From Promethearchaeati archaeon (GTDB taxonomy: Archaea; Asgardarchaeota; Heimdallarchaeia; Heimdallarchaeales; Heimdallarchaeaceae): 64,000 bases of DNA. Below are positions 1 to 64,000 of this stretch, piece by piece (the stretch's first letter is position 1; the number at the start of each line of letters is the position of its first letter). Location of the stretch: the NCBI GenBank assembly GCA_013166775.1, contig JABLTJ010000013.1, forward strand, positions 4,071-68,070, given 5' to 3'. Below the pieces are notes generated by a model. It saw only the letters and a program-made list of their open reading frames with translations. It was not told where the DNA came from and ran no database searches. The position numbers were made by a program, and so were the translations under genes.

Positions 1-13
1 TGAAGTAATTGGA

Positions 14-406
14 ATGTTTAGACCTGAGATAATTATTAGTGAAATTAATGGTTATGAGGGATTGAGATGTATAAAAGCTAAAGGATGGAATGAGAGATGG
101 TCTGTAGAAAAGAATGGAATCTCTCTTTTTGAATTCTATTCTAGTGGAGGAATTTGTAGTGGAGAGTATATTATTAAATTGGGCTCAAAGATTTACAGAG
201 CTCCTAGATCTATGAGTTCATTTTACGAATTCCATGATGATATTGGTAAAATCGTTTTTTCATTTAACAGAAGAACTTTCAGCGGAAACTGCATTGTAGA
301 GGTTAGAGAGGATTTTGAACCGATGGTTGCTATAAGTACTGCATTTATTCTAAACTTCATTTTTGAACAACAAGTAACTGCAGCAGGTGTAGTAGCAGCA
401 ACTTAA
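14..406 (+). CDS. Hypothetical protein, possibly LURP-one-related/DUF567-like. The frame is open to the window edge, so the true start may lie upstream.
   Basis: 130-aa ORF. Its tail IVEVREDFEPMVAISTAFILNFIF parallels YKVEVYPPLEPVLALAAALAIDSKF of the DUF567-like ORF at 2326..2826. There is no in-frame stop between position 2 and the ATG at 14. Confidence 0.4.
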   Translation: MFRPEIIISEINGYEGLRCIKAKGWNERWSVEKNGISLFEFYSSGGICSGEYIIKLGSKIYRAPRSMSSFYEFHDDIGKIVFSFNRRTFSGNCIVEVREDFEPMVAISTAFILNFIFEQQVTAAGVVAAT

Positions 407-598
407 ACAAAAACCAAAATCCTGAAATTTAGTTTTTCACTTTTTACTAGCGAAAATAGTAGTAATAATATTAAATAATAATCCAGAAAAGACAAACTTA
501 TTCAACCTAGATTTAGAATAAACTATTTCATACGTCTAGTGAAAAGAATATTATTAAAAATACTTAAACTTTGGTTAAAAAAATAAGAAGAAGAAAAA

Positions 599-1432
599 TT
601 ATTGTTTTTCGTGTGCTTTATCAAAGAAATGAGCTTTATGCAAGATTTTTCCTTCTTTATTGTGAGGTGTTCTTACAAGATGATTTACAGCTTTCTCCAA
701 TTCTCTAACTTCATCTGCAAGAAAACTTGCTTGTCTAACCATCTCATGGGCTGCTGCTACTTTAATAAGCTGTCTATCTTTATCTTTCTCTACGAAGCAC
801 CCATTCACATTAAGCTTTCCTGCTTCATTAAGAATGTTTAAAGCTGCCATAGCTTTAGGTCTTGAATATTCGTTAGTAAATGGATAGCTGGTAACTATTC
901 CAATAGAAGAAAGATAATTGTTTGGTAATTCAGGCTTGGATCCTGTTTTGAGTTGACCAATAACATCATCAAATAGTTTGGTAATATAAGCGAAAACTCC
1001 TGTTGCACTGAAAGCAGTAATTATGTAACCATTGAATAGACACATCTCTGTGGGATCGAGGAAGTCTAGTTTTGCTCCAATCATTGGATCAAAAGGTGCA
1101 ATTATATAGCCTACACCTTCTTCCTTCCACTTTGCACGCATCTCTTTATCTGCTGCATCAGAAACTACAATTACTGGATATTTTTCCTTGTATTTGTCAA
1201 TTACAGATTGTGGACCTTTATCATTAGCATTTGGTGAAATCATAACTAGTAAATCAGTTTCAACCTGATCAATGAGTGGGAACAGTCTTTCAGCTGCTTC
1301 GGGTTTCATTTTTGTTGAAGAGCTGATAACAGTTGCATCGATGTCTGTTCTACTCGCTCTTTCATCTAACATTATGTCTACAAGTGTTGTTAACGTAATA
1401 TTACCGATTTTTACAAATGTAATCTTAACCAT
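599..1432 (-). CDS. mtd: F420-dependent methylenetetrahydromethanopterin dehydrogenase (Mtd)
   Basis: The blocks MVKITFVKIGNI, LDERA, GYIIAPFDPMIGAKLDFLDPTEM, AMAALNI, GCFVEKDK, AAAHEMVRQA, ADEVRELEK and RTPH match the conserved blocks I recall from Methanopyrus/Methanococcus Mtd. The length (~277 aa) is typical. By homology I prefer the ATG at 1432 to the track's TTG at 1441. Confidence 0.85.
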   Translation of the reverse strand: MVKITFVKIGNITLTTLVDIMLDERASRTDIDATVISSSTKMKPEAAERLFPLIDQVETDLLVMISPNANDKGPQSVIDKYKEKYPVIVVSDAADKEMRAKWKEEGVGYIIAPFDPMIGAKLDFLDPTEMCLFNGYIITAFSATGVFAYITKLFDDVIGQLKTGSKPELPNNYLSSIGIVTSYPFTNEYSRPKAMAALNILNEAGKLNVNGCFVEKDKDRQLIKVAAAHEMVRQASFLADEVRELEKAVNHLVRTPHNKEGKILHKAHFFDKAHEKQ

Positions 1433-1514
1433 ATTAATCAAACTGATTTATTTTCTCCCCTTTATTAATTTCATTGTATAAACAGAAAATAAAGTTTTGC
1501 TCTTTCGAATTTAA

Positions 1515-2279
1515 ATGAATAGTAATATTTTAGAATACAAGTATACAATACAATACAGAATGAAGAGAGATTTATTGCTTATTGGGACAATTTCCGTAAT
1601 AATAATTGCATTCACTCTTTCTTTACTTAATATCTATGTTTTCCCAAATATTTTCTATCAAACTGATATATATAGGAACACAAGTAGTCAGAATCAGCTA
1701 GAAATGTTATATGTTGCAGAGAACCTAGATCTCAATGCAACTCTCTTTGAAATCTTTAATCAAACAATTTTCATAGGAGAATTTCCACAACGCAAGATTG
1801 TTAACATTACTGTAATGATAGAGAATATGGCAGCAAAAATCTCCGCAGCTTTTGATTCAGATGGTACTCTTTCCCCTAGAAGAATGAGGTTGGAATATAA
1901 TGGTACAATTGTGGGTGCATTCAATGAATCAACTAAATATGAAGATTGGATCGAAAACGTTTTCGATGATGGAAATCTAGGCACCTACTTTGCTTTCCAT
2001 AACTCCTCTGACGAATATGAAGTTTTTACAGCCTTTTCATCAATGGGAGTTCCTAACTATAATCTAAGTAGTGTGATCGGAAATTTAACTGAAATTTTCG
2101 AAAATCCAAATAGGAGACCAGATTTCGTTATCTATCAGACTGTATATTATTTTGAAAGCAGAGGATTCTTGAATGAATATTCAATAGAATTTGAAAGAAT
2201 AATTTTCATTAACAGTTTTGGAGATATTAAACTATTTTTATCAAATGAAGGTCAATGGGAAGAACCTCTTCTCTTCTAA
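1515..2279 (+). CDS. Hypothetical signal-anchored or secreted protein
   Basis: 254-aa ORF with one N-terminal hydrophobic helix (LLLIGTISVIIIAFTLSLLNIYVF). It has multiple N-x-S/T sequons and no recognisable catalytic motif. Confidence 0.5.
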   Translation: MNSNILEYKYTIQYRMKRDLLLIGTISVIIIAFTLSLLNIYVFPNIFYQTDIYRNTSSQNQLEMLYVAENLDLNATLFEIFNQTIFIGEFPQRKIVNITVMIENMAAKISAAFDSDGTLSPRRMRLEYNGTIVGAFNESTKYEDWIENVFDDGNLGTYFAFHNSSDEYEVFTAFSSMGVPNYNLSSVIGNLTEIFENPNRRPDFVIYQTVYYFESRGFLNEYSIEFERIIFINSFGDIKLFLSNEGQWEEPLLF

Positions 2280-2325
2280 TTTCCTTTTTCATAATCTTTA
2301 AATCTTCTAAAACGCTTTTTATGAC

Positions 2326-2826
2326 ATGGCAGCACAGCAACCATATGGTTTTCAAGTAAAACAAAGAATCCTTGCATTTAGAGCTACTTACGATATTATT
2401 GATGAAGCTACAGGACAACAAGTTTTTGTAGCAAAACGAAAAATCATGACTCTTACTCCAACTCTATGGATAGAAAATATGCAAGGTCAAGAAGTAGCTA
2501 GAGTAAAAGGAAATTTTCTGATTGGAACAAATTGGAAAATTTCTCAAGGAGCTAATCTAGTTGGTTCAATAAAATTCCCACTAATAAGGTTATGTGGAAT
2601 TAAATTTGACGTAGAATTAGCAGGAAACAATTATACAGCTTCAGATATTCTTGGATGGTCTTTTACAGCTAGAGATTACAGTGGGAATGTAGGTTTTATG
2701 TTAGATAAAAAAGTTTTCAGAATCAAAGATACCTACAAAGTCGAAGTTTATCCTCCCCTTGAGCCTGTTTTAGCACTTGCAGCAGCATTAGCAATTGATT
2801 CTAAATTCTATCAAGGTAATAGATAG
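2326..2826 (+). CDS. LURP-one-related (LOR/DUF567) protein, Tubby C-terminal-like fold
   Basis: 166 aa. The pattern Y.FQVKQRILAFRATYDIIDE.G..VF.AKRKIMTLTPT..IEN..G.E.A.VKG, followed by a C-terminal hydrophobic helix (LALAAALAIDSKF), is the layout I recall for DUF567/LOR proteins. Confidence 0.7.
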   Translation: MAAQQPYGFQVKQRILAFRATYDIIDEATGQQVFVAKRKIMTLTPTLWIENMQGQEVARVKGNFLIGTNWKISQGANLVGSIKFPLIRLCGIKFDVELAGNNYTASDILGWSFTARDYSGNVGFMLDKKVFRIKDTYKVEVYPPLEPVLALAAALAIDSKFYQGNR

Positions 2827-2893
2827 AATTTATTCTTTTTCTTTTCTTTTTTTGTTGAAAGGCTTTTAAAGAACAAGTTAACTCATCTATTTA

Positions 2894-3766
2894 ATGAGGT
2901 CTGAAATTAGGAAATTAATGGACAAACTTTCTGTTTCCAAATTTGAAAAGAAAGCTAAAGAACTCAGGTTAAGCATGTCTGATGGAGCATCATTACGAGT
3001 ATTAAGGAGTACTCCACCAAAGGATAAATTTAATGGATATTCTATAGTTTTAATGGTTGGTTGGGGAACAATTGTTCCATCATGGGACTCACTCTTGATG
3101 GAAGCCATCAAGGACTTTGATTTGATATATTTTGAATCAAGAGAAAAAGCTTCTAGTAATTTACCAAAGTCTTCAGAAGCTGGTATGGAGAGAATGGCTA
3201 AGGATATTCAGGAAATTGTAGAACAATTAGAACTAGATGAAAAGAAACTCATTCTTTTTGGTTCATGTTTTGGTGCTACTACTATCTGTTATGGAATGTT
3301 TAAAAACATGTATAATCCCTTTATGCCTGTTCTGATTGCACCTCCAGCTCGCTTTGAAGTTCCTCCAGTTTTGAGGCAACTAATCCCTTTTTCACCAACC
3401 TTTCTTTGGAAACCTTTCCAACCGATTGTAAGATGGTGGATTATTAGATTCAAAACTGAAGATGAAGTTCAAGCAGCGAAATATCTCCGTACTTTAGAAG
3501 AAGCAGATGCTAAAAAATGGAAGAGATTAGGTTTAAGATTAGCTTATAAAAGATATTGGAAAATCTTCCCCGAAATTAAGAATCATTCCCTTCTTATAGC
3601 TGCTGAAGCGGATAAGATGCATGATGCTAAAGTTACTAGAAAAATCAATGTTCTGATGGAAAACTCTATTTATGTTAATATGGGATCAAATAAAGACACT
3701 CATGCACCAGATATGGTTGACAAAATTAGAGAATATATTCCAATTTTCAAGGGAAAGAATTATTGA
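2894..3766 (+). CDS. Alpha/beta-hydrolase-fold protein, dienelactone-hydrolase-like, with Cys at the nucleophile elbow
   Basis: 290 aa. The strand-turn-helix LILFGSCFGATT reads G-S-C-F-G, placing Cys (codon 3266..3268) where the Ser nucleophile normally sits. An acidic residue and a His lie late in the sequence (AEADKMHD, DTHAPD). Confidence 0.6.
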   Translation: MRSEIRKLMDKLSVSKFEKKAKELRLSMSDGASLRVLRSTPPKDKFNGYSIVLMVGWGTIVPSWDSLLMEAIKDFDLIYFESREKASSNLPKSSEAGMERMAKDIQEIVEQLELDEKKLILFGSCFGATTICYGMFKNMYNPFMPVLIAPPARFEVPPVLRQLIPFSPTFLWKPFQPIVRWWIIRFKTEDEVQAAKYLRTLEEADAKKWKRLGLRLAYKRYWKIFPEIKNHSLLIAAEADKMHDAKVTRKINVLMENSIYVNMGSNKDTHAPDMVDKIREYIPIFKGKNY

Positions 3767-3805
3767 AGCATTAACATTTAAAAGTCTCCTATTTTACTTT
3801 TTCTT

Positions 3806-4855
3806 GTGAAAATTAAGGCATTAGGTTTAGAAGAGATAAGATCTGTTGATTGGAATGTTGAAAAGGAATGTATTCAACTAATCGATCAACGTTTAATTCC
3901 GTTTGACTTCAAAATAAACGATTATAATACTACTATAGATGTATGCAAAGCTATCCAAACAATGGTTGTGAGAGGAGCTCCTGCAATTGGTGCTACAGCG
4001 GCTTATGGAATTGTTGTTGCTTTAAAAGAAGTTGAAAACTATGAGGTTTCTGATAAAAAATCCAAACTAGATGAGAAATTAAAACAATTATTGGCTACCA
4101 GACCTACAGCTGTTGATTTAGTTAATTTTGCTTTAGAAACCTATCAAACAGCAATTAAAACAAATTTCTCGATAGAAGAAACTCTACTCAAAGCAGAATT
4201 ATTAGCTAATGAGATGGTTAAAGATTGTACTCAAATTGGAATCTATGGGGAGGAACTAATTAATGATGGAGATACAGTTCTTACACATTGCAATGCTGGA
4301 CCAATGGCAACTATTGATAAAGGAACAGCTCTTGCACCTATTTTTAGAGCGAATGAAAAAGGAAAAAATGTTAAAGTATTAGTTGATGAAACAAGACCAA
4401 GGTTGCAAGGAGCTAAGATTACTGCATGGGAACTTGAACAAGAAGGAATTGACCACTACATTATATCTGATTCGGCAGCATCTTTTCTAATGTCCAAAAG
4501 GCAAGTGGATAAGGTTATTTTAGGTGCAGATAGATGTTTAAAAGATGGAACAGTTTCTAACAAGATTGGTACTCTTTCTCTAGCAGTCAATGCCAAATAT
4601 TTTGGGATACCATTCTATTCAGCTTTTCCCTGGACAACTTTGGATAAAGAATCAAAATCAATGGAAGAATTCGAAATAGAGTACAGAAACGAGGATGAAA
4701 TAAAATATATCACAAGTGCTAAAGAGAAAATTCTAGTAGCAAATCTAAATTCCAAAGCCCTTAATCCTGCATTTGATATCACTCCAGCAGAGCTAATAAC
4801 AGGTTATATTACTCCAGATGGAATCTTAAGTAAAGAAGATTTAATGAAAAAATAA
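3806..4855 (+). CDS. mtnA: Methylthioribose-1-phosphate isomerase (MtnA, eIF-2B alpha/beta/delta-like family)
   Basis: GTG start. Motifs present are LIDQRLIP, VRGAPAIGATAAYG, THCNAG, DETRPRLQGAKITAWEL, ILGADR...DGTVSNKIGT and NPAFDITP. The 349-aa length is typical of the MtnA type. Confidence 0.85.
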   Translation: MKIKALGLEEIRSVDWNVEKECIQLIDQRLIPFDFKINDYNTTIDVCKAIQTMVVRGAPAIGATAAYGIVVALKEVENYEVSDKKSKLDEKLKQLLATRPTAVDLVNFALETYQTAIKTNFSIEETLLKAELLANEMVKDCTQIGIYGEELINDGDTVLTHCNAGPMATIDKGTALAPIFRANEKGKNVKVLVDETRPRLQGAKITAWELEQEGIDHYIISDSAASFLMSKRQVDKVILGADRCLKDGTVSNKIGTLSLAVNAKYFGIPFYSAFPWTTLDKESKSMEEFEIEYRNEDEIKYITSAKEKILVANLNSKALNPAFDITPAELITGYITPDGILSKEDLMKK

Positions 4856-4878
4856 AAAAATGAAAGATAAATCTTCAT

Positions 4879-6732
4879 TTATCTTCGTTTTCTAATTGTA
4901 TAAGTTAATGCTAAAAGACTAATAATTCCAATAGCCACATAAAGAACTTGAGGAGCATCTAAAGTAATTGTATTACTAGGTTCTGTAGGTTCATTTGGAT
5001 CTGCAGGATTGACTTCTGCTTCTTCTACGATTACAGTGACATCAACTACTGCTATGTTTCCATATGAATCATATGCATAAATTTCAAAGAAATAAGCTCC
5101 TATATCTAATGAAGAGAGATTATAACTAACTTCTTTAGTTTCATTAAGGAAATATTCTTCATCTATAATGGTACCATTTAGATAAATCTCATAAAAACTA
5201 AGATTTTCATCAGATAAAAACCAATTGAGTTCTGCAGAATCTCCTTTTTTAATATGGATTGTTCCAATTAAACCATCTATTTCAGGAGCTACTGAATCTA
5301 AGGATCCATTTTCATATACATGAACAATTATCTCAAGATAAGTTGTATGTCCTGACATATCATTTGCGAATATTGATAATATATAATCTCCAGGAGCTGT
5401 GATATTACCATCAAATGTATAATAGATATACATATGGTCATAATTAAATCCATAATCTACAATCATTCCATCGAATTTCATCTCGAAGTAATTGGGATCA
5501 TTGTCAAGAAGCTTCCAAACATTAGTTACTACTGTTCCAATTTCATAATTGTATATTCCTGTTAATTCTACAATTACAGGCCATTCATGTCTTATATCGT
5601 TTAAAAACATATACCATGTAGAGTTATGATTGTAATTATTGTCATCATAAAGTACAAACTTCAGCTCATGTCCTTGATCATTCATCATAATACTCTTTAT
5701 ATCTAAATCATAAGAGTAATACCCATTAGTAAGACCAGAAAATCCATCAATGAAAACTTCGTTCAAGTAGATCTCTAATGTCATCGAAGATGAAGAATCT
5801 TCCAAATCAAAATAGATTGAAAGAAAATCACTTGGAATAATATCATAATTAAATCCATAGTCAATATCCAAACAGGGAATATCAGCATCTAAAACTGGTG
5901 TATAAGCAGCAGTGGATTCAAATAGTGTCCAATTCTCTGTCATTACATAGTAATCAGTAAAGTAATACTCAACATTCATACCTAAATCTGTGCTGTAATC
6001 AAAGAAATATGAGTTGAAGAAATCGTAATATAAGAAATAGTATTCAAGCAAAAATCCTGTAGTGGCATCTACATAATAAACAATTTCATACCCATAATCA
6101 TTATTTTCCAAATATGAAATGTTATAGTAATCATATGGAGTTTGGAGATTAGAATCTTGGTAATAAGTATATACATCTATAGAATGAAGTGAGGAGATAC
6201 CATTTACTGTATAAAATTTAGAAGTTGAATGACTATATGAAGTAAAATCGAAGTAGGTTGAGAAGTCAAAATTCAAAATACCATCATAAACATCTGCATA
6301 TGATAGATAACTGTCAGAACCTGTAGATAGTTGATTAAATGTAGAAGTAGTGTCAACTTCCCAATAGCTTCCTGGGTAGTTATAGGTATAGTTTCTGTGT
6401 ATGTCATTCCTATAGTTGTCATAATAAGACCAAGTGTATCTTCCATCAACATAAGTACTACTAGGAAGAGTTGTTCGAAAACTATGATATTCAGTAGCAT
6501 TCAGTTCATAATGATCAAAAGTTTTGTAAGATACATAATCTGGGAAAACTTCTGTTTCATACCAATATGATTCATCTATATCCCAATAAACAGTAAAATC
6601 AGATTTGTATAATAGCTGATCATCAACAATTAGACCTTGATAAGCATTAACTGATGTAGTGATTGTAAAAACACCGACAAATATAGATAATGTTATTATT
6701 ATGCATAATATGTAACCAAAACCCCTTTTCAA
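4879..6732 (-). CDS. Tyr/Asp/Asn-rich surface protein with two Ig-like modules and a C-terminal TM anchor
   Basis: 617 aa. A TTG start is preceded by GGTGA. An N-terminal hydrophobic signal (ILCIIITLSIFVGVF) is present. The C-terminus has a PNEPTEPS linker, a hydrophobic helix and RKRR. There are many N-x-S/T sequons. Confidence 0.7.
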   Translation of the reverse strand: MKRGFGYILCIIITLSIFVGVFTITTSVNAYQGLIVDDQLLYKSDFTVYWDIDESYWYETEVFPDYVSYKTFDHYELNATEYHSFRTTLPSSTYVDGRYTWSYYDNYRNDIHRNYTYNYPGSYWEVDTTSTFNQLSTGSDSYLSYADVYDGILNFDFSTYFDFTSYSHSTSKFYTVNGISSLHSIDVYTYYQDSNLQTPYDYYNISYLENNDYGYEIVYYVDATTGFLLEYYFLYYDFFNSYFFDYSTDLGMNVEYYFTDYYVMTENWTLFESTAAYTPVLDADIPCLDIDYGFNYDIIPSDFLSIYFDLEDSSSSMTLEIYLNEVFIDGFSGLTNGYYSYDLDIKSIMMNDQGHELKFVLYDDNNYNHNSTWYMFLNDIRHEWPVIVELTGIYNYEIGTVVTNVWKLLDNDPNYFEMKFDGMIVDYGFNYDHMYIYYTFDGNITAPGDYILSIFANDMSGHTTYLEIIVHVYENGSLDSVAPEIDGLIGTIHIKKGDSAELNWFLSDENLSFYEIYLNGTIIDEEYFLNETKEVSYNLSSLDIGAYFFEIYAYDSYGNIAVVDVTVIVEEAEVNPADPNEPTEPSNTITLDAPQVLYVAIGIISLLALTYTIRKRR

Positions 6733-6891
6733 AGGTGTTTCACCCCATTGAATCTACTCATTTTATCTATTTAAAACAACTGGTAGATTAGTCCGCAATT
6801 TCATCAAAATCATTCTCTAATTTACACTAACAAAAGACAAGCGTAATATTGATTTTAGTAAAAAAAGATTAAAAGGTAGAGAATAAGTATT

Positions 6892-7848
6892 CTATTTTTT
6901 CTTTCTAAGGAATACGATTGTTATCCCAATAGCAACTAAGCTAATAATTGCGCCAAAGAATGGAAATGGTATTGAACTAGCTTTAATTTCGATTTCATAA
7001 GGTGATAACTCAAATTGAGAATCAGAACTTGTATCTTTTTCTATCGATCTTATTAATAAACCGGTTTTAGATTCATAATACACTTCAATCTCGTCAACGT
7101 CATCCATTAAGAAAGCAAAGGTATTATCATATCTTACATGGAGAATATCATAGCTATTACCATTTGTTAACAGACTTCCTTCAGCTTCAACTAGACCATT
7201 AGTTGGTACGTATCGAATTGTATCTCCTACATTTGCATCTGGATTGATTGCAAAAGGAGTATATTTATGGTAATCTAAAAGATCATCATTGAAATATATA
7301 AAAAACAGAAGGTAGTACAGAACATCAATATATATTGGACTTAAAGAATCCACATCTCCAAAAATATATGATGAGCCATCAATTGTTATTTTTGTATTAT
7401 TCTGTTCCATCATTTCTCCTATAGTATCAAGGTAAATTACTGAAATCTCTAATGAAAAGGAAGCATTACTTGCAAGGATTCTTGCAGCAGGCAGAAATGT
7501 AGTTCTGTTATGTTCAAAAATCAAACTTGTGTAGGAAAATGTAGTTATATCCTCCAGTCCTAGAGGATTTTCTTGACCAGTAGCAACTTCCATTGTTGTA
7601 GTTATCTGAACAAAAGTGAATGTAGTTCCAACATCATCAAAGATTTTATCTATATTAATGGTTATATCTGCTAATTCAAGATCAAAGACTGAAGTATTTG
7701 AATAGAGATATTTTCCTTTAACATAACTATCGGCTTTTAAAGAGAGTTGATTAGATACCACAACTGCTTGAGAAAAAGCGGAGAAATTCATTGAAGCTAT
7801 GAGTAGACCTAGTATGAAAACTGTAGAAATTTTTACTCTTTTATTCAT
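6892..7848 (-). CDS. Surface protein with signal peptide and C-terminal TM anchor; paralogue of 7925..8914
   Basis: 318 aa. Shared blocks with the neighbour include TTxLPAAR(I/L), NNTKIT..GSSYI(F/W)GD, PxANVGD.I.Y, YD(I/T)(L/I)HV(R/K)Y and YYE(S/A)(K/S)TGLLIR(S/M)IEKD. It ends with a TM helix plus LRKKK. Confidence 0.7.
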   Translation of the reverse strand: MNKRVKISTVFILGLLIASMNFSAFSQAVVVSNQLSLKADSYVKGKYLYSNTSVFDLELADITINIDKIFDDVGTTFTFVQITTTMEVATGQENPLGLEDITTFSYTSLIFEHNRTTFLPAARILASNASFSLEISVIYLDTIGEMMEQNNTKITIDGSSYIFGDVDSLSPIYIDVLYYLLFFIYFNDDLLDYHKYTPFAINPDANVGDTIRYVPTNGLVEAEGSLLTNGNSYDILHVRYDNTFAFLMDDVDEIEVYYESKTGLLIRSIEKDTSSDSQFELSPYEIEIKASSIPFPFFGAIISLVAIGITIVFLRKKK

Positions 7849-7924
7849 GGTGAAATATTATTATTAGAATCAAATAAATTAATATTTTGTAAGTTCAAGA
7901 AAAATATAAAGAAAAAAAAGGAAT

Positions 7925-8914
7925 TTACTTCCTCTTTCTTATGTATAAAACAAGGATTCCTACAGTAACTAAGCTTACTATAATACCCAATGTTGAGTAA
8001 GGGGTGAAACCGATTCCTCCTATATTTACAGTTCCAGGAACGAATTCGTATTGTTCGATACCGTCTTTCTCTATCATTCGTATAAGTAAACCTGTACTCG
8101 CTTCATAATATGCATGTACTTCAGGAGCATCCCAGAAACTAAAAACAGAGTTATATTCATATTTCACATGAATAGTATCATATGAATCTCCATCAGATGT
8201 TGTTACTGCTGGTTTGTCGATAACTTCACCTAAATCTAGTGAATTCGCATCTGCATTATAGTAGTTAATGTTATCACCAACATTAGCAGTAGGAGAAATT
8301 CCTAAAAGAGTGTATGTCCAAAGTTCAGCGAGTCCAAAGTTTAGTAGCAAGTAGATAAACATTAGTCCTCCTAATTCGTCAGCTAATGAAACTGTATCTG
8401 CATAATCTCCCCAGATATACGATGATCCATTTGCAAATGTAATCTTTGTATTGTTAAAATTGAATAAATCGTCTGCTGTTGTATAATCTAAGAGAGATAT
8501 TTCATAATTATCAGTAGTGTTTCCAAAATACAATCTTGCAGCTGGTAGGATTGTGGTTCTATTATCTGCCAAAATTAACTGTGTCATTTCAAAATCATCT
8601 ATTTCACCCATATCTAAGGGATCAGTACCTGTTGCTGGAATTTCAAGTTCATATTTGATCTGAACAACATCTAAACTAACATCTGTTAGAGTGAAGATAT
8701 CTTCAACAATGAGAGAAGGATAGCTCATAAGTTCATCTGTAACTGAAGCATTTGTGTATAGGAGTTTTCCTTCGACTGAATTTCCAACTTTTAGCTCTAA
8801 TTTATCTGAAGTTACGATTGCTTTCGATAAGTCAGCAGCTATAATTGAAGATACTAAGAATCCCATAATAAAAATTCCTAAAAATACATTTTTTCTATTC
8901 ATAGTAAGTACCAA
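7925..8914 (-). CDS. Surface protein with signal peptide and C-terminal TM anchor; paralogue of 6892..7848
   Basis: 329 aa with the same block structure as 6892..7848. It ends with a TM helix plus IRKRK. Confidence 0.7.
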   Translation of the reverse strand: MVLTMNRKNVFLGIFIMGFLVSSIIAADLSKAIVTSDKLELKVGNSVEGKLLYTNASVTDELMSYPSLIVEDIFTLTDVSLDVVQIKYELEIPATGTDPLDMGEIDDFEMTQLILADNRTTILPAARLYFGNTTDNYEISLLDYTTADDLFNFNNTKITFANGSSYIWGDYADTVSLADELGGLMFIYLLLNFGLAELWTYTLLGISPTANVGDNINYYNADANSLDLGEVIDKPAVTTSDGDSYDTIHVKYEYNSVFSFWDAPEVHAYYEASTGLLIRMIEKDGIEQYEFVPGTVNIGGIGFTPYSTLGIIVSLVTVGILVLYIRKRK

Positions 8915-9062
8915 TATTGATTTTCCATTTTATGAATGTTTTCATATTCTTGTTATTCTGACTAAAATATCGTTGAGAATTCAATAAATAATTAGTGAAT
9001 ATGAAATAATATATATTATAGAGATAATGAAATTGAAAATAACAAATTATTTCATCTTGGAT

Positions 9063-9896
9063 CTATTTTTTAACAATTTTGGTTTTTTTCAAATAAATTT
9101 CAAGTTGTTCATAGTTCTGTGATACATCCATATCCAAACCAAATCCTAAATCTTCAATAATTACCGTCCCCATTTTCATTTTGAAAGCTCTTTCCAGTGC
9201 GATCACTGCATCTTTTAATTTAGCGAATCTCAAAACTAATTTCACCATTTTTGGCCAAGTAGAAGGTTTTTTGAAAACATACCAAGCTACTGCCCAGAAA
9301 GATCGTTTTCTTCTTAACCTGTTGATGTCTGATATTATCTTCTGTCCATCTATTATACCTTTAACACTTAAAGCATAAAGTTCTCCGGGAAATATTTTGT
9401 GATCTCTAAAAGATCCAACTACTCTCCCTGCTTCTGGAAATTCTTTTAATGATAATTCATATGGTACAAGGGATTGTATAAAATCATAATCTTCCATTTC
9501 TGAAATAGCAACTAGAAATTCATCAATCCTTTCAACTGTTATAGCCGGTGTGTCTGCTGAGCAAATCACAAATTGATTGAAATTCTTACCTTTATCTTTT
9601 AAATATTCTAAACCAATAAGCAGTTTTTCGTTAAAATCAGCAAAAAAGTCTACAGGTATATATTCCACTTCTGACCCAAAATCAATATCATCTCTTGAAA
9701 CTCCAAGTGCATAAATTCCTTCAATCTTTTTGGATTTAACAAGCTCTTCTACTACCCACTGAATTACTGGTTTTCCTAATATAGGAAGTAAGCATTTGGC
9801 CTTGTATTTCTCTTCAGGATCAAGAACTTGCATTATTTCTCTTCGAATATCTTTATCCCTCCCAGACATTAGAAAGATAGGAAACTGTTTTGTCAT
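9063..9896 (-). CDS. MobA/IspD-like (GT-A fold) nucleotidyltransferase family protein, paralogue 1 of 3
   Basis: 277 aa. Blocks present are FLMSGRD...R, LDPEEKYKAKCLLPILGKPVIQW, ICSADTPAI and a C-terminal GLDMDVSQNYEQL that resembles the D-x-D-T-P-E-D-L end of NTP_transf_3 enzymes. Confidence 0.6.
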   Translation of the reverse strand: MTKQFPIFLMSGRDKDIRREIMQVLDPEEKYKAKCLLPILGKPVIQWVVEELVKSKKIEGIYALGVSRDDIDFGSEVEYIPVDFFADFNEKLLIGLEYLKDKGKNFNQFVICSADTPAITVERIDEFLVAISEMEDYDFIQSLVPYELSLKEFPEAGRVVGSFRDHKIFPGELYALSVKGIIDGQKIISDINRLRRKRSFWAVAWYVFKKPSTWPKMVKLVLRFAKLKDAVIALERAFKMKMGTVIIEDLGFGLDMDVSQNYEQLEIYLKKTKIVKK

Positions 9897-10107
9897 TCAC
9901 ATGTCACCAGTTACGGAAAACTTCCTACTTTAAAAATTCTTTCCAGAAACATAGCAACAATTATATGCAAATGAGTTTCTACAGTCCTTGATGCTTCCAG
10001 GGACATTGTCTTTGATATTCTTCGTAATAGAATTCGTCATTCTAATAGTTGTAATAATATTCAATAGGGATCATCCTTTCTTCTAGTCTATTGTTGGTTT
10101 ATTAGGA

Positions 10108-10671
10108 TTGCTTCAATTATATCAGCTATCAGAATGGTTAATTTGTATAGGAGTTAATGAAAATATTACTGGAAGAATAGCTTATGTAATAATTACTTTT
10201 CTACCTCCTTTGGGTTATTATCTGAGCACCAGAATTGTTCAATGGAAGTTTCCTGATTATTGGATAGGTTTTGCTGCTACTACAGCTTTTTCGCTCTATT
10301 ATCTTATAATCCCCAATTCTGTGAATCTTATTGATTGTAATCCTCTTTATGCAATCTATAAGCATAACTTATCCATTTATTATGGCATTTACTACATTGG
10401 CATATTAGCTTACAGCATTTTGTTTCTGGTAGCTCATACTATTTGGAAAAAGGAGAAAATAGAGAGAAAATTGAGTATCCTGCTGCTTGTAGGATATCTA
10501 TCATTTTTAGTTCCCATGTATCTAATGGTTCTGATTGATTCTTCGTTTATCAACACAGTTACAAGTATAATGTGTAAATATGCTTTACTTCTTGCAGTAA
10601 CTTTAGGTGTATTTTCTTTTATTAAACCAAAAAATAAGCAATTAAAGCTAAATGTCAAGACTACTGATTAA
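10108..10671 (+). CDS. Polytopic membrane protein (5-6 TM) of unknown function. The N-terminus is uncertain; see the in-frame TAG finding.
   Basis: 187-aa ORF from a TTG start, with successive hydrophobic helices. An upstream same-frame 31-codon ORF (9991..10083) encodes one more helix and is separated only by a TAG at 10084..10086. Confidence 0.5.
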   Translation: MLQLYQLSEWLICIGVNENITGRIAYVIITFLPPLGYYLSTRIVQWKFPDYWIGFAATTAFSLYYLIIPNSVNLIDCNPLYAIYKHNLSIYYGIYYIGILAYSILFLVAHTIWKKEKIERKLSILLLVGYLSFLVPMYLMVLIDSSFINTVTSIMCKYALLLAVTLGVFSFIKPKNKQLKLNVKTTD

Positions 10672-10698
10672 ATTATTCTGAGATAGTTTTTAGCTCAT

Positions 10699-11532
10699 TT
10701 ATGTGATTTCAATATTATGAATTTTGGCTACATATTGTCTGATTTTATCATAATCTTCTGGAAGATCCATATCCATAGCTAAACCAGGATCTTCTATTAC
10801 TACGCAATCGGCTTTTATTTTAAATGCTCGAGAAACAGCTATAGCTGCATCTTTCAGCGTCCCTATTTTAAGAACAATTTTGATAATTTTAGACCAAGAA
10901 CTAGGACGTTTAGCAACCAACCACAAAGTTCTCCAAAAAGATTTTTTATTTCTAAGTTCTGGATCAGTAAAACTATCTATCACATCCTGTAGCTCATTAA
11001 TTACCCTAGGACTGAAATAAGCAATTTCACCTTGGAGTATATTTATATCTTTGAATCTTCCCACTCCCCTTTTATGATTAGGGATTACAGCTGCTAATAT
11101 TTCCTCTGGAACTCCACCAATAACAAAATCATACCCTTTCCTCTCATGAACAGCTTCGATGAATTGATCAATGGCTTCAGCTTGAATTCCTGGACAATCA
11201 CCGCTACAGAATATTAATTTGTCTGTTAATTTCCCTGCTTTAGTAATATAATCCAAACCAGCTTTATACTTTTGGCTAATTCGAGAACATGGATCTACAG
11301 GTATGAAATGAACAGGATCATTTATTTTTACATCCTTTTCTGTCAAACCTAAGATGTAAACATCGTCTACATATTTCGATTTTAGGAATGCCTCAACTAC
11401 CCATTCTATTACAGTTTTTCCTAAAAATGGCAATGCAACTTTGGAGGTATATTTTCCATTTGGATCAAGTGCTTTCAATAAATCTCTTCTTTCCAAATCT
11501 CTTCCAGCTAGTAATAGAATAGGATATTTCAT
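10699..11532 (-). CDS. MobA/IspD-like nucleotidyltransferase family protein, paralogue 2 of 3
   Basis: 277 aa. Blocks present are LLLAGRDLERR, LDPNGKYTSKVALPFLGKTVIEW, FCSGDCPGI and LAMDMDLPEDYDKI. Confidence 0.6.
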   Translation of the reverse strand: MKYPILLLAGRDLERRDLLKALDPNGKYTSKVALPFLGKTVIEWVVEAFLKSKYVDDVYILGLTEKDVKINDPVHFIPVDPCSRISQKYKAGLDYITKAGKLTDKLIFCSGDCPGIQAEAIDQFIEAVHERKGYDFVIGGVPEEILAAVIPNHKRGVGRFKDINILQGEIAYFSPRVINELQDVIDSFTDPELRNKKSFWRTLWLVAKRPSSWSKIIKIVLKIGTLKDAAIAVSRAFKIKADCVVIEDPGLAMDMDLPEDYDKIRQYVAKIHNIEIT

Positions 11533-11597
11533 AACGTTATACTAATTTAAGATTATATTATTTAAAGCATTCCAGTGCAACTATAGCAATTTCAGGT

Positions 11598-12539
11598 TTA
11601 CTTAACACCGGGAATATAGGGAATATTCTTTGTTTTACTTACATATCTCTTTAGTTTTTCATAATCTTCAGGAAGATCCATGTCCATTCCAAAAGCTGCA
11701 TCAGAGATAATAACAGCCTTAGCAGTTACTTTAGCCATTCTAGAAACTAGCTTTTCTGCTCCTGCTAAAGAAAGCCTCCCCATTATGAATTTTAAAATCA
11801 AAAACCAAGTACTAGGACGCTTTAAAACAAGTTTAACAATTGGTGTGACAGCACTCATTTTCTTTGTTCGTTTGTTTATTTTTATTTTTCTTCGCCTACT
11901 ACCTATTTCACTAATTATGTTATTTCTTTGCACTATCCCATATTCACTCATTGCGAAAAGTTCTCCTGGAAAAACATGTATATCAGAAAGTTTACCTACA
12001 ACTCTCTGATGGTTAGGAAATACTTTCTTTGTAACATCATCAGGAACTACTGATTGAACATAATCATAGTGTTGCAAATCCTCTATTGCTTCAAAGAATT
12101 GATTTATTCCTTCAACTGTAATTCCAGGTGTATCTGATGAGGAAACTACAATGAATGTGTTATCTTTTCCTACAGAACGCAGATATTTAATTCCTGCTAA
12201 TAATTTTTCTGCATACGTTGAAGCTGTTGGAACATCAACATAGTGTACAGGATAATCAAATTTTGCCATGTCTTCAGTTATTCCTAGAAGATACAAATCC
12301 TCTACATGTGGACTCTTACGTAATTCTTCTAGCTGCCAATCCATTACTCTTTTTCCAAGAAAAGGTAGAAGAGCTTTGGTGTTGTATTTACTATCTGGAT
12401 CTAGTTCCACTATCAATTTTCGCTTTTCATAATCTCTTCCACAGAACACAAACACAGGATATTTCGTAACCAAATTGATAACCAAATTTAAGAAAATCTC
12501 ATCATTTAAAAAATATTGGTTGCGATTATCACTTTCCAC
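11598..12539 (-). CDS. MobA/IspD-like nucleotidyltransferase family protein, paralogue 3 of 3
   Basis: 313 aa from a GTG start. Blocks present are FVFCGRDYEKR, LDPDSKYNTKALLPFLGKRVMDW, SSSDTPGI and FGMDMDLPEDYEKL. An extra basic insert (RRRKIKINKRTKK) is present. By comparison with the paralogues, the true start may be the TTG near 12473. Confidence 0.55.
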   Translation of the reverse strand: MESDNRNQYFLNDEIFLNLVINLVTKYPVFVFCGRDYEKRKLIVELDPDSKYNTKALLPFLGKRVMDWQLEELRKSPHVEDLYLLGITEDMAKFDYPVHYVDVPTASTYAEKLLAGIKYLRSVGKDNTFIVVSSSDTPGITVEGINQFFEAIEDLQHYDYVQSVVPDDVTKKVFPNHQRVVGKLSDIHVFPGELFAMSEYGIVQRNNIISEIGSRRRKIKINKRTKKMSAVTPIVKLVLKRPSTWFLILKFIMGRLSLAGAEKLVSRMAKVTAKAVIISDAAFGMDMDLPEDYEKLKRYVSKTKNIPYIPGVK

Positions 12540-12616
12540 AGAGGAGGGAATATGAGATTGTACATATGTTTAAATATCCTCTAGACGTGTGTTTGTTTGC
12601 AGATATTGGTGATTAA

Positions 12617-13096
12617 ATGGCCTTAAAAGATGGTGATGTTTTAAAATGGTACCTCAAGGGAGTACAAAAAAGTGCAGAAATTCGTAAAAAAGAGATAGTG
12701 GAATTCAAAAAATGGAAAAAAAAGAAACTTCCAGAAGGTATCAAGTATAAGAAGAAGAAATATCCTGAAGTAGAAAAATGGAAGGAAGAAAAATTAGCAA
12801 CTTGTGAAACCAACGAAAGAAAAGGGATATGTAGAGGATTTGTTTTCATGGTTTATGGGCTTAAGTATGCTCTTGAAAGAGTGAAAAATGCCATTGCAGT
12901 TGCTTATGTTTGGGTTATATTCTCGATAGGATTTGTTAAGAATTGGTTAGCCGATGCTTTTAGAATGGGTTGGCTACTAGGAGTTTTCATAATCTGTGCA
13001 GTTCTTCTATGGATTTGGAAACCTTTGCGTCCAGCACATAAAGAGCAACCAGCAGTTAGTACGACACCTGCAAGTACAACACAACAACAATATTAA
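12617..13096 (+). CDS. Hypothetical membrane protein with a Lys/Trp-rich N-terminal segment
   Basis: 159 aa. N-terminal KKWKKKKLPEGIKYKKKKYPEVEKWKEEK is followed by two hydrophobic helices and a polar tail. I prefer it to the antisense low-complexity ORF at 12613..12849. Confidence 0.45.
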   Translation: MALKDGDVLKWYLKGVQKSAEIRKKEIVEFKKWKKKKLPEGIKYKKKKYPEVEKWKEEKLATCETNERKGICRGFVFMVYGLKYALERVKNAIAVAYVWVIFSIGFVKNWLADAFRMGWLLGVFIICAVLLWIWKPLRPAHKEQPAVSTTPASTTQQQY

Positions 13097-13150
13097 CCTC
13101 TTTGAAGGAAAGCATGAACTCTAATCTTATTCAGATATTTCTTTTCTTTT

Positions 13151-13903
13151 TCACTTCTTTTTTCCAACAGATGCCAAGTAAATTACAAATTCTTCTTCAC
13201 CATCTAAACGCATAAGTTCATTGAATTGATCGTCGTGAAATGCACCTACAGCACAGACTCCAACGTTAATATTCTCTGCAGCAATGTAGAGATTTTGACA
13301 TACATGTCCAGCATCAATATGCAGGTATCTATATCCTCTCTCCACATAACGCCAACACATTCTATAAGGAACAGCGACCCAGATAAATGTAACTGCATCG
13401 TTTTTCACCATCTTTTGATCATAAGCTGCTTCAACAATTTTATCAGCAATACCTTCTTCCAAAACATATTCAACCAATTTATGTTCAAGTGCAACGTATC
13501 TGTAAATTCCTACCTCTAAAGTTTCAACATTGTTTACAAGCAGAAATGTCTCAAAAGCATGTCTAGCTCCTGCAGAGGGCACTGTTCTCAAGGTAGCTGA
13601 TTCTTGATAAACTTCTTTTACACCTTGAGTACACCATAATAACCATGAAAGCTCTTCTAATGTTAACTTATTAACAGAATAGGTTCTAACGCTTCTTCTT
13701 TCTTCAATTGCTTTTCTAAGAGGATAATCTTTAATATCCAATTCTTGAGGTTCAGGTAATTTGAAACTTCTCATTTTGTGTGCATATTCAAGCTCTAATG
13801 GAGGTTGAGGAAGTCCAGTTATTTGATCTGAAGTAGAAGTATGTACATATGTAGTTTTTTTCATGAATTCTTTTCCAATATGATTTTTTTTCAATTTAGA
13901 CAC
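13151..13903 (-). CDS. SagB/ThcOx-type dehydrogenase (nitroreductase superfamily)
   Basis: 250 aa with RRSVRTYS and VPSAGARHAFETFLLV, which are typical SagB-type dehydrogenase blocks. Confidence 0.7.
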   Translation of the reverse strand: MSKLKKNHIGKEFMKKTTYVHTSTSDQITGLPQPPLELEYAHKMRSFKLPEPQELDIKDYPLRKAIEERRSVRTYSVNKLTLEELSWLLWCTQGVKEVYQESATLRTVPSAGARHAFETFLLVNNVETLEVGIYRYVALEHKLVEYVLEEGIADKIVEAAYDQKMVKNDAVTFIWVAVPYRMCWRYVERGYRYLHIDAGHVCQNLYIAAENINVGVCAVGAFHDDQFNELMRLDGEEEFVIYLASVGKKK

Positions 13904-14023
13904 CTTCTAAAATAAATTGAATCGGGTATTATTAATTTTAACCCATAAAATGTTAAAATTAAGATCAATTGATGTAATTCGCAAAGAAAAAAGATATAAT
14001 GAGAACAAAACATAATTAAGCTA

Positions 14024-15730
14024 TTGATAGCTAATACAAATTATTCTGAAATTTCCACTAGAAAGTATCTGTGCGAAAAAAGATTGAATGATATATTATT
14101 CCTTATTCCTATATTTTTTTCCGGAATCGCTTATTTTTTTATACCTTTTATTTGGATAGCTAAGTTAGAAATAAAGAATACTTTTGTAAACAAAGAGGAT
14201 TTAATTGCTAATTTGGGGATTATACAAAATGAAACAAATATAATGCTAGGCATTATGAAAGACATGGAGTTCCAACTAGGAATATTAGTTCTAAGTGGTT
14301 TGATTATACTTATTTCAATAATTTTAGCTAGATTTCATCCAAGAAAAACAGGTTTATTTTTGATCATATTTTCAATCTTAAGGATTGATGAATTTATACG
14401 TTTTCAAGCTCAAATACAATACTCTTCTCATGGTGCAGGATCTGCAATTATGTTTCTTAGAGCAGCAATAATGTATAATTTGGAAATAAATCCAACTTAT
14501 CTTATTCTTCAATTTTTTATTCACTTAAGTTTAGTTTTTGCAGGATTATTTCTTCTATTTCTCCCACTTTCAAAATTTCGTAAAGAATTTACCAAATCTA
14601 ATAATCTTGAGAAAATCATGAAAACACCAAAAGAGAAATTCATCTCGAGAGTTACAACATTTTTCCCTTTTTTTGCCATCTTTTCAATTAGTTTGTTAGG
14701 AATGCTCATAGCTGCTAATCTACAACTTTTAACTCTTAACTGGGAAGCTTCTTTATTTATAATTTATTTAGTCTTCATAATTCTTTTAATTATTTTTTTT
14801 ATGGGGATTATTTTTCTATTAAATAAGATAATAGAACCAATTTATCCTCAGAATAAATCTAGAAAAATTACGGAATACATTATTTCAGCATCATTTTTTA
14901 TTCTATTATCTGTTTTCATCATTTTTTTTTGGGCAGATCAGTTTGATACAATTTCTTTAACATTAAATTATATTCTTGTGAATATTTTTGGAAAGACAGG
15001 AATAAATCCGGAAAGAAAGCTTGTATTGAGCTCATTAAATTATCTCTTTGTTTTCATTATTCCTTTATTACTAACATCTCTTGTATTGTATTTTCTAATG
15101 AAGAGAAAGATAAAAATTGAGAAAAAAGCAAAGCAAGATTCAGACTTTATAGATTTTATAACAAAAACTAAGAAAAGTCACATTTTGACTCTTTTCTTGC
15201 TCTTGATAGTTTTTGGGTTACCCTCGAATCTCATACTTCAAGGTTCAAATATTTTCTCCAGTTTAACAATAACAAATACTTCTGCTTCAGATTCATTTGG
15301 ACTAAAATGGAATAGTAGTAATATAATACAGATTCTCGATCTGGAGGTCTTCTCTAATTCCTCTTTTTTTATCAACATTAATTTCACTCATAGTTATCAC
15401 AATATCCCTTTATTCATGAGACAGGATTTTATTTTTGTGAACCAAATTATAGTTGACAGTGATTACAATGATTTTTTTGATTCATGTTGGAATTTCTCTT
15501 ATTTGGAAATAGTTCCAGCAGAAACCACTTATGAATACAATATTGGGAATGATACTCGTGGATATAATTTTTATCTAAAAAACTCAGGGGAATATTTGTT
15601 AACTGGAACATTTAATGAAAGTGTTGTCATAGGCCAAAAACTGAATGTTTTTTTGTCTTTTGAACAATATTCTGAAGTGAATGAAATCATAGTACTTTCA
15701 AATATTCAGAATACTACTATTGAACTCTAG
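14024..15730 (+). CDS. Large polytopic membrane protein with a C-terminal extracytoplasmic domain, function unknown
   Basis: 568 aa from a TTG start. About 10 hydrophobic helices occupy the first ~400 aa. The final ~170 aa are sequon-rich and non-hydrophobic. Confidence 0.55.
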   Translation: MIANTNYSEISTRKYLCEKRLNDILFLIPIFFSGIAYFFIPFIWIAKLEIKNTFVNKEDLIANLGIIQNETNIMLGIMKDMEFQLGILVLSGLIILISIILARFHPRKTGLFLIIFSILRIDEFIRFQAQIQYSSHGAGSAIMFLRAAIMYNLEINPTYLILQFFIHLSLVFAGLFLLFLPLSKFRKEFTKSNNLEKIMKTPKEKFISRVTTFFPFFAIFSISLLGMLIAANLQLLTLNWEASLFIIYLVFIILLIIFFMGIIFLLNKIIEPIYPQNKSRKITEYIISASFFILLSVFIIFFWADQFDTISLTLNYILVNIFGKTGINPERKLVLSSLNYLFVFIIPLLLTSLVLYFLMKRKIKIEKKAKQDSDFIDFITKTKKSHILTLFLLLIVFGLPSNLILQGSNIFSSLTITNTSASDSFGLKWNSSNIIQILDLEVFSNSSFFININFTHSYHNIPLFMRQDFIFVNQIIVDSDYNDFFDSCWNFSYLEIVPAETTYEYNIGNDTRGYNFYLKNSGEYLLTGTFNESVVIGQKLNVFLSFEQYSEVNEIIVLSNIQNTTIEL

Positions 15731-15733
15731 ATT

Positions 15734-16579
15734 TTAGTTTCTTTTAGTAAATGAAGCTACTATCATACCATAATATGTTGGGCATTCATAGATACAAAGA
15801 TTATTTCTTAAATTCGTTTCTTCAAGAATTCCTTGTAGAATCAACATCTGCCACACACTATCAGGTTTTGCATGATCAACGAATACTTCAGTGAAATCCA
15901 ATAATTTGTGTAGTTCATCTCTTTGAATCATTTGGTATACTTTGTCATCGAAAATTTTTGAAGCTGTATCATAGCCATAAGGCCCTTCTTCATCATGTGC
16001 ATGCCCATGATCTGCGCTAGCAATAAAAACTACCTCTTTGTTTTCGCTAATGCTCAGTTGGTTGATTATTCTTCCTACCTCGATTAAATTTTCCCAAGGA
16101 ATTTCTCTAGAAGGAGTTATGAGAACCATTGGAGGAATTTCTAGTTTGTTCTTTGTATAAATTTGGTTTATGAACCACATTGGAATAAAAGTTCCCCAAT
16201 CCATTATCATTGCTGAAAATTCTCCATCTGCAGCCCCATAATTCACTGAAACAACGGGAAGGTCAGCTTGTTTTATGTTTTTATAAAGTGTTAATCCAAA
16301 CTCTCTTTCACATGAGAATTTCAGTTCCACTGATTTGGTTTTATCTTCATTCCACCATGTTCCTTGGCACCATTCAGTTGTAATTACGCCTATTTGTCCA
16401 TCAATTCTTAGATTATGTGGAGATGATATGACTATAATATCTGGTTTACAAGCGAATATTTCTTTGGCTACATCTTCCATTCCTTTAATCAATTTCTTCC
16501 AGTCTTGTCCAGTATTTGGATATAACTCAGGTATAAGATCAAATCCATGAGGTAGGATTGCTGAATAATTTATAGGCAT
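15734..16579 (-). CDS. LigB-superfamily (class III extradiol dioxygenase / DODA-like) protein
   Basis: 281 aa. The blocks ILPHG, IIVISSPHN, DWGTFIPMWF and ASADHGHAH fit the metal-binding His pattern of the LigB fold. Confidence 0.55.
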   Translation of the reverse strand: MPINYSAILPHGFDLIPELYPNTGQDWKKLIKGMEDVAKEIFACKPDIIVISSPHNLRIDGQIGVITTEWCQGTWWNEDKTKSVELKFSCEREFGLTLYKNIKQADLPVVSVNYGAADGEFSAMIMDWGTFIPMWFINQIYTKNKLEIPPMVLITPSREIPWENLIEVGRIINQLSISENKEVVFIASADHGHAHDEEGPYGYDTASKIFDDKVYQMIQRDELHKLLDFTEVFVDHAKPDSVWQMLILQGILEETNLRNNLCIYECPTYYGMIVASFTKRN

Positions 16580-16678
16580 AATTAGACATTCGAGTTGTAT
16601 TTTTTTAGTCTTTCCTATAAATCTGATAAATTCAAAGTCACAAGAGATAAAGATAAAAAATCGTTTTAGAATTGGATA

Positions 16679-18259
16679 TTGATGAGCAAACGATGGGGAT
16701 TGGGTTTAAGCATTCTTTTCATAATGGCTTTCATAGGGCAGACTCATTCACCATCAATTTATTCTAATAACATAAAAACTATGTTAGGAAATCCAGATAT
16801 AACCATCAAGGAGGGTAGTTTTGATGGTTACAATCTTTTTGTGCTGGAACGAAAATTTGTTTCAAATTGGACAACAATAGATATGAACCTTTTAATTGTA
16901 GATATGGAAGGTCAAGTTCATTATCAAAGGCAGATAGCTGATGGAATAATTTTAGCTGATTATTCTGCTGAATTTGTAAATTCTACTACAATTCTTTTTG
17001 GAGATTCAAGTGGAGCTAATTTGTGGAACATCTATACTGATGAAGTTGAGAAATTATCAGTTTTAGGGCATCACGATTATGAAATGAATATGAATAATAA
17101 CTCCATTTTTACATTAACTTCCTTTCTAGAAGAAATAGAATCAGTAGAATACAGATTTGATAAAATAATAGAAGTCGATTTAACTACAGGTTTGAAAATT
17201 TGGGAAGTAGATACTCAGTCATTTATTTCACATAATCACTATTGTCCCTATCTAGATTCTGAGGAAGATATAGCAGATCTTACTCATTCAAATACTATCA
17301 TATATGATGATCAAGATGATACTATTTATCTAAATTGCCGAAATACTAACACATTCTACAAATTAGATCATAAAACTGGTGATTTAATCTGGGCTTTAGG
17401 AGAGTACGGAGATTTTGATCTATTTGATATAGATGGGAATCAGAAGGATATCCTCTTCTATCATGGTCATGCTCTTGAGAAGATTAGTGACGATACTTTC
17501 ATCTACTTTGATAATGATGAACATAATCAGGATAATCTATTGCAACACAAATCTAGAATAATAGAGATACAAGTCGATGAAGTTGAAAAAAAAGCACAGA
17601 TTGTATGGGAATGGGCTTCCCCTAGCAAATATTTCTCAGCTTGGTGGGGGGATGCAGATAAACTCCCAAATAATAACAGACTTGGGACTTTTGGAACGAT
17701 GTATCATGAGGGCTCAACTGCTATTGGAGCAAGACTGGTTGAAGTTGATAACTCAGGAGAGATTGTTTGGGAGATGAATTTCCCTAAAGAAGGTGAAATT
17801 GGATATGGTGTTTATAGTATGGACAGAATACATTTTTCACCAATAATAGGAATAAACACAACCTATTGGGTAAAATCAGGTGAAGAAGCATCGGTAAATT
17901 GGCAAGCTTATAATAATTTCAGAAATAAATACCCATTATTTGGAAAGTATAGAGTATTTCTTGAAGGGGATTTAGTTGACAATGATAATGTAGAATTCAC
18001 TCGATATTGGCAACCAACTGATTTAGATGTTAATCTTGGTTTACTTCAGGATGGTGAGTATAATTTAACTATCCAACTTGAGGATGATTCCAATCACATA
18101 AAAACACAATTTGTTAATCTCACTGTATCCAAATACCCTCCAGAAGAAACTAATAGAAATGATGGTTTTGGTATTCTTTCAACGTCCTATGCTTTTTTAT
18201 TTATGATAACATTTGTTATCTATTCTAAAAAAAGAAAACAAAACTTTAGAGAAAAATAG
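16679..18259 (+). CDS. Arylsulfotransferase (ASST)-like beta-propeller surface protein with an Ig-like module and a C-terminal TM anchor
   Basis: 526 aa with a signal peptide. Blocks present are HHDYE, LTHSNTIIYDD, YLNCRNTNTFYKLDHKTGDLIWALG and FYHGHALE. The C-terminus has an Ig-like module (17840..18148), a TM helix and KKRKQ. Confidence 0.5.
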   Translation: MMSKRWGLGLSILFIMAFIGQTHSPSIYSNNIKTMLGNPDITIKEGSFDGYNLFVLERKFVSNWTTIDMNLLIVDMEGQVHYQRQIADGIILADYSAEFVNSTTILFGDSSGANLWNIYTDEVEKLSVLGHHDYEMNMNNNSIFTLTSFLEEIESVEYRFDKIIEVDLTTGLKIWEVDTQSFISHNHYCPYLDSEEDIADLTHSNTIIYDDQDDTIYLNCRNTNTFYKLDHKTGDLIWALGEYGDFDLFDIDGNQKDILFYHGHALEKISDDTFIYFDNDEHNQDNLLQHKSRIIEIQVDEVEKKAQIVWEWASPSKYFSAWWGDADKLPNNNRLGTFGTMYHEGSTAIGARLVEVDNSGEIVWEMNFPKEGEIGYGVYSMDRIHFSPIIGINTTYWVKSGEEASVNWQAYNNFRNKYPLFGKYRVFLEGDLVDNDNVEFTRYWQPTDLDVNLGLLQDGEYNLTIQLEDDSNHIKTQFVNLTVSKYPPEETNRNDGFGILSTSYAFLFMITFVIYSKKRKQNFREK

Positions 18260-18268
18260 AAGGGGATG

Positions 18269-19570
18269 TTATGATTTTAACTCATAAGCATCTAAATCTC
18301 TCAATCTAAAGGAAAATATAGCAGCGATTGCCAGTATTACAGCATAGAGAATGAAATTAAATACATCATTATCGAAACCAAACATTACAATTGTAATAAG
18401 AGCTATTCCGCCTAACTGTCCTATCCACATTAACCAACCATTAGATGTTTCTTCAGGCAATGGATGAGTTATTTCTGCTGCAAAAGTCAACCCTATTGGT
18501 AAAGCGGAGATTAATAGAAAACCAAAGAAGAATCCTATGATACAATGAGCTATATATTGTGGTATAAAGGAAGTGACATACTTCTCAATTATGAAGAACA
18601 ACAATGTTAATACAGCTCCGGAAATAGCATTGATAATTAGGAAAATCTTTCTTTTCCGATATTTATCTGAAAGCGTAGAAAGCGTAATTGCACCTGCTAT
18701 ACCTCCGACTATCATAGTCCCTCCTAAGATGCCAAAGAGATCATCAGGAACGAAACCGGGTACAGAAGAATTGAATATTGACTTATACAAATCCGCCATA
18801 ACCGTGGATACTGCATTGAATGTACCTGCTCCGAATAGGAATAAAACTAACAAGATATTAAAATCGCGATTTTTAAAGAGATCCAAAGTTCCCTTAGTCT
18901 CGAAAACTTTAGTTTTATCACTATAAGCATTGGCAGGAGTTTCAGGTTTATCTCTAACGAATAACAAATAGATTACCATGAAAGCGAGGGCAATACCACC
19001 ATAGATATAAAGCATAACAGTTGGGTCTTGATACCTAGGATCAAGTGGATCATTTGATACTAGAAATGGTGTAATTAGCATTCCGAGTAATACGCCTAGC
19101 AAAACAAACATCGTTCCTAAACTTGTTGCAAGTGCTTTTTCTTTCTCACCAAACCAATTTGTGGACACTTTTGTAAAGGAATTTAGTAAGAAGGGTTGCC
19201 CTATCGCACATCCAATTTGGAAAATTAACACCCAATGATACTGGTGAGAAACAGCTCTTAAAATCCCGAAAATTCCTGTGAGTATAACTCCTATCCCAGT
19301 ACCCCATTTCAAACCAAATTTATCGATTGCTAATGCAGCGGGAATATTCATTGGAATATATACAATCATAAACACTAATGAAAGCATGAAAATTGCATTA
19401 GTACTTTGACCATAGAAAGAAGTTGCTGACGGAGTAATTGCTGCGAATGTTATCCAAATTATCTGATTGATTAGTGTCACTAAACCAAATAGAAGCAACA
19501 CAATCCAACGATAACTGTATACTTTGTAATCACTAATTTCTGTAGAATTCATACGGTTAGGTAAAATCAC
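18269..19570 (-). CDS. Major facilitator superfamily transporter
   Basis: 433 aa. Two six-helix halves are separated by a charged central loop (RDKPETPANAYSDKTKVFETKG). Confidence 0.8.
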   Translation of the reverse strand: MILPNRMNSTEISDYKVYSYRWIVLLLFGLVTLINQIIWITFAAITPSATSFYGQSTNAIFMLSLVFMIVYIPMNIPAALAIDKFGLKWGTGIGVILTGIFGILRAVSHQYHWVLIFQIGCAIGQPFLLNSFTKVSTNWFGEKEKALATSLGTMFVLLGVLLGMLITPFLVSNDPLDPRYQDPTVMLYIYGGIALAFMVIYLLFVRDKPETPANAYSDKTKVFETKGTLDLFKNRDFNILLVLFLFGAGTFNAVSTVMADLYKSIFNSSVPGFVPDDLFGILGGTMIVGGIAGAITLSTLSDKYRKRKIFLIINAISGAVLTLLFFIIEKYVTSFIPQYIAHCIIGFFFGFLLISALPIGLTFAAEITHPLPEETSNGWLMWIGQLGGIALITIVMFGFDNDVFNFILYAVILAIAAIFSFRLRDLDAYELKS

Positions 19571-19712
19571 TAATTTATAAAATTTAATCTTTTGGAGGAT
19601 TGGGGAATTTCATTTTGTCAGTAAATTTCCACCTTTAAATATTAAAAATAAACCATGAAATAACAAACTCTTCAGACTCTTCGAAGTACTAATTCTAATG
19701 AAATTGTTTCTT

Positions 19713-20564
19713 TTAACCTGTGTATCTAATGAATGTTCCTTCTCTATATTCAGTAAAAGCTGTTCTGATTTCTTCTTGAGTGTTCATCACTATTGGCCCA
19801 TGCCAAGCAACAGGTTCTCCTATTGGTTTCCCAGAGATTAGTAAGAATCTGAGTAAACTATCTTCTGTTGAGATTTTAATAACATCTCCATCCTCGAAGA
19901 GAATAAGATTATCTTTATTTAGAAGAGGATTATGTTCTAAATTGAAATAACCTTCACCTTGGATAACATATGCAAAAACATTATGTCCTTTCTTTACTCG
20001 ATGAACAAATTCAGAATCTTGCGTGATTGTTATATCAAGATATTCAGGTTCTGTGATGATATCTTGAACAGGGCCTTTAGTTCCCTTAACTTCTCCACAA
20101 ATTATTTTGATTTTAGCACCACCAACTTCGATTTCAGGAATATCTTCTTTCTTGATATCACGATAACGAGGATTCATCATTTTGTGTGAGCTAGGCAGAT
20201 TAGCCCATAATTGGAAACCACCCATCAATCCCTCTGCTCTTTCAGGCATTTCTTGATGAATAATCCCATTTCCTGCAGTCATCCATTGTACATCACCAGA
20301 TTCAATTACACCTGCGTTCCCAAGACTATCTTCATGTTTAATTTTACCATGAAGCATGTAGGTTATTGTTTCTATTCCTCGATGAGGATGCCAAGGAAAA
20401 CCAGCTATGTAATCTTCAGGATTATCTGAATGAAAGTCATCTAATAATAAGAAAGGATCTAATTTTGGATGATCCTGCCCAAAAGCTCTCTTAAGTTTAA
20501 CTCCAGCACCTTCCATTGTCTCCTTGCTCTTTAAAACACTATGGATTTTTCTCTCTTCAAGCAA
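19713..20564 (-). CDS. Pirin family protein (bicupin)
   Basis: 283 aa with FPWHPHRGIETITYMLHGKIKHEDSLGN and GDVQWMTAGNGIIHQE. Confidence 0.9.
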   Translation of the reverse strand: MLEERKIHSVLKSKETMEGAGVKLKRAFGQDHPKLDPFLLLDDFHSDNPEDYIAGFPWHPHRGIETITYMLHGKIKHEDSLGNAGVIESGDVQWMTAGNGIIHQEMPERAEGLMGGFQLWANLPSSHKMMNPRYRDIKKEDIPEIEVGGAKIKIICGEVKGTKGPVQDIITEPEYLDITITQDSEFVHRVKKGHNVFAYVIQGEGYFNLEHNPLLNKDNLILFEDGDVIKISTEDSLLRFLLISGKPIGEPVAWHGPIVMNTQEEIRTAFTEYREGTFIRYTG

Positions 20565-20728
20565 ATAAGCACCAAAGGTAAGTTTACTAAAGATAATATA
20601 TAAACTTTATATCTGTAAGGAATTTACAAAATATTCTCAATTATGTTTACCAAATTTGATTATTTGAGAAATCCTCTTCCTTATATAAGCAAAAATCACT
20701 TTGTACATAATAGTTAGGAGATAGAAAA

Positions 20729-21175
20729 ATGGATAAAATAATCTACCATTCAATTGTTCTTGAGTGCGTAACTCATACAGCATTTGAATATTTTACTGAT
20801 AATAAATTACTCGAAGAATGGTTAACAAAAGAAGCAGATGTAGAACCAGAAGTAGGAGGAAAATATGAATTATTTTGGGTTCCTGAGGACAAAGAAAATG
20901 ATAGTACAATAGGATGTAAAATTCTTGCTCTCCAACATGATAAATTCCTTTCCTTCGAATGGAAAGGACCTAAAATGTACAAACACTTCATGAATAATGT
21001 AAGACCTTTGACTAATGTAGTTGTGACTTTTATTCCAATAGATGGAGGTACTGAGATTCATTTACTGCATACAGGATGGAGAGATTCACCAGAATGGGAA
21101 GAAGCTAGATTATGGTTTGAAAATCAATGGGAATTATCGTTTGCTAGCCTTCAACAATGCTTAATCAAGGAGTAA
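20729..21175 (+). CDS. SRPBCC/AHSA1-like (START-fold) protein
   Basis: 148 aa. GGKYELFW, SFEWKG and a Trp-rich C-terminal helix (WRDSPEWEEARLWFENQW) are present. An AGGAG lies upstream of the ATG. Confidence 0.6.
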   Translation: MDKIIYHSIVLECVTHTAFEYFTDNKLLEEWLTKEADVEPEVGGKYELFWVPEDKENDSTIGCKILALQHDKFLSFEWKGPKMYKHFMNNVRPLTNVVVTFIPIDGGTEIHLLHTGWRDSPEWEEARLWFENQWELSFASLQQCLIKE

Positions 21176-21245
21176 GAATATCTCTTCTTGTTAATGATTT
21201 CATTTCCAAAAATACTTAAGTATTGAAAAAAAACACTTTAATCCT

Positions 21246-21473
21246 ATGATGGGTTTTTCAGAAATTAAAACCAAGAAATACTCTCTGTGGATGAAATATT
21301 TCATAATAGGTGCAAGTTGTGCAGCGTTGATATTCATAATAGTTGTTTCTATACTTTATTTCACTCTTAACCTATCAATTAGAAATTTGTTTATTTCGCT
21401 TTGTCTAGGGAATATCATATTAGGGATTATTCCTGGGCTTATTTCAAAAAAAGAAGAACTTTTTAGTTTTTAG
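21246..21473 (+). CDS. Small two-helix membrane protein (uncertain gene)
   Basis: 75-aa ORF with two hydrophobic helices. Nothing beyond ORF length and hydrophobicity supports it. Confidence 0.3.
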   Translation: MMGFSEIKTKKYSLWMKYFIIGASCAALIFIIVVSILYFTLNLSIRNLFISLCLGNIILGIIPGLISKKEELFSF

Positions 21474-21714
21474 GTTTTGCTTATTTAGGATCTTTGATTT
21501 GTAGCATTGTAGGTCTCTTACTAATAGGTTGGAGATTCAATTTGTATAGATTTTCATTCATAATTTAGTATTTATTTTTAGCAATATCGGAACTAATAAT
21601 CATAGCATTAATTACTCATCTTCTTCATTTTAGACACGAATCAAAAAAATGAAAAATCTACTTCTTTATATAGTGATAACTTTGCACTAAGATAGACTTA
21701 AAAGATAGGTTTAG

Positions 21715-24700
21715 GTGTGGATATTGTATAAGAACTCAATTGAGGTTATAGGCGCTCAAGAGAACAATTTACGTAATATCTCAGTTGAGATTCCACATGA
21801 TAAGTTAATTGTTATTTCGGGCATCTCTGGAAGTGGAAAGAGTTCACTTGCTTTTGATACAATTTATCTCGAAGCACAGAGAAGATATATGGAAACTTTA
21901 TCAGCTTATGCAAGGCAATTTATAGGTAATTTTGACAGACCGCAAGTTGAGCATATTGATGGTTTACGACCAACAATTTCTATTGATCAGAAAACTATAT
22001 CGAGGAATCCAAGAAGTACAGTTGGTACCCTCACTGAGATTTATGATTACATGAGAGTACTTTTTGCAAGAGTAGGAATACCTCATTGTCCAGATTGTAA
22101 AATTAGGATTGAAGCACAACCTTCAGATCAAGTAATTGAACAGATATTTGCATCTTTTGAAGGACAAAGGATCAAAATAGTTGCTCCAATTTTCGAGAAG
22201 AGGAAAGGTGAGTATAGAAAGGAATTAGCTCAATGGAAAGAAGATGGTTATGTCAGATTAATAGTTGATGGTAAAGAAGTGAACTTAGATGATGAAGAAG
22301 TTCAATTAGAGAGATATGTTGCTCATGATTTAGAAATTATTGTTGACAGGAATCGATGTGAAAGAAAGAATGAGCCTTTGATTCTTGATAGTGTCAACCT
22401 AGCACTCGAGCTCTCAAAAGGTAGGATTAAGATAATTGGAGAGAAAGAAGAAAGAGTATACTCAACAAAACTAGTCTGTCCAGAGTGCGGATTAGCTGTA
22501 AATGAATTCAATCCTAGAGACTTCTCGCACAATACAGCTGTTGGTGCTTGTAAGAGATGTAAAGGACTAGGACAAATTGCTGAGATATCTCCTCAAAAGT
22601 TCATAGTTAATCATGATCTTTCAATCGCTGATGGTGCCATTGCGACAATGACGAAGAACAAAAAACACATCACATATGCTTCTATAGGTTTGAAAAATAT
22701 CAATGTAATTGTCCAAGAACACGGATATGATATTAACACACCAATAAAGGATTTAACTGAAGATCAACTCGATAAACTACTTTATGGAACAGGTAGACAA
22801 GAATATCACTTGACATGGAACTGGGATAGTCAAGCAGCTAAATGGAGTGGGAAGGGTGAGTGGACCACTAGATGGAGAGGATTAATCCCAGCAACAATGG
22901 AAGCTTACTACAGACTTACGTCAGAACATAGGAAGCAAATATTAGAAGAGCTCATGGAACAAACAAAATGCCCTGATTGTAAGGGAATGAGACTCAAGCC
23001 CGAGAGTTTAGCTGTTTTGTTCAATGGGAAAAATATCTCTGAACTCAATAGATTAGAAATTGATGAGTGTTTAAAATTCTTCGAGGGAGTTAAGCTTACT
23101 AAAGAAGAGGAGATAATAGGGAAACCTCTACTAAAAGAAATTAAAAATAGATTATCATTCTTGTTGAAAGTAGGATTACATTATCTAACAATGAACAGAG
23201 CTGCGAGTGAGTTGAGCGGAGGAGAAGCTCAAAGAACAAGATTAGCAACTCAAATAGGTTCAAAGCTACAAGGAGTAAATTATGTCTTAGATGAGCCTTC
23301 AATAGGATTAGCTAATAGAGACAACCAAAAGCTGTTGAGTTCTCTGAAAACTCTCAGAGATGGAGGGAATACAGTCATAGTTGTTGAACATGATGAAGAT
23401 ACTCTTCGTTCAGCTGATCTGCTGTTAGATTTAGGTCCAGGAGCAGGAGATGATGGTGGAGAAGTACTATTCCTCATGGATCCAAAGGAATTATCTGAAA
23501 AAAATTCAAAGAATTCTATCACTGCAAAATATCTATTGGGATTAGATGAGATTGAGATACCTAAGAAAAGGAGAACAAGTAAAAAATTCCTTACTCTCAA
23601 AGGTGCATCTCATAATAACTTAAAGCAGATAGATGTAAGCATCCCTTTAGGAACATTCACATGTGTTACTGGAGTTTCAGGAAGTGGTAAGTCTTCTTTA
23701 GTTGCAGATACACTTTATCCAATTCTAGTAAATAAACTTCATAATGGAAAACAAAAACCAGGTCGATACAAGAGTATAGAAGGCTCAGAGAACATTGACA
23801 AAGTTGTCGTAATTGATCAATCACCTATAGGTAGAACGTCAAGATCTAATCCTGCAACCTATACAAAAGTAATGGATCATATTAGAGATTTGTTTGCAAC
23901 TATTCCAACAGCTAAGATTAGAGGGTATTCCAAAACTAGATTCAGTTTTAATACAAAATTAGGTAGATGTGAAGCGTGTAAAGGGCATGGTTATAATAAG
24001 ATAGAAATGACCCTTCTTCCCGACGTTGAAGTTGAATGTGAAATTTGCAAAAGCAAAAGATATGATGATGAGACTCTGAAAATCAAATATCAAGGTCATT
24101 CTATAGCTGACATACTTAACATGACTGTAAGTAGAGCAATGGGAGTGTTTGAAAATATACCTAAAATTCAGCGTATTTTGAAGACTTTAATTGATGTCGG
24201 ATTGGATTATATACAGCTCGGGCAATCAAGTACAACTATATCTGGTGGAGAAGCCCAGAGGATAAAACTTAGCAGAGAACTATCAAAGATATCTACAGGT
24301 AATACCCTGTATATCCTCGATGAATCGACAACGGGATTAAGTTTTGAAGATATTAAAAAGCTGTTAAATGTTCTTCAAAGATTGGTTGATAAGGGAAATA
24401 CAGTATTAATTATAGAGCATAATTTAGATGTCATCAAAGTAGCTGATTTTGTCATAGATTTAGGTCCTGATGGCGGAGAAGAAAATGGTGGGTATCTAGT
24501 AGATTTAGGTACTCCAGAAGAAATTCTTGAAAATGAGCTTTCATATACTGGACAAGCGTTGAAGAAAGTACTAACTGATGATTACATAGAGGAAGAAGTA
24601 GAACCTATAAAAATAGAAAAAGAGGATTTAGATCCATCAAAATATCTGTATGTGAGAGGAGCAACAAAGAATAATCTCAAAAGTATAAATTTAGACATTC

Positions 24701-27474
24701 CAAAAGAAAAACTTGTTGTAATCACAGGACCTAGCGGTTCAGGTAAAAGCTCTTTAGCTATAGATACTCTTTTTGCAGAAGGGCAAAGAAGGTTTGTAGA
24801 ATCATTAAGTAGTTATGCACGGCAGTTTCTTACAAAAGCTGAAAGAGCTGATGTTGATGATATAATTGGTTTGACACCCTCAATAGCTATAGATCAGCAT
24901 TCTATTTCTAAGAATCCAAGATCAATTGTTGCAACTACTACAGAAATTTATGATTATCTCCGACTTCTTTATGCAAAAGTGGGTATACCTCATTGTCCAG
25001 TATGCAATATTGTTTTAAAAAATAGAACGTCGGATGAAATAGCTAAATTAGTACTAAAGGAATATGAATCTGAAAACATAATTATCGCATCTTCTTTATC
25101 AAATGGCGAAGAAGTGAATATTAAAGAAACAATCAAGGAAATTCAAAAACAAGGATATAATAGAATTGTAATAGATGGGAAAGACTATCTAGTAGATGAA
25201 CAGATAAAAGTAAAAAAATCTTCCTCATTATCTGTAGTAATTGATAGAATAGAAGTGAATAAAGAAAACATATCTAGGACAGCTGAATCAATAGAAGCTG
25301 CAGTAAGTGTTGGCAAAGGGAGAGTTGAGATCTATTATAATGGAGAGAGAAGTATTTATTCAATAAATGCTGAATGTATAGATCATGAATATGAAGCTCC
25401 ATCTGAAATCCATCCAAGACTTTTCAGCTTTAATCACTATTCAGGAGCATGCTCAAATTGCACAGGGTTGGGAACAATAAGAAAATTTGATATAAGAAAG
25501 ATAGTCAAGAATTGGGATAAATCGATAAGTCAAGGCGCTATAGGTCCATATTCTTCTCAAAGAATGTCTAATCCTAACTCTTGGAGAAGAGCAATGCTTG
25601 ATTCTGTAGCTAAACATTTCGATTTCACAATGGATACACCAATGAAAGATTTAACTCCTCAACAACTGGATGGTTTATTTTACGGCTCAAAAGGTAAAGA
25701 TGTATCAATTAGAATCATTCGAGAAAGAGAAAAATCTTCTTCAGAATATACTAGAAGTGGACCATGGGAAGGACTCATTCAAAGATGGGTTACTTGGATG
25801 ACCACTGAAACTGAATCACGATACATTAGTCAAAGAAAAGAACAGATGCATCAATATTATAGCGAGTATAAATGCACAGATTGTAATGGACGAAAATTAA
25901 AAACAGAAGTTCTTGCGATAACAGTAGGAGATAAATCGATAAACGATCTTTCTACCTATGCAGTTGATGATTTTCTTGACTTCCTTAATACTTTGAAGCT
26001 TAATAAAAGAAGAGCAAAGATAGCGGATAGGATTATAGTTGAGTTAAAGAAAAGAGCTGAATATCTAACTGATGTGGGTTTGAGTTATCTTACTCTAGAT
26101 AGACGTTCAAGCACTTTATCTAATGGAGAAGCCCAAAGAATAAGACTCGCTTCACAGATTGGGAGTGGACTTATAGGTGTCACTTATGTCCTAGATGAAC
26201 CAACAATAGGTCTACACCCAAGAGATATAGATAAGCTGCTTACAACATTGAAGAGACTAAGAGATAATGGAAATCATGTTATCGTTGTTGAGCATGATGA
26301 CATCATAATTAAAGAATCAGATCACATGATTGAACTTGGCCCACTAGGTGGAGATCAAGGGGGGGATGTAGTTGCTGAAGGGAATACTACTAAACTTCTA
26401 CAGCGAGAAGATTCTTTGACTGCAAGCTATCTTTCTGGTTCAAAGAAAATTAAAACACCTAAGAATCGAAGGAAAGCGGAATCTTCTATTGAATTAAAAG
26501 GAGCATCTCAAAACAATTTGAAACAAATAGATGTTGAATTCGGAAAAGGAATATTTACTGCAGTAACTGGTGTCAGTGGGGCAGGTAAATCGTCTCTTGT
26601 AATTGACACACTTCAGAAAGGACTTGAAAAGAATATTCAAGGCAAAAGAACAGAAGTTGGTAAATATAAGTCACTTACAAATTTTGAAGGTATAAACAAA
26701 GTAATAGTCGTTGATCAATCCTCTTTGAGTAAATCAAGAAGGTCAAATCCATCTACGTATTTAGGAGTACAAGATAATATAAGAGATTTCTTTGCTCTTT
26801 TACCAGAATCAAAAGCTAGAGGTTTCACACCAGGTCATTTCAGTTTCAACACATACAAAGGTCAATGTAATGAGTGTCGAGGATTAGGACATAAAAGAAT
26901 AGAGTTGCTCTTTCTTTCAGATGTTTGGGTTTTATGCCCGAGTTGTAAAGGGAAGAAATACAAAAAACCTATTCTAACAGCAAGATATAGAAAAAAATCT
27001 ATTGCTGATATTTTAGAGATGACTATAGAGGAAGCATGTGAACTATTTTCGAACATAGAAAATATACGTAGACCTCTTCAATTAGCAGTAGATGTAGGGC
27101 TAGGATATCTACGAATGGGACAACCTACAACTACAATAAGTGGAGGGGAAGCAGAAAGGTTGAAAATAGCTAGAGAATTGTCAAAGAAAACACATGATAA
27201 AAGTATCTATTTATTGGATGAACCTTCACAAGGATTACACTTCTACGATATTGAAAAACTTGTTAATATTCTGCATCGTTTAGCAGATGAAGGAAACTCA
27301 ATTGTTGTTATTGATCATAATATGGACATAATAAAGAACGCAGATAGGATTATAGATTTAGGTCCTGAAGGTGGGACTAGAAATGGTGGATATTTAGTAG
27401 CTAAAGGAACACCTGAGGAGATTATCAATCAACAGGAAGGGTATACATGGGAGTATCTTAAGCAAGCTTCCTAG
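21715..27474 (+). CDS. uvrA: Tandem UvrA-UvrA fusion (two complete excinuclease ABC subunit A units in one polypeptide)
   Basis: 1919 aa from a GTG start. Unit 1 (~21715..24573) and unit 2 (~24643..27474) each carry two Walker A sites (GISGSGKSS/GVSGSGKSS and GPSGSGKSS/GVSGAGKSS). Each also has two ABC signatures, the UvrB-binding-type and insertion-type segments, and a C-terminal Cx2C...Cx2C zinc module. Confidence 0.9.
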   Translation: MWILYKNSIEVIGAQENNLRNISVEIPHDKLIVISGISGSGKSSLAFDTIYLEAQRRYMETLSAYARQFIGNFDRPQVEHIDGLRPTISIDQKTISRNPRSTVGTLTEIYDYMRVLFARVGIPHCPDCKIRIEAQPSDQVIEQIFASFEGQRIKIVAPIFEKRKGEYRKELAQWKEDGYVRLIVDGKEVNLDDEEVQLERYVAHDLEIIVDRNRCERKNEPLILDSVNLALELSKGRIKIIGEKEERVYSTKLVCPECGLAVNEFNPRDFSHNTAVGACKRCKGLGQIAEISPQKFIVNHDLSIADGAIATMTKNKKHITYASIGLKNINVIVQEHGYDINTPIKDLTEDQLDKLLYGTGRQEYHLTWNWDSQAAKWSGKGEWTTRWRGLIPATMEAYYRLTSEHRKQILEELMEQTKCPDCKGMRLKPESLAVLFNGKNISELNRLEIDECLKFFEGVKLTKEEEIIGKPLLKEIKNRLSFLLKVGLHYLTMNRAASELSGGEAQRTRLATQIGSKLQGVNYVLDEPSIGLANRDNQKLLSSLKTLRDGGNTVIVVEHDEDTLRSADLLLDLGPGAGDDGGEVLFLMDPKELSEKNSKNSITAKYLLGLDEIEIPKKRRTSKKFLTLKGASHNNLKQIDVSIPLGTFTCVTGVSGSGKSSLVADTLYPILVNKLHNGKQKPGRYKSIEGSENIDKVVVIDQSPIGRTSRSNPATYTKVMDHIRDLFATIPTAKIRGYSKTRFSFNTKLGRCEACKGHGYNKIEMTLLPDVEVECEICKSKRYDDETLKIKYQGHSIADILNMTVSRAMGVFENIPKIQRILKTLIDVGLDYIQLGQSSTTISGGEAQRIKLSRELSKISTGNTLYILDESTTGLSFEDIKKLLNVLQRLVDKGNTVLIIEHNLDVIKVADFVIDLGPDGGEENGGYLVDLGTPEEILENELSYTGQALKKVLTDDYIEEEVEPIKIEKEDLDPSKYLYVRGATKNNLKSINLDIPKEKLVVITGPSGSGKSSLAIDTLFAEGQRRFVESLSSYARQFLTKAERADVDDIIGLTPSIAIDQHSISKNPRSIVATTTEIYDYLRLLYAKVGIPHCPVCNIVLKNRTSDEIAKLVLKEYESENIIIASSLSNGEEVNIKETIKEIQKQGYNRIVIDGKDYLVDEQIKVKKSSSLSVVIDRIEVNKENISRTAESIEAAVSVGKGRVEIYYNGERSIYSINAECIDHEYEAPSEIHPRLFSFNHYSGACSNCTGLGTIRKFDIRKIVKNWDKSISQGAIGPYSSQRMSNPNSWRRAMLDSVAKHFDFTMDTPMKDLTPQQLDGLFYGSKGKDVSIRIIREREKSSSEYTRSGPWEGLIQRWVTWMTTETESRYISQRKEQMHQYYSEYKCTDCNGRKLKTEVLAITVGDKSINDLSTYAVDDFLDFLNTLKLNKRRAKIADRIIVELKKRAEYLTDVGLSYLTLDRRSSTLSNGEAQRIRLASQIGSGLIGVTYVLDEPTIGLHPRDIDKLLTTLKRLRDNGNHVIVVEHDDIIIKESDHMIELGPLGGDQGGDVVAEGNTTKLLQREDSLTASYLSGSKKIKTPKNRRKAESSIELKGASQNNLKQIDVEFGKGIFTAVTGVSGAGKSSLVIDTLQKGLEKNIQGKRTEVGKYKSLTNFEGINKVIVVDQSSLSKSRRSNPSTYLGVQDNIRDFFALLPESKARGFTPGHFSFNTYKGQCNECRGLGHKRIELLFLSDVWVLCPSCKGKKYKKPILTARYRKKSIADILEMTIEEACELFSNIENIRRPLQLAVDVGLGYLRMGQPTTTISGGEAERLKIARELSKKTHDKSIYLLDEPSQGLHFYDIEKLVNILHRLADEGNSIVVIDHNMDIIKNADRIIDLGPEGGTRNGGYLVAKGTPEEIINQQEGYTWEYLKQAS
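24574..24642 (+). other. Acidic inter-unit linker of the UvrA-UvrA fusion
   Basis: TDDYIEEEVEPIKIEKEDLDPSK lies between the end of unit 1 (..GQALKKVL) and the start of unit 2 (YLYVRGATKNNLK). Confidence 0.7.
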
Positions 27475-27629
27475 AAGTATTCAAACTATTTTTTATAGAA
27501 ACTACAATCTTACGAATTGTCTGCTCTTACATTTAGGTCTATTCTAATAATTAAAATTAGGCGAAATTCTTAATAAGTGTCTTAAACTAATATAAAGTAA
27601 TTTCAGTAATTGGAAAGTCTCTGATAGGT

Positions 27630-29621
27630 ATGGATCGCAAAAAAAAAAATAGAGTTAAATGCTCTTTTCTGATTATTTTATTCTTCAATTTCAGTTATTC
27701 AACAAGCTTTAATTCTAAAAGTTTTAACTATCCTCAACTTGTTCTAAAAACTACAGGAGGGGGGATTTTACCAGACTATGCAATGTTTATTACACAGAAT
27801 TTAAGAGATATTGGAATATATGTTAAAATCCAAATTGAAGAATGGTCGGTTCTTTATGGTAAGGAGCTTTCCCCATGCAATTATGATTTAGCAATTATTA
27901 AGATGAATTTTAATCAATTTTATCCCCATCCCTCTATATATTTCTCCAATAATGGTTCAAAAAACCTTCTTTTTAAAAATACAGATTTGCCTTATTGGAG
28001 GTTTAATGAAGAAATGCTTACTTTGATGAATCAAGTAGATGATGATGAAAGACAGCAGATCTATTATGATTGGCAGCAGCAGCTAATGGATAAGATTCTA
28101 CCTTGTCTTCCTCTTTTCAATTATCAGAAGCAAATTTCAACATGGTCTACTTTGGAAGGATATAACGTCAATTGGTCTATTTCGAATAATATGCCTTATC
28201 TCTCATTTAATGAAACTCATGAGGGACAAGAGAGCACAGATGAATTCATATTCAGTGATTCAAGTTTTCAAAATCTTAATCCTTTAATGTATACTGATGA
28301 TTCAAGTGTGAATTTAGCCAGCTTTCTTACTGAACAAATTATTCAAATTTCTCCTGAAAATGAGATACTAAAAACTGGATTAATTTATGATTGGGAAGAG
28401 GTGAACGAGAGCTATTATCGTTTCTTTGTAAGAGATAATATCTATTGGAATCCTTCATACAACATAACAGAAAGAACTGAAAACTCACCTCCTTTAAGTA
28501 TTCTCACTACTCCACTGATGAGTGGTTTAAAAGGTGATATTAGCAATGGAACTAATCAAAAAGTAACTGCAAAAGATGTTGCTTTTACACTTCTTTCTTT
28601 AGCCACACAAAATTCAAGTAAATATTACGATCAATATAATTGGATTAGAAGAATAGATATGAATTCAACAAATGATTTAATTTTTTCAATTTTGGTTGAT
28701 TCCAATCCTCAAACGAAAGAACTAGATTTGTTTCAAGGTATTCTTTTCAATTTCCTTTTCATGTTGAATGTTCCTTGTTTACCAGAATTTTTCTTAAATT
28801 CTAGTGATGAAACAATATTTTATACTTCTGGTAGCATACCAGTGAAAGGACTTTACAATGCAAAGAATTCAGTTCAGTGGAACACATATAGTTGTTCAGC
28901 TTTTGGCTGTGGGAAGTATATGTTGGATTATACTCATAGAAATGTAGAGACTCTTCTTCAAGCAAATCCTAATTGGTTCGGAATAGGTCCTCGAGAGGGT
29001 AATAATCAGTCTCTATCTATAGAAAAGGTAAAAATAAGAGATATTTCAGATGATTTCACTTCTTTAGAGGAATTTAAAGCTGGAAAGCTCGATTTGATGG
29101 ATGTCACTTCTTTTAAATCTGAAAGTGTAAAAATGCAAATTGACGATAGATTCGAAATTCATGACACCCTCTCAAGTGATATGACATGTCTTGTTTTCAA
29201 TTTAGATAGACCTTTTATTGGAGGTGCTGACAATTATGTTTTTATGGATACCCCTGGTAAAGAAGAATATACAAAAGGTGTTGCTATTCGTAAAGCAATC
29301 TGTTATGCGATAGATCGAGAAGAGATGAATGAGATTTTACATGATGGAGATTACATAATTTCTCATAATCCTATCCCACCATTTTTCTCATTCTACTATT
29401 ATGACAATATTATCAAGTACTATAGAGATTTAGATGCTGCTTACGAATGGTTGAGGGCTTCTGGACGTGGTGTGTATCTTACTATATATTATCCCGAAGA
29501 TCATAGTGATGCTTTCTTTATTCTAACATGGATTATCGTTGTCGCTGCTAGTTTACAAGTACTAGTTATAATTTTGAATCGTTTAAGCAAATTAAATAGG
29601 AGAAATAAAAAATATGTGTAG
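27630..29621 (+). CDS. Family-5 (OppA/DppA-type) solute-binding-protein homologue, apparently circularly permuted, with signal peptide and C-terminal TM anchor
   Basis: 663 aa. The N-terminal ~190 aa resemble the C-terminal block of SBP_bac_5 proteins (AMFITQNLRDIGIYVKIQIEEW..YDLAII..; DDDERQQIYYDWQQQLMDKILPCLPLF). The following sequence resembles the N-terminal and middle blocks (YRFFVRDNIYWNP, KVTAKDVAFTL, GCGKYML, ANPNWFG, FKAGKLDLMD, IRKAICYAIDREEMNEIL). It ends with a TM helix plus a basic tail. Confidence 0.6.
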   Translation: MDRKKKNRVKCSFLIILFFNFSYSTSFNSKSFNYPQLVLKTTGGGILPDYAMFITQNLRDIGIYVKIQIEEWSVLYGKELSPCNYDLAIIKMNFNQFYPHPSIYFSNNGSKNLLFKNTDLPYWRFNEEMLTLMNQVDDDERQQIYYDWQQQLMDKILPCLPLFNYQKQISTWSTLEGYNVNWSISNNMPYLSFNETHEGQESTDEFIFSDSSFQNLNPLMYTDDSSVNLASFLTEQIIQISPENEILKTGLIYDWEEVNESYYRFFVRDNIYWNPSYNITERTENSPPLSILTTPLMSGLKGDISNGTNQKVTAKDVAFTLLSLATQNSSKYYDQYNWIRRIDMNSTNDLIFSILVDSNPQTKELDLFQGILFNFLFMLNVPCLPEFFLNSSDETIFYTSGSIPVKGLYNAKNSVQWNTYSCSAFGCGKYMLDYTHRNVETLLQANPNWFGIGPREGNNQSLSIEKVKIRDISDDFTSLEEFKAGKLDLMDVTSFKSESVKMQIDDRFEIHDTLSSDMTCLVFNLDRPFIGGADNYVFMDTPGKEEYTKGVAIRKAICYAIDREEMNEILHDGDYIISHNPIPPFFSFYYYDNIIKYYRDLDAAYEWLRASGRGVYLTIYYPEDHSDAFFILTWIIVVAASLQVLVIILNRLSKLNRRNKKYV

Positions 29622-29650
29622 AATATTACACAAAAATAGTTATCTTTGTA

Positions 29651-29660
29651 TAAAATATAA
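29651..29660 (+). promoter_or_regulatory. TATA-like element upstream of the P1-P3/rSAM/methyltransferase cassette
   Basis: TAAAATATAA lies ~45 nt upstream of the ATG at 29705, in the 74-nt gap after the SBP gene. Composition-based guess only. Confidence 0.25.
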
Positions 29661-29704
29661 GATATTTGAGAAATTTGTAACTAAATGATATAAATGTGGT
29701 AAGT

Positions 29705-30202
29705 ATGGATAAGGGAAGAATAAATGAAGTAGGAGAGTTATTGGAAGTTGCCCCTTCTAATTTAAAAGAATCTAAATTTAAAGTATTAGTAAAACGACTT
29801 ACTTATCCTCTGGCCCAGATTGCATTTTTTATATTTTCTATTATTTCAGGAATTTTACTTGGATATTGGGAAAGTCAAATACAAATAGGTTACCCTTTTA
29901 ATCAAATCACAAGAATTTATAGAGCAGGGATTCCGACTCTCTTGATTATCCATAGTGGAAATACGCTATTTTCGATAAAAAATCGCAAGAAATATCGTAT
30001 TTCAAATTTCCTAACAGGATCTATAGTTATTATTAATCTGATACTGTCTGCGATTAGTTTCTTTTTTATCTATAAATTTATGGATGCAAATCTAGGTCTT
30101 AGTGCTTCAGTTCGTTATGGTACTTTCCATAAGAATATAGATAAAATAATTATTTCAAAGATTTCTTCAACTATGAAAGAGGTGTATTATTTAGAAGTGT
30201 GA
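29705..30202 (+). CDS. Three-TM protein P1, paralogue family of unknown function
   Basis: ATG at 29705 (the track offers GTG at 29696). N-terminal INEVGELLEVAPSNLKESK, three hydrophobic helices, a GYP loop, a basic loop SIKNRKKY and a C-terminal RYGTFHK are all shared with P2/P3. Confidence 0.6.
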   Translation: MDKGRINEVGELLEVAPSNLKESKFKVLVKRLTYPLAQIAFFIFSIISGILLGYWESQIQIGYPFNQITRIYRAGIPTLLIIHSGNTLFSIKNRKKYRISNFLTGSIVIINLILSAISFFFIYKFMDANLGLSASVRYGTFHKNIDKIIISKISSTMKEVYYLEV

Positions 30203-30208
30203 TTTAAT

Positions 30209-30664
30209 ATGAACGATGAGAAAATAAACGAAGTTGGAAACTTGTTGGAAATAGATTCTTCAGATATTCAAGAATCAAAACAAAAAAAAATCTGGAAAAA
30301 ACTAATTTTCCCTGTTGTTCAAATTTCAACTATCGTCCTTTCAGCAATCTTAGGTGCTTTAATGGGATACTGGGAAAATAACAGATCATCAGGTTATCCT
30401 GCTTCATGGCTTTACCCAAGGATTTTCTTTTTAGGTCCGATAGCGCTTTTTGGTTTCATTGTAGGAAACATATCAATATCCTCAAAGAACTATAAAAAAA
30501 TTGGATTAAGAGGTGTTTATGCAGCTATTATTATTTTTATGAATATATTGATCTCTGTAGCAAGCTTAGCTTTTACTTATATGGCAATTCGAACTACACC
30601 ACCAGTGATTCTAGGTAGTTATGTAATGTATGGTACTTATAAAAAGCCAAAATATGGAAAATAA
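30209..30664 (+). CDS. Three-TM protein P2, paralogue of P1/P3
   Basis: 151 aa with INEVGNLLEIDSSDIQESK, GYWEN..SGYP, SSKNYKKIGLRG and YGTYKKP. It starts 7 nt after the P1 stop. Confidence 0.65.
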   Translation: MNDEKINEVGNLLEIDSSDIQESKQKKIWKKLIFPVVQISTIVLSAILGALMGYWENNRSSGYPASWLYPRIFFLGPIALFGFIVGNISISSKNYKKIGLRGVYAAIIIFMNILISVASLAFTYMAIRTTPPVILGSYVMYGTYKKPKYGK

Positions 30665-31142
30665 GTGGTTGAATTTGAATAAAGAGAAATTAGATGAAAC
30701 TGGAAAAGTGTTGAATGTTGATTCTTCAGATATTCAAAAATCAAAATCAAAACAAATCTTGAAGAAACTTATTTTTCCTCTTGTTCAGGTTTCAACTATC
30801 ATTCTTTCAGCAACCTCAGGAGCTTTACTGGGATATTTGGAGAAAAAAGAACCATCAGGTTATCCATATGCATGGGATTTCCCGAAGATTTACTTTTTTG
30901 GCCCAATGGCACTTCTAGGTTTTAGTACAGGGAATATATTAATATCTTCAAAAAACTATAAGAAAACCGGATTAAGAGGTACTTCTGCTAGCATTATTGT
31001 TTTTCTAAGTATAGTTATCTCAGTAGCAAGCTTAGTTTTTATTTATATGGCTGTTCAAAATCCACCACCTCCTCTTCAAGGATACGTTCCGCCATTTAAT
31101 GTTTCAATAGATTATGATACCTTTAGAAAGAGAAATTTATAA
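30654..31142 (+). CDS. Three-TM protein P3, paralogue of P1/P2
   Basis: I prefer the ATG at 30654 (MENKWLNLNKEKLDETGKVLNVDSSDIQKSK) to the track start at 30630; it overlaps the P2 stop. SSKNYKKTGLRG and DYDTFRKR are present. By hand count, about 100 of 120 aligned nt are identical to P2 around the first TM helix. Confidence 0.65.
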   Translation: MENKWLNLNKEKLDETGKVLNVDSSDIQKSKSKQILKKLIFPLVQVSTIILSATSGALLGYLEKKEPSGYPYAWDFPKIYFFGPMALLGFSTGNILISSKNYKKTGLRGTSASIIVFLSIVISVASLVFIYMAVQNPPPPLQGYVPPFNVSIDYDTFRKRNL

Positions 31143-31152
31143 TGTGATTAAT

Positions 31153-32217
31153 ATGAAATATAATCTTGATTGCGCAGTTTGGGAATTAACTCTTGAATGT
31201 AATCTTAAGTGTAAACATTGTGGTTCTAGTGCAGGAAAGGCTAGAAAAAACGAGTTAACTACTCAAGAATGCTTCAATCTTTGCGAAGATTTATCAGAAG
31301 TTGGTTGTAGAGAAGTTAGTTTAATGGGTGGGGAACCTTTTGTAAGAGAAGATTGGAATGAAATAGCCTGGTGTGTTAAAGATTTAGGGATGGATTTAGC
31401 TTTTGTAAGTAATGGAATACTCATTCCTCAAGTAATAGAGAAGCTTAATCTATTAGAACCTGTAGTAGTTGGAGTTTCTCTTGATGGTGTAAAAGAAACA
31501 CATGATTATATTAGAAGAAAAGGATCTTATGACGCAGCTCATCAAGCTATAGAACTACTCTTGGAAAATGATATTCAAACGACTGTAATAACCACAATAA
31601 GTAAAACAAATTTCAAAGAATTATTGGAATTGAAGAAACTCATTTATGGAAAAGGAATAAACTGGCAAATTCAAGTATGTATGCCATTTGGATATTTTGA
31701 TCCATCTTTAGTAATTAGTCAAGAAGAATATTATGCTTCTGCTATGTTTATTGTTTCAGAACGGATAAAAAACAAATTCAAAGACATGCCTGTGGTAGGA
31801 GCACATTGTTATGGTTATTTCTCTCATTTACTTCCAAGAAACAATCGATGGGATGGTTGTACTGCAGGAAGATCCACAGTTGGTTTAACTTCAGAAGGTT
31901 CAGTAGTTGGGTGTTTATCAATGGGGAATAACCAATTTATTGAAGGTAATGTGAGAGATAGAAGTTTCAAAGAGATCTGGGAAGATCCTAATTCTTTTGC
32001 TTATAATAGAAATTTCAAACGAGATGATTTCGGTGAAAATTGCATTGATTGTTTTTACGGAGAAAAATGTAAAGGTGGATGTAACTCAACATCTTATCAC
32101 CTTACAAAGAAATTTCATAACACACCTTTATGTTTAAGAAAAATAGAAGAAAAGTTGTTTGATGTGAAGATTCCTAAGAAAGAAAGATCCAATGTCCAAG
32201 AAGTGAAATCATTATGA
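31153..32217 (+). CDS. Radical SAM enzyme with C-terminal SPASM domain
   Basis: ECNLKCKHC is the CxxxCxxC motif (31198..31221). GGEPF is present. Seven SPASM cysteines are present: C249, C267, C310-x2-C-x5-C-x3-C323 and C340, numbered from the track start at 31114. I prefer the ATG at 31153. Confidence 0.85.
   Translation: MKYNLDCAVWELTLECNLKCKHCGSSAGKARKNELTTQECFNLCEDLSEVGCREVSLMGGEPFVREDWNEIAWCVKDLGMDLAFVSNGILIPQVIEKLNLLEPVVVGVSLDGVKETHDYIRRKGSYDAAHQAIELLLENDIQTTVITTISKTNFKELLELKKLIYGKGINWQIQVCMPFGYFDPSLVISQEEYYASAMFIVSERIKNKFKDMPVVGAHCYGYFSHLLPRNNRWDGCTAGRSTVGLTSEGSVVGCLSMGNNQFIEGNVRDRSFKEIWEDPNSFAYNRNFKRDDFGENCIDCFYGEKCKGGCNSTSYHLTKKFHNTPLCLRKIEEKLFDVKIPKKERSNVQEVKSL
31858..32133 (+). 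other. SPASM auxiliary Fe-S cluster cysteine signature within the rSAM gene
   Basis: CTAGRSTVGLTSEGSVVGC ... CIDCFYGEKCKGGC ... C follows the canonical spacing Cx2Cx5Cx3C. Confidence 0.8.
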
Positions 32218-33500
32218 TAAAATTGAATCTAGGTTGTGGTATTTTTTACAAACCAGGATATATAAACATTGATCTTGTTGAAGATAAAATTGCTGATCAG
32301 ATTGCTGACGTTACCAACCTTCCTTATGAGGAAAATAGTGTAGATCTAATAGAAGCATCTCATATAATTGAACATTTTGATGTAAATCAAGTTCCTTTTG
32401 TTCTTTCTGAATGGTACAGAATTTTGAAACCAGGTGGGAAACTAGAGATTGAAATACCAAATTTGTTAAAATCTGTAATTAAACTGAAATTAAGTAAGTA
32501 CAGAAAACAATTATTAACTTTGAAATTTCTGTTTGGAGTAGATTATAGAGGGAATATTCACAAGATAGGTTTTACAAGATTATTCTTAAAAAAATCTCTT
32601 TCCAGAACAGGTTTCAAAAAAATTAGAAGAAAGAAACAAAGAAGCTTCAAAGAAGAAAGAGGTATGAGATACCAGGCAAGCAAACCATTAGATGCTGATT
32701 TATCAAAAAAGAAACATTTTATTACTACTTTCCGTTCAGAAATCAACTCTAATTTTGAAATAAAAGAGACTTTATTCTATGAAGTTTTAGAGAACAACTG
32801 TTTCTTATCGCTTTTTAATATTCTACCTGAAAATATTCAGAAATTTTTCAACACATTTAGGATAACTAATTTCTGTGCTTCTCTATCAATAATTCATCCT
32901 AAATTATCTAAAATCTTTCTCGAGATATTTCCTGAAAATCAGACAAATGAAATCAACAAAGAAGTATTAGACTATCTTGATGAAATTAAATTTCAATCTC
33001 TACTTCTAACTGATTGGATAAAGTGGAGAAAAGATCAATTTAATTTTCCCATTTCTATAACCAAATTCTTCAATCACTGGACATGGAAAATTAATCAAAT
33101 GTTAAACAAAAAAACTGATTTTAAGAAAATGTTGAGCTACTTAACGTCTTTAGAACAAAACTCTAATGAATTTTTCTCAATTGAGATTATTAATATTCAA
33201 TCACTCAGACTAGCTAATCAAGGAATAAGAGCTTTTGAAAAGGAGATTTTTGTAGAAGCTAAAAAGCTTCTTGAAGAGAGTCTTAGAATGAATCCTTCAA
33301 ATATTGAAGCAAATCTAAATCTTGCACGTCTTCTTAGAAAACTAGATCACAATCCAAATCAAATATCTAACTTATATGAATTTGTTCTGTCTGATTTATC
33401 TAATAGGAGAATTAAAAGGAAAATAAGGAAAGAGTATCAATTGATTCTCCTTAACAAGGAGAAAAAAGAAGAATTGAGTCCAATTCAATTGAGAAGTTAA
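32214..33500 (+). CDS. Class I SAM-dependent methyltransferase fused to a long helical/TPR-like C-terminal region
   Basis: 428 aa. LNLGCG is motif I. The Methyltransf_11-type core includes VDLIEASHIIEHF and ILKPGGKLEIEIP. The C-terminal ~230 aa are helical and include EAKKLLEESLRMNPSNIEANLNLARLL. Its ATG overlaps the rSAM TGA as ATGA. Confidence 0.75.
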   Translation: MIKLNLGCGIFYKPGYINIDLVEDKIADQIADVTNLPYEENSVDLIEASHIIEHFDVNQVPFVLSEWYRILKPGGKLEIEIPNLLKSVIKLKLSKYRKQLLTLKFLFGVDYRGNIHKIGFTRLFLKKSLSRTGFKKIRRKKQRSFKEERGMRYQASKPLDADLSKKKHFITTFRSEINSNFEIKETLFYEVLENNCFLSLFNILPENIQKFFNTFRITNFCASLSIIHPKLSKIFLEIFPENQTNEINKEVLDYLDEIKFQSLLLTDWIKWRKDQFNFPISITKFFNHWTWKINQMLNKKTDFKKMLSYLTSLEQNSNEFFSIEIINIQSLRLANQGIRAFEKEIFVEAKKLLEESLRMNPSNIEANLNLARLLRKLDHNPNQISNLYEFVLSDLSNRRIKRKIRKEYQLILLNKEKKEELSPIQLRS

Positions 33501-33555
33501 AATTTATTTTTTAAATCACAAAAGATATCAATGAGTAAGGAGAATTTTAAAAAGA

Positions 33556-34803
33556 ATGACTATAAAGAACTTTGGAGTTACGAAAGAATCAGCTGAAAAA
33601 CTAGAAACTGAAGATGATTTAGCAGTTTTTCGCGATAAATTTTACATACCTGAAAACACAATTTACATGAACGGTAATTCTTTAGGATTACTACCTAAGA
33701 AGGGAGAAAAAACTCTCTTACGAGTTTTAGAAGAATGGAAAACTGGTGGAGTCCAAGGTTGGGTAAATATTGAGAAACCTTGGTTTTTTTTTGCTGAGAA
33801 ATTGGGTGAAAAAGCTGCTTTTCTAGTTGGAGCTAAATCTTCTGAAGTTATCGCAACAGGTACTACTACAATTAACATTCATTCATTGATCAGTACATTT
33901 TATGAACCTGAAGGGAAGAAAACTAAGATTCTAGCTGATGTATTGAATTTTCCTACAGATATTTATGCCCTTCAAAGTCAAGTTAAACTAAAAGGACTAA
34001 ATCCTGAAGAACACTTGGTTCTAGTTAAAAGCAAAGATGGAAGATTCTTAGATGAGCAAACTATTGTCGATGCCATGACTGATGAAATAGCTATTATTCT
34101 GTTGCCATCAGCTCTGTTTAGAAGTGGTCAACTCTTAGATATGAAATACTTAACTGAAGAAGCTCATAAAAGAGGAATTTTAATCGGATGGGACTGTTCT
34201 CATTCAGTTGGAGTTGTTCCCCATTATTTTGATGAATGGGGAGTTGATTTCGCAGTCTGGTGTAGTTACAAATATCTCAATGCGGGTCCAGGTGCAAGTG
34301 CATTTCTTTATATCAACGAGAAACACTTTACCAAAGAAGCTGCATTATCAGGTTGGTTTGGTTATGTAAAAGAGAAACAATTTGAGTTGAACTTACATTT
34401 TGAACAAGCGAAAAATGCAGGAGGGTGGCAGATATCATCCCCATCAATTTTAGGTTCAGCAGCACTTGAAGGAGCATTAGATCTTATATTAGAAGCAGGA
34501 ATAGATGAAATTAGAGAAAAATCATTGAAGATGACTTCCTATATGATTTTCCTTGTTGATGAATTGCTTTCTGGAGAGCCATATAACTTCTCTATTGGAA
34601 CACCGAGAGAAAAGGAGAGAAGAGGAGGTCATGTAGCTTTAGAGCACAAAGAAGCATACAAAATACATGAAGAATTACTAAAGAAAAATGTAGTACATGA
34701 TTTCCGTCCTCCGAACATTGTTCGTATCACTCCATCAGCTCTCTACAATACTTATACAGAGATATGGGAAGTAATTTCCATCATAAAGAGTCTGTTTGAT
34801 TGA
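33556..34803 (+). CDS. kynU: Kynureninase (PLP-dependent)
   Basis: 415 aa with GNSLGLLP, FPTDIYALQSQ, WGVDFAVWCSYKYLNAGPGA (the PLP-lysine block) and SGWFG. An AAGGAG lies upstream of the ATG. Confidence 0.9.
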   Translation: MTIKNFGVTKESAEKLETEDDLAVFRDKFYIPENTIYMNGNSLGLLPKKGEKTLLRVLEEWKTGGVQGWVNIEKPWFFFAEKLGEKAAFLVGAKSSEVIATGTTTINIHSLISTFYEPEGKKTKILADVLNFPTDIYALQSQVKLKGLNPEEHLVLVKSKDGRFLDEQTIVDAMTDEIAIILLPSALFRSGQLLDMKYLTEEAHKRGILIGWDCSHSVGVVPHYFDEWGVDFAVWCSYKYLNAGPGASAFLYINEKHFTKEAALSGWFGYVKEKQFELNLHFEQAKNAGGWQISSPSILGSAALEGALDLILEAGIDEIREKSLKMTSYMIFLVDELLSGEPYNFSIGTPREKERRGGHVALEHKEAYKIHEELLKKNVVHDFRPPNIVRITPSALYNTYTEIWEVISIIKSLFD

Positions 34804-34871
34804 TTCAGCAATTATCCGAGTCTTTGAAAACATTTAATATGCACATTTTTTTCTTCATTTTAAGTGGTTAA

Positions 34872-35852
34872 ATGTTAGCTGTCGAAACCTCAAAGTTAAC
34901 AAAAGATTATAAAACGAAGGAAGCATTCCTTAGAGCTGTAGATACTCTGGATTTAGCAATAGAAGAATCAGAAATTTACAGCTTATTAGGTCCAAACGGA
35001 GCAGGGAAAACTACTAGTGTTAGGATATTAGCTGGTCTCCTTAGACCCACTGACGGAAATGCAAAAGTACTCGGTTTAGATATAATCAAAGATGCCCAGG
35101 AAATAAGAAGTAATGTTGGTTTGTTAACAGAAACTCCTGCTTTGTATGAACGTTTAACAGTCCGTCGGAATCTTGAATTTATAGCAGATTTGTATGATGT
35201 TCCAAAAGAGGAAGTTAAACCAAGGATTGAAGAGATTATTGACCTTTTTGAGATATCAGAAAAAATAGATGAACCAGCAGGTGCCCTTTCTAAAGGTATG
35301 AAACAAAAAGTAGCTATAGCTAGAGCAATGTTTCATGACCCCAAAATCATCTTTCTAGATGAACCAACAGCATCATTAGCACCTGAATCAGCAAAGATAG
35401 TAAGAGAGCAGATTCAGAAACTTGCTAAAACAGAACACAGAACTTTTTTCATTTGTACACATAATCTGTTTGAAGCTGAAATCCTTTCTTCAAGAGTAGG
35501 GATAATTAATAGAGGGAGTCTTGTTGCAGAAGGAACACCAGCAGAATTGCGAGATTTACACAAAGATCAGCGAATTACAGTTTTTCGTTTCACAAAATGG
35601 GATAATGCTCTAAAGAATTTCTTTGAAGATTTAGATTTAGAACTTATAGAAATTGACCAAAATCAAAAATCTATTTCAGCAATCATTCCTCAAGTAGAAA
35701 AACAAACTCCTACCATTATAGAGAATCTTGTCAAACAGAAGTATTCTATGGTAGAAGTACGTCATGAATATCCCACACTGGAAAAAATATACTTGGAGTT
35801 AGTTGAGACGGAGAGTATTCCAAGAGAAGAAGAGGAGGAGATAGAAGAATGA
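34872..35852 (+). CDS. ABC transporter ATP-binding protein (ABC-2 exporter type)
   Basis: Walker A is GPNGAGKTT, the signature is LSKGMKQKVAIARA and Walker B is IIFLDEPT. An acidic tail EEEEEIEE is present. Confidence 0.9.
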   Translation: MLAVETSKLTKDYKTKEAFLRAVDTLDLAIEESEIYSLLGPNGAGKTTSVRILAGLLRPTDGNAKVLGLDIIKDAQEIRSNVGLLTETPALYERLTVRRNLEFIADLYDVPKEEVKPRIEEIIDLFEISEKIDEPAGALSKGMKQKVAIARAMFHDPKIIFLDEPTASLAPESAKIVREQIQKLAKTEHRTFFICTHNLFEAEILSSRVGIINRGSLVAEGTPAELRDLHKDQRITVFRFTKWDNALKNFFEDLDLELIEIDQNQKSISAIIPQVEKQTPTIIENLVKQKYSMVEVRHEYPTLEKIYLELVETESIPREEEEEIEE

Positions 35853-36667
35853 AATGGAGAAGAATTTGGGCGATGGTTAAAAAGGACATAAGAGAGTTTG
35901 TCAAATCTAAATACGTATTATCAGTAATTATCTTGATGCCTTTGTTTTTTGCGATATTATTTCCGATTACTTCAGTTCTTCCAATTGCAAAACTTGATCC
36001 TGCAGAATTTGGAGATGAATCAATTGGTGGATTCGTAGAAACTATGTTCAACAAGGTTATAGATAATTGGGAAACTCTTCATCCTCAAGTCCAAACCCTT
36101 GTTTTATTGTCGTATGCAATGTTTATAGCTGTGCTTTTACTACCTATTATCATTCCAGCTGTTACAGCTTCTGAAACAGTTGTAGGAGAAAAAGAAAGGA
36201 AAACAATGGAAGCTATTCTAGCATCTCCTATGTCTGAATCCGAAATTGTAATCGGAAAGATTATTTCTTCCTTCTTACCTTCAGTAATAGGAACTCTGGT
36301 TGCATCAATTGCTTACATGATATTCATTGATATTTTACTCTATCCACATCTAGGATTTATACTGTTTCCTGATTTACTCTCTATGGTGTTCGTATTTATC
36401 ATAAGCCCATTAGTTTCAATAATTAGTGTAGAATTGATGATTATGGTTTCAACTAGAGTAACAAGTGTAAGAGATGCTTATCAAATAGGTTCACTAGTTG
36501 TTTTGCCATTGATAGGACTTATAGTTTTCGAGATGCTTGGATTGTTATTAAACTCTGTTGCAACTCTGTTAGGAAGTATAGCTGTATTGATAATAATTAT
36601 AATTGGTCTATTCAAAATAGCTACAAGTATATTCGACAGAGAAAGGGCAATTGTAAAAATGGTTTAA
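35849..36667 (+). CDS. ABC-2 type transporter permease
   Basis: 272 aa with about 6 hydrophobic helices. Its ATG overlaps the stop of the ATPase gene as ATGA. Confidence 0.7.
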   Translation: MKWRRIWAMVKKDIREFVKSKYVLSVIILMPLFFAILFPITSVLPIAKLDPAEFGDESIGGFVETMFNKVIDNWETLHPQVQTLVLLSYAMFIAVLLLPIIIPAVTASETVVGEKERKTMEAILASPMSESEIVIGKIISSFLPSVIGTLVASIAYMIFIDILLYPHLGFILFPDLLSMVFVFIISPLVSIISVELMIMVSTRVTSVRDAYQIGSLVVLPLIGLIVFEMLGLLLNSVATLLGSIAVLIIIIIGLFKIATSIFDRERAIVKMV

Positions 36668-36693
36668 ACAAAAAATGAAAAGAAATAGGTACC

Positions 36694-38685
36694 CTATTTC
36701 TTCTTCTTTACTATAACTGAAATTACTACAATAGCTATCATAATTACATAAGACTCTAAAGCTGATTTATTTGGATTATCTGGATTCAGTGGATCATAAC
36801 TATTTTCTACCTCTTCTCCGTCAGATATACCATCACCATCAGTATCATTGTTGTTTGGATCTGTGAGATGGATTAAAACCTCATCACCATCAGTTAAACC
36901 ATCAGCATCTGAATCTTTTTCTGTTGGATCAGTTTCATAATCATTAACTTCGTCTCCATCTAAGAGTCCGTCTAAATCAGTATCATTGTTGTTTGGATTA
37001 GTAAAATAGACTTGCACCTCTTCACCGTCTTTCAATCCGTCTTCATCTGTGTCATCATTCTTTGGGTCTGTTTCATATTCATTAACTTCTTCGCCATCTT
37101 TTAATCCATCACTATCAGTATCACTTTTCATTGGATGTGTATTAAGAGCATATTCCTCAATGTTAGTTAAATCATCGTCATCTGGATCTTCAGCAGAATC
37201 ATCATTCCATGGATCAAGGTTCTTTTCAACTTCCCATTTCGGGTCCATTCCATCGTCATCTGTGTCTTCCAAAGGATATAAATCTGAAGTTCCTGCAGTT
37301 CCTCCGATTGGATAATCTCCTGTACCTGACCAATCATCCCAATAATTTCCTTTCTCTGTACTTGTATTATACCATATATTATCTAGTCCATCATCTTTTA
37401 CCTGTGTTCCACCATTGTTATTTTCAATGAAGATATTTCTATAGATTTTATTGTTGTCTGAAGTATCTCCCCAACCGGCAAGGTTAATCCCATGCTCAGT
37501 ACAGTATTTGATTACATTCTGATAAATTTCACAATAATTTGATTCAGCAAAATACATTCCATATTGAGTACTGGTTTCAATAAAATTATTTCTTATTATT
37601 ATATACTCAGACATCGGAAGATACATTCCATATTCCCAATTATCTTTACATGTATTGTTATCTATAATACAGTAAGTAGACAAATCAACATAGATTCCTA
37701 TATTTTGTCCTTGGCAAAGATTATTTCGGATAATAACATTACTAGAGAATTCATAAACATATATCCCAAAATCTCCATCTTCATCATATTGATTGTTTTC
37801 TATGATAACATTTGTTGATTTATGCACAGTAATAGTTCTATCTTCTAGTTTATTATGAGCAATATTTACATTATTAGAACCCGTTACTTCAATACCACAA
37901 TAATTATTTTCAATAATCACATCATTACAATAGAAAAGAAATATTCCCTTAGAAGGAGATTTCATCTCTTGATTTATTATTTGAATATCACTACAATCAA
38001 TTAGAAAAATCTGACCATAATCTGAAGCTGAAAAAGTTAGACTTGAATTACCAACAAACCAAGCTATAGGTTTTCCATTTAGAGTATTATCGTTGATTTG
38101 CATTGTCGAAACTTCAGATAAATCAACATCATACATGATACTAATTCCACCTTGAGTAAATTCATTATCTTCTATAACTACAAAGGGTGAATACTCAATA
38201 TGTATCCCACCCCATTCATTGTTTTCCAGTGTATTATTAGCAATTATTGCATAAGATGCACTATACAAAATGATTCCTCCGTGTGTATCCCTTATTGTGT
38301 TTTCCAGAATCTGGACAGTATTGAGTCCTACTGATGAAATATAAATTGCAATTGTAAAGCCTTCTATCAAACAATTTTGAATTACAAAATTTTTAGTAGT
38401 AGATGTTATCTCTATTGCAGTACCTGAATCAGCAGAGATATGATAATCCTCTATTCTGTAGGGATTACCTGGAGATCCATCTCCTGGGAATCCATATGAT
38501 ATGAAATCAGCATCGCTATCAATTTCAATCGGCAAATAAATTGTATATGTAAGATTCGAGGAATTATTTTCTTCCAGATAGGTTGCTAGATTTGTTCGTG
38601 ATAAAAGTGATAGATATAACATGAATAACAAAAAAACCAAAAAAATCGATAGTACTTTTTTTCCATTATTTCTTTTATTTTTCAT
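36694..38685 (-). CDS. Right-handed parallel beta-helix (PbH1/NosD-like) surface protein with thrombospondin-type-3-like Ca-binding repeats and a C-terminal TM anchor
   Basis: 663 aa with a signal peptide. About 300 aa of ~22-aa coils carry recurring N..x..GI(y/h/f) patterns (IENN, IRNN, IDNN). These are followed by DxDxDG repeats, a TM helix and KKKK. Confidence 0.8.
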   Translation of the reverse strand: MKNKRNNGKKVLSIFLVFLLFMLYLSLLSRTNLATYLEENNSSNLTYTIYLPIEIDSDADFISYGFPGDGSPGNPYRIEDYHISADSGTAIEITSTTKNFVIQNCLIEGFTIAIYISSVGLNTVQILENTIRDTHGGIILYSASYAIIANNTLENNEWGGIHIEYSPFVVIEDNEFTQGGISIMYDVDLSEVSTMQINDNTLNGKPIAWFVGNSSLTFSASDYGQIFLIDCSDIQIINQEMKSPSKGIFLFYCNDVIIENNYCGIEVTGSNNVNIAHNKLEDRTITVHKSTNVIIENNQYDEDGDFGIYVYEFSSNVIIRNNLCQGQNIGIYVDLSTYCIIDNNTCKDNWEYGMYLPMSEYIIIRNNFIETSTQYGMYFAESNYCEIYQNVIKYCTEHGINLAGWGDTSDNNKIYRNIFIENNNGGTQVKDDGLDNIWYNTSTEKGNYWDDWSGTGDYPIGGTAGTSDLYPLEDTDDDGMDPKWEVEKNLDPWNDDSAEDPDDDDLTNIEEYALNTHPMKSDTDSDGLKDGEEVNEYETDPKNDDTDEDGLKDGEEVQVYFTNPNNNDTDLDGLLDGDEVNDYETDPTEKDSDADGLTDGDEVLIHLTDPNNNDTDGDGISDGEEVENSYDPLNPDNPNKSALESYVIMIAIVVISVIVKKKK
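36766..37122 (-). repeat. Five tandem coding repeats (four of 23 aa, plus one longer terminal copy) of the DxDxDGxxDGxE type
   Basis: The copies are DTDSDGLKDGEEVNEYETDPKND, DTDEDGLKDGEEVQVYFTNPNNN, DTDLDGLLDGDEVNDYETDPTEK, DSDADGLTDGDEVLIHLTDPNNN and DTDGDGISDGEEVENSYDPLNP. Confidence 0.8.
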
Positions 38686-38791
38686 TTTTTTAACCCTTAA
38701 TATACTTTAAATATACCTAAGGTTTTGTTCTTTAATCTAATAAACTTTACGGGATTCATATTAATATCAAAATAAAATAAGATTTGTTTGT

Positions 38792-39733
38792 TTATTTCTT
38801 TCTTTTTTCCTTTCTTCTAATTTTCTCTCTTTCTTTTCTTTCTTTCTTATATTTCTTCAACATTAGCTTATCTAATTGCTCATCAGTTAATTCTGGAGGT
38901 TCAATTAGAGACTCTGGATTTTCTATTAGACTTTTGAAAAGTTCGATAGTTGGTCCTGTGTAACTTCCTGGCGCTATTCTATCATCAATATTGATTTTTA
39001 ACTCCATTACTTCTTTGATCTCTATTTCATCTGTTTCTTCATTAACAATTGGAGCTTTGTGGATTTTACCTAGTGTTATCAACAAGCTTGTTGTTCCAAG
39101 TTCAAAGAGATGATGATAAACTGCAGGTATGTTAATAGATCCTAAATGCGCAAGAAACACTGAAGCCCACATAGGTATATCTTTTGTTAGCGAATAGATG
39201 GGCATATTGCGATCATCTGTCCATTTCAAAAGCCAGAAAATGAATCTAATCAAAAATCTAGGCATTGCTCCCCAGAATTTAACATCTTCCTCGTTTTTAT
39301 TTACACCATAACGAGCTTCATATATTTCTGCGTTAATTATCTTCTGAACAGTTTCCAGAGTTTCAAAGGGATTGAATTCAATCATTGCATTAATTTCTTC
39401 TCCATCTTCAGTCTTTTCTTTTTTAACAACAAAAGCGAATAGTATTTGATTTCGTTGCCATAACCTTTTTCCAGCTACGAATCTATTAATTTTATATCTA
39501 AGAGCTATTGTTCTGACAGCTGCTGTAAGATAAATTTGAAACAATGTGAGCTTTTCTTCATCCTTTCGATTTTTGTTATATTCTTCTAAAAATTCATAAG
39601 TATGTGTTAGATCCACTTGAGTCTTAAAATAGATAGAACTATCTACTTTTCTTTTCATTATGTAAAATTCCATTTCATGGAATTTTGATGTTTTAACTAA
39701 TTCAGCATCAGGTCTTCTTGGCATGATAATCAC
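38792..39733 (-). CDS. Stand-alone E2/CAT-like acyltransferase-superfamily protein with a basic C-terminal tail (tentative)
   Basis: 313 aa. The N-terminal RRPDAELVK...MKRKVDS and the C-terminal block KINIDDRIAPGSYTGPTIELFKSLIENPESL resemble the (s)DHRxxDG...F...E.P block of 2-oxoacid dehydrogenase E2 catalytic domains, with Asp in place of His. The tail is KKYKKERKEREKIRRKEKRKK. Confidence 0.4.
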   Translation of the reverse strand: MIIMPRRPDAELVKTSKFHEMEFYIMKRKVDSSIYFKTQVDLTHTYEFLEEYNKNRKDEEKLTLFQIYLTAAVRTIALRYKINRFVAGKRLWQRNQILFAFVVKKEKTEDGEEINAMIEFNPFETLETVQKIINAEIYEARYGVNKNEEDVKFWGAMPRFLIRFIFWLLKWTDDRNMPIYSLTKDIPMWASVFLAHLGSINIPAVYHHLFELGTTSLLITLGKIHKAPIVNEETDEIEIKEVMELKINIDDRIAPGSYTGPTIELFKSLIENPESLIEPPELTDEQLDKLMLKKYKKERKEREKIRRKEKRKK

Positions 39734-39823
39734 TTATATCGCTAATTACTATTTAAATAGAAGTAACTTTTTTATGAGTAGAATCACTCTTATATATTTA
39801 TTTCTTCAAAAAAAAGAAGGAAA

Positions 39824-40324
39824 TTACCACTTATTGATGTGGATTTTCTCTTCATTGTAACGATCTGATGGTTCCTTTTCTTCTGCAGGATACCCAATTG
39901 GTATAATATTGATTGGAAAAACATCTGAAGGCATTTCTAGTAAATCTTGGAATGCTTTAGTTCTTCCCTCATTAGGGTAGATTCCGCACCAAACTGCTCC
40001 CAATCCTAATGCATGAGCTGCTAAGAGGATATTCTGTGATGCAGCGGAACAGTCTTGTATCCAAAAACCTTCTCGTACTTTCTTACTAGTATCACAACAC
40101 ACTACTATCGCAATAGGAGTTTCAAGAGTCATTTTTGCGTATTGATGGAGTTCTGGAACTTTATCTAGAATATCTCTGTCTCTTATCACTAAAAATTCCC
40201 ATGGTTGCATATTTCCAGCAGAAGGGGAAGCCATTGCTGCTCTAAGAATGGATTCTATCTGTTCCTCTGAGACAGGTTTATCCATGAATTTTCTAATACT
40301 TCTTCTTGTTAAAATATTGTCCAA
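39824..40324 (-). CDS. Nitroreductase family protein
   Basis: 166 aa with TRRSIRKF and SPSAGNMQPWEFLVI. Confidence 0.85.
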   Translation of the reverse strand: MDNILTRRSIRKFMDKPVSEEQIESILRAAMASPSAGNMQPWEFLVIRDRDILDKVPELHQYAKMTLETPIAIVVCCDTSKKVREGFWIQDCSAASQNILLAAHALGLGAVWCGIYPNEGRTKAFQDLLEMPSDVFPINIIPIGYPAEEKEPSDRYNEEKIHINKW

Positions 40325-40419
40325 ATAATCACCTTTAGAATTTTCTTTGTTCTATGTTCTATAAAAGTTTTGGACAGATAATAGTAAAACTCAAAAGTGA
40401 GTCTATTCTGTTTAGTGTA

Positions 40420-41352
40420 ATGGATATTGGTTTATCGATTCCTATAGTGATGTCAGCTGAAGAAAAGGAAGAATATGCTAGAACAGCAAAGGAAATAGGA
40501 ATTGATAGTATTTGGATTGGTGATAATCCTCCAGTAAACAATGCTTTCCTTGATATTGGAAGATTATTTTCTAGTGTTAAAGATTTGAACTTCTGGACGG
40601 GAATAACGTCTCCTTTCTATTATTCAGTTGAAGTTTTATTTTCCCTAAGTGTCTGGTTTGCTCGAAATTATCCAGGAAGATTCGGTCTAGGTTTGGGAAT
40701 CGGTAATATGGATATTATTGATGATGTGAGTATCAGAGCTCAACCTTTCAGCAACTTTAAGAAGGAAATTGATAGGTTATTACAAATAATTAGAGTAAGA
40801 GAAGAAAAACAGAATGAAGATGACTTTCCCCCTCTTGCTATAGGTGGATTAGGCAATAAAATGATGAATTTAGCATTCGAAACAGTAGATAATTTTCTCT
40901 TGAATAGCATATCAGTTTTTGATTTGGAAAGAACGATGATTCAACTAGAGGATAGTCTTCTTAGTGGTCCTAAAGGAACGAATATCATCCCCTATGGAAT
41001 GCTGCAAATCACAGACAAAACTGAAGATATGTCTCTTACACTTTGGAATATTGCTAAAGATATTGCCAAAAGCTGCTCAAAAACCATACTAAAATCTCAT
41101 GGATACTCAGCTCAAATGGTACAAAAAATACGAGAATTACCTAGGGAGAGGCAGTATGAAGTCCCAAAAGGAGAGATTGTTCAAATAGTCAATGATTTTT
41201 CCATTATTGGTTCAAAGGAAGAAATAATTGAAAGATTGAAAACCTTCAAACAATACAGTGAAAACAAGAAAATTCAAGGAATCGTATTCGGTTGGATCTA
41301 CTCAGAAAATCAATGGGATGAACTAAAAGAGATTGTTAGTTTTCTAAAATAA
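40420..41352 (+). CDS. Luciferase-like monooxygenase (LLM) class oxidoreductase, Mer-like, probably F420-dependent
   Basis: I prefer the ATG at 40420 (MDIGLSIP) to the track start at 40354. GIDSIWIGDN, GRFGLGLGIG and FSIIGSKEEIIERLK resemble the layout of Mer/LLM TIM barrels. Confidence 0.55.
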   Translation: MDIGLSIPIVMSAEEKEEYARTAKEIGIDSIWIGDNPPVNNAFLDIGRLFSSVKDLNFWTGITSPFYYSVEVLFSLSVWFARNYPGRFGLGLGIGNMDIIDDVSIRAQPFSNFKKEIDRLLQIIRVREEKQNEDDFPPLAIGGLGNKMMNLAFETVDNFLLNSISVFDLERTMIQLEDSLLSGPKGTNIIPYGMLQITDKTEDMSLTLWNIAKDIAKSCSKTILKSHGYSAQMVQKIRELPRERQYEVPKGEIVQIVNDFSIIGSKEEIIERLKTFKQYSENKKIQGIVFGWIYSENQWDELKEIVSFLK

Positions 41353-41355
41353 CCA

Positions 41356-42156
41356 TTAATTATTCTTGAGGAAATCATATAAAAATTCAAGATTTTTCCA
41401 GATAAAGGTTGGTTTAAAATTTGATTCATAAGCATCTTTTTCATTTGAATCTCCTGTTAGAACTAAAGCACTATAGGTGCTTGCAATATTTGCCATTTGT
41501 ATGTCTGTTTCTAATCTATCTCCTATGATTAAAACTTCTGATTTTTTGATATCTCTTCCTTTCATACTTAATTTAATCATGATATCGTTTGGTTTACCAA
41601 AAACCATATCAGGAGTTCGATTTGTAGCTTCTTTGAACATTTTCAAGAAAGATCCAACATCAGGAATCTTTCCATCATCAGTAGGACAGGTCTTATCGGC
41701 ATGAGTAGCATAGAAAGGGATTCTTTTATCTCTCTGGAGTAATAGGGCTACTGTTTTTATTTTGTCATAGGTTAATGTTTTATCATACCCCAAAACAATA
41801 GCTTCAGGATTTTCAGAGTTTTGTTCTATTCCATTTCTTTTAAATTCCTCTACCATCAGAGGTGCTCCTACAATGTAGCTAGAAGAAATGTTTTTTTTCT
41901 TGAGATATTCAATTGATGCTTGAATAGAAGTAAACAAATTGGAATAATCAAGTTCAATATCTAATGTTTCCTCTAATCTTTGTTTGTTTTCTTCTGGTGA
42001 ATAGGAAGAATTATTAGAAATTATAACAAAATCCATTTCTTTCTCTTTCAATAATTCAAGCACTTTTGTTGCATATAGTAATGGCTGTGAACCTAAAAGA
42101 AGCGTTCCATCAACATCGAAAATAAATAATTGGATTTTATTAAGAATAACTTCCAA
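41356..42156 (-). CDS. HAD-IIA family phosphatase (NagD-like)
   Basis: FIFDVDGTL is motif I, ISNNSS is motif II, GKP carries the motif III Lys and IGDRLETDI is motif IV. Confidence 0.85.
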   Translation of the reverse strand: MEVILNKIQLFIFDVDGTLLLGSQPLLYATKVLELLKEKEMDFVIISNNSSYSPEENKQRLEETLDIELDYSNLFTSIQASIEYLKKKNISSSYIVGAPLMVEEFKRNGIEQNSENPEAIVLGYDKTLTYDKIKTVALLLQRDKRIPFYATHADKTCPTDDGKIPDVGSFLKMFKEATNRTPDMVFGKPNDIMIKLSMKGRDIKKSEVLIIGDRLETDIQMANIASTYSALVLTGDSNEKDAYESNFKPTFIWKNLEFLYDFLKNN

Positions 42157-42174
42157 CTTAATAGCCTCTATAGA

Positions 42175-43665
42175 TTATTCTTTAGGAGTCTCCTGAATAT
42201 CTTGCTCTTCATCAATCTTTGTTTCATGCAAATCCTTAGTTTCTTTTTCTCTTGAGAACAAGTTCTTGAAGAAAGCTTGTGTTCTCTTTGCTCCAGATAC
42301 AGTAACTTCCTTTGTTTTATTATAAGCTGGAGTTAATCTTTCTTTTACTGTCGAAAATGCACTTACTTTTTGTTCTCTTTCTTTCAAGATTTTATTTGCT
42401 GTTCTTCTATTTCTCATTTCATCTGCAAAGACAGTCTTTTCTATTTCATCAAGTGTTGCTAAGATTTGTTCAATTTTTTCAGTGCTCAACTCTTCTCCTA
42501 ATGGCAGTTTAACTAATCCCAATGGACTTAATTCAAACACTGGAAAATTACCCTCTAAGAGCGCTAATTTGAGAGTACCTTTCAACTTAATACTTGACTT
42601 CAGATGTATATCTTTCTCTTTTATTGTCATTAATTTAAGATTAAATACATCACCTTTTGATTTTATCAACTTGTAGGTTTCGTGAATATCTTCACCCTCA
42701 GAATCAGCTATAGTTCTTATGGCATTTATCCATGAAATCTTTTTTTCAAATAAAACCAATCTTTCTTGTAGTCCTTCCTTTATTGAAAATAAAGACGTCT
42801 TGTTTATTTCAAATTGTTGTTGAAGTTCTTTGAATTTCTTTGAGAACTCTTTGGTTATACCCCTTCTTGGTAGACTAACTCTGAGATTGTTCATTTCTTC
42901 TAGTTTTAATCCAGCTTTTGATGCATAATTATCAGTTTTAAGTATCTGTTCACTTGATTTGTCAATCTCAAATTCATTTGAAACAACATTTCCTTCCTCA
43001 ACTAGTTTTTCAGCTTCTTCTGCTAGAATCTGCATTCTACATGTTCGAAGAATTAATTCATACTCACCAAGTTCATTTTCCACTTCTTCGAGTTTCTCAT
43101 TCAAATACCCATAAAATTCTGATACATCAAAAGAACCTGAAGAAAGTTTTTGGTATTCATCCCTGAGAGCACCAAGTTTTCCTACAATTTCTGAAATAGT
43201 TTCCTCGTAAGCTTGGCTTTTTGCTAGAATTTCATCTAGAGATAATCCTTTCAAGAAAGAAAGCTTACTTCGTATTTCTTTCTTTATTGTTGGAATTGTC
43301 TCCTCTATGTGTTTCTTTCTTTTAGACATAAGAATAGTATCTAATCTTTGAGAATCTCCCTGTAATCTGCTTTCAGCTGTTTCTAAATCTGAAAATAGAT
43401 TGAAAACCAGTTTGTTTAGAAGATAGTCATTGAAATACTTTGTAGCTATTTTTTCAGCTTCTCGAACAAGAGGAATAACTTTAACTAGATGTTCATTGAT
43501 TCTGATGTAATGATAATTTATCTCCTCAAAAGTATAGAGAGTACTGTTTTTTAACATCTCTCCAGTAGTTTGAAGATCATGGTTAACAGTTTTTAATAAT
43601 ACATCAGCTTCAGATTTGACTTCTTTAACCTTCTTAGGAAGAGGACGAAGTGTTCCGGGTATCAT
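42175..43665 (-). CDS. Uncharacterised 496-aa predominantly coiled-coil protein directly downstream of rad50
   Basis: Long heptad-like E/K/L-rich stretches with no nucleotide-binding or nuclease motif. An acidic tail (DEEQDIQETPKE) is present. It lies 54 nt after the rad50 stop and 18 nt before the HAD gene. Confidence 0.6.
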   Translation of the reverse strand: MIPGTLRPLPKKVKEVKSEADVLLKTVNHDLQTTGEMLKNSTLYTFEEINYHYIRINEHLVKVIPLVREAEKIATKYFNDYLLNKLVFNLFSDLETAESRLQGDSQRLDTILMSKRKKHIEETIPTIKKEIRSKLSFLKGLSLDEILAKSQAYEETISEIVGKLGALRDEYQKLSSGSFDVSEFYGYLNEKLEEVENELGEYELILRTCRMQILAEEAEKLVEEGNVVSNEFEIDKSSEQILKTDNYASKAGLKLEEMNNLRVSLPRRGITKEFSKKFKELQQQFEINKTSLFSIKEGLQERLVLFEKKISWINAIRTIADSEGEDIHETYKLIKSKGDVFNLKLMTIKEKDIHLKSSIKLKGTLKLALLEGNFPVFELSPLGLVKLPLGEELSTEKIEQILATLDEIEKTVFADEMRNRRTANKILKEREQKVSAFSTVKERLTPAYNKTKEVTVSGAKRTQAFFKNLFSREKETKDLHETKIDEEQDIQETPKE

Positions 43666-43719
43666 GAACTATAGATAAACCAGCCGAGTAATAAATATTA
43701 TTGAGAAGGAAAAAATAAA

Positions 43720-45852
43720 CTATCCTTCCGATTCTTCCTCTATTTCAGTTGTAGAAGGATAATAGTTAGCAACACTACCAGTTTTTGTTGACTGGATTGT
43801 AATTAGCGGAGCTCTAAATCTTCTTCTTATATTTGTGTGAGTAATAAGAAATATCTGGGAGAATTTCTTTTCAGCTATCAACCCTTCTATCACTTTATCT
43901 CTTCTTTCTTCATCTAAAGATCCAAGAGGTTCATCTAGAACAAGAACATCCATTTTGGGAGGTTGATAGGGAGATGTTTTCAGAGGTCTTATCCGTTTGA
44001 GAAGATCGCTTATACCGATTCTTAAACCCAAACCTATTGCAGCTTTGTCTCCACCTGAAAGCAGATTCTGACTCTTAACAAAACCAGATTCTTCATCCTT
44101 TATGCTCATAACTAGAGTTTTTTGTCTTGTAGGTTCAAGGTAAAGTTCCGAATATCTACCTCTTGTAAACAAAAAGATATATGCACTTGTAGATCGTTGG
44201 ATATTAGCTAGCATCTTATTTGAGATTAAATCTTCTGCAATAAATCCTTCAACATATTTCTGAACTGATTGTATCAAAGCTATCTGATAATTTATTTTTT
44301 CTATTTCCTCTTCCTTCGCTTTATTCTCCTTAATTTGCTTTTTTAATTGAGAATTCCTTTCATGTTTCTCTTTTATGCTAACAATTTTATTCTTTTTATC
44401 TTGTTCCTTAGAAATTTTATTTTGACTTGTTTGATTAACTTGATCGTAGAGCTCTTCAAAAGAAGACAAGTTGTAGTTTTTAGCTAATTCTTCTGTTGAT
44501 TTAGCTTTAAATCCTTTCAATGCATCAAGTATACTCTTTTCCAAATCCTTCTTTGATTTTTCAATTCCGTTAAGCTCAGTTAAGTCCTCTTTTATATTTT
44601 CCACTTGATTCTTATTTTGAATTGTTTCTTTATTTTCTTGTTCAATCTTCTTGATTTCCTCTTCTTTTTCCTTTATTTCATCAGATTTCTTTGAAATTCC
44701 TTTTGTTAAAATAGGTATATTTTGTCTTGATAATTCCAGTAACTCTTTCAGTTTAGCTTCATTAATTTCTTGTTCACACACTTCACATGTAGGATCCTTA
44801 TTTTCCTCTAATGATGCACTTTCGAGACTTTTCCTTCTGTTTGAAAAAGTTTCTAACTCAAGTTCCAAATTGATTCTTTCTTCACGTAAAGAGTTTATTG
44901 ACTCTCTAATCTGCTCTTGACTCTTATTCAAGCTAACAATTTTTTTGTCAAATTCCCCAATTTTCGATTCTACTTCTTTATCTGATATTGGGAGAGTTAG
45001 ATCATATTTTTTAGATAACTGTTCAATTGAACGTATTTTAGATAAAATAATATTCTCAATGGATAGAACTTGATTAGATAATCCATCAATATCCTTCAAA
45101 TCTTTCAATTCTGGCAGTTTTTGGAGAGTATTTTCTAATTCATCTATTGCTTTCTCTATTGCTTTTACATTTCTTTTGGTAACTTCAATAGATTCAGTTA
45201 TTTCTTCTAATTCTTTCTGAATATCCTCTGTTTCTCTAACTATTCTTTTCTTTTCTTTTTCTTCTTCAAGAACCGATTTTCGTTTCTTCACTACCTCAAT
45301 AGCTTTGTCTCTGTAGTAATCGAGTTGAAAAAGCTCATAAACTATATCTCTTAATTCTGCTCCTTTTGCTTCTGCTAGAGCTTGAACAGAACCTTGACGA
45401 ACTACAAGTGTATTTAGAATCTTCTCTTTGTTGATGTTAAGCAGAGATGTAATTTTCTTTTCTACATCAGGTACACCTTCGCTAAGAAGCTTCTGATTGG
45501 TTGATAAACCAACTAGAGCTTTATCTCTATCGATTTCCATTAAACTTGCTAAAACAGGCTTTTTCTTCCCGTGTTCCCTTTTAATCAAATAGCATTTGTT
45601 ATCAAGTTCAAATGCAACTTCAACATCAGTTTCTGATTGACCTCGTTTGATCAAATCCTCTTTATTTCCTAATTCTTTTGTAGTTGTAGGATCATAGAAT
45701 AATGCATAGAAGATTGCGTCAAATAAGCTTGATTTTCCTGTTGAGTTTTCACCCTCTACAAAAAGAAGTCCTTCTGGAAAAATCCCTTGTTTAGGGATTT
45801 GAACCTCACTATAGCATTTGAAATTTTTAGCAGAAATCCACAATATTCTCAT
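43720..45852 (-). CDS. rad50: Rad50 ATPase (short-arm form)
   Basis: Walker A is GENSTGKSS. The central zinc hook is PTCEVCEQ. The signature is LSGGDKAAIGLGLRI, Walker B is VLVLDEP and the H-loop is FLITH. 710 aa. Confidence 0.85.
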   Translation of the reverse strand: MRILWISAKNFKCYSEVQIPKQGIFPEGLLFVEGENSTGKSSLFDAIFYALFYDPTTTKELGNKEDLIKRGQSETDVEVAFELDNKCYLIKREHGKKKPVLASLMEIDRDKALVGLSTNQKLLSEGVPDVEKKITSLLNINKEKILNTLVVRQGSVQALAEAKGAELRDIVYELFQLDYYRDKAIEVVKKRKSVLEEEKEKKRIVRETEDIQKELEEITESIEVTKRNVKAIEKAIDELENTLQKLPELKDLKDIDGLSNQVLSIENIILSKIRSIEQLSKKYDLTLPISDKEVESKIGEFDKKIVSLNKSQEQIRESINSLREERINLELELETFSNRRKSLESASLEENKDPTCEVCEQEINEAKLKELLELSRQNIPILTKGISKKSDEIKEKEEEIKKIEQENKETIQNKNQVENIKEDLTELNGIEKSKKDLEKSILDALKGFKAKSTEELAKNYNLSSFEELYDQVNQTSQNKISKEQDKKNKIVSIKEKHERNSQLKKQIKENKAKEEEIEKINYQIALIQSVQKYVEGFIAEDLISNKMLANIQRSTSAYIFLFTRGRYSELYLEPTRQKTLVMSIKDEESGFVKSQNLLSGGDKAAIGLGLRIGISDLLKRIRPLKTSPYQPPKMDVLVLDEPLGSLDEERRDKVIEGLIAEKKFSQIFLITHTNIRRRFRAPLITIQSTKTGSVANYYPSTTEIEEESEG
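44776..44787 (-). other. Rad50 zinc-hook CxxC
   Basis: Codons TGT GAA GTG TGT (C356-E-V-C359) sit at the mid-point of the coiled coil. Confidence 0.75.
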
Positions 45853-45862
45853 ATTAATCCCC

Positions 45863-47137
45863 TCACTCCTCTTCCTCCTCCTGAGTGGATTCTATAGGTC
45901 CTGAAAATACTTCGTCAATTATCTGTGCTCCCATGTCAATGAAAATTCTTGCTTGATCTTCATTTTCTAATCCTAGAGATCTTATGTACCGTTCGAAATC
46001 ATCGACTGGGTCATCGATTAGATATTCGTGAATCTTAGCCCCTTTCTCATGACTTATTGGTGCTCTTTTCGATAGGTCATAAGAATCCCATCTAAATTCT
46101 AGTATATTATATGCATCTGTAAATACCTCTTGTTGGATTTCTAAAAGAATATCTTCCATACTCCACCAATTAGATAGGAGAACTGAACCATCAATTTTAA
46201 TTTTAAACCGAGTAGCTGATTCACCTGCAAACTTCTCTTTATAAGCTTTAATTTTTTCTCGGATGATTTCTTCAAAATCACTAGGATTAGTTTGTGTAGT
46301 GAGGGTAATATTCGTTTGATGCATTTTTCTTTTTGTTTCAATTTTTCTAGGTGTTACCTTAGGAACCTCACCTTTCTGTACTTCGACTTCCAAAACACCT
46401 TTTGTATGTCCCCTTTCAGCAAAAGTGTGTTTTTCAGTACTACCACTTTGCCATGCGTTCGTTTTTGTACTTCCTTGTTTATGATCATGTCCGAGTGCTA
46501 CATAGTCATAAGAAAAATCAAAAAGTAGACTATGTAAATCCTCCCCTCTTTGCATTCCATGAGCAACAGCAATAGATATTTTGGAAGAATCAGGTTGTTG
46601 ATTGTTTCTTAGCCATTCTTCATAGCTTTTCTCTATGTGTGGAGCTCTACCAAATTTGAAATAAGGGAAAAGAAAGAAAACAACTTCATCAAATTCAAGT
46701 TTGAGAGGTTTGTTATCCAAAATTGCTTTTTTTAGTTGATAATTTGTAAATGTATAAACATTCCCTGGAAAAGCTGCTTGAATGAATTCAATTGTACTAT
46801 AATTTCTTGTGAGATATGACCCATGATTACCATCAATTATTATAACTGGTACTTTGTATTTTGTTTTCTCAAAGAAGTTTTTCAATTCTTTTATTACATA
46901 AGTTCGGGAATATTCTGTTGGTCCTGCTAGATATCTACCAACAGGAATATCAAATAAATCACCAGAATGTACAACATAATCATAATCAGTTTCTGCTGCA
47001 ATTTCCAGTGTTTTTTTGAAACCCAAACAATAGTCTTCTTCTATCCAAGTTACTCTATTACTGATCTTCCATGCATCTCGTACATCTCTGAATCGACGGT
47101 GTGATACATGAGTATCTGAAAAATGAAGTATTTTCAT
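45863..47137 (-). CDS. mre11: Mre11 nuclease
   Basis: Phosphoesterase motifs appear in order: FSDTHV, HSGDLFD, DGNHG, VAHG and LGHDH. A GGTGA lies upstream of the ATG. Confidence 0.9.
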   Translation of the reverse strand: MKILHFSDTHVSHRRFRDVRDAWKISNRVTWIEEDYCLGFKKTLEIAAETDYDYVVHSGDLFDIPVGRYLAGPTEYSRTYVIKELKNFFEKTKYKVPVIIIDGNHGSYLTRNYSTIEFIQAAFPGNVYTFTNYQLKKAILDNKPLKLEFDEVVFFLFPYFKFGRAPHIEKSYEEWLRNNQQPDSSKISIAVAHGMQRGEDLHSLLFDFSYDYVALGHDHKQGSTKTNAWQSGSTEKHTFAERGHTKGVLEVEVQKGEVPKVTPRKIETKRKMHQTNITLTTQTNPSDFEEIIREKIKAYKEKFAGESATRFKIKIDGSVLLSNWWSMEDILLEIQQEVFTDAYNILEFRWDSYDLSKRAPISHEKGAKIHEYLIDDPVDDFERYIRSLGLENEDQARIFIDMGAQIIDEVFSGPIESTQEEEEE

Positions 47138-47150
47138 TATTTTTTCACCA

Positions 47151-48968
47151 TTACATTATCGGGACTTCAGTTGATTTTCTTTTTGATTTCTCTAATTCTA
47201 AAACTTTGTGCGGATCCTTAAAGAAAGGTAATTGTTGCTCGATATAAAAAGGAACATTACTAACCTTTACTGGAAGAGGGATATTTTTGAGAGAGTTTGT
47301 TAGTATTGCTTCTCCTCGGCCCAGAACTTTGAATTCGTTTTCATATCCCATAATATTATTACTTGCATTAGTTATAGCTTGCCTGATTTCGATTTCATTA
47401 CCAAGCATCATATTCAACTCAGTATTTGTATTCGCTAAAATTATGGGTTCCATTGAAGAGATATTTTGAGTTATGAGTAACAAACCTATCCTAAATTTTC
47501 TTCCTTGGCGTGAAATGTCAATGAAAATATTGCCTTCTTTGGACATTTGAGCTCCTAAAATACTTGGTGCTTCCTCAACAGTAACCATAACAATAGGTAG
47601 TTCCTTTATTGATTTCATCATGAAATCATCAGTACCAACTTTCTCGTTTGTATAGATATCTTGAATTGAGTATTTAGAATTGGGAGACTCACCTAAAAGT
47701 TCACTTGCTATTTCTTTTGGAAGTTTGTTTTTAACTTGTTCTTTGAATTGTTTCCACTTTGTAGATGACATTAGAGCTTGACGGAGTGAAAACAGTGTTC
47801 GAGCAACCATTGTTATGACAACAAACTGCTCTGTAGACGATAATAAAGCAGTACTAAAATTATAGAAATGACCTTGTTCTAAATTGTAGATTATTTCTGC
47901 TAAATCACTGTAATTATCCTTTGTGAAAATTGTTGATCTAATAATGGGATATAATCGTCTCCTGACTGCACTAACTGTTCCTTTAGCAAAACCATAAGTT
48001 TCGTCTTCTGGAGCTGTTTCAATAGTGGTAACCCAATCATCTTGTTTACCTCGAGTAACACTCATATATCCGAGCATTTGATCTGAAACAGACATAACAG
48101 AAGTGATATCACTTATGGCTAGATCTTGTCTTCTGAATCGTAGAGGTTTAGATATTTTTTGCATTTCTTTTGAAATAGCAGATAAATCCCTTGTAAGATA
48201 GAATTTATCCCCAAAAAGAGCATCAAAATGTTTTTGATCTCCTTTAAGTGTAGCATTAGCTATATCTAAAACACCTTTAGTTTTATTTTCGAAAGTTAAA
48301 CCTTTCATATACTCATCATGTACATCCACCATGAAGACTGAAAGTCTTTCATTTAAAGGAGCATTGCTCAATAATTTAGTAAGATTATTTCTCAGAGCTG
48401 ATGTAATGAATGTCAGCATAAAGAATGATTTTCCAGCTCCAGTAGTTCCAGCTACTTGAAGATGCATTGGGAGTGATTCCAGATCAATTTTTATTGGTAT
48501 ATCCATTGTTGATGTACCAATCAGCAATTTTCCTATCTCAATATCAGTTCCTACCTCTTCTTGTAATAGACTGCTTAGAGCTCCTGGACTTTCTGCACCT
48601 CTATAAACCTCAGAGAAATGTGGGGGAAGTGTTCGTGGTTTCTTGAAAATCCATTTTCCTTTCTTCGCGTCAAATTCACTGTAACCCATGAGCAATCCAT
48701 GAACTTTGACTAACTTTTCTGATTCAACTCTTGCAATGTAAGCTTCTCTGTTTCTTAGAAAATTCGCTGCAATTTCTCCCATATCTCGGATGTTTCTGAG
48801 AATGTTTTCATAATTCATAACACGAAACAGGAAGACTTGAGTTCCTTTAGGGGGTTTAATTACTAGTATTTCTCCAATTTGGAATCGAATATCTGTACAT
48901 ACAACTGTTAAAGTTGATATATCTCCTTCTGCTAGTATGCCAATTGGTTCTGCTAACTCTAATTTCAT
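47151..48968 (-). CDS. herA: HerA-type hexameric helicase/translocase (FtsK/HerA ATPase)
   Basis: An N-terminal barrel-like segment is followed by Walker A VAGTTGAGKS. MVDVHDEY, VTVEEAPSIL and GRKFRIGLLLITQN are present. An AGGTGA lies upstream of the ATG. Confidence 0.8.
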   Translation of the reverse strand: MKLELAEPIGILAEGDISTLTVVCTDIRFQIGEILVIKPPKGTQVFLFRVMNYENILRNIRDMGEIAANFLRNREAYIARVESEKLVKVHGLLMGYSEFDAKKGKWIFKKPRTLPPHFSEVYRGAESPGALSSLLQEEVGTDIEIGKLLIGTSTMDIPIKIDLESLPMHLQVAGTTGAGKSFFMLTFITSALRNNLTKLLSNAPLNERLSVFMVDVHDEYMKGLTFENKTKGVLDIANATLKGDQKHFDALFGDKFYLTRDLSAISKEMQKISKPLRFRRQDLAISDITSVMSVSDQMLGYMSVTRGKQDDWVTTIETAPEDETYGFAKGTVSAVRRRLYPIIRSTIFTKDNYSDLAEIIYNLEQGHFYNFSTALLSSTEQFVVITMVARTLFSLRQALMSSTKWKQFKEQVKNKLPKEIASELLGESPNSKYSIQDIYTNEKVGTDDFMMKSIKELPIVMVTVEEAPSILGAQMSKEGNIFIDISRQGRKFRIGLLLITQNISSMEPIILANTNTELNMMLGNEIEIRQAITNASNNIMGYENEFKVLGRGEAILTNSLKNIPLPVKVSNVPFYIEQQLPFFKDPHKVLELEKSKRKSTEVPIM

Positions 48969-48978
48969 TTTTTCACCT

Positions 48979-50301
48979 TTATAATAATCCTAATCTTTTT
49001 CTTGGATGAATAAACATCTTTGGATTTTCACCTTGTTCTGCGAAATAGTCTATTAACTGGTCTGCTACCACATCTCTTTCAGAGAATTTAACTAATGTGG
49101 TATGATGGGCAAAAGCTAAATCGAAGAAATAGCCATAATACCTAACATCTCTTGCTAACCAATCAATTTCTTGAAACATTTTCAATTCATTTTCTCTTTC
49201 TTTCTTTTTATCAGATGATCTAATCTTCTCCTTCCACCACTTTTCATCAATATCAATTCTCAATATAGGAACCTCAGATGAGAAATGAAAAAGGTACGTA
49301 ACACCATAAGCTGGAGGGATATGCGGTCGATCTTTGAGTATGTTAAGAGTTTTACTTTCACGTGGAGGTGTTGGAACTCTTACAAACCATTTTTTCTCTG
49401 AACCTAAGCTCTTTTCTAAATCTTGAGCTATTCTGTAAATAAAAGGAAAGGTTGTAGTTTTGCTTACTGCAACAACACAAGTTTCTTTTTCAATTGCTTT
49501 TAAACATAAATCCCTTAATAAGTAGTTAGAAGCTAATCTTGGTTGCTTTTGTTTAGGGGACAGGAGCATATTCATTGAGCCATCTAAGAAGAGATATTTG
49601 AGCTTCAAATCAGATTTTAATAGAGCATTGGCTAATGAATATTCGAGAATTTCACGAAATTGGTCATACCATCCTCTAGGAGCATTAGATCCAGGAGAAA
49701 CCATCCATGAAGAAAAATCCTCAATATCATCTCTGTATAACCTCAGATTTAGCTGCTTAGCTGTCATAACAATCTTCGTTTTAGTATCTAATTTTGGAAC
49801 AGGATCATTCGGACGTTTCAGTTTGAATGCCTCTGCAACAATATTTCCTAAAACTCGAATAACAACATCCAGTAGTTTTTCCCCATAATTGTAATTTATG
49901 TAAGTTAGAAAATCATCCCAAACTTCATCTGAATTATCTTCTCGTAACAATACCAATCTTAGAATTCCTTCAGGGGATGTACAAATGGGGGGAAGTATAT
50001 CAAGCTGTTTTGTTGTTCCTTTATTAAAAACAGTTTGATCAGCAGCAAATGCAGCAGTCATGAGATGAATGGATATATCGTTTAGGGACACTAGACTGTC
50101 AGCACCAGAACCATCAATCGCTGCAATATTGAAATTTTCATTCTCAAAAATTGATGGATATGGTTCAAATATTTGCAGTTTTGATGTGAGATATTTGAGA
50201 TCTTCTTGATACGCTTCATCAGATTTTTGTTCTATCAACTTGAATTTTGAATATACTTTCGCGAACTCTTTCTCTAGGGATTTATCGAAAAAAACTTGCA
50301 T
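48979..50301 (-). CDS. nurA: NurA 5'-3' nuclease
   Basis: Acidic motifs IAAIDGSG and YLFLDGS are present, and the gene sits immediately upstream of herA. I prefer the ATG at 50301 because GGAGGAG lies 8 nt upstream of it. The track start (TTG at 50322) contains that Shine-Dalgarno-like sequence. Confidence 0.7.
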   Translation of the reverse strand: MQVFFDKSLEKEFAKVYSKFKLIEQKSDEAYQEDLKYLTSKLQIFEPYPSIFENENFNIAAIDGSGADSLVSLNDISIHLMTAAFAADQTVFNKGTTKQLDILPPICTSPEGILRLVLLREDNSDEVWDDFLTYINYNYGEKLLDVVIRVLGNIVAEAFKLKRPNDPVPKLDTKTKIVMTAKQLNLRLYRDDIEDFSSWMVSPGSNAPRGWYDQFREILEYSLANALLKSDLKLKYLFLDGSMNMLLSPKQKQPRLASNYLLRDLCLKAIEKETCVVAVSKTTTFPFIYRIAQDLEKSLGSEKKWFVRVPTPPRESKTLNILKDRPHIPPAYGVTYLFHFSSEVPILRIDIDEKWWKEKIRSSDKKKERENELKMFQEIDWLARDVRYYGYFFDLAFAHHTTLVKFSERDVVADQLIDYFAEQGENPKMFIHPRKRLGLL

Positions 50302-50309
50302 TGAAGAGA

Positions 50310-50316
50310 CTCCTCC
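50310..50316 (-). promoter_or_regulatory. Shine-Dalgarno-like GGAGGAG for nurA
   Basis: The minus strand reads TTGATAGGAGGAGTCTCTTCAATG. Similar GGTGA or GAGGGG motifs precede herA, mre11 and rad50. Confidence 0.5.
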
Positions 50317-50430
50317 TATCAATTGTGATTTTGTATTATTAAAATATTTTTGGGGAGTACACTAAAAGTGTTATAAGTATGAAACTGAAAATTATGCTTC
50401 AAAAGCATTTTTTTTCTCCATTTCGAGAAC

Positions 50431-50443
50431 ATATTTATAAATA
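50431..50443 (+). promoter_or_regulatory. TATA-like element in the divergent nurA / VIT intergenic region
   Basis: ATATTTATAAATA lies ~70 nt upstream of the ATG at 50514. Composition-based guess only. Confidence 0.25.
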
Positions 50444-50513
50444 GACGATGTTGTAAATATTGATAGGGAAAAATAAATTGAAAAGTCTTAAGGAGATTAG
50501 ACGATACCTGAAT

Positions 50514-51080
50514 ATGGTTGAGGGAGAAAATATTCTACGTAGATATTTTGTTATGAATGGTTTTGATGGAGCCTTAACTGCTTTTGGAATAATACTAGGT
50601 ACATGGATAGCACAAAATTATAGTGATCCTAAAACCTTAATCTTTGCTGGAATAGGTGCAAGTTTTGCAATGGGAGTTTCAGGATTTACAATTGCCTACC
50701 TTACTGAAAAAGCTGAAAGAGTAAGAGAAATTAAAGAATTAGAAGAACAGATGGTTGCTGATTTAAATGACACTGCAATAACTAAAGCTAGTTTCTGGAC
50801 TTCATTAGTTGTATCATTTGTTGATGGTCTTTCACCCTTTCTATTCTCACTTGCTGCAATGATACCTTTCTTCTTTGTCTATATAGGTCTGCCAATGCTC
50901 ACAGCGTACATTATCTCAACAGTAATAGTAACCGTTGAGGTGATAGTTCTTGGACTATTCTTAGGAGCAGTTTCCAAAGAAAACAAAATTATGTATGCCT
51001 TAAAGATTCTCCCAGCTGCTCTGCTAGTAGCAGGTTTGACTTATCTTCTTGAACTCATCTCCAGGATAGGTGGGGGATAG
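50514..51080 (+). CDS. VIT1/CCC1-family (short archaeal type) membrane protein
   Basis: NGFDGALTAFGIILG is followed by hydrophobic helices separated by a charged helix (EKAERVREIKELEEQ). I prefer the ATG at 50514; the track offers TTG at 50460. Confidence 0.55.
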   Translation: MVEGENILRRYFVMNGFDGALTAFGIILGTWIAQNYSDPKTLIFAGIGASFAMGVSGFTIAYLTEKAERVREIKELEEQMVADLNDTAITKASFWTSLVVSFVDGLSPFLFSLAAMIPFFFVYIGLPMLTAYIISTVIVTVEVIVLGLFLGAVSKENKIMYALKILPAALLVAGLTYLLELISRIGGG

Positions 51081-51140
51081 AATTCAATCCTTCCTCTTTT
51101 TAGGGTAAAACTAAATAATGGATAATTTTACAGTAGGTTA

Positions 51141-52499
51141 ATGTCTAAGAAGAAACCTAAGCCTAAACCTAATGATGTCATTATAGTTGGTGCAGGAATA
51201 GCAGGATGTGTGCTTGCTTTCCATTTAGCTACAGCAGATAGGAAAGTAATTGTTTTTGAGAAAAAGACTAGAGAAGAAATGGGTCCAGATTGGTGCGATT
51301 CAGTAGAGAAAGAAGCTTTTTCATTCTCAGGCATACCTCCTCCTAAAGGTAAAGAAAAGAAAGCAGAGAGAGATCATGCAGCTATATTATCACCTGATTT
51401 TAGTAAAATAATTCATTTGGATTCCTATAATCAATGGATTGTCGATAGAAAGTTACTTCATGAAAGATTAGTTGGAATGGCAGAAAAAGCTGGTGCGGAA
51501 TTCGTATTTGAAACTGAAATTGTTGAACCTATGGGAAAAGGTCAATGGGTTGTTGGAGTTAAGAAGAAAGATGGAAAAGTAGAAAATGCTCGTTTAATCG
51601 TAGACTGTTCAGGTGAAGAGAGAATTTTAGGTAAGAATATCGAAATATTGGATCTGAATCTTAAGCTCCCTGAAACAGATATTGTTGATGCTTACAGAGA
51701 ACTCCATAAGGTTGACTCAAAAGATATTGAATGGGGAGGACACAAAATAGAGCAGAATGTTCTATATTATCGATATGGGTATGAAAAAGGATATAGCTGG
51801 CTAAACTTTGAGGATTTAGAACACTTAGATATTGGTGCAGGCGTTGGAAAGGGTTTCTCCAATAGATCTGCAAAGGCAATAGTAAATGATTATATCAATT
51901 CAAACAAAGAAATTCAGAAAGAAAAATTAAGAGGAGGAGGAGGGAAGATTGTGGTTAGAAGACCATTAACATTAGTATGGTATGGTTTTATGATGGTTGG
52001 AGAAGCTGCTGCTCAAGTTTTGCCATCTATGGGATTCGGAACAGGTTCATCTATGAAAGCAGCTAAAATTGCAGCTGAAGTTGCACTAAAAGCTCTTCAG
52101 AGAAAAGAACTTTCAATTGATGGATTGTGGGAATACCAAGTAAGATATATAAAAGAGAGAGGAAGAGATGTTGCTGCTCTGGACATGATGAGAAATGGTT
52201 TACAACAATTTTCAGAAGAAGAAGCGTCTTTTCTTATCAACAAAGGTATTTTTTCGAAAAATGACTTTGAGAAACTAATTAATGCAAAATATCCTAAAGT
52301 AAATATTTTCAAGCAAATAGATTCAATGTTAAAAGGAATTTCAAGACCAAAGTTGATGTGGAAGATGAGAAAAGTAGCTCAGAGATCAAACAAAATCTTT
52401 AGTCATTATAGAAAAATGCCCAAAGAATATGATTCCAAGAAATACCTTGCATGGATGCTAGGACACATGCATTTGTTTGAAGAAATAAGAAAAGAATAG
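51141..52499 (+). CDS. FAD-dependent oxidoreductase, geranylgeranyl reductase family
   Basis: DVIIVGAGIAGCVLAFHLA...VFEKK forms the dinucleotide fold. VDCSGEE and MVGEAAAQVLPSMGFG resemble the GDAAG..P..G.G block. Confidence 0.65.
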   Translation: MSKKKPKPKPNDVIIVGAGIAGCVLAFHLATADRKVIVFEKKTREEMGPDWCDSVEKEAFSFSGIPPPKGKEKKAERDHAAILSPDFSKIIHLDSYNQWIVDRKLLHERLVGMAEKAGAEFVFETEIVEPMGKGQWVVGVKKKDGKVENARLIVDCSGEERILGKNIEILDLNLKLPETDIVDAYRELHKVDSKDIEWGGHKIEQNVLYYRYGYEKGYSWLNFEDLEHLDIGAGVGKGFSNRSAKAIVNDYINSNKEIQKEKLRGGGGKIVVRRPLTLVWYGFMMVGEAAAQVLPSMGFGTGSSMKAAKIAAEVALKALQRKELSIDGLWEYQVRYIKERGRDVAALDMMRNGLQQFSEEEASFLINKGIFSKNDFEKLINAKYPKVNIFKQIDSMLKGISRPKLMWKMRKVAQRSNKIFSHYRKMPKEYDSKKYLAWMLGHMHLFEEIRKE

Positions 52500-52524
52500 T
52501 ACTTTTTGCCTATATATTTAAAAA

Positions 52525-53409
52525 ATGAAAAGTTTCTTTTATGTTATGGATGAATCCGAAAACGATTTTCGGTTCATATTGGAGAATGTACTTTGTATAG
52601 AGGATAGTAGTCAAATTACAGTTCAGCTTATTAATATTATTGAGGGAGTCAAGTGGGATATATCTTGTATTAATGATGAGGTTAGATTTCTTTCTAAAAA
52701 CTTCAAATCAGAGGGAGTTGAGATAACATCACCCAATTTCAGGAAAATATATAGCGGAGCACATAGAAGAAAACTTCCAATTCTGCATCTCTATGATACT
52801 GAAAAAGAAATCTCTGGTGCTTTTCCATTAAAATTGATATCCAGAATCTGGAAATTATCAATAAGAGAGAAATTGGGAAGCATAAAAATGGTTCCATTTG
52901 AAGATGATCCATCTAGAGCGAAATATCTAGAAATAGAATTTCAGAGCGGTTTATTTAGAGTTAGGGGAGTCCATCAACTTTTCCCAACAGAAGACTATTT
53001 TCAGACTAATGTGGAATATTCAAAAAAATACGCTTTGGCTTATGAAAAATTCAAGGAAATAACACCGTTTACAGTAGACAGAATAATTGATCTTCTTTCA
53101 ACAGATAAAATAGCAGCGTCTTTTGAAGCGTGGGAGAACGATCCAGTTCAATATGACATTCCAGGTGTAGATACTGCAAACATTTACTTAGCTAGGAAAC
53201 TTGCAGATGAATTAAATGCAGAAGAATTAGATATTCTAGTTAAACAAATAAGAGAGATTATGACTGAAACTGATTGGGAAGATTTTACAGATAAACAAAC
53301 AATCGAGCGATATTCTCATTTTCTTAAATATGTGAAGAAGATAAGGACAATAAAGAAGAAAGAACCACCTGAAGATTATACTCCTTTTACAGATTACTTT
53401 GATATTTAG
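52525..53409 (+). CDS. Hypothetical cytoplasmic protein
   Basis: 294-aa ORF starting 25 nt after the preceding gene. It has no hydrophobic helices and no motif I recognise. Confidence 0.5.
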   Translation: MKSFFYVMDESENDFRFILENVLCIEDSSQITVQLINIIEGVKWDISCINDEVRFLSKNFKSEGVEITSPNFRKIYSGAHRRKLPILHLYDTEKEISGAFPLKLISRIWKLSIREKLGSIKMVPFEDDPSRAKYLEIEFQSGLFRVRGVHQLFPTEDYFQTNVEYSKKYALAYEKFKEITPFTVDRIIDLLSTDKIAASFEAWENDPVQYDIPGVDTANIYLARKLADELNAEELDILVKQIREIMTETDWEDFTDKQTIERYSHFLKYVKKIRTIKKKEPPEDYTPFTDYFDI

Positions 53410-53424
53410 AAAGAAAAAGAGAGA

Positions 53425-54933
53425 TTAGTTTTTCTTCCTTCTTCTAAATATTAAAATGAAGTTACTCGCAACCAACAATGTTGTAGTAATAGTAATAATT
53501 GTAATTCGAGTTTCTGTTGCAGAATTCTGGTGTCCAGATTCAATTGAGAAATCAAGTTCACTTACTGGACTTGCCATCCACAATCTAGGTCCTGCTGTAA
53601 TGCCTACACGGATTTTACTAGTTACTACATAGACTTTTTCTATATTCTCTCCATTGCAATACAGACGTGTTTTATTGCCATTACTTGTAAGTATTGATTG
53701 AGTAACATTCCACCCATTATCATCCTCAATGATTGTAACAACACCTAAGGAGCCAGGATAATCTGGTGTTTCTAATTCCAATGTAAATTCATCTGGTGTC
53801 TCATCTAATTCCAGAATTTCAATTCCATAATATCTATGTTCAATATTAGTAAAAGTTCTCGGTAAATTAGAAACAGGTCTTCTAGTTAATATATGATAAT
53901 CTGCATTGATAAAACCATATAAGTCCTCATAGATCCCAAGTTCATCAATTGTGCAAGCTGTAATAAAATTGAGAAAAATCTCATTGAATGTAATTTCTAA
54001 TCCGTGGTTTGAAAGTACATACTCTATTCCTTCTGGACCATCCAAATCATCAATTCCTATTAAATCCTTGATAATCTGGATTCCATACTTCTCTGCTATA
54101 TAGAACAGAAACATATAACCTGCACCATAACTTGCATAGGAATGATATCCTTCGTCAAAATAGAGTAAAGATACTGAAGGATTTTCCGAATAATAGTACG
54201 CTGAATAAGTTATGTTTAAACTCATTCCACCTTGCATAAAGGATGAGTTCGACATATAACCTGCATTATACATAGAAAATTCAGCTAATCCTTCAATAAG
54301 AAAAACAGCTTCATCTAAATCGTAATTAAACAAAAACAAATGGTTTGTTTCGTGACATATAACGCCAATTGTGTTTATAAGAGGCATCTCTGAGTTTACA
54401 AAAACCATTTCTCGGTTATTTGAATAAGGATATCCAACCAGTTCATTATGTTGTAGATAATAACTCCCTACTCCTTCAACAAGAAATACAGTTATTCTAG
54501 GATCGCTATCTATATCCCCCAATGTTCCAGCTGGATCTCCCATCAGTTCATAGTTTTTCGGATAAATGGTTTCATCAAACTCAAAACTATAAATCTCACT
54601 TCTTCTTATTGCTTCATTCTGCCCTAAGGAATTTATTGTTCTATTATCCATGTAAATATAACACTGATCTCCAACAGCTAATAGAGTGGCTCTAACCTCA
54701 AACCAGTCATTAGTTTGAAGATTAGCTGTCCAGAAATCTTCTTGATCACCAAAATTATGTATTGATAGTACCTTAGGATTGCTATCAGCAATTTTTTGTT
54801 CAATTTTATAGATAGGGTTTTCTTCTAACTCTAGATTATTTGTTTCAGTAGATAATACATCAACTGTGTTAGTAGAAAAGAGAGGAAAAAGTAGAAGTGA
54901 AATTAATAATAAGAAATTTCTAAATTTAACCAT
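53425..54933 (-). CDS. Extracellular MA-clan (gluzincin-like) zinc metallopeptidase with signal peptide and C-terminal TM anchor
   Basis: 502 aa. HETNH (54340..54354) is followed by IEGLAEF, matching the HExxH...EG.A.(F/Y) arrangement of gluzincins. It ends with a TM helix plus RRRKKN. It is a paralogue of 63043..>64000. Confidence 0.6.
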   Translation of the reverse strand: MVKFRNFLLLISLLLFPLFSTNTVDVLSTETNNLELEENPIYKIEQKIADSNPKVLSIHNFGDQEDFWTANLQTNDWFEVRATLLAVGDQCYIYMDNRTINSLGQNEAIRRSEIYSFEFDETIYPKNYELMGDPAGTLGDIDSDPRITVFLVEGVGSYYLQHNELVGYPYSNNREMVFVNSEMPLINTIGVICHETNHLFLFNYDLDEAVFLIEGLAEFSMYNAGYMSNSSFMQGGMSLNITYSAYYYSENPSVSLLYFDEGYHSYASYGAGYMFLFYIAEKYGIQIIKDLIGIDDLDGPEGIEYVLSNHGLEITFNEIFLNFITACTIDELGIYEDLYGFINADYHILTRRPVSNLPRTFTNIEHRYYGIEILELDETPDEFTLELETPDYPGSLGVVTIIEDDNGWNVTQSILTSNGNKTRLYCNGENIEKVYVVTSKIRVGITAGPRLWMASPVSELDFSIESGHQNSATETRITIITITTTLLVASNFILIFRRRKKN

Positions 54934-55035
54934 TCTGACCAGTATTAAGGTGTAAAAAGCACTAATAAAGATATGTAAAAAAAGATAAGAGAACGTTCAT
55001 TAATTTACTAATATCTGCATTCATTATATTAATTA

Positions 55036-55599
55036 TTAAGTCTTTATCTTTTCTGCTAATTCTCTAACATCTGCAAGTAATTGTACATTCTTAGCTGCAT
55101 CCCCAATATTCTCTGCAGTTCCATGAACTATTCCTAGATTTTCTCCTTTGAAATAATGAATTAAATATTTTATTGAATTAATAGCATTTTGCACTCCTGA
55201 TCCTTCGACACTACTATTTCCATAAACAAACATTGAAGCAAATTTCTTTCCATCTAAAGCATGCCCACCTTTTACATGTAGAGCAACTAAACGATCAATA
55301 AACAGCTTCAATTGACCAGAGTAATTATACCAATAAACAGGGGAAGCGAAGACAAAGATATCAGTTTCTAGAATTGTTGGATAGAGAGTGTTCATAACAT
55401 CATCTTGAACACATTTTAAAGGAAAATCTTTGTAGCACCAGAAACAACCTTGACAAGGCTTTATATTCAGATCATTAAGTTTGAAAATTTCCACATCGTT
55501 ATTGCTCTCTTCTAAAATTTTCGATAGTTTCTCAACTAAAACAGCTGTATTGCCTTTTTTTCGAGGACTACCATTAAGAATCAATACTTTTTTCATCAA
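55036..55599 (-). CDS. Iron-sulfur flavoprotein (Isf-like, flavodoxin-fold NAD(P)H/FMN reductase family)
   Basis: KVLILNGSPRKKGNT is present, together with the compact cysteine motif CQGCFWCYKDFPLKC (Cx2Cx2Cx7C, 55411..55455). Confidence 0.7.
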   Translation of the reverse strand: MMKKVLILNGSPRKKGNTAVLVEKLSKILEESNNDVEIFKLNDLNIKPCQGCFWCYKDFPLKCVQDDVMNTLYPTILETDIFVFASPVYWYNYSGQLKLFIDRLVALHVKGGHALDGKKFASMFVYGNSSVEGSGVQNAINSIKYLIHYFKGENLGIVHGTAENIGDAAKNVQLLADVRELAEKIKT

Positions 55600-55683
55600 A
55601 GGAACAAACTTTTAGATAATTATAAGAATTTTCCAAGATAACAAGAAAAAACTGAAATAATCATGTGAAGGAGATTATCATAG

Positions 55684-56517
55684 ATGATATATGAAATCGA
55701 AAGAAAAGACTATCCAAAAGTATTGAAACTTTTTAGTCAATTATCAGATGATCATATGTCAGTAGTTGTAGCTTTAGAGCATAATTATCCAAGTAGAATT
55801 TTTGTAGATAATCTAGATTCACCAAAGAGTGGTTTAATTTATCTTGGTAAAAGAACATTAGGTTTCTCAGGTAGAAGTGATAACAAGCAATTTAATGATG
55901 AACTTAAGGAATTATTGAACAAAGAAATTCTTCCTCTCTTAAAAAACGAATTAAAAGTTAGAGAAGTAATCATCAGGTATGATGATAGCTGGGAAGATGA
56001 ATTGAAGTCTTTTTTGAACGATTTAGTAGAACATCAACTTGGTAATTATATTTTCAGTGACTTGAAATACGATTATAACAAAAATAAACTCCCAGATGGT
56101 TATGAGTATGTTGCTATCGATTCAGATTTGTTGAAACGAGAGGATCTAAAGAATTTCTACATTGTCGAAAGGTGGGTGAGAGGTTGTTACTTAGGTACAG
56201 AAGATTATTTATCCCGAGGTTTTGGTTTCTGTATAATCCATGAAAAGAAAGAAATCGCTAGCGTCTGTTTTTGTAATTACATATCCAAAGATAGGAAAAG
56301 ATGTGAGATAGGTATAATCACCTCTGAAGAACATAGAAAAAAAGGTTTAGCAAAAAATCTTGTCTCTTATACCGTTTCTCATGGTTTGAAACTCAATATT
56401 CAGAGAATAGACTGGCAATCACGATTAAGTAATATAGGCAGTATAAAAACTGCTGAAGCAGTTGGTTTTCAACTTGAAAAAACCTACATAGGATATGTCT
56501 TGGAATATACTCAATGA
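55684..56517 (+). CDS. GNAT family N-acetyltransferase (two-domain type)
   Basis: 277 aa. The C-terminal domain carries the acetyl-CoA motif-A-like HRKKGLAKNLVS. Confidence 0.6.
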   Translation: MIYEIERKDYPKVLKLFSQLSDDHMSVVVALEHNYPSRIFVDNLDSPKSGLIYLGKRTLGFSGRSDNKQFNDELKELLNKEILPLLKNELKVREVIIRYDDSWEDELKSFLNDLVEHQLGNYIFSDLKYDYNKNKLPDGYEYVAIDSDLLKREDLKNFYIVERWVRGCYLGTEDYLSRGFGFCIIHEKKEIASVCFCNYISKDRKRCEIGIITSEEHRKKGLAKNLVSYTVSHGLKLNIQRIDWQSRLSNIGSIKTAEAVGFQLEKTYIGYVLEYTQ

Positions 56518-56553
56518 TATATAAGATTGTCAATGTAACATATTAGTTGTTTT

Positions 56554-58038
56554 CTAAATACTAGGTGTTCCCATTTCTTTATGTAAGTGTTTTTGATCTG
56601 TAATTGTTATAGGCTCTACCCAGTGAACTGGAGTTACTTCAATTAATCTTCCTTTCACATTCAAGAAATCTCCTAAGATTTTAGGTTTATCCTTTTGCTT
56701 TCTCTGATAAGGTCTTTTCAAAATCAGAGCGAATAGCCATTCAGCTGAAAAGAGATATCTTCCTTTTTCCCAAATCCAAAGAATGAAAAACCATAATCCC
56801 ATCTCGAGAGCAATTAAAAAGAATGTCCAACCAATGTTCAATCCTCCTGTAGTCCTAAATCCTGGATCAGTCCATCCGAAAAGTTGTGTTATACCCCAAA
56901 GAGCAACTCTAAGAACTGCTTGAATTGATGCAAATGAATAAACTGATAAACAGAGAAAACCTGCTCTTCGACTAAATCTGGATATTCTTAATCTTCGTTC
57001 CCAATTTACTTTTCTGCTAAACTCCATACTGGCCATCAAACTTAGAACAACAATTAACAGCATTCCAATTGTTACAAATACAAACCATGTTGGATGAACA
57101 TGAAAATCTACTAACATGAATGGATCTTCGGGAATCTTTTCCACAACAAATAACCAGAAAGCGCCAAAAGCCATTGTGAACCCTGCAATTCCATATCCCC
57201 ATGATAAGAATTTTTTCTTATTCGGAGGTTTTTCTTGAGCAATAAAGATTCCTAGTATCGATCCTACCGCACTATATGCAAAATGAGGTAACAAAGGTGA
57301 TTCCCGAGCATTGAACTGATTTCCAATCATCCGCAGAATGTAATCCCACCATCCTTTATCTCCAATTTTATCTAGATGTTCTTCTGTATGCAAATTTACT
57401 CCCCAGAAAGTCATTGAAGCTTCATGAATAGCTGGAGCTGGGAAGATGAACAAGCAACCAACGACAGCGAACACTATTGCCATAACTATAGGTTTCTTTG
57501 TTTTCTCATTAGAAGTTAAGAAGAAGAACAATACTGAAGAAATCATAATAGCCCAAGCAATATTAGCAAACTGATCTGCATGGTAAATGTTTTGCCATTC
57601 TAGACTTGCAGTTCCTGTTGTTACCCACTCTAATGATGGACCCCATTGAGCAAGGAATACGTAAAAGAACATTGCCCACATCCATAGGAAAAGCCCTTTT
57701 GTAAACTCTTGAGCAAGAATAACTCTCCTTGGAACACCTCTTCTCAGCTTAGCAAACATGATAAACATGTGAATTGCTGCACTCATAAGAAGGAATAATC
57801 CTCTCCAATGACCAAAAACAACTATCAATCCCATGAGAATATAACCTGCTAAAGTTAATTCACCAGGATTTGTTTCAGCTACTCGTTGAACTTGACTAAC
57901 AAGCATAAATGTGTGAACCACCAAATTGCCTAGTATAGCCCACCCTCGTAGAATATCAAAGGAGATAATTCGTTCAGCCATGATATTTTGTTCTGTCCTT
58001 AGGGTTATAAAAACATTATCCGAAGAAGAAAGAGACAA
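56554..58038 (-). CDS. Polytopic membrane protein, DUF1624/HGSNAT-like acyltransferase family (tentative)
   Basis: 494 aa with about 11 helices. The N-terminal ISFDILRGWAILGNLVVH resembles the slD.lRG...h signature of that family. Confidence 0.4.
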   Translation of the reverse strand: MSLSSSDNVFITLRTEQNIMAERIISFDILRGWAILGNLVVHTFMLVSQVQRVAETNPGELTLAGYILMGLIVVFGHWRGLFLLMSAAIHMFIMFAKLRRGVPRRVILAQEFTKGLFLWMWAMFFYVFLAQWGPSLEWVTTGTASLEWQNIYHADQFANIAWAIMISSVLFFFLTSNEKTKKPIVMAIVFAVVGCLFIFPAPAIHEASMTFWGVNLHTEEHLDKIGDKGWWDYILRMIGNQFNARESPLLPHFAYSAVGSILGIFIAQEKPPNKKKFLSWGYGIAGFTMAFGAFWLFVVEKIPEDPFMLVDFHVHPTWFVFVTIGMLLIVVLSLMASMEFSRKVNWERRLRISRFSRRAGFLCLSVYSFASIQAVLRVALWGITQLFGWTDPGFRTTGGLNIGWTFFLIALEMGLWFFILWIWEKGRYLFSAEWLFALILKRPYQRKQKDKPKILGDFLNVKGRLIEVTPVHWVEPITITDQKHLHKEMGTPSI

Positions 58039-58050
58039 ATGATGAAGAGA

Positions 58051-61000
58051 TTATATTCGTTTTCTCTTTATCTGTTCTATATTAGCATGAATGAGTCTTC
58101 TCATATTTGGAGTTATAGCAGAAATATCTACATCAAATACTAGAAATGGCATATTGTTTTCCAAATAAATCGGTTTAAGTATTGCTTGTGAAATCTTGTA
58201 TGGAAGACAATTCATTGGTCCTGTAAGAATTAAAGAATCAAAGGAATTCTCACTTAAAGCTTCTAATCCAGTCCCTATTGTTGGAATTGCCTCACCAAAA
58301 ATTAATGGACTTATCACTGGTTTAGATTGTTTGAAAATTTCTTTTAAATCGTTATGTTTAGCATAAAGAAGTCCCGTTTTTTCGAATCTTTTTCTCTCTT
58401 TCTTATCTGCTAAATGCAATAATTGCAATCCAATTTTGCTGAATAGAATTACTCTTGAGTATCTATTCCAAGGAGTAGCTAAGCATCTGAGTATGGTAGA
58501 GAATTGATCAGGAGTTTTCTTCCATTGGTGTGAGAGAAGGTGACTTTGATAATGGAGACTATAGAGAGCAAGCTCGAAATAATCTGCTGATTTAACTAGT
58601 ACTTTGTGTTTACTATATATTTCTCTTAATTCTTTCAGGAAAAACGGACTAAAACGAACAAAGAAATCTCCATTGATTAAAACCTTGGGATAATCCTTTG
58701 GCGAACCGATTGTTGGAATTGTAGATATTTGTTTTATTAGTCTTTTTGCTCCTTTTCGTAAATTCTTCGTATGAGTAAAACCTTTTAGAAATTCTCCCCA
58801 GTATTTTTGAAGAAGATCTAGACTTCCTTCCTCCCCAACTACATGTAGTGCACTTTCAATCTCTGTCATTATATCAGCAATTAGAATAATAGGAGGACCA
58901 AAACGAAGGATATCAAATAAAGGAATTCCTAAGTATTGAGTAAGATAATCAAATCTATAGAGAAAAACATCTTTCATTTCATTTGTCTCTAAGAATTTTT
59001 CCGCATAATGATAATAACTATAAACGGCGCAGGGAGAACCACCTCTTAAAGCTAAATATCCAATTACATCTCCTGGTTCTCTTTTCTCATAAACGGACAT
59101 CATATGACCAAGCACAATTGGAAGAGGGATACATTCCTTACCAGAACTATATCTCAAACCTTTAACAGGATAATCAAGAATAATATCCGAAGATTCTCCA
59201 ACATGAAAACCCAAAGCTTTGAAACCTCTTAGAGAAAGATCAGAGTGATATTTCGAGAAACTAAAGAAATTTAGTTTTATTCTTGGATCTTTTATATCTA
59301 GTTTCTTACCTTCTGAAGTGTAAACTACGACCTTTCCACCTCGTTTCTTTATTTTAGCAATTTGGAAGGGTTTGTCTTCTGATTTACTCTCGCTTTTCTT
59401 GAAATTATTGATGATCTCGAGATAAGCTTCAAGCCTTGTCTGGACTCCAGCATCAGCTGTATGAGCATCTAGTTCCAGAATTAAATATGGTTTTGTTTTT
59501 AATTCCGTTCGAACATAATTTTGCACAAAAGCATCTATTGTGCAACTAAAGCTGTTAATATAAAGTAAGAACAAATTTTCATTTTCTAAAGATAGGTCTA
59601 TTGCAGCTTTAACATAATTTGCAAAATACCATGGAATATCAGCATCCCCTGTTTTTTCTAGGAAATCAAAAGGTATCACAGAGATTCCCATACTTGCTAA
59701 TTTCTTTGGAATTAGTAGGGATGTTTCCGGAGGAAAAGCGTTATAGCTTCTTCCAACTAATAAGATTCCTGTTTCGTCTGTTCCTTTTAATTTCTCAATT
59801 GCTTCTTTACCTAATTTTAGAAATGTAGCTTCAACTTTGTTTTGAACTGCAACAGCTTTATCATAAGCTGCTTTAGCTAGCTTCCTTGATTGTTGAAGGT
59901 TAACAACAGCCATTTCAACCAATCCTTTATCAGCTGCATACCCTTTATCATAAGCTAGTACAGGACTCAAGAATGTTGGTTCCTTAAATGCAGTAGCAGC
60001 GAAATAAGGACTTGCTTGGGTGATTGGACAGAAAGTTGAATTAAGCCATTTTTCTCCCTTCTTTAATGTAACAACATGAGGTAGAAAAACCAACTCAATA
60101 TCTTTTTTAATTAAATCTAAAATTGCTCCATGCATAATCTGTATCGGATAACAGAATGGAGCATTTGTCATTAACTCTTTATCTTCATCGATATCTGAAA
60201 GAATAACTTCGTATCCCAACTCGTAGAAAAATGTGGAGAATAATGGGTATAAACTATGAGTAAGCAAAGCTCTTGGAATTCCTATCTTCCCTTTTGCTTC
60301 GGATTTCTTGATTTCTTTCTTTTCGTTAGCAAATATAAGATCGTTTCTAACATCAACAAGATTTTCTTTTTCTTCGATTTTTTCAGATCTCTTCCATTGG
60401 TGTTCATATCTTGTACAACTTCCACCAAATGGGAATTTGCGACCGCCTACCTCATATCTTTCAATTTCACAGAAATTTGCACAAGCTTTGCAAGTAAAAC
60501 TCCCTAGATGTTTTAATTCTTCTTCAACCAATTTATCTAAAGTGGTTTCTTTGTCTAAAGCATCTATTTCATGTTGTTCGTATTTTGTTTTAGCTATGAG
60601 AGCAATTCCGAAAGCTCCAATTAGCTCAGGATTTGGGGGAATAATAATTTGTTTTCCAGTTGCATGAGCAAAAGCGTATCCAACAGAATTATTTTTTGCT
60701 ACACCTCCTTGAAAGAAAACTTTTCCACCAACTGGTCTTGATCCTTTAACTTTATTCATATAGTTCTCTGCAATGGAATAAACTAAACCACCAATTATGT
60801 CATCACGAACATATCCTTCTTGCAGAGCTGTTCGTATATCAGTATTGATGAAAGCAGCACAGTCAGCTTTGAATAGCACAGGTTCATTTGCACCCATAGC
60901 AGTATCAGAGATGTCAAAAACACTGACTCCAAGATCTCCTTTTGAGCTTTCTTCAAGGAAGGATCCAGTCCCAGCTGAACATGTGGCATTCATTGCATAA

Positions 61001-62232
61001 TCAACTGGTACTCCATTCTGAAGATACATATACTTTGAATCTTGACCACCTATTTCGAAGATAGTATCTACATCTTTATCGTAAAAAACTGCACCTTCAG
61101 AGTGAGCTGAAATCTCATTAAAAACTGCTGGAGTTCCTAAATAGGCACCTACTATTGCTCTTCCAGAACCTGTTACTCCAACAAGATTTACTTTTAATTT
61201 TCCTACTTGAGAGATTATTTCATTGATACATTCTCTTGTTGCTTCTACTGGATTACCACTTGTTCTTCCATAATGTGATGCTAAAATCGACTTATCTGAA
61301 GGATCCATCAAGATTGCTTTAGTTGTAGTAGAACCAACATCAACTCCTAGGATATAATCCTTGTTTCTGTCCAAATCTTTCTTATACAATTCAGGTTCGA
61401 TTATAGTTACTTGGTCACTAAATTGACTCAAGGAAGGAAGAGTTGAGAAACTTTTTCTGGTGACTAGTTCTAATTTTTGAAGCTTGGGATTATCCTTAAC
61501 AAGAAGAGCTGTGCCATATGCTTCAAAAACTGGACTCACATCTTTTGTTGCAACATCGACATCTTCAAGAGCTTCTTTTAACAACTTAAGAAAAGCATCA
61601 TTGAGTGATAAACCACCTATTACGAGCAGACGTTTGATATCAACTCGGGATTGAAACATCATTCCTTTTACTTTGGTCACCATACTTGCAAGAACAGAAG
61701 CTAAAAGATCCTCAACGGAAGATTCTCCTCTATTCAATTTGTGAGTGATGTCAGATTTGCAATGTACTGAACAACGATATGCTAAATCGATGGGTTTTCC
61801 CTTAAGTGCTAAAGAAATAGCATCAGGTAAGGATACACCCAATCTTTCTATTTGCTGAATAAAAAACTCTCCACTTCCAGCTGCACATTTATCATGAGAT
61901 AAAACATTCATGATGAATCCATCTTTATCCAAAACATAGAGAACAATAGCTTCTCCACCTAACGAAAGAATGACATCAAATTTTTCATCAAAGGAACGAA
62001 TACCTCTTTCAACAGCAACAATCTCTGAAAGCTCACCAAAAGAACCTGAAACATTGTAGTAAAAAGTCTCTGAATTTAGTTTTTCTTTAACAACCTTATC
62101 CAGAACATCCATTGGATTCCCTAGATGTTGCTCTTTAACTTGGAAGTAATTTCCTTCATCATCTACACTAACAAGATTTACTGAAACAGAACCAATATTT
62201 ACTCCGACATAACGATAGCTAATGTTAAACAC
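58051..62232 (-). CDS. Fused double BcrAD/BadFG-type activase plus 2-hydroxyacyl-CoA-dehydratase-like (CoA enzyme activase) protein
   Basis: 1393 aa. ATPase module 1 has GVNIGSVSVN, CAAGSGEFF and CSVHC. Module 2 has GVDVGSTTTK, IGGQDSK, CSAGTGSFLEE and DCAAF. A Cys cluster follows (CKACANFC...GGSC), then about 800 aa of dehydratase-component-like sequence. Confidence 0.75.
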   Translation of the reverse strand: MFNISYRYVGVNIGSVSVNLVSVDDEGNYFQVKEQHLGNPMDVLDKVVKEKLNSETFYYNVSGSFGELSEIVAVERGIRSFDEKFDVILSLGGEAIVLYVLDKDGFIMNVLSHDKCAAGSGEFFIQQIERLGVSLPDAISLALKGKPIDLAYRCSVHCKSDITHKLNRGESSVEDLLASVLASMVTKVKGMMFQSRVDIKRLLVIGGLSLNDAFLKLLKEALEDVDVATKDVSPVFEAYGTALLVKDNPKLQKLELVTRKSFSTLPSLSQFSDQVTIIEPELYKKDLDRNKDYILGVDVGSTTTKAILMDPSDKSILASHYGRTSGNPVEATRECINEIISQVGKLKVNLVGVTGSGRAIVGAYLGTPAVFNEISAHSEGAVFYDKDVDTIFEIGGQDSKYMYLQNGVPVDYAMNATCSAGTGSFLEESSKGDLGVSVFDISDTAMGANEPVLFKADCAAFINTDIRTALQEGYVRDDIIGGLVYSIAENYMNKVKGSRPVGGKVFFQGGVAKNNSVGYAFAHATGKQIIIPPNPELIGAFGIALIAKTKYEQHEIDALDKETTLDKLVEEELKHLGSFTCKACANFCEIERYEVGGRKFPFGGSCTRYEHQWKRSEKIEEKENLVDVRNDLIFANEKKEIKKSEAKGKIGIPRALLTHSLYPLFSTFFYELGYEVILSDIDEDKELMTNAPFCYPIQIMHGAILDLIKKDIELVFLPHVVTLKKGEKWLNSTFCPITQASPYFAATAFKEPTFLSPVLAYDKGYAADKGLVEMAVVNLQQSRKLAKAAYDKAVAVQNKVEATFLKLGKEAIEKLKGTDETGILLVGRSYNAFPPETSLLIPKKLASMGISVIPFDFLEKTGDADIPWYFANYVKAAIDLSLENENLFLLYINSFSCTIDAFVQNYVRTELKTKPYLILELDAHTADAGVQTRLEAYLEIINNFKKSESKSEDKPFQIAKIKKRGGKVVVYTSEGKKLDIKDPRIKLNFFSFSKYHSDLSLRGFKALGFHVGESSDIILDYPVKGLRYSSGKECIPLPIVLGHMMSVYEKREPGDVIGYLALRGGSPCAVYSYYHYAEKFLETNEMKDVFLYRFDYLTQYLGIPLFDILRFGPPIILIADIMTEIESALHVVGEEGSLDLLQKYWGEFLKGFTHTKNLRKGAKRLIKQISTIPTIGSPKDYPKVLINGDFFVRFSPFFLKELREIYSKHKVLVKSADYFELALYSLHYQSHLLSHQWKKTPDQFSTILRCLATPWNRYSRVILFSKIGLQLLHLADKKERKRFEKTGLLYAKHNDLKEIFKQSKPVISPLIFGEAIPTIGTGLEALSENSFDSLILTGPMNCLPYKISQAILKPIYLENNMPFLVFDVDISAITPNMRRLIHANIEQIKRKRI

Positions 62233-62344
62233 CTGATAGATTCAATACTTGGAATGTAGTTCAAGAGAAAATGTTTCTTTTATAAATATTGTCACAAAGC
62301 ATTTACAATTTATGATAATTACTTAAATAATTTCTAGATCTTCG

Positions 62345-62962
62345 ATGAATATTGCCTTAGGATTGGATGATGAAATTGATCTCGCTAGTTTAGGAATGGA
62401 TTGCGGGTACAATGTTGTTACAACAGGAGGAGATTCTTTTGAAAAGCTGTTTGAAGATTTTGAAAATGAGAAATTTGGTTTTACTGAGAAGAGATTTAAC
62501 ATGGGAGTTATTTATCCATCTCTTACTACAGGTGGAAAACCGAACATTACAATTCGAGTTGTACCTATGGCATTAGCTGATTGGACAACATTGAGGGAAA
62601 ATAATCCTACTAAGTATAAAGAAAAGAAAGAAGAACTTGCTGATTTCTTCATTGATTTAGTTGAGAAGTTTTTGATATCAAATTTGAGGAAACACATCAA
62701 GATAATCGATATTTCAACACCTGCAACATATGCAAGATATTCGGGTTCTCCTACAGGGTCAATTTATGATATGGCTCCTTATCCAGATAATTTTGGTAGA
62801 ACTCGATTGAAGATGAGAACACCAATTAAGGGATTATTTCAACCACGCTTTGTCCATGGTGTTTTCGGTAGTCTACTAGCTGGTTTACAAGTTAATGACA
62901 TGATACTCGAAGGAAAAATAATGAATGGAAATGCAAGATTAAAAACGAAAGAATTGAAATGA
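62345..62962 (+). CDS. C-terminal-only fragment of a CrtI/amine-oxidase-like FAD-dependent oxidoreductase (possible gene remnant)
   Basis: 205 aa. STPATYARYSGSPTGSIYDMAP...RTPIKGLFQP...GVFGSLLAGLQ matches the last ~40% of phytoene-desaturase-family proteins. No GxGxxG N-terminal domain is present, and only 112 nt lie upstream before the divergent neighbour. Confidence 0.45.
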   Translation: MNIALGLDDEIDLASLGMDCGYNVVTTGGDSFEKLFEDFENEKFGFTEKRFNMGVIYPSLTTGGKPNITIRVVPMALADWTTLRENNPTKYKEKKEELADFFIDLVEKFLISNLRKHIKIIDISTPATYARYSGSPTGSIYDMAPYPDNFGRTRLKMRTPIKGLFQPRFVHGVFGSLLAGLQVNDMILEGKIMNGNARLKTKELK

Positions 62963-63042
62963 AAAGGAAACTATCAATCGTTTTTCCTAAACACAAATTC
63001 ATCTTTGAGAATGAATAAAAATAAAAATAGAAAAAAGGGAAA

Positions 63043-64000
63043 TTAATTGCGTTTTCTTCTTCTTACTATTACTATCATTGTACTAAGGAATATTAAGAGA
63101 ATTGAAAAGCTTAGAAAGTTGTATGAAGCTCTTTTATGCCCTTTCATGAAGGAATATGATAGTTGCTTTGATGAGGATTTTTCTGTATAACCACTTGCAT
63201 ACGTAGTTGGAGTTTCTGGACTCATCAAACTTGTTATGATATATGCGAATTCAATATTTTCTCCAGTGAAATGGCTAATAATTGTCTCTCCATTTTCTTC
63301 TGAGTTTAGAGTTTGAGCGATACTCCACCCATTATCATCATAAATAGCAGAGGAAATGCCTATTGAAAGTGGATAAGGATTAGCAATCTCTAGAGTGAAT
63401 TCGTTAGGAGGATTAATGAGTTTTTTAACATCAAAACCATATTTTAGGTGTTTTACATCCTCTTCAGTGAATGGAAGAGTATCAATTGTCGTAATTTTGC
63501 TTATAGTAAAATCAGTATTATCAAAACCATATATTCCGTTTTCAATATCTTCCTCATCTATCGTACATGCAGTTATCCAATCCAAGTAAAGATTGTTGAA
63601 ATTAATATCATATCCTGCATTAGCTAATGCTATTTCAATTCCCACTGGTCCATCTATAGCAATTTTTATTAAATCGTTTATTAATTCTTCACCATATTTT
63701 TCACTTAAATAAAAGATAAACATCTGTGCTTTACCATAATTAGCACAAGATATATCGTCAGTTTCGTAATCAAAAGAGAGTAAAGATTGTTCTGGATGTG
63801 CTGAAAAGTTATCTGTAAACCGAGTCCTATTGAGACTATTTTTTGATGACCAAGAATTTTCCAATGATAGATAACCTGAATAGTACATTGCGTAATCTGC
63901 ATAACCTTCTCTTATCGTAGTCATATCCCCATTAGTATCAGTATTCTCCCATATAAGATGGTTGAATTCATGTGCAAGGATAGATGAATAACATATTGAA
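63043..64000 (-). CDS. Extracellular MA-clan zinc metallopeptidase, paralogue of 53425..54933, truncated by the window edge
   Basis: The frame stays open upstream of the track ATG (63924) to position 63999 and encodes ..LAHEFNHLIWENTDTNGDMTTIREGYADY, with HExxH at 63958..63972. The shared block is F(I/L)FY(L/I)(S/A)EKYG...I.DLI...DGP.GIE..L...G..I.FN...L.(W/F)ITACTIDE. It ends with a TM helix plus RRRKRN. Confidence 0.6.
   Translation of the reverse strand, partial: SICYSSILAHEFNHLIWENTDTNGDMTTIREGYADYAMYYSGYLSLENSWSSKNSLNRTRFTDNFSAHPEQSLLSFDYETDDISCANYGKAQMFIFYLSEKYGEELINDLIKIAIDGPVGIEIALANAGYDINFNNLYLDWITACTIDEEDIENGIYGFDNTDFTISKITTIDTLPFTEEDVKHLKYGFDVKKLINPPNEFTLEIANPYPLSIGISSAIYDDNGWSIAQTLNSEENGETIISHFTGENIEFAYIITSLMSPETPTTYASGYTEKSSSKQLSYSFMKGHKRASYNFLSFSILLIFLSTMIVIVRRRKRN

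Follow-up and report, generated by a model that had tools for sequence, protein, structure and literature searches.

A double-length uvrA gene of Heimdallarchaeaceae and its split counterpart in other Asgard archaea

Canonical UvrA is a single chain of ~940 residues and works as a homodimer. One gene in the window (the whole 64-kb stretch of DNA analyzed here, from a metagenome-assembled draft genome) raises the question of what becomes of such a dimer when two UvrA units share one polypeptide: is the fusion real, how unequal are its halves, where did they come from, and how might they work together? The answer bears on bacterial excision repair, in which a symmetric UvrA dimer comes first and one UvrB on one strand comes last, the symmetry-breaking between the two being open (PMC11985968, PMC7835731). 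Unequal UvrA subunits, whether encoded by fused or by coupled genes, would be ready-made tools for this question.

One uninterrupted gene with two complete UvrA units

Translation of 21715..27474 on the forward strand yields a single open frame of 1,919 codons with a stop only at its end, as the original prediction of one 1919-aa ORF had it. Two complete UvrA units had been recognized in this ORF, and each indeed matches NF001503, the UvrA equivalog model of NCBIfam, end to end. The database copy of the protein has 1,916 aa and starts at TTG 21724, three codons downstream of GTG 21715. The gene, its putative upstream signal, and its main parts are listed below.

21665..21672 (+), TTTATATA, TATA-box-like element 43-52 nt 5' of the two candidate starts; a possible archaeal promoter
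21715..27474 (+), tandem uvrA gene, from the GTG start at 21715 and with the stop codon counted in; the database copy runs from TTG 21724
21730..24576 (+), unit 1, N-type class I UvrA, residues 6-954; complete, the more canonical half
24577..24639 (+), linker of 21 residues (955-975), 10 of them acidic, DDYIEEEVEPIKIEKEDLDPS, the gap between the two profile envelopes
24640..27465 (+), unit 2, C-type class I UvrA, residues 976-1917; complete, the more diverged half

An acidic linker of ~23 aa had been placed at 24574..24642, at most one residue off per end from the 21 residues given here.

A stop codon or frameshift lost between two uvrA genes during sequencing or assembly would also create such a frame. 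The draft, metagenome-assembled state of the source genome favors this explanation, as do the unfused neighboring pairs in another lineage of the phylum, one of which has a junction only a few bases from fusion. However, a survey of related genomes, which had been suggested as a check, recovered a continuous tandem ORF of 1917-1963 aa in 15 independently assembled genomes of Heimdallarchaeaceae (Asgard archaea; family name as given by the source databases), 10 from the genus and 5 from the rest of the family. Two of these (G055 and G095, with an ortholog of 1929 aa) are single-contig genomes. Nineteen orthologous protein clusters from several sources, at 61-100% identity, tell the same story, every one being 1915-1921 aa long. 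The linker also looks like a coding segment of conserved length: its sequence differs among orthologs, its length is kept at 21-24 residues, and it mostly terminates in LDP(S/A), often with an acidic residue just before. Because one ORF spans the junction in all 15 of these genomes, the single-contig ones included, the fused uvrA is a genuine gene, and an artifact is hardly conceivable. Across two families of fused UvrAs, whose halves do not group together in trees, linker length is 19-32 residues. Such constancy, within the orthologs and in both families, fits a fixed intramolecular span.

No repair gene lies beside the tandem uvrA; its neighbors in the window encode a pirin, an AHSA1-like protein, a solute-binding protein, and others. 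The Rfam scan of the 64-kb window gave no match reaching gathering scores. The original prediction also remarked that the window contains neither uvrB nor uvrC. This is correct for the window and uninformative, since both genes are encoded elsewhere in the genome, adjacent to each other on another contig (C22:55602-59278, with uvrB at 55602-57545; one pair). The wider survey for uvrB and uvrC found one pair each in four relatives as well (G055, G095, G033, and G001), in which the tandem halves are the sole UvrA matches (E <= 1e-30).

A shared core and unequal motifs in the two units

To define how far each unit agrees with ordinary UvrA, we compared both with profiles, structures, and single-length homologs. 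Unit 1 scores 1293.7 bits against NF001503 (model positions 3-941) and 1237.6 bits against TIGR00630; unit 2 scores 1160.4 bits (positions 6-939) and 1112.6 bits, respectively, the cut-offs being 1147 and 729.8. By these scores, their NBD motifs, their PF17760 and PF17755 domains (above cut-offs), and their zinc modules, the units belong to class I, and the tandem departs from that class in not being a homodimeric single chain of ~940 residues. In a PDB search, the N half matched class I structures at E = 0 and the C half at 3e-270 to 2e-244; for each half, the alignment is full-length with 9gxk, 2r6f, and 3zqj and falls into two segments with 3pih.

Each half thus has the same modules as the canonical class I homodimer (E. 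coli UvrA; 9gxk, 2r6f/3uwx, 3pih, and 3zqj): two NBDs, a UvrB-interaction domain, an insertion domain, three zinc modules, and the wedge and interface residues. The class I dimer also has uvrB and uvrC as partner genes, and the genome of the tandem has both. In contrast to this dimer, the tandem is one polypeptide of 1916-1919 residues with two units that are 44% identical, and its subunits cannot dissociate into free monomers. Nor can the particle be symmetric, because its four ATP sites and two UvrB-interaction domains are non-equivalent.

The core is preserved throughout. All four Walker A sites that had been called intact are present (GISGSGKSS, GVSGSGKSS, GPSGSGKSS, and GVSGAGKSS), and the Walker A Lys, Walker B Asp-Glu, signature Ser, Q-loop Gln, and H-loop His are kept in 4/4 ATP sites. 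The Cys/His ligand pairs of the three zinc modules align in unit 1 and unit 2. Both halves retain the DNA wedge residues Tyr62, Gln65, and Phe66 (PMC12796330), as well as the ATP-binding-I dimer-interface residues listed in the same paper (PMC12796330): Arg54, Tyr/Phe55, Phe66, Gly80, Leu81, Pro83, Ile85, Leu507, and Val510. Two interface differences between the halves are fixed: residue 55 is Tyr in unit 1 and Phe in unit 2, and Ser82 is replaced by Arg in unit 1 and by Thr in unit 2.

The domains and motifs of unit 1 that matter for what follows are:

22117..22437 (+), UvrB-interaction domain (PF17760, 97.6 bits)
22201..22215 (+), RKGEY motif, retained, within the PF17760 domain
22594..22947 (+), insertion (DNA-binding) domain (PF17755, 64.1 bits)
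23287..23322 (+), NBD-I Walker B followed by GLANRD; GLH His to Ala
24316..24351 (+), NBD-II Walker B followed by GLSFED; GLH His to Ser

Those of unit 2 are:

25027..25338 (+), UvrB-interaction domain (PF17760, 76.3 bits)
25090..25119 (+), SSLSNGEEVN where the RKGE motif is expected, within the PF17760 domain
25372..25389 (+), zinc module 2 with CIDH (CxxH), an ordinary variant
25489..25836 (+), insertion (DNA-binding) domain (PF17755, 74.5 bits)
26116..26139 (+), signature I, LSNGEAQR; Gly to Asn beside the signature Ser, in the unit 2 distal ATP site
26569..26595 (+), NBD-II Walker A, GVSGAGKSS; Ser to Ala, distal site
26713..26736 (+), Q-loop region, DQSSLSKS for DQSPIGRT, distal site
27136..27159 (+), signature II, ISGGEAER; Gln to Glu, unit 2 proximal site
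27307..27327 (+), NBD-II H-loop region, VIDHNMD; IEHN to IDHN, distal site

We scored motif conservation in 191 single-length UvrAs against 19 ortholog clusters of the tandem. Every motif that had been read from the sequence (GLANRD, DESTTGLSF, LSNGE, GGEAER, IDHN, and CIDH) was confirmed, and the accompanying claim that such substitutions are unusual holds for most of them: six are fixed in 19/19 orthologs and are absent from the 191 singles or occur there once. In unit 1, these are GLH to GLA in NBD-I (0/191 singles; His in 191/191) and GLH to GLS in NBD-II (Ser in 0/191, His in 190/191, and Ala in 1/191). In unit 2, they are LSGGE to LSNGE, Ser to Ala in Walker A2, GGEAQR to GGEAER, and IEHN to IDHN, each with 19/19 orthologs and 0/191 singles. 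The claim fails for the CxxH zinc ligand pair, which is ordinary (His occupies that position in 93/191 single UvrAs), and for the Pro-to-Ser change in DESTTG of unit 1, which is sporadic (just 3/19 orthologs). Within the four ABC modules, the motif variants adjoin catalytic residues and none falls at a catalytic position.

Two features set the halves apart. The C half departs from invariant UvrA positions at 45-52 sites and the N half at 16-25, i.e., 2-3 times more often in C, and four conserved changes collect in one site of unit 2. This is the distal ATP site, which in UvrA is composed of ATP-binding II and signature I (PMC12796330). The changes are LSNGE, GAGKS, IDHN, and the Q-loop flank, where the Gln is retained and the flanking Pro and Arg, invariant in singles, are mostly gone. 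The other feature is the RKGE motif of the UvrB-interaction domain. Its Lys-Gly is at least 97% conserved among single UvrAs, and the motif is replaced in all the C-type and downstream units that we examined, surviving only in N-type and upstream units. Our literature search found no contact role for the RKGE motif or the GLH histidine, and we therefore infer the functional meaning of their changes from conservation alone.

We suggest that the canonical UvrB-docking surface would be on unit 1 only and that the unit 2 distal ATP site may be kinetically retuned yet active. The original prediction that the halves can specialize is upheld in that they are distinct ancient types with fixed differences, and tempered in that all four ATP sites are catalytically complete. 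Because every catalytic residue is kept in these four sites, none is demonstrably impaired, and functional specialization of the halves would mean tuning rather than a dead site.

Two unit types, fused and split

A phylogeny of the separate halves, proposed as a check on the original prediction, points to distinct old paralogs. The N half falls in an N-half clade (95/92, UFBoot/SH-aLRT) and the C half in a mirror C-half clade (100/98), and FastTree on 96 rows recovers the N-half and C-half clades likewise. A recent internal duplication was considered and discarded: with 44% identity, the halves belong to distinct mirror clades, and a tree constrained to join them loses 97 log-likelihood units. 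By the AU test, an internal duplication specific to the lineage is rejected (p = 3.7e-6); the group tested had been chosen with the tree already in view. The N-type/C-type tandem lineage comprises Heimdallarchaeaceae, other Asgard archaea, Bathyarchaeia, Chloroflexota, and some Planctomycetota. Further Asgard families show 2-4 UvrA matches.

The two unit types also occur apart. At least 21 genomes of one Asgard family (f10) carry two adjacent uvrA genes. These are separate, either abutting or overlapping, and lie in a uvrB-uvrA-uvrA-uvrC operon. Among eight loci, uvrB immediately precedes the pair in 8/8, and uvrC immediately follows it in at least 5/8; the one uvrA-uvrA junction that we read at base level is a GTGA stop/start overlap. 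Members of the f10 protein clusters bear mostly Thorarchaeota names at NCBI (e.g., MBS3795442.1 and MBS3795443.1). The upstream uvrA is sister to the N halves (89/96, UFBoot/SH-aLRT), the downstream uvrA is sister to the C halves (90/95), and on both the N and the C side of the tree the pairs branch as the sister group of the entire fused clade. Support for these sister relations is good, not maximal (89-90% ultrafast bootstrap).

By this phylogeny, the unit 1 and unit 2 types are old paralogs, orthologous to the members of the split pair. Since they are still two genes in f10, the fused gene would represent a UvrA heterodimer in Rosetta-stone form; alternatively, the pair would be a split version of it. 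N-type and C-type units as neighboring genes between uvrB and uvrC are what would be expected if the units act as a heterodimer; the split pair could instead form two different homodimers.

Pair and tandem agree in the types of their two units and in unit order, in keeping RKGE in the upstream/N-type unit only, and in the GPSGSGKS Walker A1 common to f10 downstream genes and the tandem C half. They differ in that the pair has no linker and is set between uvrB and uvrC, whereas the uvrA of the window is a fused, solitary gene. The pair is also without LSNGE, GGEAER, and IDHN and without both unit 1 GLH losses of the tandem clade; its GLS at NBD-II belongs to the downstream unit, that of the tandem to unit 1.

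As a sequence finding, the fusion is not new. Double-length UvrA is widespread, annotated, and in the literature, with at least 8,000 examples in databases and one sentence on a planctomycete UvrA fusion (Front Microbiol 2021, PMC8567305); beyond that sentence, our literature search found nothing on heterodimeric or split UvrA. What is new here is the presence of both unit types as separate neighboring genes within the repair operon of mostly Thorarchaeota-named genomes. The double UvrAs of Chlamydiia (NF001885, PRK00635, 1809 positions) and Planctomycetota have the same head-to-tail fusion, with linkers of 23-32 residues, and are annotated as excinuclease ABC subunit A. Their halves do not group with those of the tandem, and sampled single UvrAs lie between the two fused groups, which points to a separate origin. 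The planctomycete proteins differ further by an additional tail of 200-480 residues. Membership of the tandem in the chlamydial equivalog NF001885 was rejected (1357 bits against a cut-off of 3054, with halves in separate clades).

Class II UvrAs (D. radiodurans UvrA2, DrrC, and Ecm16; 2vf7 and 7sh1) are UvrA paralogs that share the ABC core and coexist with a canonical UvrA. They have no UvrB-interaction domain and do not depend on UvrB for their action (PMC9328131). A class II identity for the tandem was set aside, as PF17760 is found in both halves; the matches of these halves to 2vf7 and 7sh1 in the PDB search were far weaker than those to class I structures.

A candidate pseudo-heterodimer and its alternatives

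From its sequence and phylogeny, we consider it probable that the tandem is a covalent UvrA pseudo-heterodimer serving as an excision-repair damage sensor. An N-type and a C-type class I unit, joined through a short flexible linker into a single chain of about 218 kDa, would fold back head to head via their ATP-binding-I domains, like the subunits of an ordinary UvrA dimer. Its four ATP sites would be non-equivalent, and the resulting covalent pseudo-heterodimer would pass damaged DNA to the UvrB and UvrC proteins, whose genes lie on a different contig. The original prediction had likewise proposed that the fusion hard-wires a pseudo-heterodimer; the distinct unit types and the split-pair genes strengthen this part, and the fusion architecture itself has turned out not to be new.

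A bolder extension is possible, though we would sooner bet against it: UvrA in this lineage may be an obligate heterodimer that predates the fusion, encoded first by coupled operon genes and later by one chain, and loading UvrB from one side. With the docking motif only on the N-type unit and a retuned distal site on the C-type unit, UvrB would load on one defined side. If true, one-sided loading would be a built-in route from a symmetric UvrA2B2 to an asymmetric pre-incision complex with one UvrB, and the hand-off would occur without full separation of the UvrA subunits. A covalent UvrA dimer tests the need for such separation, and mutations can be placed in any single one of its four ATP sites or two UvrB-docking domains without producing mixed dimers. 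The fused and split Asgard forms make a matched natural pair for experiments of this kind. They also record the remodeling of a horizontally acquired bacterial repair system in the archaeal lineage nearest to eukaryotes.

How the units pair and what unit 2 does could each be read otherwise. Heterodimeric ABC transporters have a degenerate ATP site, and unit 2 may by analogy be a largely non-catalytic structural or regulatory partner whose distal site binds ATP and hardly turns it over. Four fixed changes in the motifs of one site, none seen in 191 singles, and the excess of departures from invariant positions in the C half (45-52 against 16-25) speak for this reading. The same site nevertheless has the complete set of catalytic residues named above, from the Walker A Lys to the H-loop His, and the changes are conservative (Ser to Ala within GxxGxGKS, Glu to Asp), so we regard a non-catalytic unit 2 as unlikely. 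Less likely still is that the units of one chain do not pair together and that separate chains associate instead, either through like units (N-N and C-C) or with the N unit of one bound to the C unit of another; the resulting dimer or larger assembly of tandems would have two DNA-binding grooves. Self-complementary ATP-binding-I interface residues are kept in both halves, so that the sequence is compatible with homotypic pairing, and the PDB search returned no tandem UvrA structure, all matched UvrA chains having <=993 residues. Against inter-chain pairing stand the tight linker lengths (21-24 among orthologs, 19-32 across the two fused families) and the positions that touch their own counterpart or its neighbor in a homodimer and are fixed differently in the two halves (Tyr55 versus Phe; Ser82 to Arg versus Thr). 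The head-to-head arrangement within one chain is thus the pairing that we favor.

There remains the role of the tandem among the UvrA proteins of its genome, which has two further UvrA paralogs. One is a stand-alone UvrA of 965 aa on contig C78 that scores 1150.9 bits, just over the NF001503 cut-off of 1147. Its presence, and the lack of repair genes adjacent to the tandem gene, would suit a division in which this separate single-length UvrA serves UvrB and UvrC and the tandem has a UvrB-independent, class II-like role. We think this very unlikely. Unlike class II proteins, the tandem has a UvrB-interaction domain in both units; its orthologous split pair sits in a uvrB-uvrA-uvrA-uvrC operon; and it is the sole UvrA beside uvrB-uvrC in four relatives. 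The C78 protein, for its part, carries substitutions at the wedge positions (Tyr to Trp, Gln to Thr, and Phe to Arg) and is changed at 72 invariant positions, 11 of them within residues 131-231, which span the UvrB-interaction domain. Its type was matched in only four genomes of the genus (G000, G005, G015, and G016). The three UvrA proteins of the source genome may nevertheless divide labor among themselves.

The double-length uvrA gene and its two units

The original prediction had read a stretch of this contig as a single-chain double UvrA encoded in one open frame. This reading holds, and the gene and its linker are as follows:

21715..27474, + strand: tandem uvrA, one open frame of 1919 codons
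24577..24639, + strand: linker, residues 955-975, 21 residues (10 of them acidic) separating the profile envelopes of the two units

The database copy starts three codons downstream, at TTG 21724, and is 1916 aa long. In a profile search with the class I UvrA equivalog (NCBIfam NF001503), both halves exceeded the cut-off of 1147 bits: unit 1 (the N half) scored 1293.7 bits over model positions 3-941 and unit 2 (the C half) scored 1160.4 bits over positions 6-939. Both accessory domains are present in each, namely the Pfam UvrB-interaction domain (97.6 bits in the N half, 76.3 bits in the C half) and the insertion/DNA-binding domain (64.1 and 74.5 bits, respectively). Each half aligns over its full length with the solved class I UvrAs 9gxk, 2r6f, and 3zqj; with another class I structure, 3pih, the alignment falls into two stretches. 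By these measures of sequence, both halves are complete class I UvrAs.

A continuous tandem frame is present in ten genomes of the same genus and in five from another three genera of the family; of these 15 genomes, two are single contigs, in which the frame is 1929 aa. We also collected 19 orthologous protein clusters (61-100% identity, all 1915-1921 aa), assigned, where a source is named, to Candidatus Heimdallarchaeaceae, an Asgard archaeal family. The recurrence of the same unbroken frame rules out an assembly artefact, and repeat collapse is no concern because the units are only 44% identical to each other. The tandem uvrA is a real, conserved, and well-supported gene.

The architecture itself is already known and is no discovery. 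A search limited to long proteins returned at least 8000 double-length UvrA relatives; those named come from Asgard archaea, Bathyarchaeia, Planctomycetota, Chlamydiia, and Chloroflexota and are annotated as excinuclease ABC subunit A. The chlamydial double UvrA has its own NCBIfam model of 1809 positions, but the tandem described here scored 1357 bits against it, under the cut-off of 3054, and we rejected membership of that type. A 2021 paper (PMC8567305) already notes the planctomycete fusion. Our literature search brought up no tandem UvrA that had been studied biochemically or structurally, and the UvrA chains matched in the PDB were all of 993 residues or fewer, none of tandem length.

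Origin of the halves and an unfused uvrA pair

Whether the gene arose by recent internal duplication, a question raised with the original prediction, was addressed with three trees of the separated halves (FastTree with 96 rows, a quick IQ-TREE run, and a careful IQ-TREE run). In all three, unit 1 fell within an exclusively N-half clade and unit 2 within a mirror-image C-half clade. The two clades hold identical sets of groups:

Heimdallarchaeaceae orthologues
Asgard/Bathyarchaeia proteins of 1960 aa
bacterial proteins, including those of Chloroflexota and some Planctomycetota

Constraining the N and C halves of the orthologues to one clade was rejected (p-AU 3.7e-6, for a group chosen after the tree had been seen). 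Together, the mirror clades and this test reject a recent internal duplication and argue that the fusion predates these lineages. The chlamydial and large planctomycete tandems form N and C clades of their own, and sampled single UvrAs intervene between them and the present lineage, which suggests a second, independent origin for those tandems. Among single-length proteins, the best matches reached 51-55% identity with the N half and 45-48% with the C half; anything closer was a contig-end fragment of the tandem, and these searches found no close free-standing relative of either half.

The new piece is an unfused orthologous pair of the two unit types. We surveyed 151 genomes of this phylum and found, in at least 21 members of one Asgard family (f10), a pair of adjacent, same-strand uvrA genes. 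Exact look-ups of three pair proteins led mostly to NCBI records named "Candidatus Thorarchaeota archaeon", where the two genes have consecutive accession numbers. In the eight pair loci that we fetched, the two uvrA frames abut or overlap; at one (L011), the first gene's stop codon and the second gene's start codon overlap within the sequence GTGA. In 8/8 loci the pair is immediately preceded by the 3' end of uvrB, and in at least five it is immediately followed by the 5' end of uvrC. The arrangement in genome G096, with all four genes on the same strand, is:

1383313-1385253: uvrB
1385334-1388138: upstream uvrA
1388177-1390990: downstream uvrA
1391050-1392768: uvrC

In the careful tree, the upstream f10 genes branch as the sister group of the N-half clade (ultrafast bootstrap/SH-aLRT 89/96) and the downstream genes as that of the C-half clade (90/95); a second tree also supports this placement. 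By these sister relations and the operon setting, the tandem gene is the fused counterpart of a coupled paralogous uvrA pair within an excision-repair operon. The tree is compatible with either order, fusion first or split first. The proposal that the fusion acts as a pseudo-heterodimer is strengthened by these split orthologues.

Asymmetry between the units

Every motif variant listed in the original prediction was found in the sequence. To judge how distinctive each is, we counted motif states across 191 ordinary single-length UvrAs and the 19 orthologue clusters.

Motif changes fixed in the orthologues (change; unit; orthologues with the change; single UvrAs with the canonical residue)
GLH to GLA after Walker B1; unit 1; 19/19; 191/191
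GLH to GLS after Walker B2; unit 1; 19/19; 190/191
LSGGE to LSNGE; unit 2; 19/19; 191/191
Walker A2 Ser to Ala; unit 2; 19/19; 191/191
IEHN to IDHN; unit 2; 19/19; 191/191
GGEAQR to GGEAER; unit 2; 19/19; 191/191

These six changes are distinctive, but two of the variants listed in the original prediction carry no weight: the CxxH ligand state is ordinary (His in 93/191 single UvrAs), and the Pro-to-Ser change in DESTTG occurs in just 3/19 orthologues. In addition, the Pro and Arg of the second Q-loop flank (DQSPIGRT) are mostly gone from unit 2. Fixed departures at positions invariant in single UvrAs number 45-52 in the C half and 16-25 in the N half, whatever the reference set.

The GLH histidine, which from alignment with ABC Walker B and D-loop motifs we take to be the D-loop position, is lost from both modules of unit 1. 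The proximal ATP site is formed by ATP-binding I and signature II, and the distal site by ATP-binding II and signature I (PMC12796330); by this definition, LSNGE, GAGKS, IDHN, and the altered Q-loop flank all lie in the distal site of unit 2, and GGEAER in its proximal site. Since no loss of a catalytic residue was seen in any of the four ATP sites, we read the changes as tuning, not inactivation.

The RKGE motif of the UvrB-interaction domain, whose Lys-Gly is at least 97% conserved among single UvrAs, is kept in all N-type or upstream units and lost in all C-type or downstream units examined. Judged from this distribution, the RKGE asymmetry predates the fusion-or-split event. We also compared the GLH motif after Walker B2 between f10 loci (L011-L016, L019, and L020) and the tandem gene (24316-24351 and 27214-27249). 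In each pair or fusion of the archaeal groups, one unit, and only one, carries Ser or Ala in place of this His. That unit is the downstream (or C) one in the 1960-aa Asgard group and the Thorarchaeota-named pairs, and the N unit in the clade studied here. The Chloroflexota member retains the His in both units.

Partner genes and other UvrA-like genes

The genome encodes one uvrB and one uvrC, which are neighbours on contig C22. In four related genomes, two of them single-contig, a search at E <= 1e-30 matched no UvrA other than the two halves of the tandem, and each genome has one uvrB-uvrC pair; in these four, on gene content, UvrB and UvrC must be served by the tandem. Both units retain Tyr62, Gln65, and Phe66, the wedge residues inserted into the DNA duplex, as well as the ATP-binding-I residues that make the dimer interface in a UvrA structure (PMC12796330). 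UvrA content across the class is patchy: tandem genes occur in this family and one other, and sister families of the order have one canonical UvrA of ~970-1000 aa, which scores far higher (1390-1460 bits). The distribution points to replacement of UvrA within the class or to its separate acquisition.

We infer that the chain folds back so that units 1 and 2 pair head to head via ATP-binding I, with the linker (21-24 residues in the orthologues, 19-32 across the two fused families) bridging the distance between the end of unit 1 and the start of unit 2. Published complexes show each UvrB touching two protomers, at the docking domain of one and at signature II of its partner, so the two UvrB positions on a tandem particle would differ. 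At the first, UvrB would meet unit 1's canonical docking domain plus signature II from unit 2; at the second, it would meet the diverged docking domain that unit 2 provides. In kinetic studies, the proximal and distal ATP sites play different parts in damage discrimination (PMC6486640, PMC7835731), and a retuned distal site in one unit might give a one-sided response to damage.

The same genome contains other UvrA-like genes:

C78:7334-10231 (locus L003, 1495-4389), - strand: stand-alone UvrA paralogue, 965 aa
C97:4877-9808 (locus L021), + strand: second tandem UvrA-like gene, 1643 aa
C103:17547-18293 (locus L006), + strand: 249-codon frame

The C78 paralogue (1150.9 bits, barely over the equivalog cut-off) has lost the wedge (LTAWARTRL instead of LSAYARQFL) and the RKGE motif. 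It departs at 72 positions invariant in single UvrAs, 11 of them in residues 131-231, a range spanning its UvrB-interaction domain. It forms a long branch in trees and is matched in just four genomes of the genus; one member of its cluster is named Heimdallarchaeaceae. The C97 tandem looks like a class II-like double UvrA by its domains and motifs: no UvrB-interaction domain is recognisable in either unit, the insertion domain is absent from unit 1 and weak (35 bits) in unit 2, and the signature motifs are altered (LSRGESQR and LSAGESER). Similar frames are present in a few genomes of the genus. The C103 frame shares 59% identity with the final 234 residues of the C78-type paralogue, with no UvrA remnant seen upstream. 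Short frames like it turn up in three further genomes of the genus; it represents either a truncated copy or a small gene in its own right.

Elsewhere in the window, the 540-base gap 5' of the tandem uvrA holds a hydrophobic-rich open frame of ~75 codons (21246-21473, + strand), shorter than the ORF-listing threshold applied. At 29696-33500 (+ strand), three successive small to medium ORFs (168, 151, and 170 aa), none with a Pfam match, precede genes for a SPASM-domain radical SAM enzyme and, after it, a methyltransferase bearing a TPR-like tail, a layout reminiscent of a peptide-modification cluster.

Follow-up and report, generated by a model that had tools for sequence, protein, structure and literature searches.

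Three-helix membrane proteins with paired tyrosine motifs, a radical SAM/SPASM enzyme and a methyltransferase appear to form a widespread peptide-modification system

In the stretch of archaeal DNA analysed here (64,000 nucleotides, referred to as the window), three tandem genes for small membrane proteins, P1, P2 and P3, stand directly before genes for a radical SAM/SPASM enzyme (rSAM) and a methyltransferase, which raises the question of whether the membrane proteins are substrates of the two enzymes or merely their companions. The preliminary description had regarded the multicopy membrane neighbours as substrates or partners in an undescribed system, and comparative genomics supports this proposal. 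The five-gene operon appears to be an undescribed, widespread peptide-modification system, and a literature search found no paper that describes an rSAM/methyltransferase/P-precursor system. In our judgement, the cassette is probably one operon for a RiPP-like protein-maturation system with P1–P3 as precursors, not accessory proteins.

The five genes constitute a single tightly coupled operon at 29705–33500 on the forward strand (Table 1), and the near absence of spacing noted previously is borne out, with reading frames that overlap or lie 6–10 nt apart. The rSAM ATG at 31153 follows the P3 stop by exactly 10 nt, and an ATGA at 32214–32217 holds both the start codon of the methyltransferase and the TGA of rSAM, each as described before. 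Two details had to be corrected: the close gap between P1 and P2 is a spacer of 6 nt and not of 7 nt, and P2 and P3 do overlap, but by 11 nt, with the P3 ATG at 30654 inside the 3′ end of P2 and not in contact with the P2 stop (30662–30664). For P1, an in-frame GTG at 29696 is an alternative start. The intergenic region 5′ of P1 contains a TATA-like ATAAAATATA at 29650–29659 and is presumed to be the operon promoter. Because archaea use oligo-T terminators, the T-rich run that begins 3 nt past the methyltransferase stop is read as the presumed terminator. Relative to the closest relative, L089, P2, P3, rSAM and the methyltransferase are under purifying selection (dN/dS of 0.33, 0.35, 0.10 and 0.19, respectively); this selection and the recurrence of the gene association across phyla argue that the cassette is more than chance.

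Table 1. Features of the operon in window coordinates.
Feature	Position	Strand	Basis or remark
Upstream AT-rich intergenic region, putative operon promoter	29622–29704	+	direct sequence reading
P1, precursor-like 3-TM protein, 165 aa	29705–30202	+	ATG start; P-family HMM 177 bits
P1 leader helix	29720–29764	+	shared motif
P1 GYPF	29888–29899	+	first Tyr motif
P1 YGTFHK	30116–30133	+	second Tyr motif
P2, precursor-like 3-TM protein, 151 aa	30209–30664	+	ORF, motifs, AF2 model
P2 leader	30224–30268	+	shared motif
P2 GYPA	30392–30403	+	first Tyr motif
P2 YGTYKK	30629–30646	+	second Tyr motif
P3, precursor-like 3-TM protein, 162 aa	30654–31142	+	ORF, motifs
P3 leader	30690–30734	+	shared motif
P3 GYPY	30858–30869	+	first Tyr motif
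P3 YDTFRK	31113–31130	+	second Tyr motif
Radical SAM/SPASM enzyme, 354 aa	31153–32217	+	Pfam, NCBIfam, PDB relatives
rSAM SPASM cysteine codons	31858–32131	+	sequence reading
Class I SAM methyltransferase with all-helical TPR-like domain	32214–33500	+	PF08241, AF2 model
T-rich run TTTATTTTTT, putative terminator	33503–33512	+	direct sequence reading

The common leader previously noticed in P1–P3 reads (I/L)(N/D)E(V/T)G..L.(V/I)..S(N/D)(L/I) in all three proteins, and the accompanying G-Y-P loop, basic loop and C-terminal tyrosine motif likewise recur in three of three (GYPx, S.KN.KK and Y(G/D)T(F/Y)xK). P2 and P3 are 60% identical as proteins and agree at 101 of 120 positions in their best ungapped 120-nt window, close to the 100 of 120 estimated earlier; P1, with 36% identity to each of them, is indeed far more diverged. 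TM1 and TM3 pass a Kyte–Doolittle scan (19-residue window, threshold 1.5) in all three proteins, and TM2 exceeds the threshold in P2 only, being weaker in P1 and P3. An AF2 model of P2 (pLDDT 84.9) has helices at 3–12, 17–58, 71–94 and 102–127, with both tyrosine motifs in flexible, non-helical, low-pLDDT segments. Counting basic residues by hand under the positive-inside rule modestly favours an N-in orientation of P2 (10 versus 7), and the predicted topology of the 3-TM form places the first and second tyrosine motifs on one side of the membrane. No model in Pfam or NCBIfam covers the P precursors, and a PDB-fold search with P2 returned no relative.

The precursor family to which P1–P3 belong is graded, comprising soluble, leaderless, lipoprotein-signal, single-TM and 3-TM forms. 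The soluble forms, of 55–65 aa, resemble classic leader–core peptides, and in one of them the core stands three times in tandem (VYKAGTxYGT[VI]Sxx[DF]). Leaderless forms occur at a Helarchaeota locus as three hydrophilic peptides of 46–65 aa that keep only GYP[FY] and YGVY, and two Elusimicrobia precursors have a lipoprotein-type signal (LSAC or LAAC lipobox) between leader and core. Apart from the leaderless peptides, every form has the N-terminal helix motif h-G-x-x-h-x-h-x-x-x-D/E-h, and two tyrosine motifs, Y-P and Y-[G/N/S]-[V/T/S]-[Y/F/I/V], are common to all forms. The core, a contiguous stretch of about 15 residues in simpler relatives, is split by a TM hairpin in the 3-TM form. When the profile of the 3-TM family was compared with that of the 1-TM, soluble and lipoprotein forms, the probability was 91.8% (E = 7.5e-7) over an alignment spanning leader, TM1 and Y-P motif. 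P1–P3 are homologous to leader–core peptides, and their tyrosine motifs are invariant: all 99 non-redundant 3-TM members have YP and 98 of them Y[G/N]V[Y/F], and Y63, P64 and Y141 are the only invariant columns among 42 independently retrieved 3-TM homologues. Because homologous precursors that have no TM keep the leader helix and the tyrosine motifs, or the tyrosine motifs alone, and because one of them has three tandem cores, the reading of the P proteins as substrates rather than partners is supported.

The rSAM has the CxxxCxxC motif reported for it (CNLKCKHC, 31198–31221) and the complete seven-cysteine SPASM signature (C236, C254, C297, C300, C306, C310 and C327) with exact Cx2Cx5Cx3C spacing (C297-x2-C300-x5-C306-x3-C310), and it matches the Pfam models PF04055 (81.7 bits) and PF13186 (34.8 bits). 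Among NCBIfam models it scores highest against two families of peptide maturases, TIGR03913 (199 bits, cut-off 592) and TIGR04103 (195 bits, cut-off 725), the latter labelled “nif11-class peptide radical SAM maturase 3”; as these scores are far under the cut-offs, the chemistry of neither family can be transferred. Membership in a known non-peptide family, an outcome named beforehand as adverse, was looked for, but AhbD (131 bits, cut-off 500), NirJ (129 bits) and MoaA (69 bits) score lower than the peptide maturases, and the enzyme is below cut-off for every NCBIfam family matched, these included. The best solved relatives in the PDB, SkfB, PqqE, anSME, SuiB and CteB, are peptide or protein modifiers. 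Pfam and NCBIfam detect no RRE domain in the rSAM, whose radical SAM domain begins at residue 12, and these models and neighbour clustering revealed no PqqD-like partner near the locus; leader recognition is therefore a conjecture. The fusion of the methyltransferase to a helical, TPR-like domain is seen in an AF2 model (pLDDT 89.4) with a Rossmann domain at about 1–156 and an all-helical domain at 166–412. PF08241 matches at 39.3 bits, above the cut-off of 21.2, TPR_19 (20.4 bits) and TPR_17 (18.5 bits) each fall under theirs, and TPR Pfam matches are present in members of the methyltransferase family. Foldseek retrieved generic class I methyltransferases only, and the invariant residues include G7, C8, G9, N18, D20, E53, H54 and F55.

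More than 566 rSAM homologues were found, and at least 579 loci encode an rSAM relative. Among the 80 loci examined, orthologues with 45–86% identity occur in Asgard archaea, Thermoplasmatota, DPANN, Patescibacteria and Elusimicrobiota, and an Asgard orthologue is also present in the cultured Promethearchaeum syntrophicum MK-D1. Orthologues devoid of P-like neighbours, the second adverse outcome, proved rare: among the 45 loci flanked on each side by 3 kb or more, 44 have a precursor, 43 the methyltransferase (missing at two) and 42 both, against a background of 1 in 707 ORF segments for the precursor motif regex. In the reverse direction, we started from four P homologues retrieved independently of rSAM, and both of the two on long enough contigs have an adjacent rSAM, as does L089. 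Gene order varies (P-rSAM-MT, rSAM-MT-P and MT-P-rSAM) while the linkage is kept, and precursors number one to seven tandem copies per locus. All-against-all clustering of neighbour genes yielded no further conserved neighbour and no linked protease, exporter, immunity gene or partner oxidoreductase.

We infer the following scheme, both for the modification as such and for the atoms it would join, the methyl acceptor, the sequence of steps, the resulting topology and the biological role. Each P protein comprises a putatively cytoplasmic helix-turn-helix leader (h-x-x-h-G-x-x-L-x-h-x-x-S-D/N-h), TM1, G-Y-P-x, a TM2–TM3 hairpin inserted in the core, and Y-(G/D)-T-(F/Y)-x-K. The leader helix would dock the new precursor on the rSAM, possibly assisted by the helical/TPR domain of the methyltransferase, whose translation is coupled to that of rSAM. 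Radical chemistry would then centre on the invariant tyrosines, most plausibly forming a C–C (cyclophane-type) crosslink from the tyrosine ring to the conserved β-substituted residue at +2 (Y-x-V/T/S), or alternatively a link joining the two tyrosine motifs, and the class I methyltransferase would methylate the product. Finally, the TMs would place the modified motifs next to each other at the extracytoplasmic membrane surface, the product remaining membrane-anchored; the lipoprotein-type signals of the Elusimicrobia precursors and the location of the two motifs on one side in the 3-TM form speak for this topology. Since an N-in topology would put the tyrosine motifs outside the cell, cytoplasmic enzymes would have to act before insertion. 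Proteins with three TMs are usually inserted co-translationally, which counts against the scheme. The Helarchaeota peptides, with no leader at all, count against it as well.

The same system and substrates would also suit a splicease of the kind that PlpX and RhaX represent in spliceotides, excising tyramine at X-Y-G so that an α-keto-β-amino acid remains in the backbone. TIGR04103, the second-best NCBIfam match, is what we take to be the PlpX family, but the score is far under its cut-off. Most 1-TM and soluble forms have glycine next to the second invariant tyrosine, and so do 66 of the 98 3-TM members; in one third of 3-TM members, however, N, A, D, S or Y takes its place, with Y-D-T in P3, Y-S-[ST] in Loki-B and Y-Y-T in Elusimicrobia, the Tyr+2 position (V/T/S/A) is better conserved than this glycine, and the first invariant motif, Y-P, offers no X-Y-G site. 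The tested PlpXY splice tag GAVAAGYGVVFPG does contain YGV (PMC10533398), and the RRE-less rSAM and conserved leader helix match binary splicease systems, in which a leader α-helix is predicted to bind and activate the enzyme with no separate RRE protein (PMC11414181). On balance we hold splicing to be unlikely, and a tyrosine-centred crosslink would be our first choice of chemistry, with tyramine excision second. Distinctly less probable is that the modified motifs form a membrane-tethered redox or metal-binding cofactor, a housekeeping analogue of PQQ or mycofactocin rather than a natural product. Related families include MftC (140 bits) and PqqE (81.5 bits), each of which modifies a tyrosine of a short precursor (PMC10114670), but the scores lie under the cut-offs of 265 and 381 and an MftB- or PqqD-type chaperone is absent. 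The very strong conservation of the rSAM (55–70% identity across archaeal and bacterial phyla, and its low dN/dS), the conserved core motifs in an otherwise drifting precursor, quite unlike antibiotic RiPPs with their hypervariable cores, and the lack of linked exporter, protease and immunity genes suit a cofactor, whereas three to seven divergent tandem copies are unusual among cofactor precursors, and the neighbour clustering shows no linked partner oxidoreductase.

The precursor reading also has to be weighed against P1–P3 as membrane partners (scaffold, immunity or export) of enzymes whose modification target would be a membrane lipid or small molecule, modelled on the GDGT-modifying archaeal rSAM enzymes Gms/Gmm, Grs and Tes. 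P1–P3 are polytopic, archaeal SPASM/twitch enzymes that modify tetraether lipids do cluster with a methylase (PMC11214058), and the PDB search gave a weak match to the Tes structure 7tol (E = 8.4e-8), limited to the rSAM core. Gms enzymes, however, are homologous to AhbD, measure at least 400 aa, carry a lipid-binding extension and have a B12-rSAM as their methylase (PMC11214058), in contrast to the 337–354 aa, the low AhbD score and the class I methyltransferase found here. Precursors without TMs accompany the same enzymes, and the system can therefore do without a membrane anchor; invariant positions in the P family are confined to flexible loop or tail segments, with none in helices, and the module is present in Patescibacteria and Elusimicrobiota. 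We regard lipid modification as very unlikely. A known anti-phage module of a viperin-like rSAM with membrane effectors is scarcely credible: small multicopy TM proteins are frequent among defence effectors, as P1–P3 would be, and PADLOC pVip models match at 77 bits, but over the generic rSAM core only (residues 10–194), far more weakly than the peptide-maturase model and with zero coverage of the SPASM domain (residues 236–300). PADLOC gave no meaningful match for P1–P3 or the methyltransferase, and the locus lies amid the housekeeping genes uvrA, ABC transporter and kynureninase, in a synteny kept in a relative.

As a RiPP-like system, the cassette differs from most secreted RiPPs in having no linked protease or exporter. 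Small three-helix membrane proteins would be an unusual carrier for the tyrosine motifs on which the two enzymes would act.

Five closely packed genes on the same strand, encoding P1–P3, the radical SAM/SPASM enzyme (rSAM) and the methyltransferase (MT), are present at 29705–33500 in a contig of low GC content (~32% in the window), as the preliminary description had stated. The window's proteins match entries of an “Asgard group archaeon” MAG identically. Most of its junctions could be reproduced, including the rSAM start 10 nt after the P3 stop and the ATGA shared by rSAM and MT; corrections concern the P1/P2 gap, given as 7 nt, which is 6 nt in the sequence, and the P2/P3 junction, described as a stop codon overlapping an ATG, which is an 11-nt overlap. 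The AT-rich region and the T-run at the two ends of the cassette may each have a functional role.

Features of the five-gene cassette, with coordinates counted along the window
Feature	Position	Strand	Source	Remark
AT-rich region with TATA-like box	5' of P1	+	sequence reading	
P1	29705–30202	+	ORF reading	in-frame GTG at 29696
P2	30209–30664	+	ORF reading	6-nt spacer after P1
P3	30654–31142	+	ORF reading	11-nt overlap with the end of P2
rSAM	31153–32217	+	ORF reading	begins 10 nt past the P3 stop
MT	32214–33500	+	ORF reading	ATGA overlap with rSAM
T-run	33503–33512	+	sequence reading	after the final (MT) stop codon

The surroundings of the cassette hold several genes of separate interest. On the plus strand, a 1919-aa ORF (21715–27474) is a head-to-tail fusion of two complete UvrA units, with UvrA_inter and UvrA_DNA-bind each detected twice (Pfam), and the same fusion is found in L089, a close relative. 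It is followed (27630–29621, +) by SBP_bac_5, a solute-binding protein of family 5 that begins and ends with a hydrophobic segment and has RRNKK after the C-terminal one, which hints at an archaeal substrate-binding protein anchored in the membrane. Immediately after the cassette (33556–34803, +) comes a clear kynureninase (TIGR01814, 367 bits; cut-off 246), which is not kept beside the cassette in other lineages. On the minus strand (36694–38685), a 663-aa protein combines an N-terminal signal or anchor, right-handed beta-helix-like repeats, a long series of D-x-D-x-D-G repeats of the calcium-binding type and, at the C-terminus, a TM anchor.

The rSAM protein carries the cluster motif CNLKCKHC at residues 16–23 (31198–31221) and seven SPASM cysteines (C236, C254, C297, C300, C306, C310 and C327, including Cx2Cx5Cx3C), so that both the CxxxCxxC and the exact seven-cysteine signature reported from the sequence alone were recovered; all seven SPASM cysteines are invariant among 13 orthologues. 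Pfam supports both domains (PF04055, 81.7 bits, cut-off 29.5; PF13186, 34.8 bits, cut-off 21.5). Classification against family profiles, which the preliminary description had proposed as a check, yielded matches to 80 NCBIfam families, every one below its cut-off, and peptide maturases take the first two places: TIGR03913 (“GDL motif peptide-associated radical SAM/SPASM maturase”, 199 bits against 592) and TIGR04103 (“nif11-class peptide maturase 3”, 195 against 725), which from their NCBIfam names we take to be XncB/XyeB-type and PlpX-type enzymes, respectively. TIGR04133 ranks third (143 against 425), followed by MftC (140, cut-off 265), AhbD (131, cut-off 500) and NirJ (129); PqqE scores 81.5 (cut-off 381). 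The closest solved structures, searched with a profile of the 13 orthologues, are SkfB, PqqE, anSME, SuiB and CteB. Pfam and NCBIfam gave no RRE or PqqD match, the rSAM domain begins at residue 12 with no N-terminal extension, and neighbourhood clustering revealed no conserved extra small protein near rSAM; RREs are common in rSAM RiPP systems and not universal. More than 566 close rSAM homologues exist, annotated solely as “radical SAM protein”.

The MT partner scores 39.3 bits with PF08241 (cut-off 21.2) and contains a motif I with invariant G7-C8-G9 within “LNLGCG” and an acidic D20 after strand 2. Its AF2 model (34-sequence alignment, pLDDT 89.4) comprises a Rossmann domain (residues 1–156) and an all-helical domain (166–412). 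Foldseek pairs the Rossmann domain with PDB class I methyltransferases at probability 1.0, all of them generic, with the RiPP methyltransferase LahSB ranked 13th; the helical domain found no specific structural match with Foldseek, and these comparisons point to no particular methyl acceptor. A sequence search of the PDB with MT gave no match. TPR models reach the C-terminal part of the window's MT below cut-off (TPR_19, 20.4 bits; TPR_17, 18.5 bits), several members of the MT family have precomputed PF00515, PF13181 or PF07719 hits, and AF2 places paired helices at residues 323–412. The nearest kin of the catalytic domain outside the family are methyltransferase domains fused to GT2 glycosyltransferases. 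Among the invariant MT residues is an E-H-F triad, which could suit deprotonation of an O or C acceptor.

The paralogy of P1–P3 was described correctly: P2 and P3 match at 101 of 120 nt in the best ungapped window and are 60% identical, P1 is more diverged (36% identity to P2 and to P3), and every motif listed as shared by the three proteins is present. No relative was found in Pfam, NCBIfam or PADLOC; matches to Bax1-I, DUF6132, TM7S3, SLATT, UriT and REase_II were far below cut-off and were discarded as hydrophobic-segment noise. AF2 modelled P2 from a 42-sequence alignment (pLDDT 84.9) with a short helix (3–12), a long helix running into TM1 (17–58), TM2 (71–94) and TM3 (102–127), together with a non-helical, low-confidence GYP loop (pLDDT ~67) and C-terminal tail (pLDDT 50–61), and no structural relative in the PDB (Foldseek, best E = 0.84). 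Relative to L089, dN/dS is 0.33 for P2, 0.35 for P3, 0.10 for rSAM and 0.19 for MT.

The rSAM locus was then followed across one genome per GTDB species, giving at least 579 loci, of which the best 80 were examined. These 80 include Heimdall-, Hod-, Hermod-, Hel- and Thorarchaeota, Promethearchaeota, among them the cultured P. syntrophicum MK-D1 (NZ_CP042905.2, 1573117–1586142, with three P proteins), and Atabeyarchaeia among the Asgard archaea, and Thermoplasmatota, Undinarchaeota, Nanohalarchaeota, Patescibacteria and Elusimicrobiota outside them. HMMs of the three gene families were run on six-frame ORFs of the loci, and the neighbouring ORFs were clustered as well. Only three families recur in the clustering, namely rSAM (83 loci), MT (73 loci) and P-like proteins; among ~1,800 neighbouring ORFs from 83 loci, no other family occurs in more than nine loci apart from antisense artefacts, and no leader protease or dedicated exporter family is conserved. 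The prediction that rSAM orthologues elsewhere keep their partners was borne out: of the 45 loci with at least 3 kb on each side of rSAM, 43 contain MT, 44 a precursor and 42 both (the short-form motif regex has a background of 1 in 707 ORF segments in the window). Gene order varies among lineages while the linkage is retained, which favours functional coupling over inherited synteny.

The linkage was also approached from the precursor side. A five-sequence P profile searched against 1.84 billion representative proteins returned 77 clusters, nearly all of them stand-alone proteins of ~140–170 aa. Four representatives were looked up; in both of the two that lie on long enough contigs rSAM adjoins the P genes, as expected from the preliminary description, and the other two sit on contigs of less than 1.6 kb. 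L089, which came from a word-index search, likewise has rSAM and MT adjoining its P genes. Two of the loci have further neighbours worth recording. In a Heimdallarchaeota MAG, a cassette with seven precursors is followed directly by a glycyl-radical enzyme (PFL-like and Gly_radical) and its activase (L001, 8466–11833), and in a bacterial 427-kb metagenome contig (L006, 9039–12236), an FtsH gene interrupted by an intein (Intein_splicing and LAGLIDADG hits) is located near an MT-P-rSAM module whose lone precursor has each Tyr motif twice.

The proteins encoded at the precursor position take five forms. The 3-TM form of the window (120–170 aa, 1–7 tandem copies) is found in Heimdall, Hod, Hermod and Loki lineages, Thermoplasmatota, DPANN and Patescibacteria. 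A single-TM form, in which a leader and one TM helix precede an uninterrupted C-terminal core, occurs in Thorarchaeota, a second Loki clade and Atabeyarchaeia, with cores of the type Y-x-P-G-[TS]-x-Y-G-[ST]-I-x-P-x-D-F or Y-P-x-G-T-x-Y-S-[ST]-V-x-x-x-D-F. Soluble leader–core peptides of 55–65 aa (e.g. MNNTFKLKIHQLGKMVGLNKNDITQVLSDTVYEQISLSSGPSWYPGGRYGTISIKEFEK) are encoded in Thermoplasmata loci with two rSAM paralogues, and an 85-aa soluble precursor with three tandem cores (LYKAGTDYGTVSPND / VYKAGTYYGTVSSKD / VYKAGTYYGTISIRDF) adjoins three rSAM paralogues. The latter locus, in a Thermoplasmatales MAG (L054, 4361–9698), has the three rSAM/SPASM paralogues surrounding the triple-core gene and no detectable MT in that interval, and suggests a sub-variant in which the enzyme was duplicated alongside multiplication of the core. 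Elusimicrobia precursors have a leader followed by a lipoprotein-type signal (LSAC/LAAC lipobox), a linker and the core CGPYPGYPCGTRYYTVSxADF. Finally, three hydrophilic, Lys- and Pro-rich peptides of 46–65 aa exactly occupy the gap between MT and rSAM on an 844-kb Helarchaeota contig (L031, 5475–5988); they have neither leader nor TM helix and retain the motifs GYP[FY] and P-x-YGVY-[KS] only. The first leader regex had returned no precursors at the Elusimicrobia and Helarchaeota loci, and those described here came from reading the ORF lists. The Helarchaeota peptides are probably the family's minimal substrates, and one lineage at least would then do without the leader.

Profile–profile alignment (hhalign) joins the 3-TM proteins to the single-TM, soluble and Elusimicrobia forms with 91.8% probability (E = 7.5e-7) and covers the leader, TM1 and the Y-P motif, which shows these forms to be homologous. 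The leader and the Tyr core motifs are common to the 3-TM, single-TM, soluble and lipoprotein forms, and six precursors of non-3-TM types gave nothing significant in Pfam or NCBIfam. Of 99 non-redundant 3-TM proteins, all have YP and 98 have Y-[G/N]-V-[Y/F], and an alignment of 42 homologues collected without reference to rSAM is invariant at Y63, P64 and Y141 only. Two positions past the second Tyr the family invariably has V, T, S, I or A, and the residue at +1 is Gly in about two thirds (66 of 98 members), with Y-G in P1 and P2, Y-D in P3 and Y-N, Y-S, Y-A or Y-Y elsewhere. From this we conclude that P1–P3 are probably precursors of a RiPP-like system. The ancestral precursor was presumably a leader with a core of ~15 residues containing both tyrosines, and the 3-TM form would then have arisen when an inserted TM hairpin separated the two Tyr motifs, a direction of change that we infer. 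A hairpin brings the chain back to the side of the membrane from which it started, so that both motifs remain adjacent.

Several other readings were weighed against this one. That P1–P3 are membrane partners of the enzyme and not its substrates would suit three polytopic proteins, and is contradicted by the homologues that have no TM helix. A lipid-modifying enzyme of the Gms type (Gms, Grs, Tes) was rejected on length, family scores and partner type: Gms enzymes resemble AhbD, measure at least 400 aa, carry an extension that binds lipid and cluster with Gmm, a B12-rSAM methylase (PMC11214058), while the enzyme in the window has 354 aa and no extension, scores 131 bits against the AhbD cut-off of 500, and is partnered by a class I methyltransferase. 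The haem and sirohaem SPASM enzymes AhbC, AhbD and NirJ score below the peptide maturases as well as below cut-off, and a viperin or defence module was rejected after comparison with PADLOC.

A more specific proposal concerns the product, for which a cofactor-like role is possible. It holds that the cassette makes a new kind of modified membrane protein, in which a methylated, Tyr-derived crosslink or cofactor, installed by rSAM, is formed on the outer face from the two motifs apposed by the hairpin; we regard this as improbable. Such a protein would have a conserved physiological role in anaerobic Asgard, Thermoplasmatota, DPANN and CPR cells, for instance in electron transfer or other redox processes, in metal binding or in envelope attachment. 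It would then be a membrane-tethered counterpart of PQQ or mycofactocin and not a secreted natural product.

Returning to P1–P3 as rSAM precursors, basic residues in P2, counted from the sequence, number 10 in the N-terminal flank and loop 2 and 7 in loop 1 and the tail, which modestly favours an N-in orientation with both Tyr motifs outside. The lipobox-bearing Elusimicrobia precursors independently indicate an exported core. By direct reading, rSAM and MT have no signal sequence, and since radical SAM chemistry requires reducing conditions and SAM, modification would come before the protein is inserted into the membrane or exported. The core of the single-TM forms forms a short tail behind the helix, so that the helix would still be in the ribosome at termination and insertion would have to be post-translational, which is compatible with prior modification. 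In the 3-TM form, the modify-then-insert order is the weakest link of the model.

The families nearest to this rSAM work on aromatic residues in peptides. Triceptide synthases connect an aromatic ring, including Tyr-C3, to the C-beta of the residue two positions on (PMC11002830, PMC11499958), spliceases excise tyramine at X-Y-G (PMC11414181, PMC10533398, PMC11002830), and MftC and PqqE modify the Tyr of cofactor precursors (PMC10114670). The restricted +2 residue, together with a Gly at +1 in only some two thirds of the members, ranks a Tyr-centred C–C crosslink first and tyramine excision second as the probable reaction; a Tyr–Tyr link joining the two motifs is possible.

If confirmed, the cassette would represent a further rSAM/SPASM maturation family, one of very wide phylogenetic spread (at least 579 loci, with six Asgard lineages and P. 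syntrophicum MK-D1 among the 80 examined), whose precursors span a continuous range from 60-residue leader–core peptides to polytopic membrane proteins. Such a range would blur the boundary between RiPPs and post-translationally modified membrane proteins and would show a core peptide tolerating the insertion of a TM hairpin, and the two invariant tyrosines offer a defined target for new radical chemistry. A function would also be assigned to a gene set that recurs in Asgard and Thermoplasmatota genomes under the labels “hypothetical protein”, “radical SAM protein” and “methyltransferase”. The soluble members are easy to test in E. coli, and a cultured Asgard carrier makes verification in the native host feasible.

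No description of the gene trio or its motifs was found in the full-text literature searched, and two archaeal RiPP or bacteriocin surveys mention generic rSAM RiPP classes only. Among known systems, the triceptides (3-CyFE XncB, YxdB, ChlB) come close: their rSAM/SPASM enzyme, and probably that of the cassette, acts on an aromatic-X-X motif in a leader–core precursor, often one with repeated cores. The conserved Y-x-(V/T/S/A) has the aromatic-X-X form that triceptides require and is a candidate site for the Tyr-C3 to C-beta crosslinks documented in them. In contrast to triceptide synthases, the rSAM lies far below the TIGR03913 cut-off (199 versus 592) and has no RRE; the system further differs in the invariance of a second motif (Y-P), a constant MT partner that includes a helical/TPR-like domain, membrane-anchored precursors (with the core split by a TM hairpin in the window) and a mainly archaeal distribution. 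Spliceotide systems (PlpX/PlpY; RhaX/RhaA) likewise use an rSAM/SPASM enzyme, one that acts on Tyr in an X-Y-G context as the cassette's may do, can process tagged proteins beyond peptides, and in their binary form lack an RRE protein, a leader alpha-helix being predicted instead (PMC11414181). They are set apart by the family score (TIGR04103, 195 versus 725), a Gly after Tyr that is not invariant here, the additional Y-P motif, the MT partner and the membrane-embedded precursors.

The G-V-Y of the 3-TM consensus Y-G-V-Y is what we take to resemble the C-terminal end of MftA. Mycofactocin (MftA/B/C) and PQQ (PqqA/D/E) biosynthesis, in which an rSAM/SPASM enzyme modifies Tyr in a Val-Tyr or Glu-Tyr context (PMC10114670), resemble the cassette in a highly conserved enzyme and in needing no exporter or protease. 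They differ in family scores (MftC, 140 versus 265; PqqE, 81.5 versus 381), in an MftB- or PqqD-type chaperone, for which no gene was found in the window cassette or its conserved neighbours, and in the precursors, which here are multicopy and membrane-anchored with a Tyr motif that is not C-terminal. TIGR04133 (“rSAM_w_lipo”), presumably a family of rSAM enzymes paired with a lipoprotein, recalls the Elusimicrobia precursors, which have a lipoprotein signal and would be modified in the cytoplasm, although the rSAM scores below its cut-off (143 versus 425). Bufferin precursors are exported and bear signal peptides. They parallel the Elusimicrobia members, whose export signal would likewise accompany modification in the cytoplasm; the enzyme class differs, bufferins relying on MNIO enzymes and not on rSAM (PMC12452194).

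An rSAM below all cut-offs, precursors without a model and the lack of an RRE, protease or exporter place the cassette outside the curated families; judged from its sequences, it would function like an rSAM/SPASM RiPP pathway with a tailoring methyltransferase. What distinguishes it is the split-core polytopic precursors, the constant MT partner with a helical/TPR-like domain and the broad, archaea-centred distribution.
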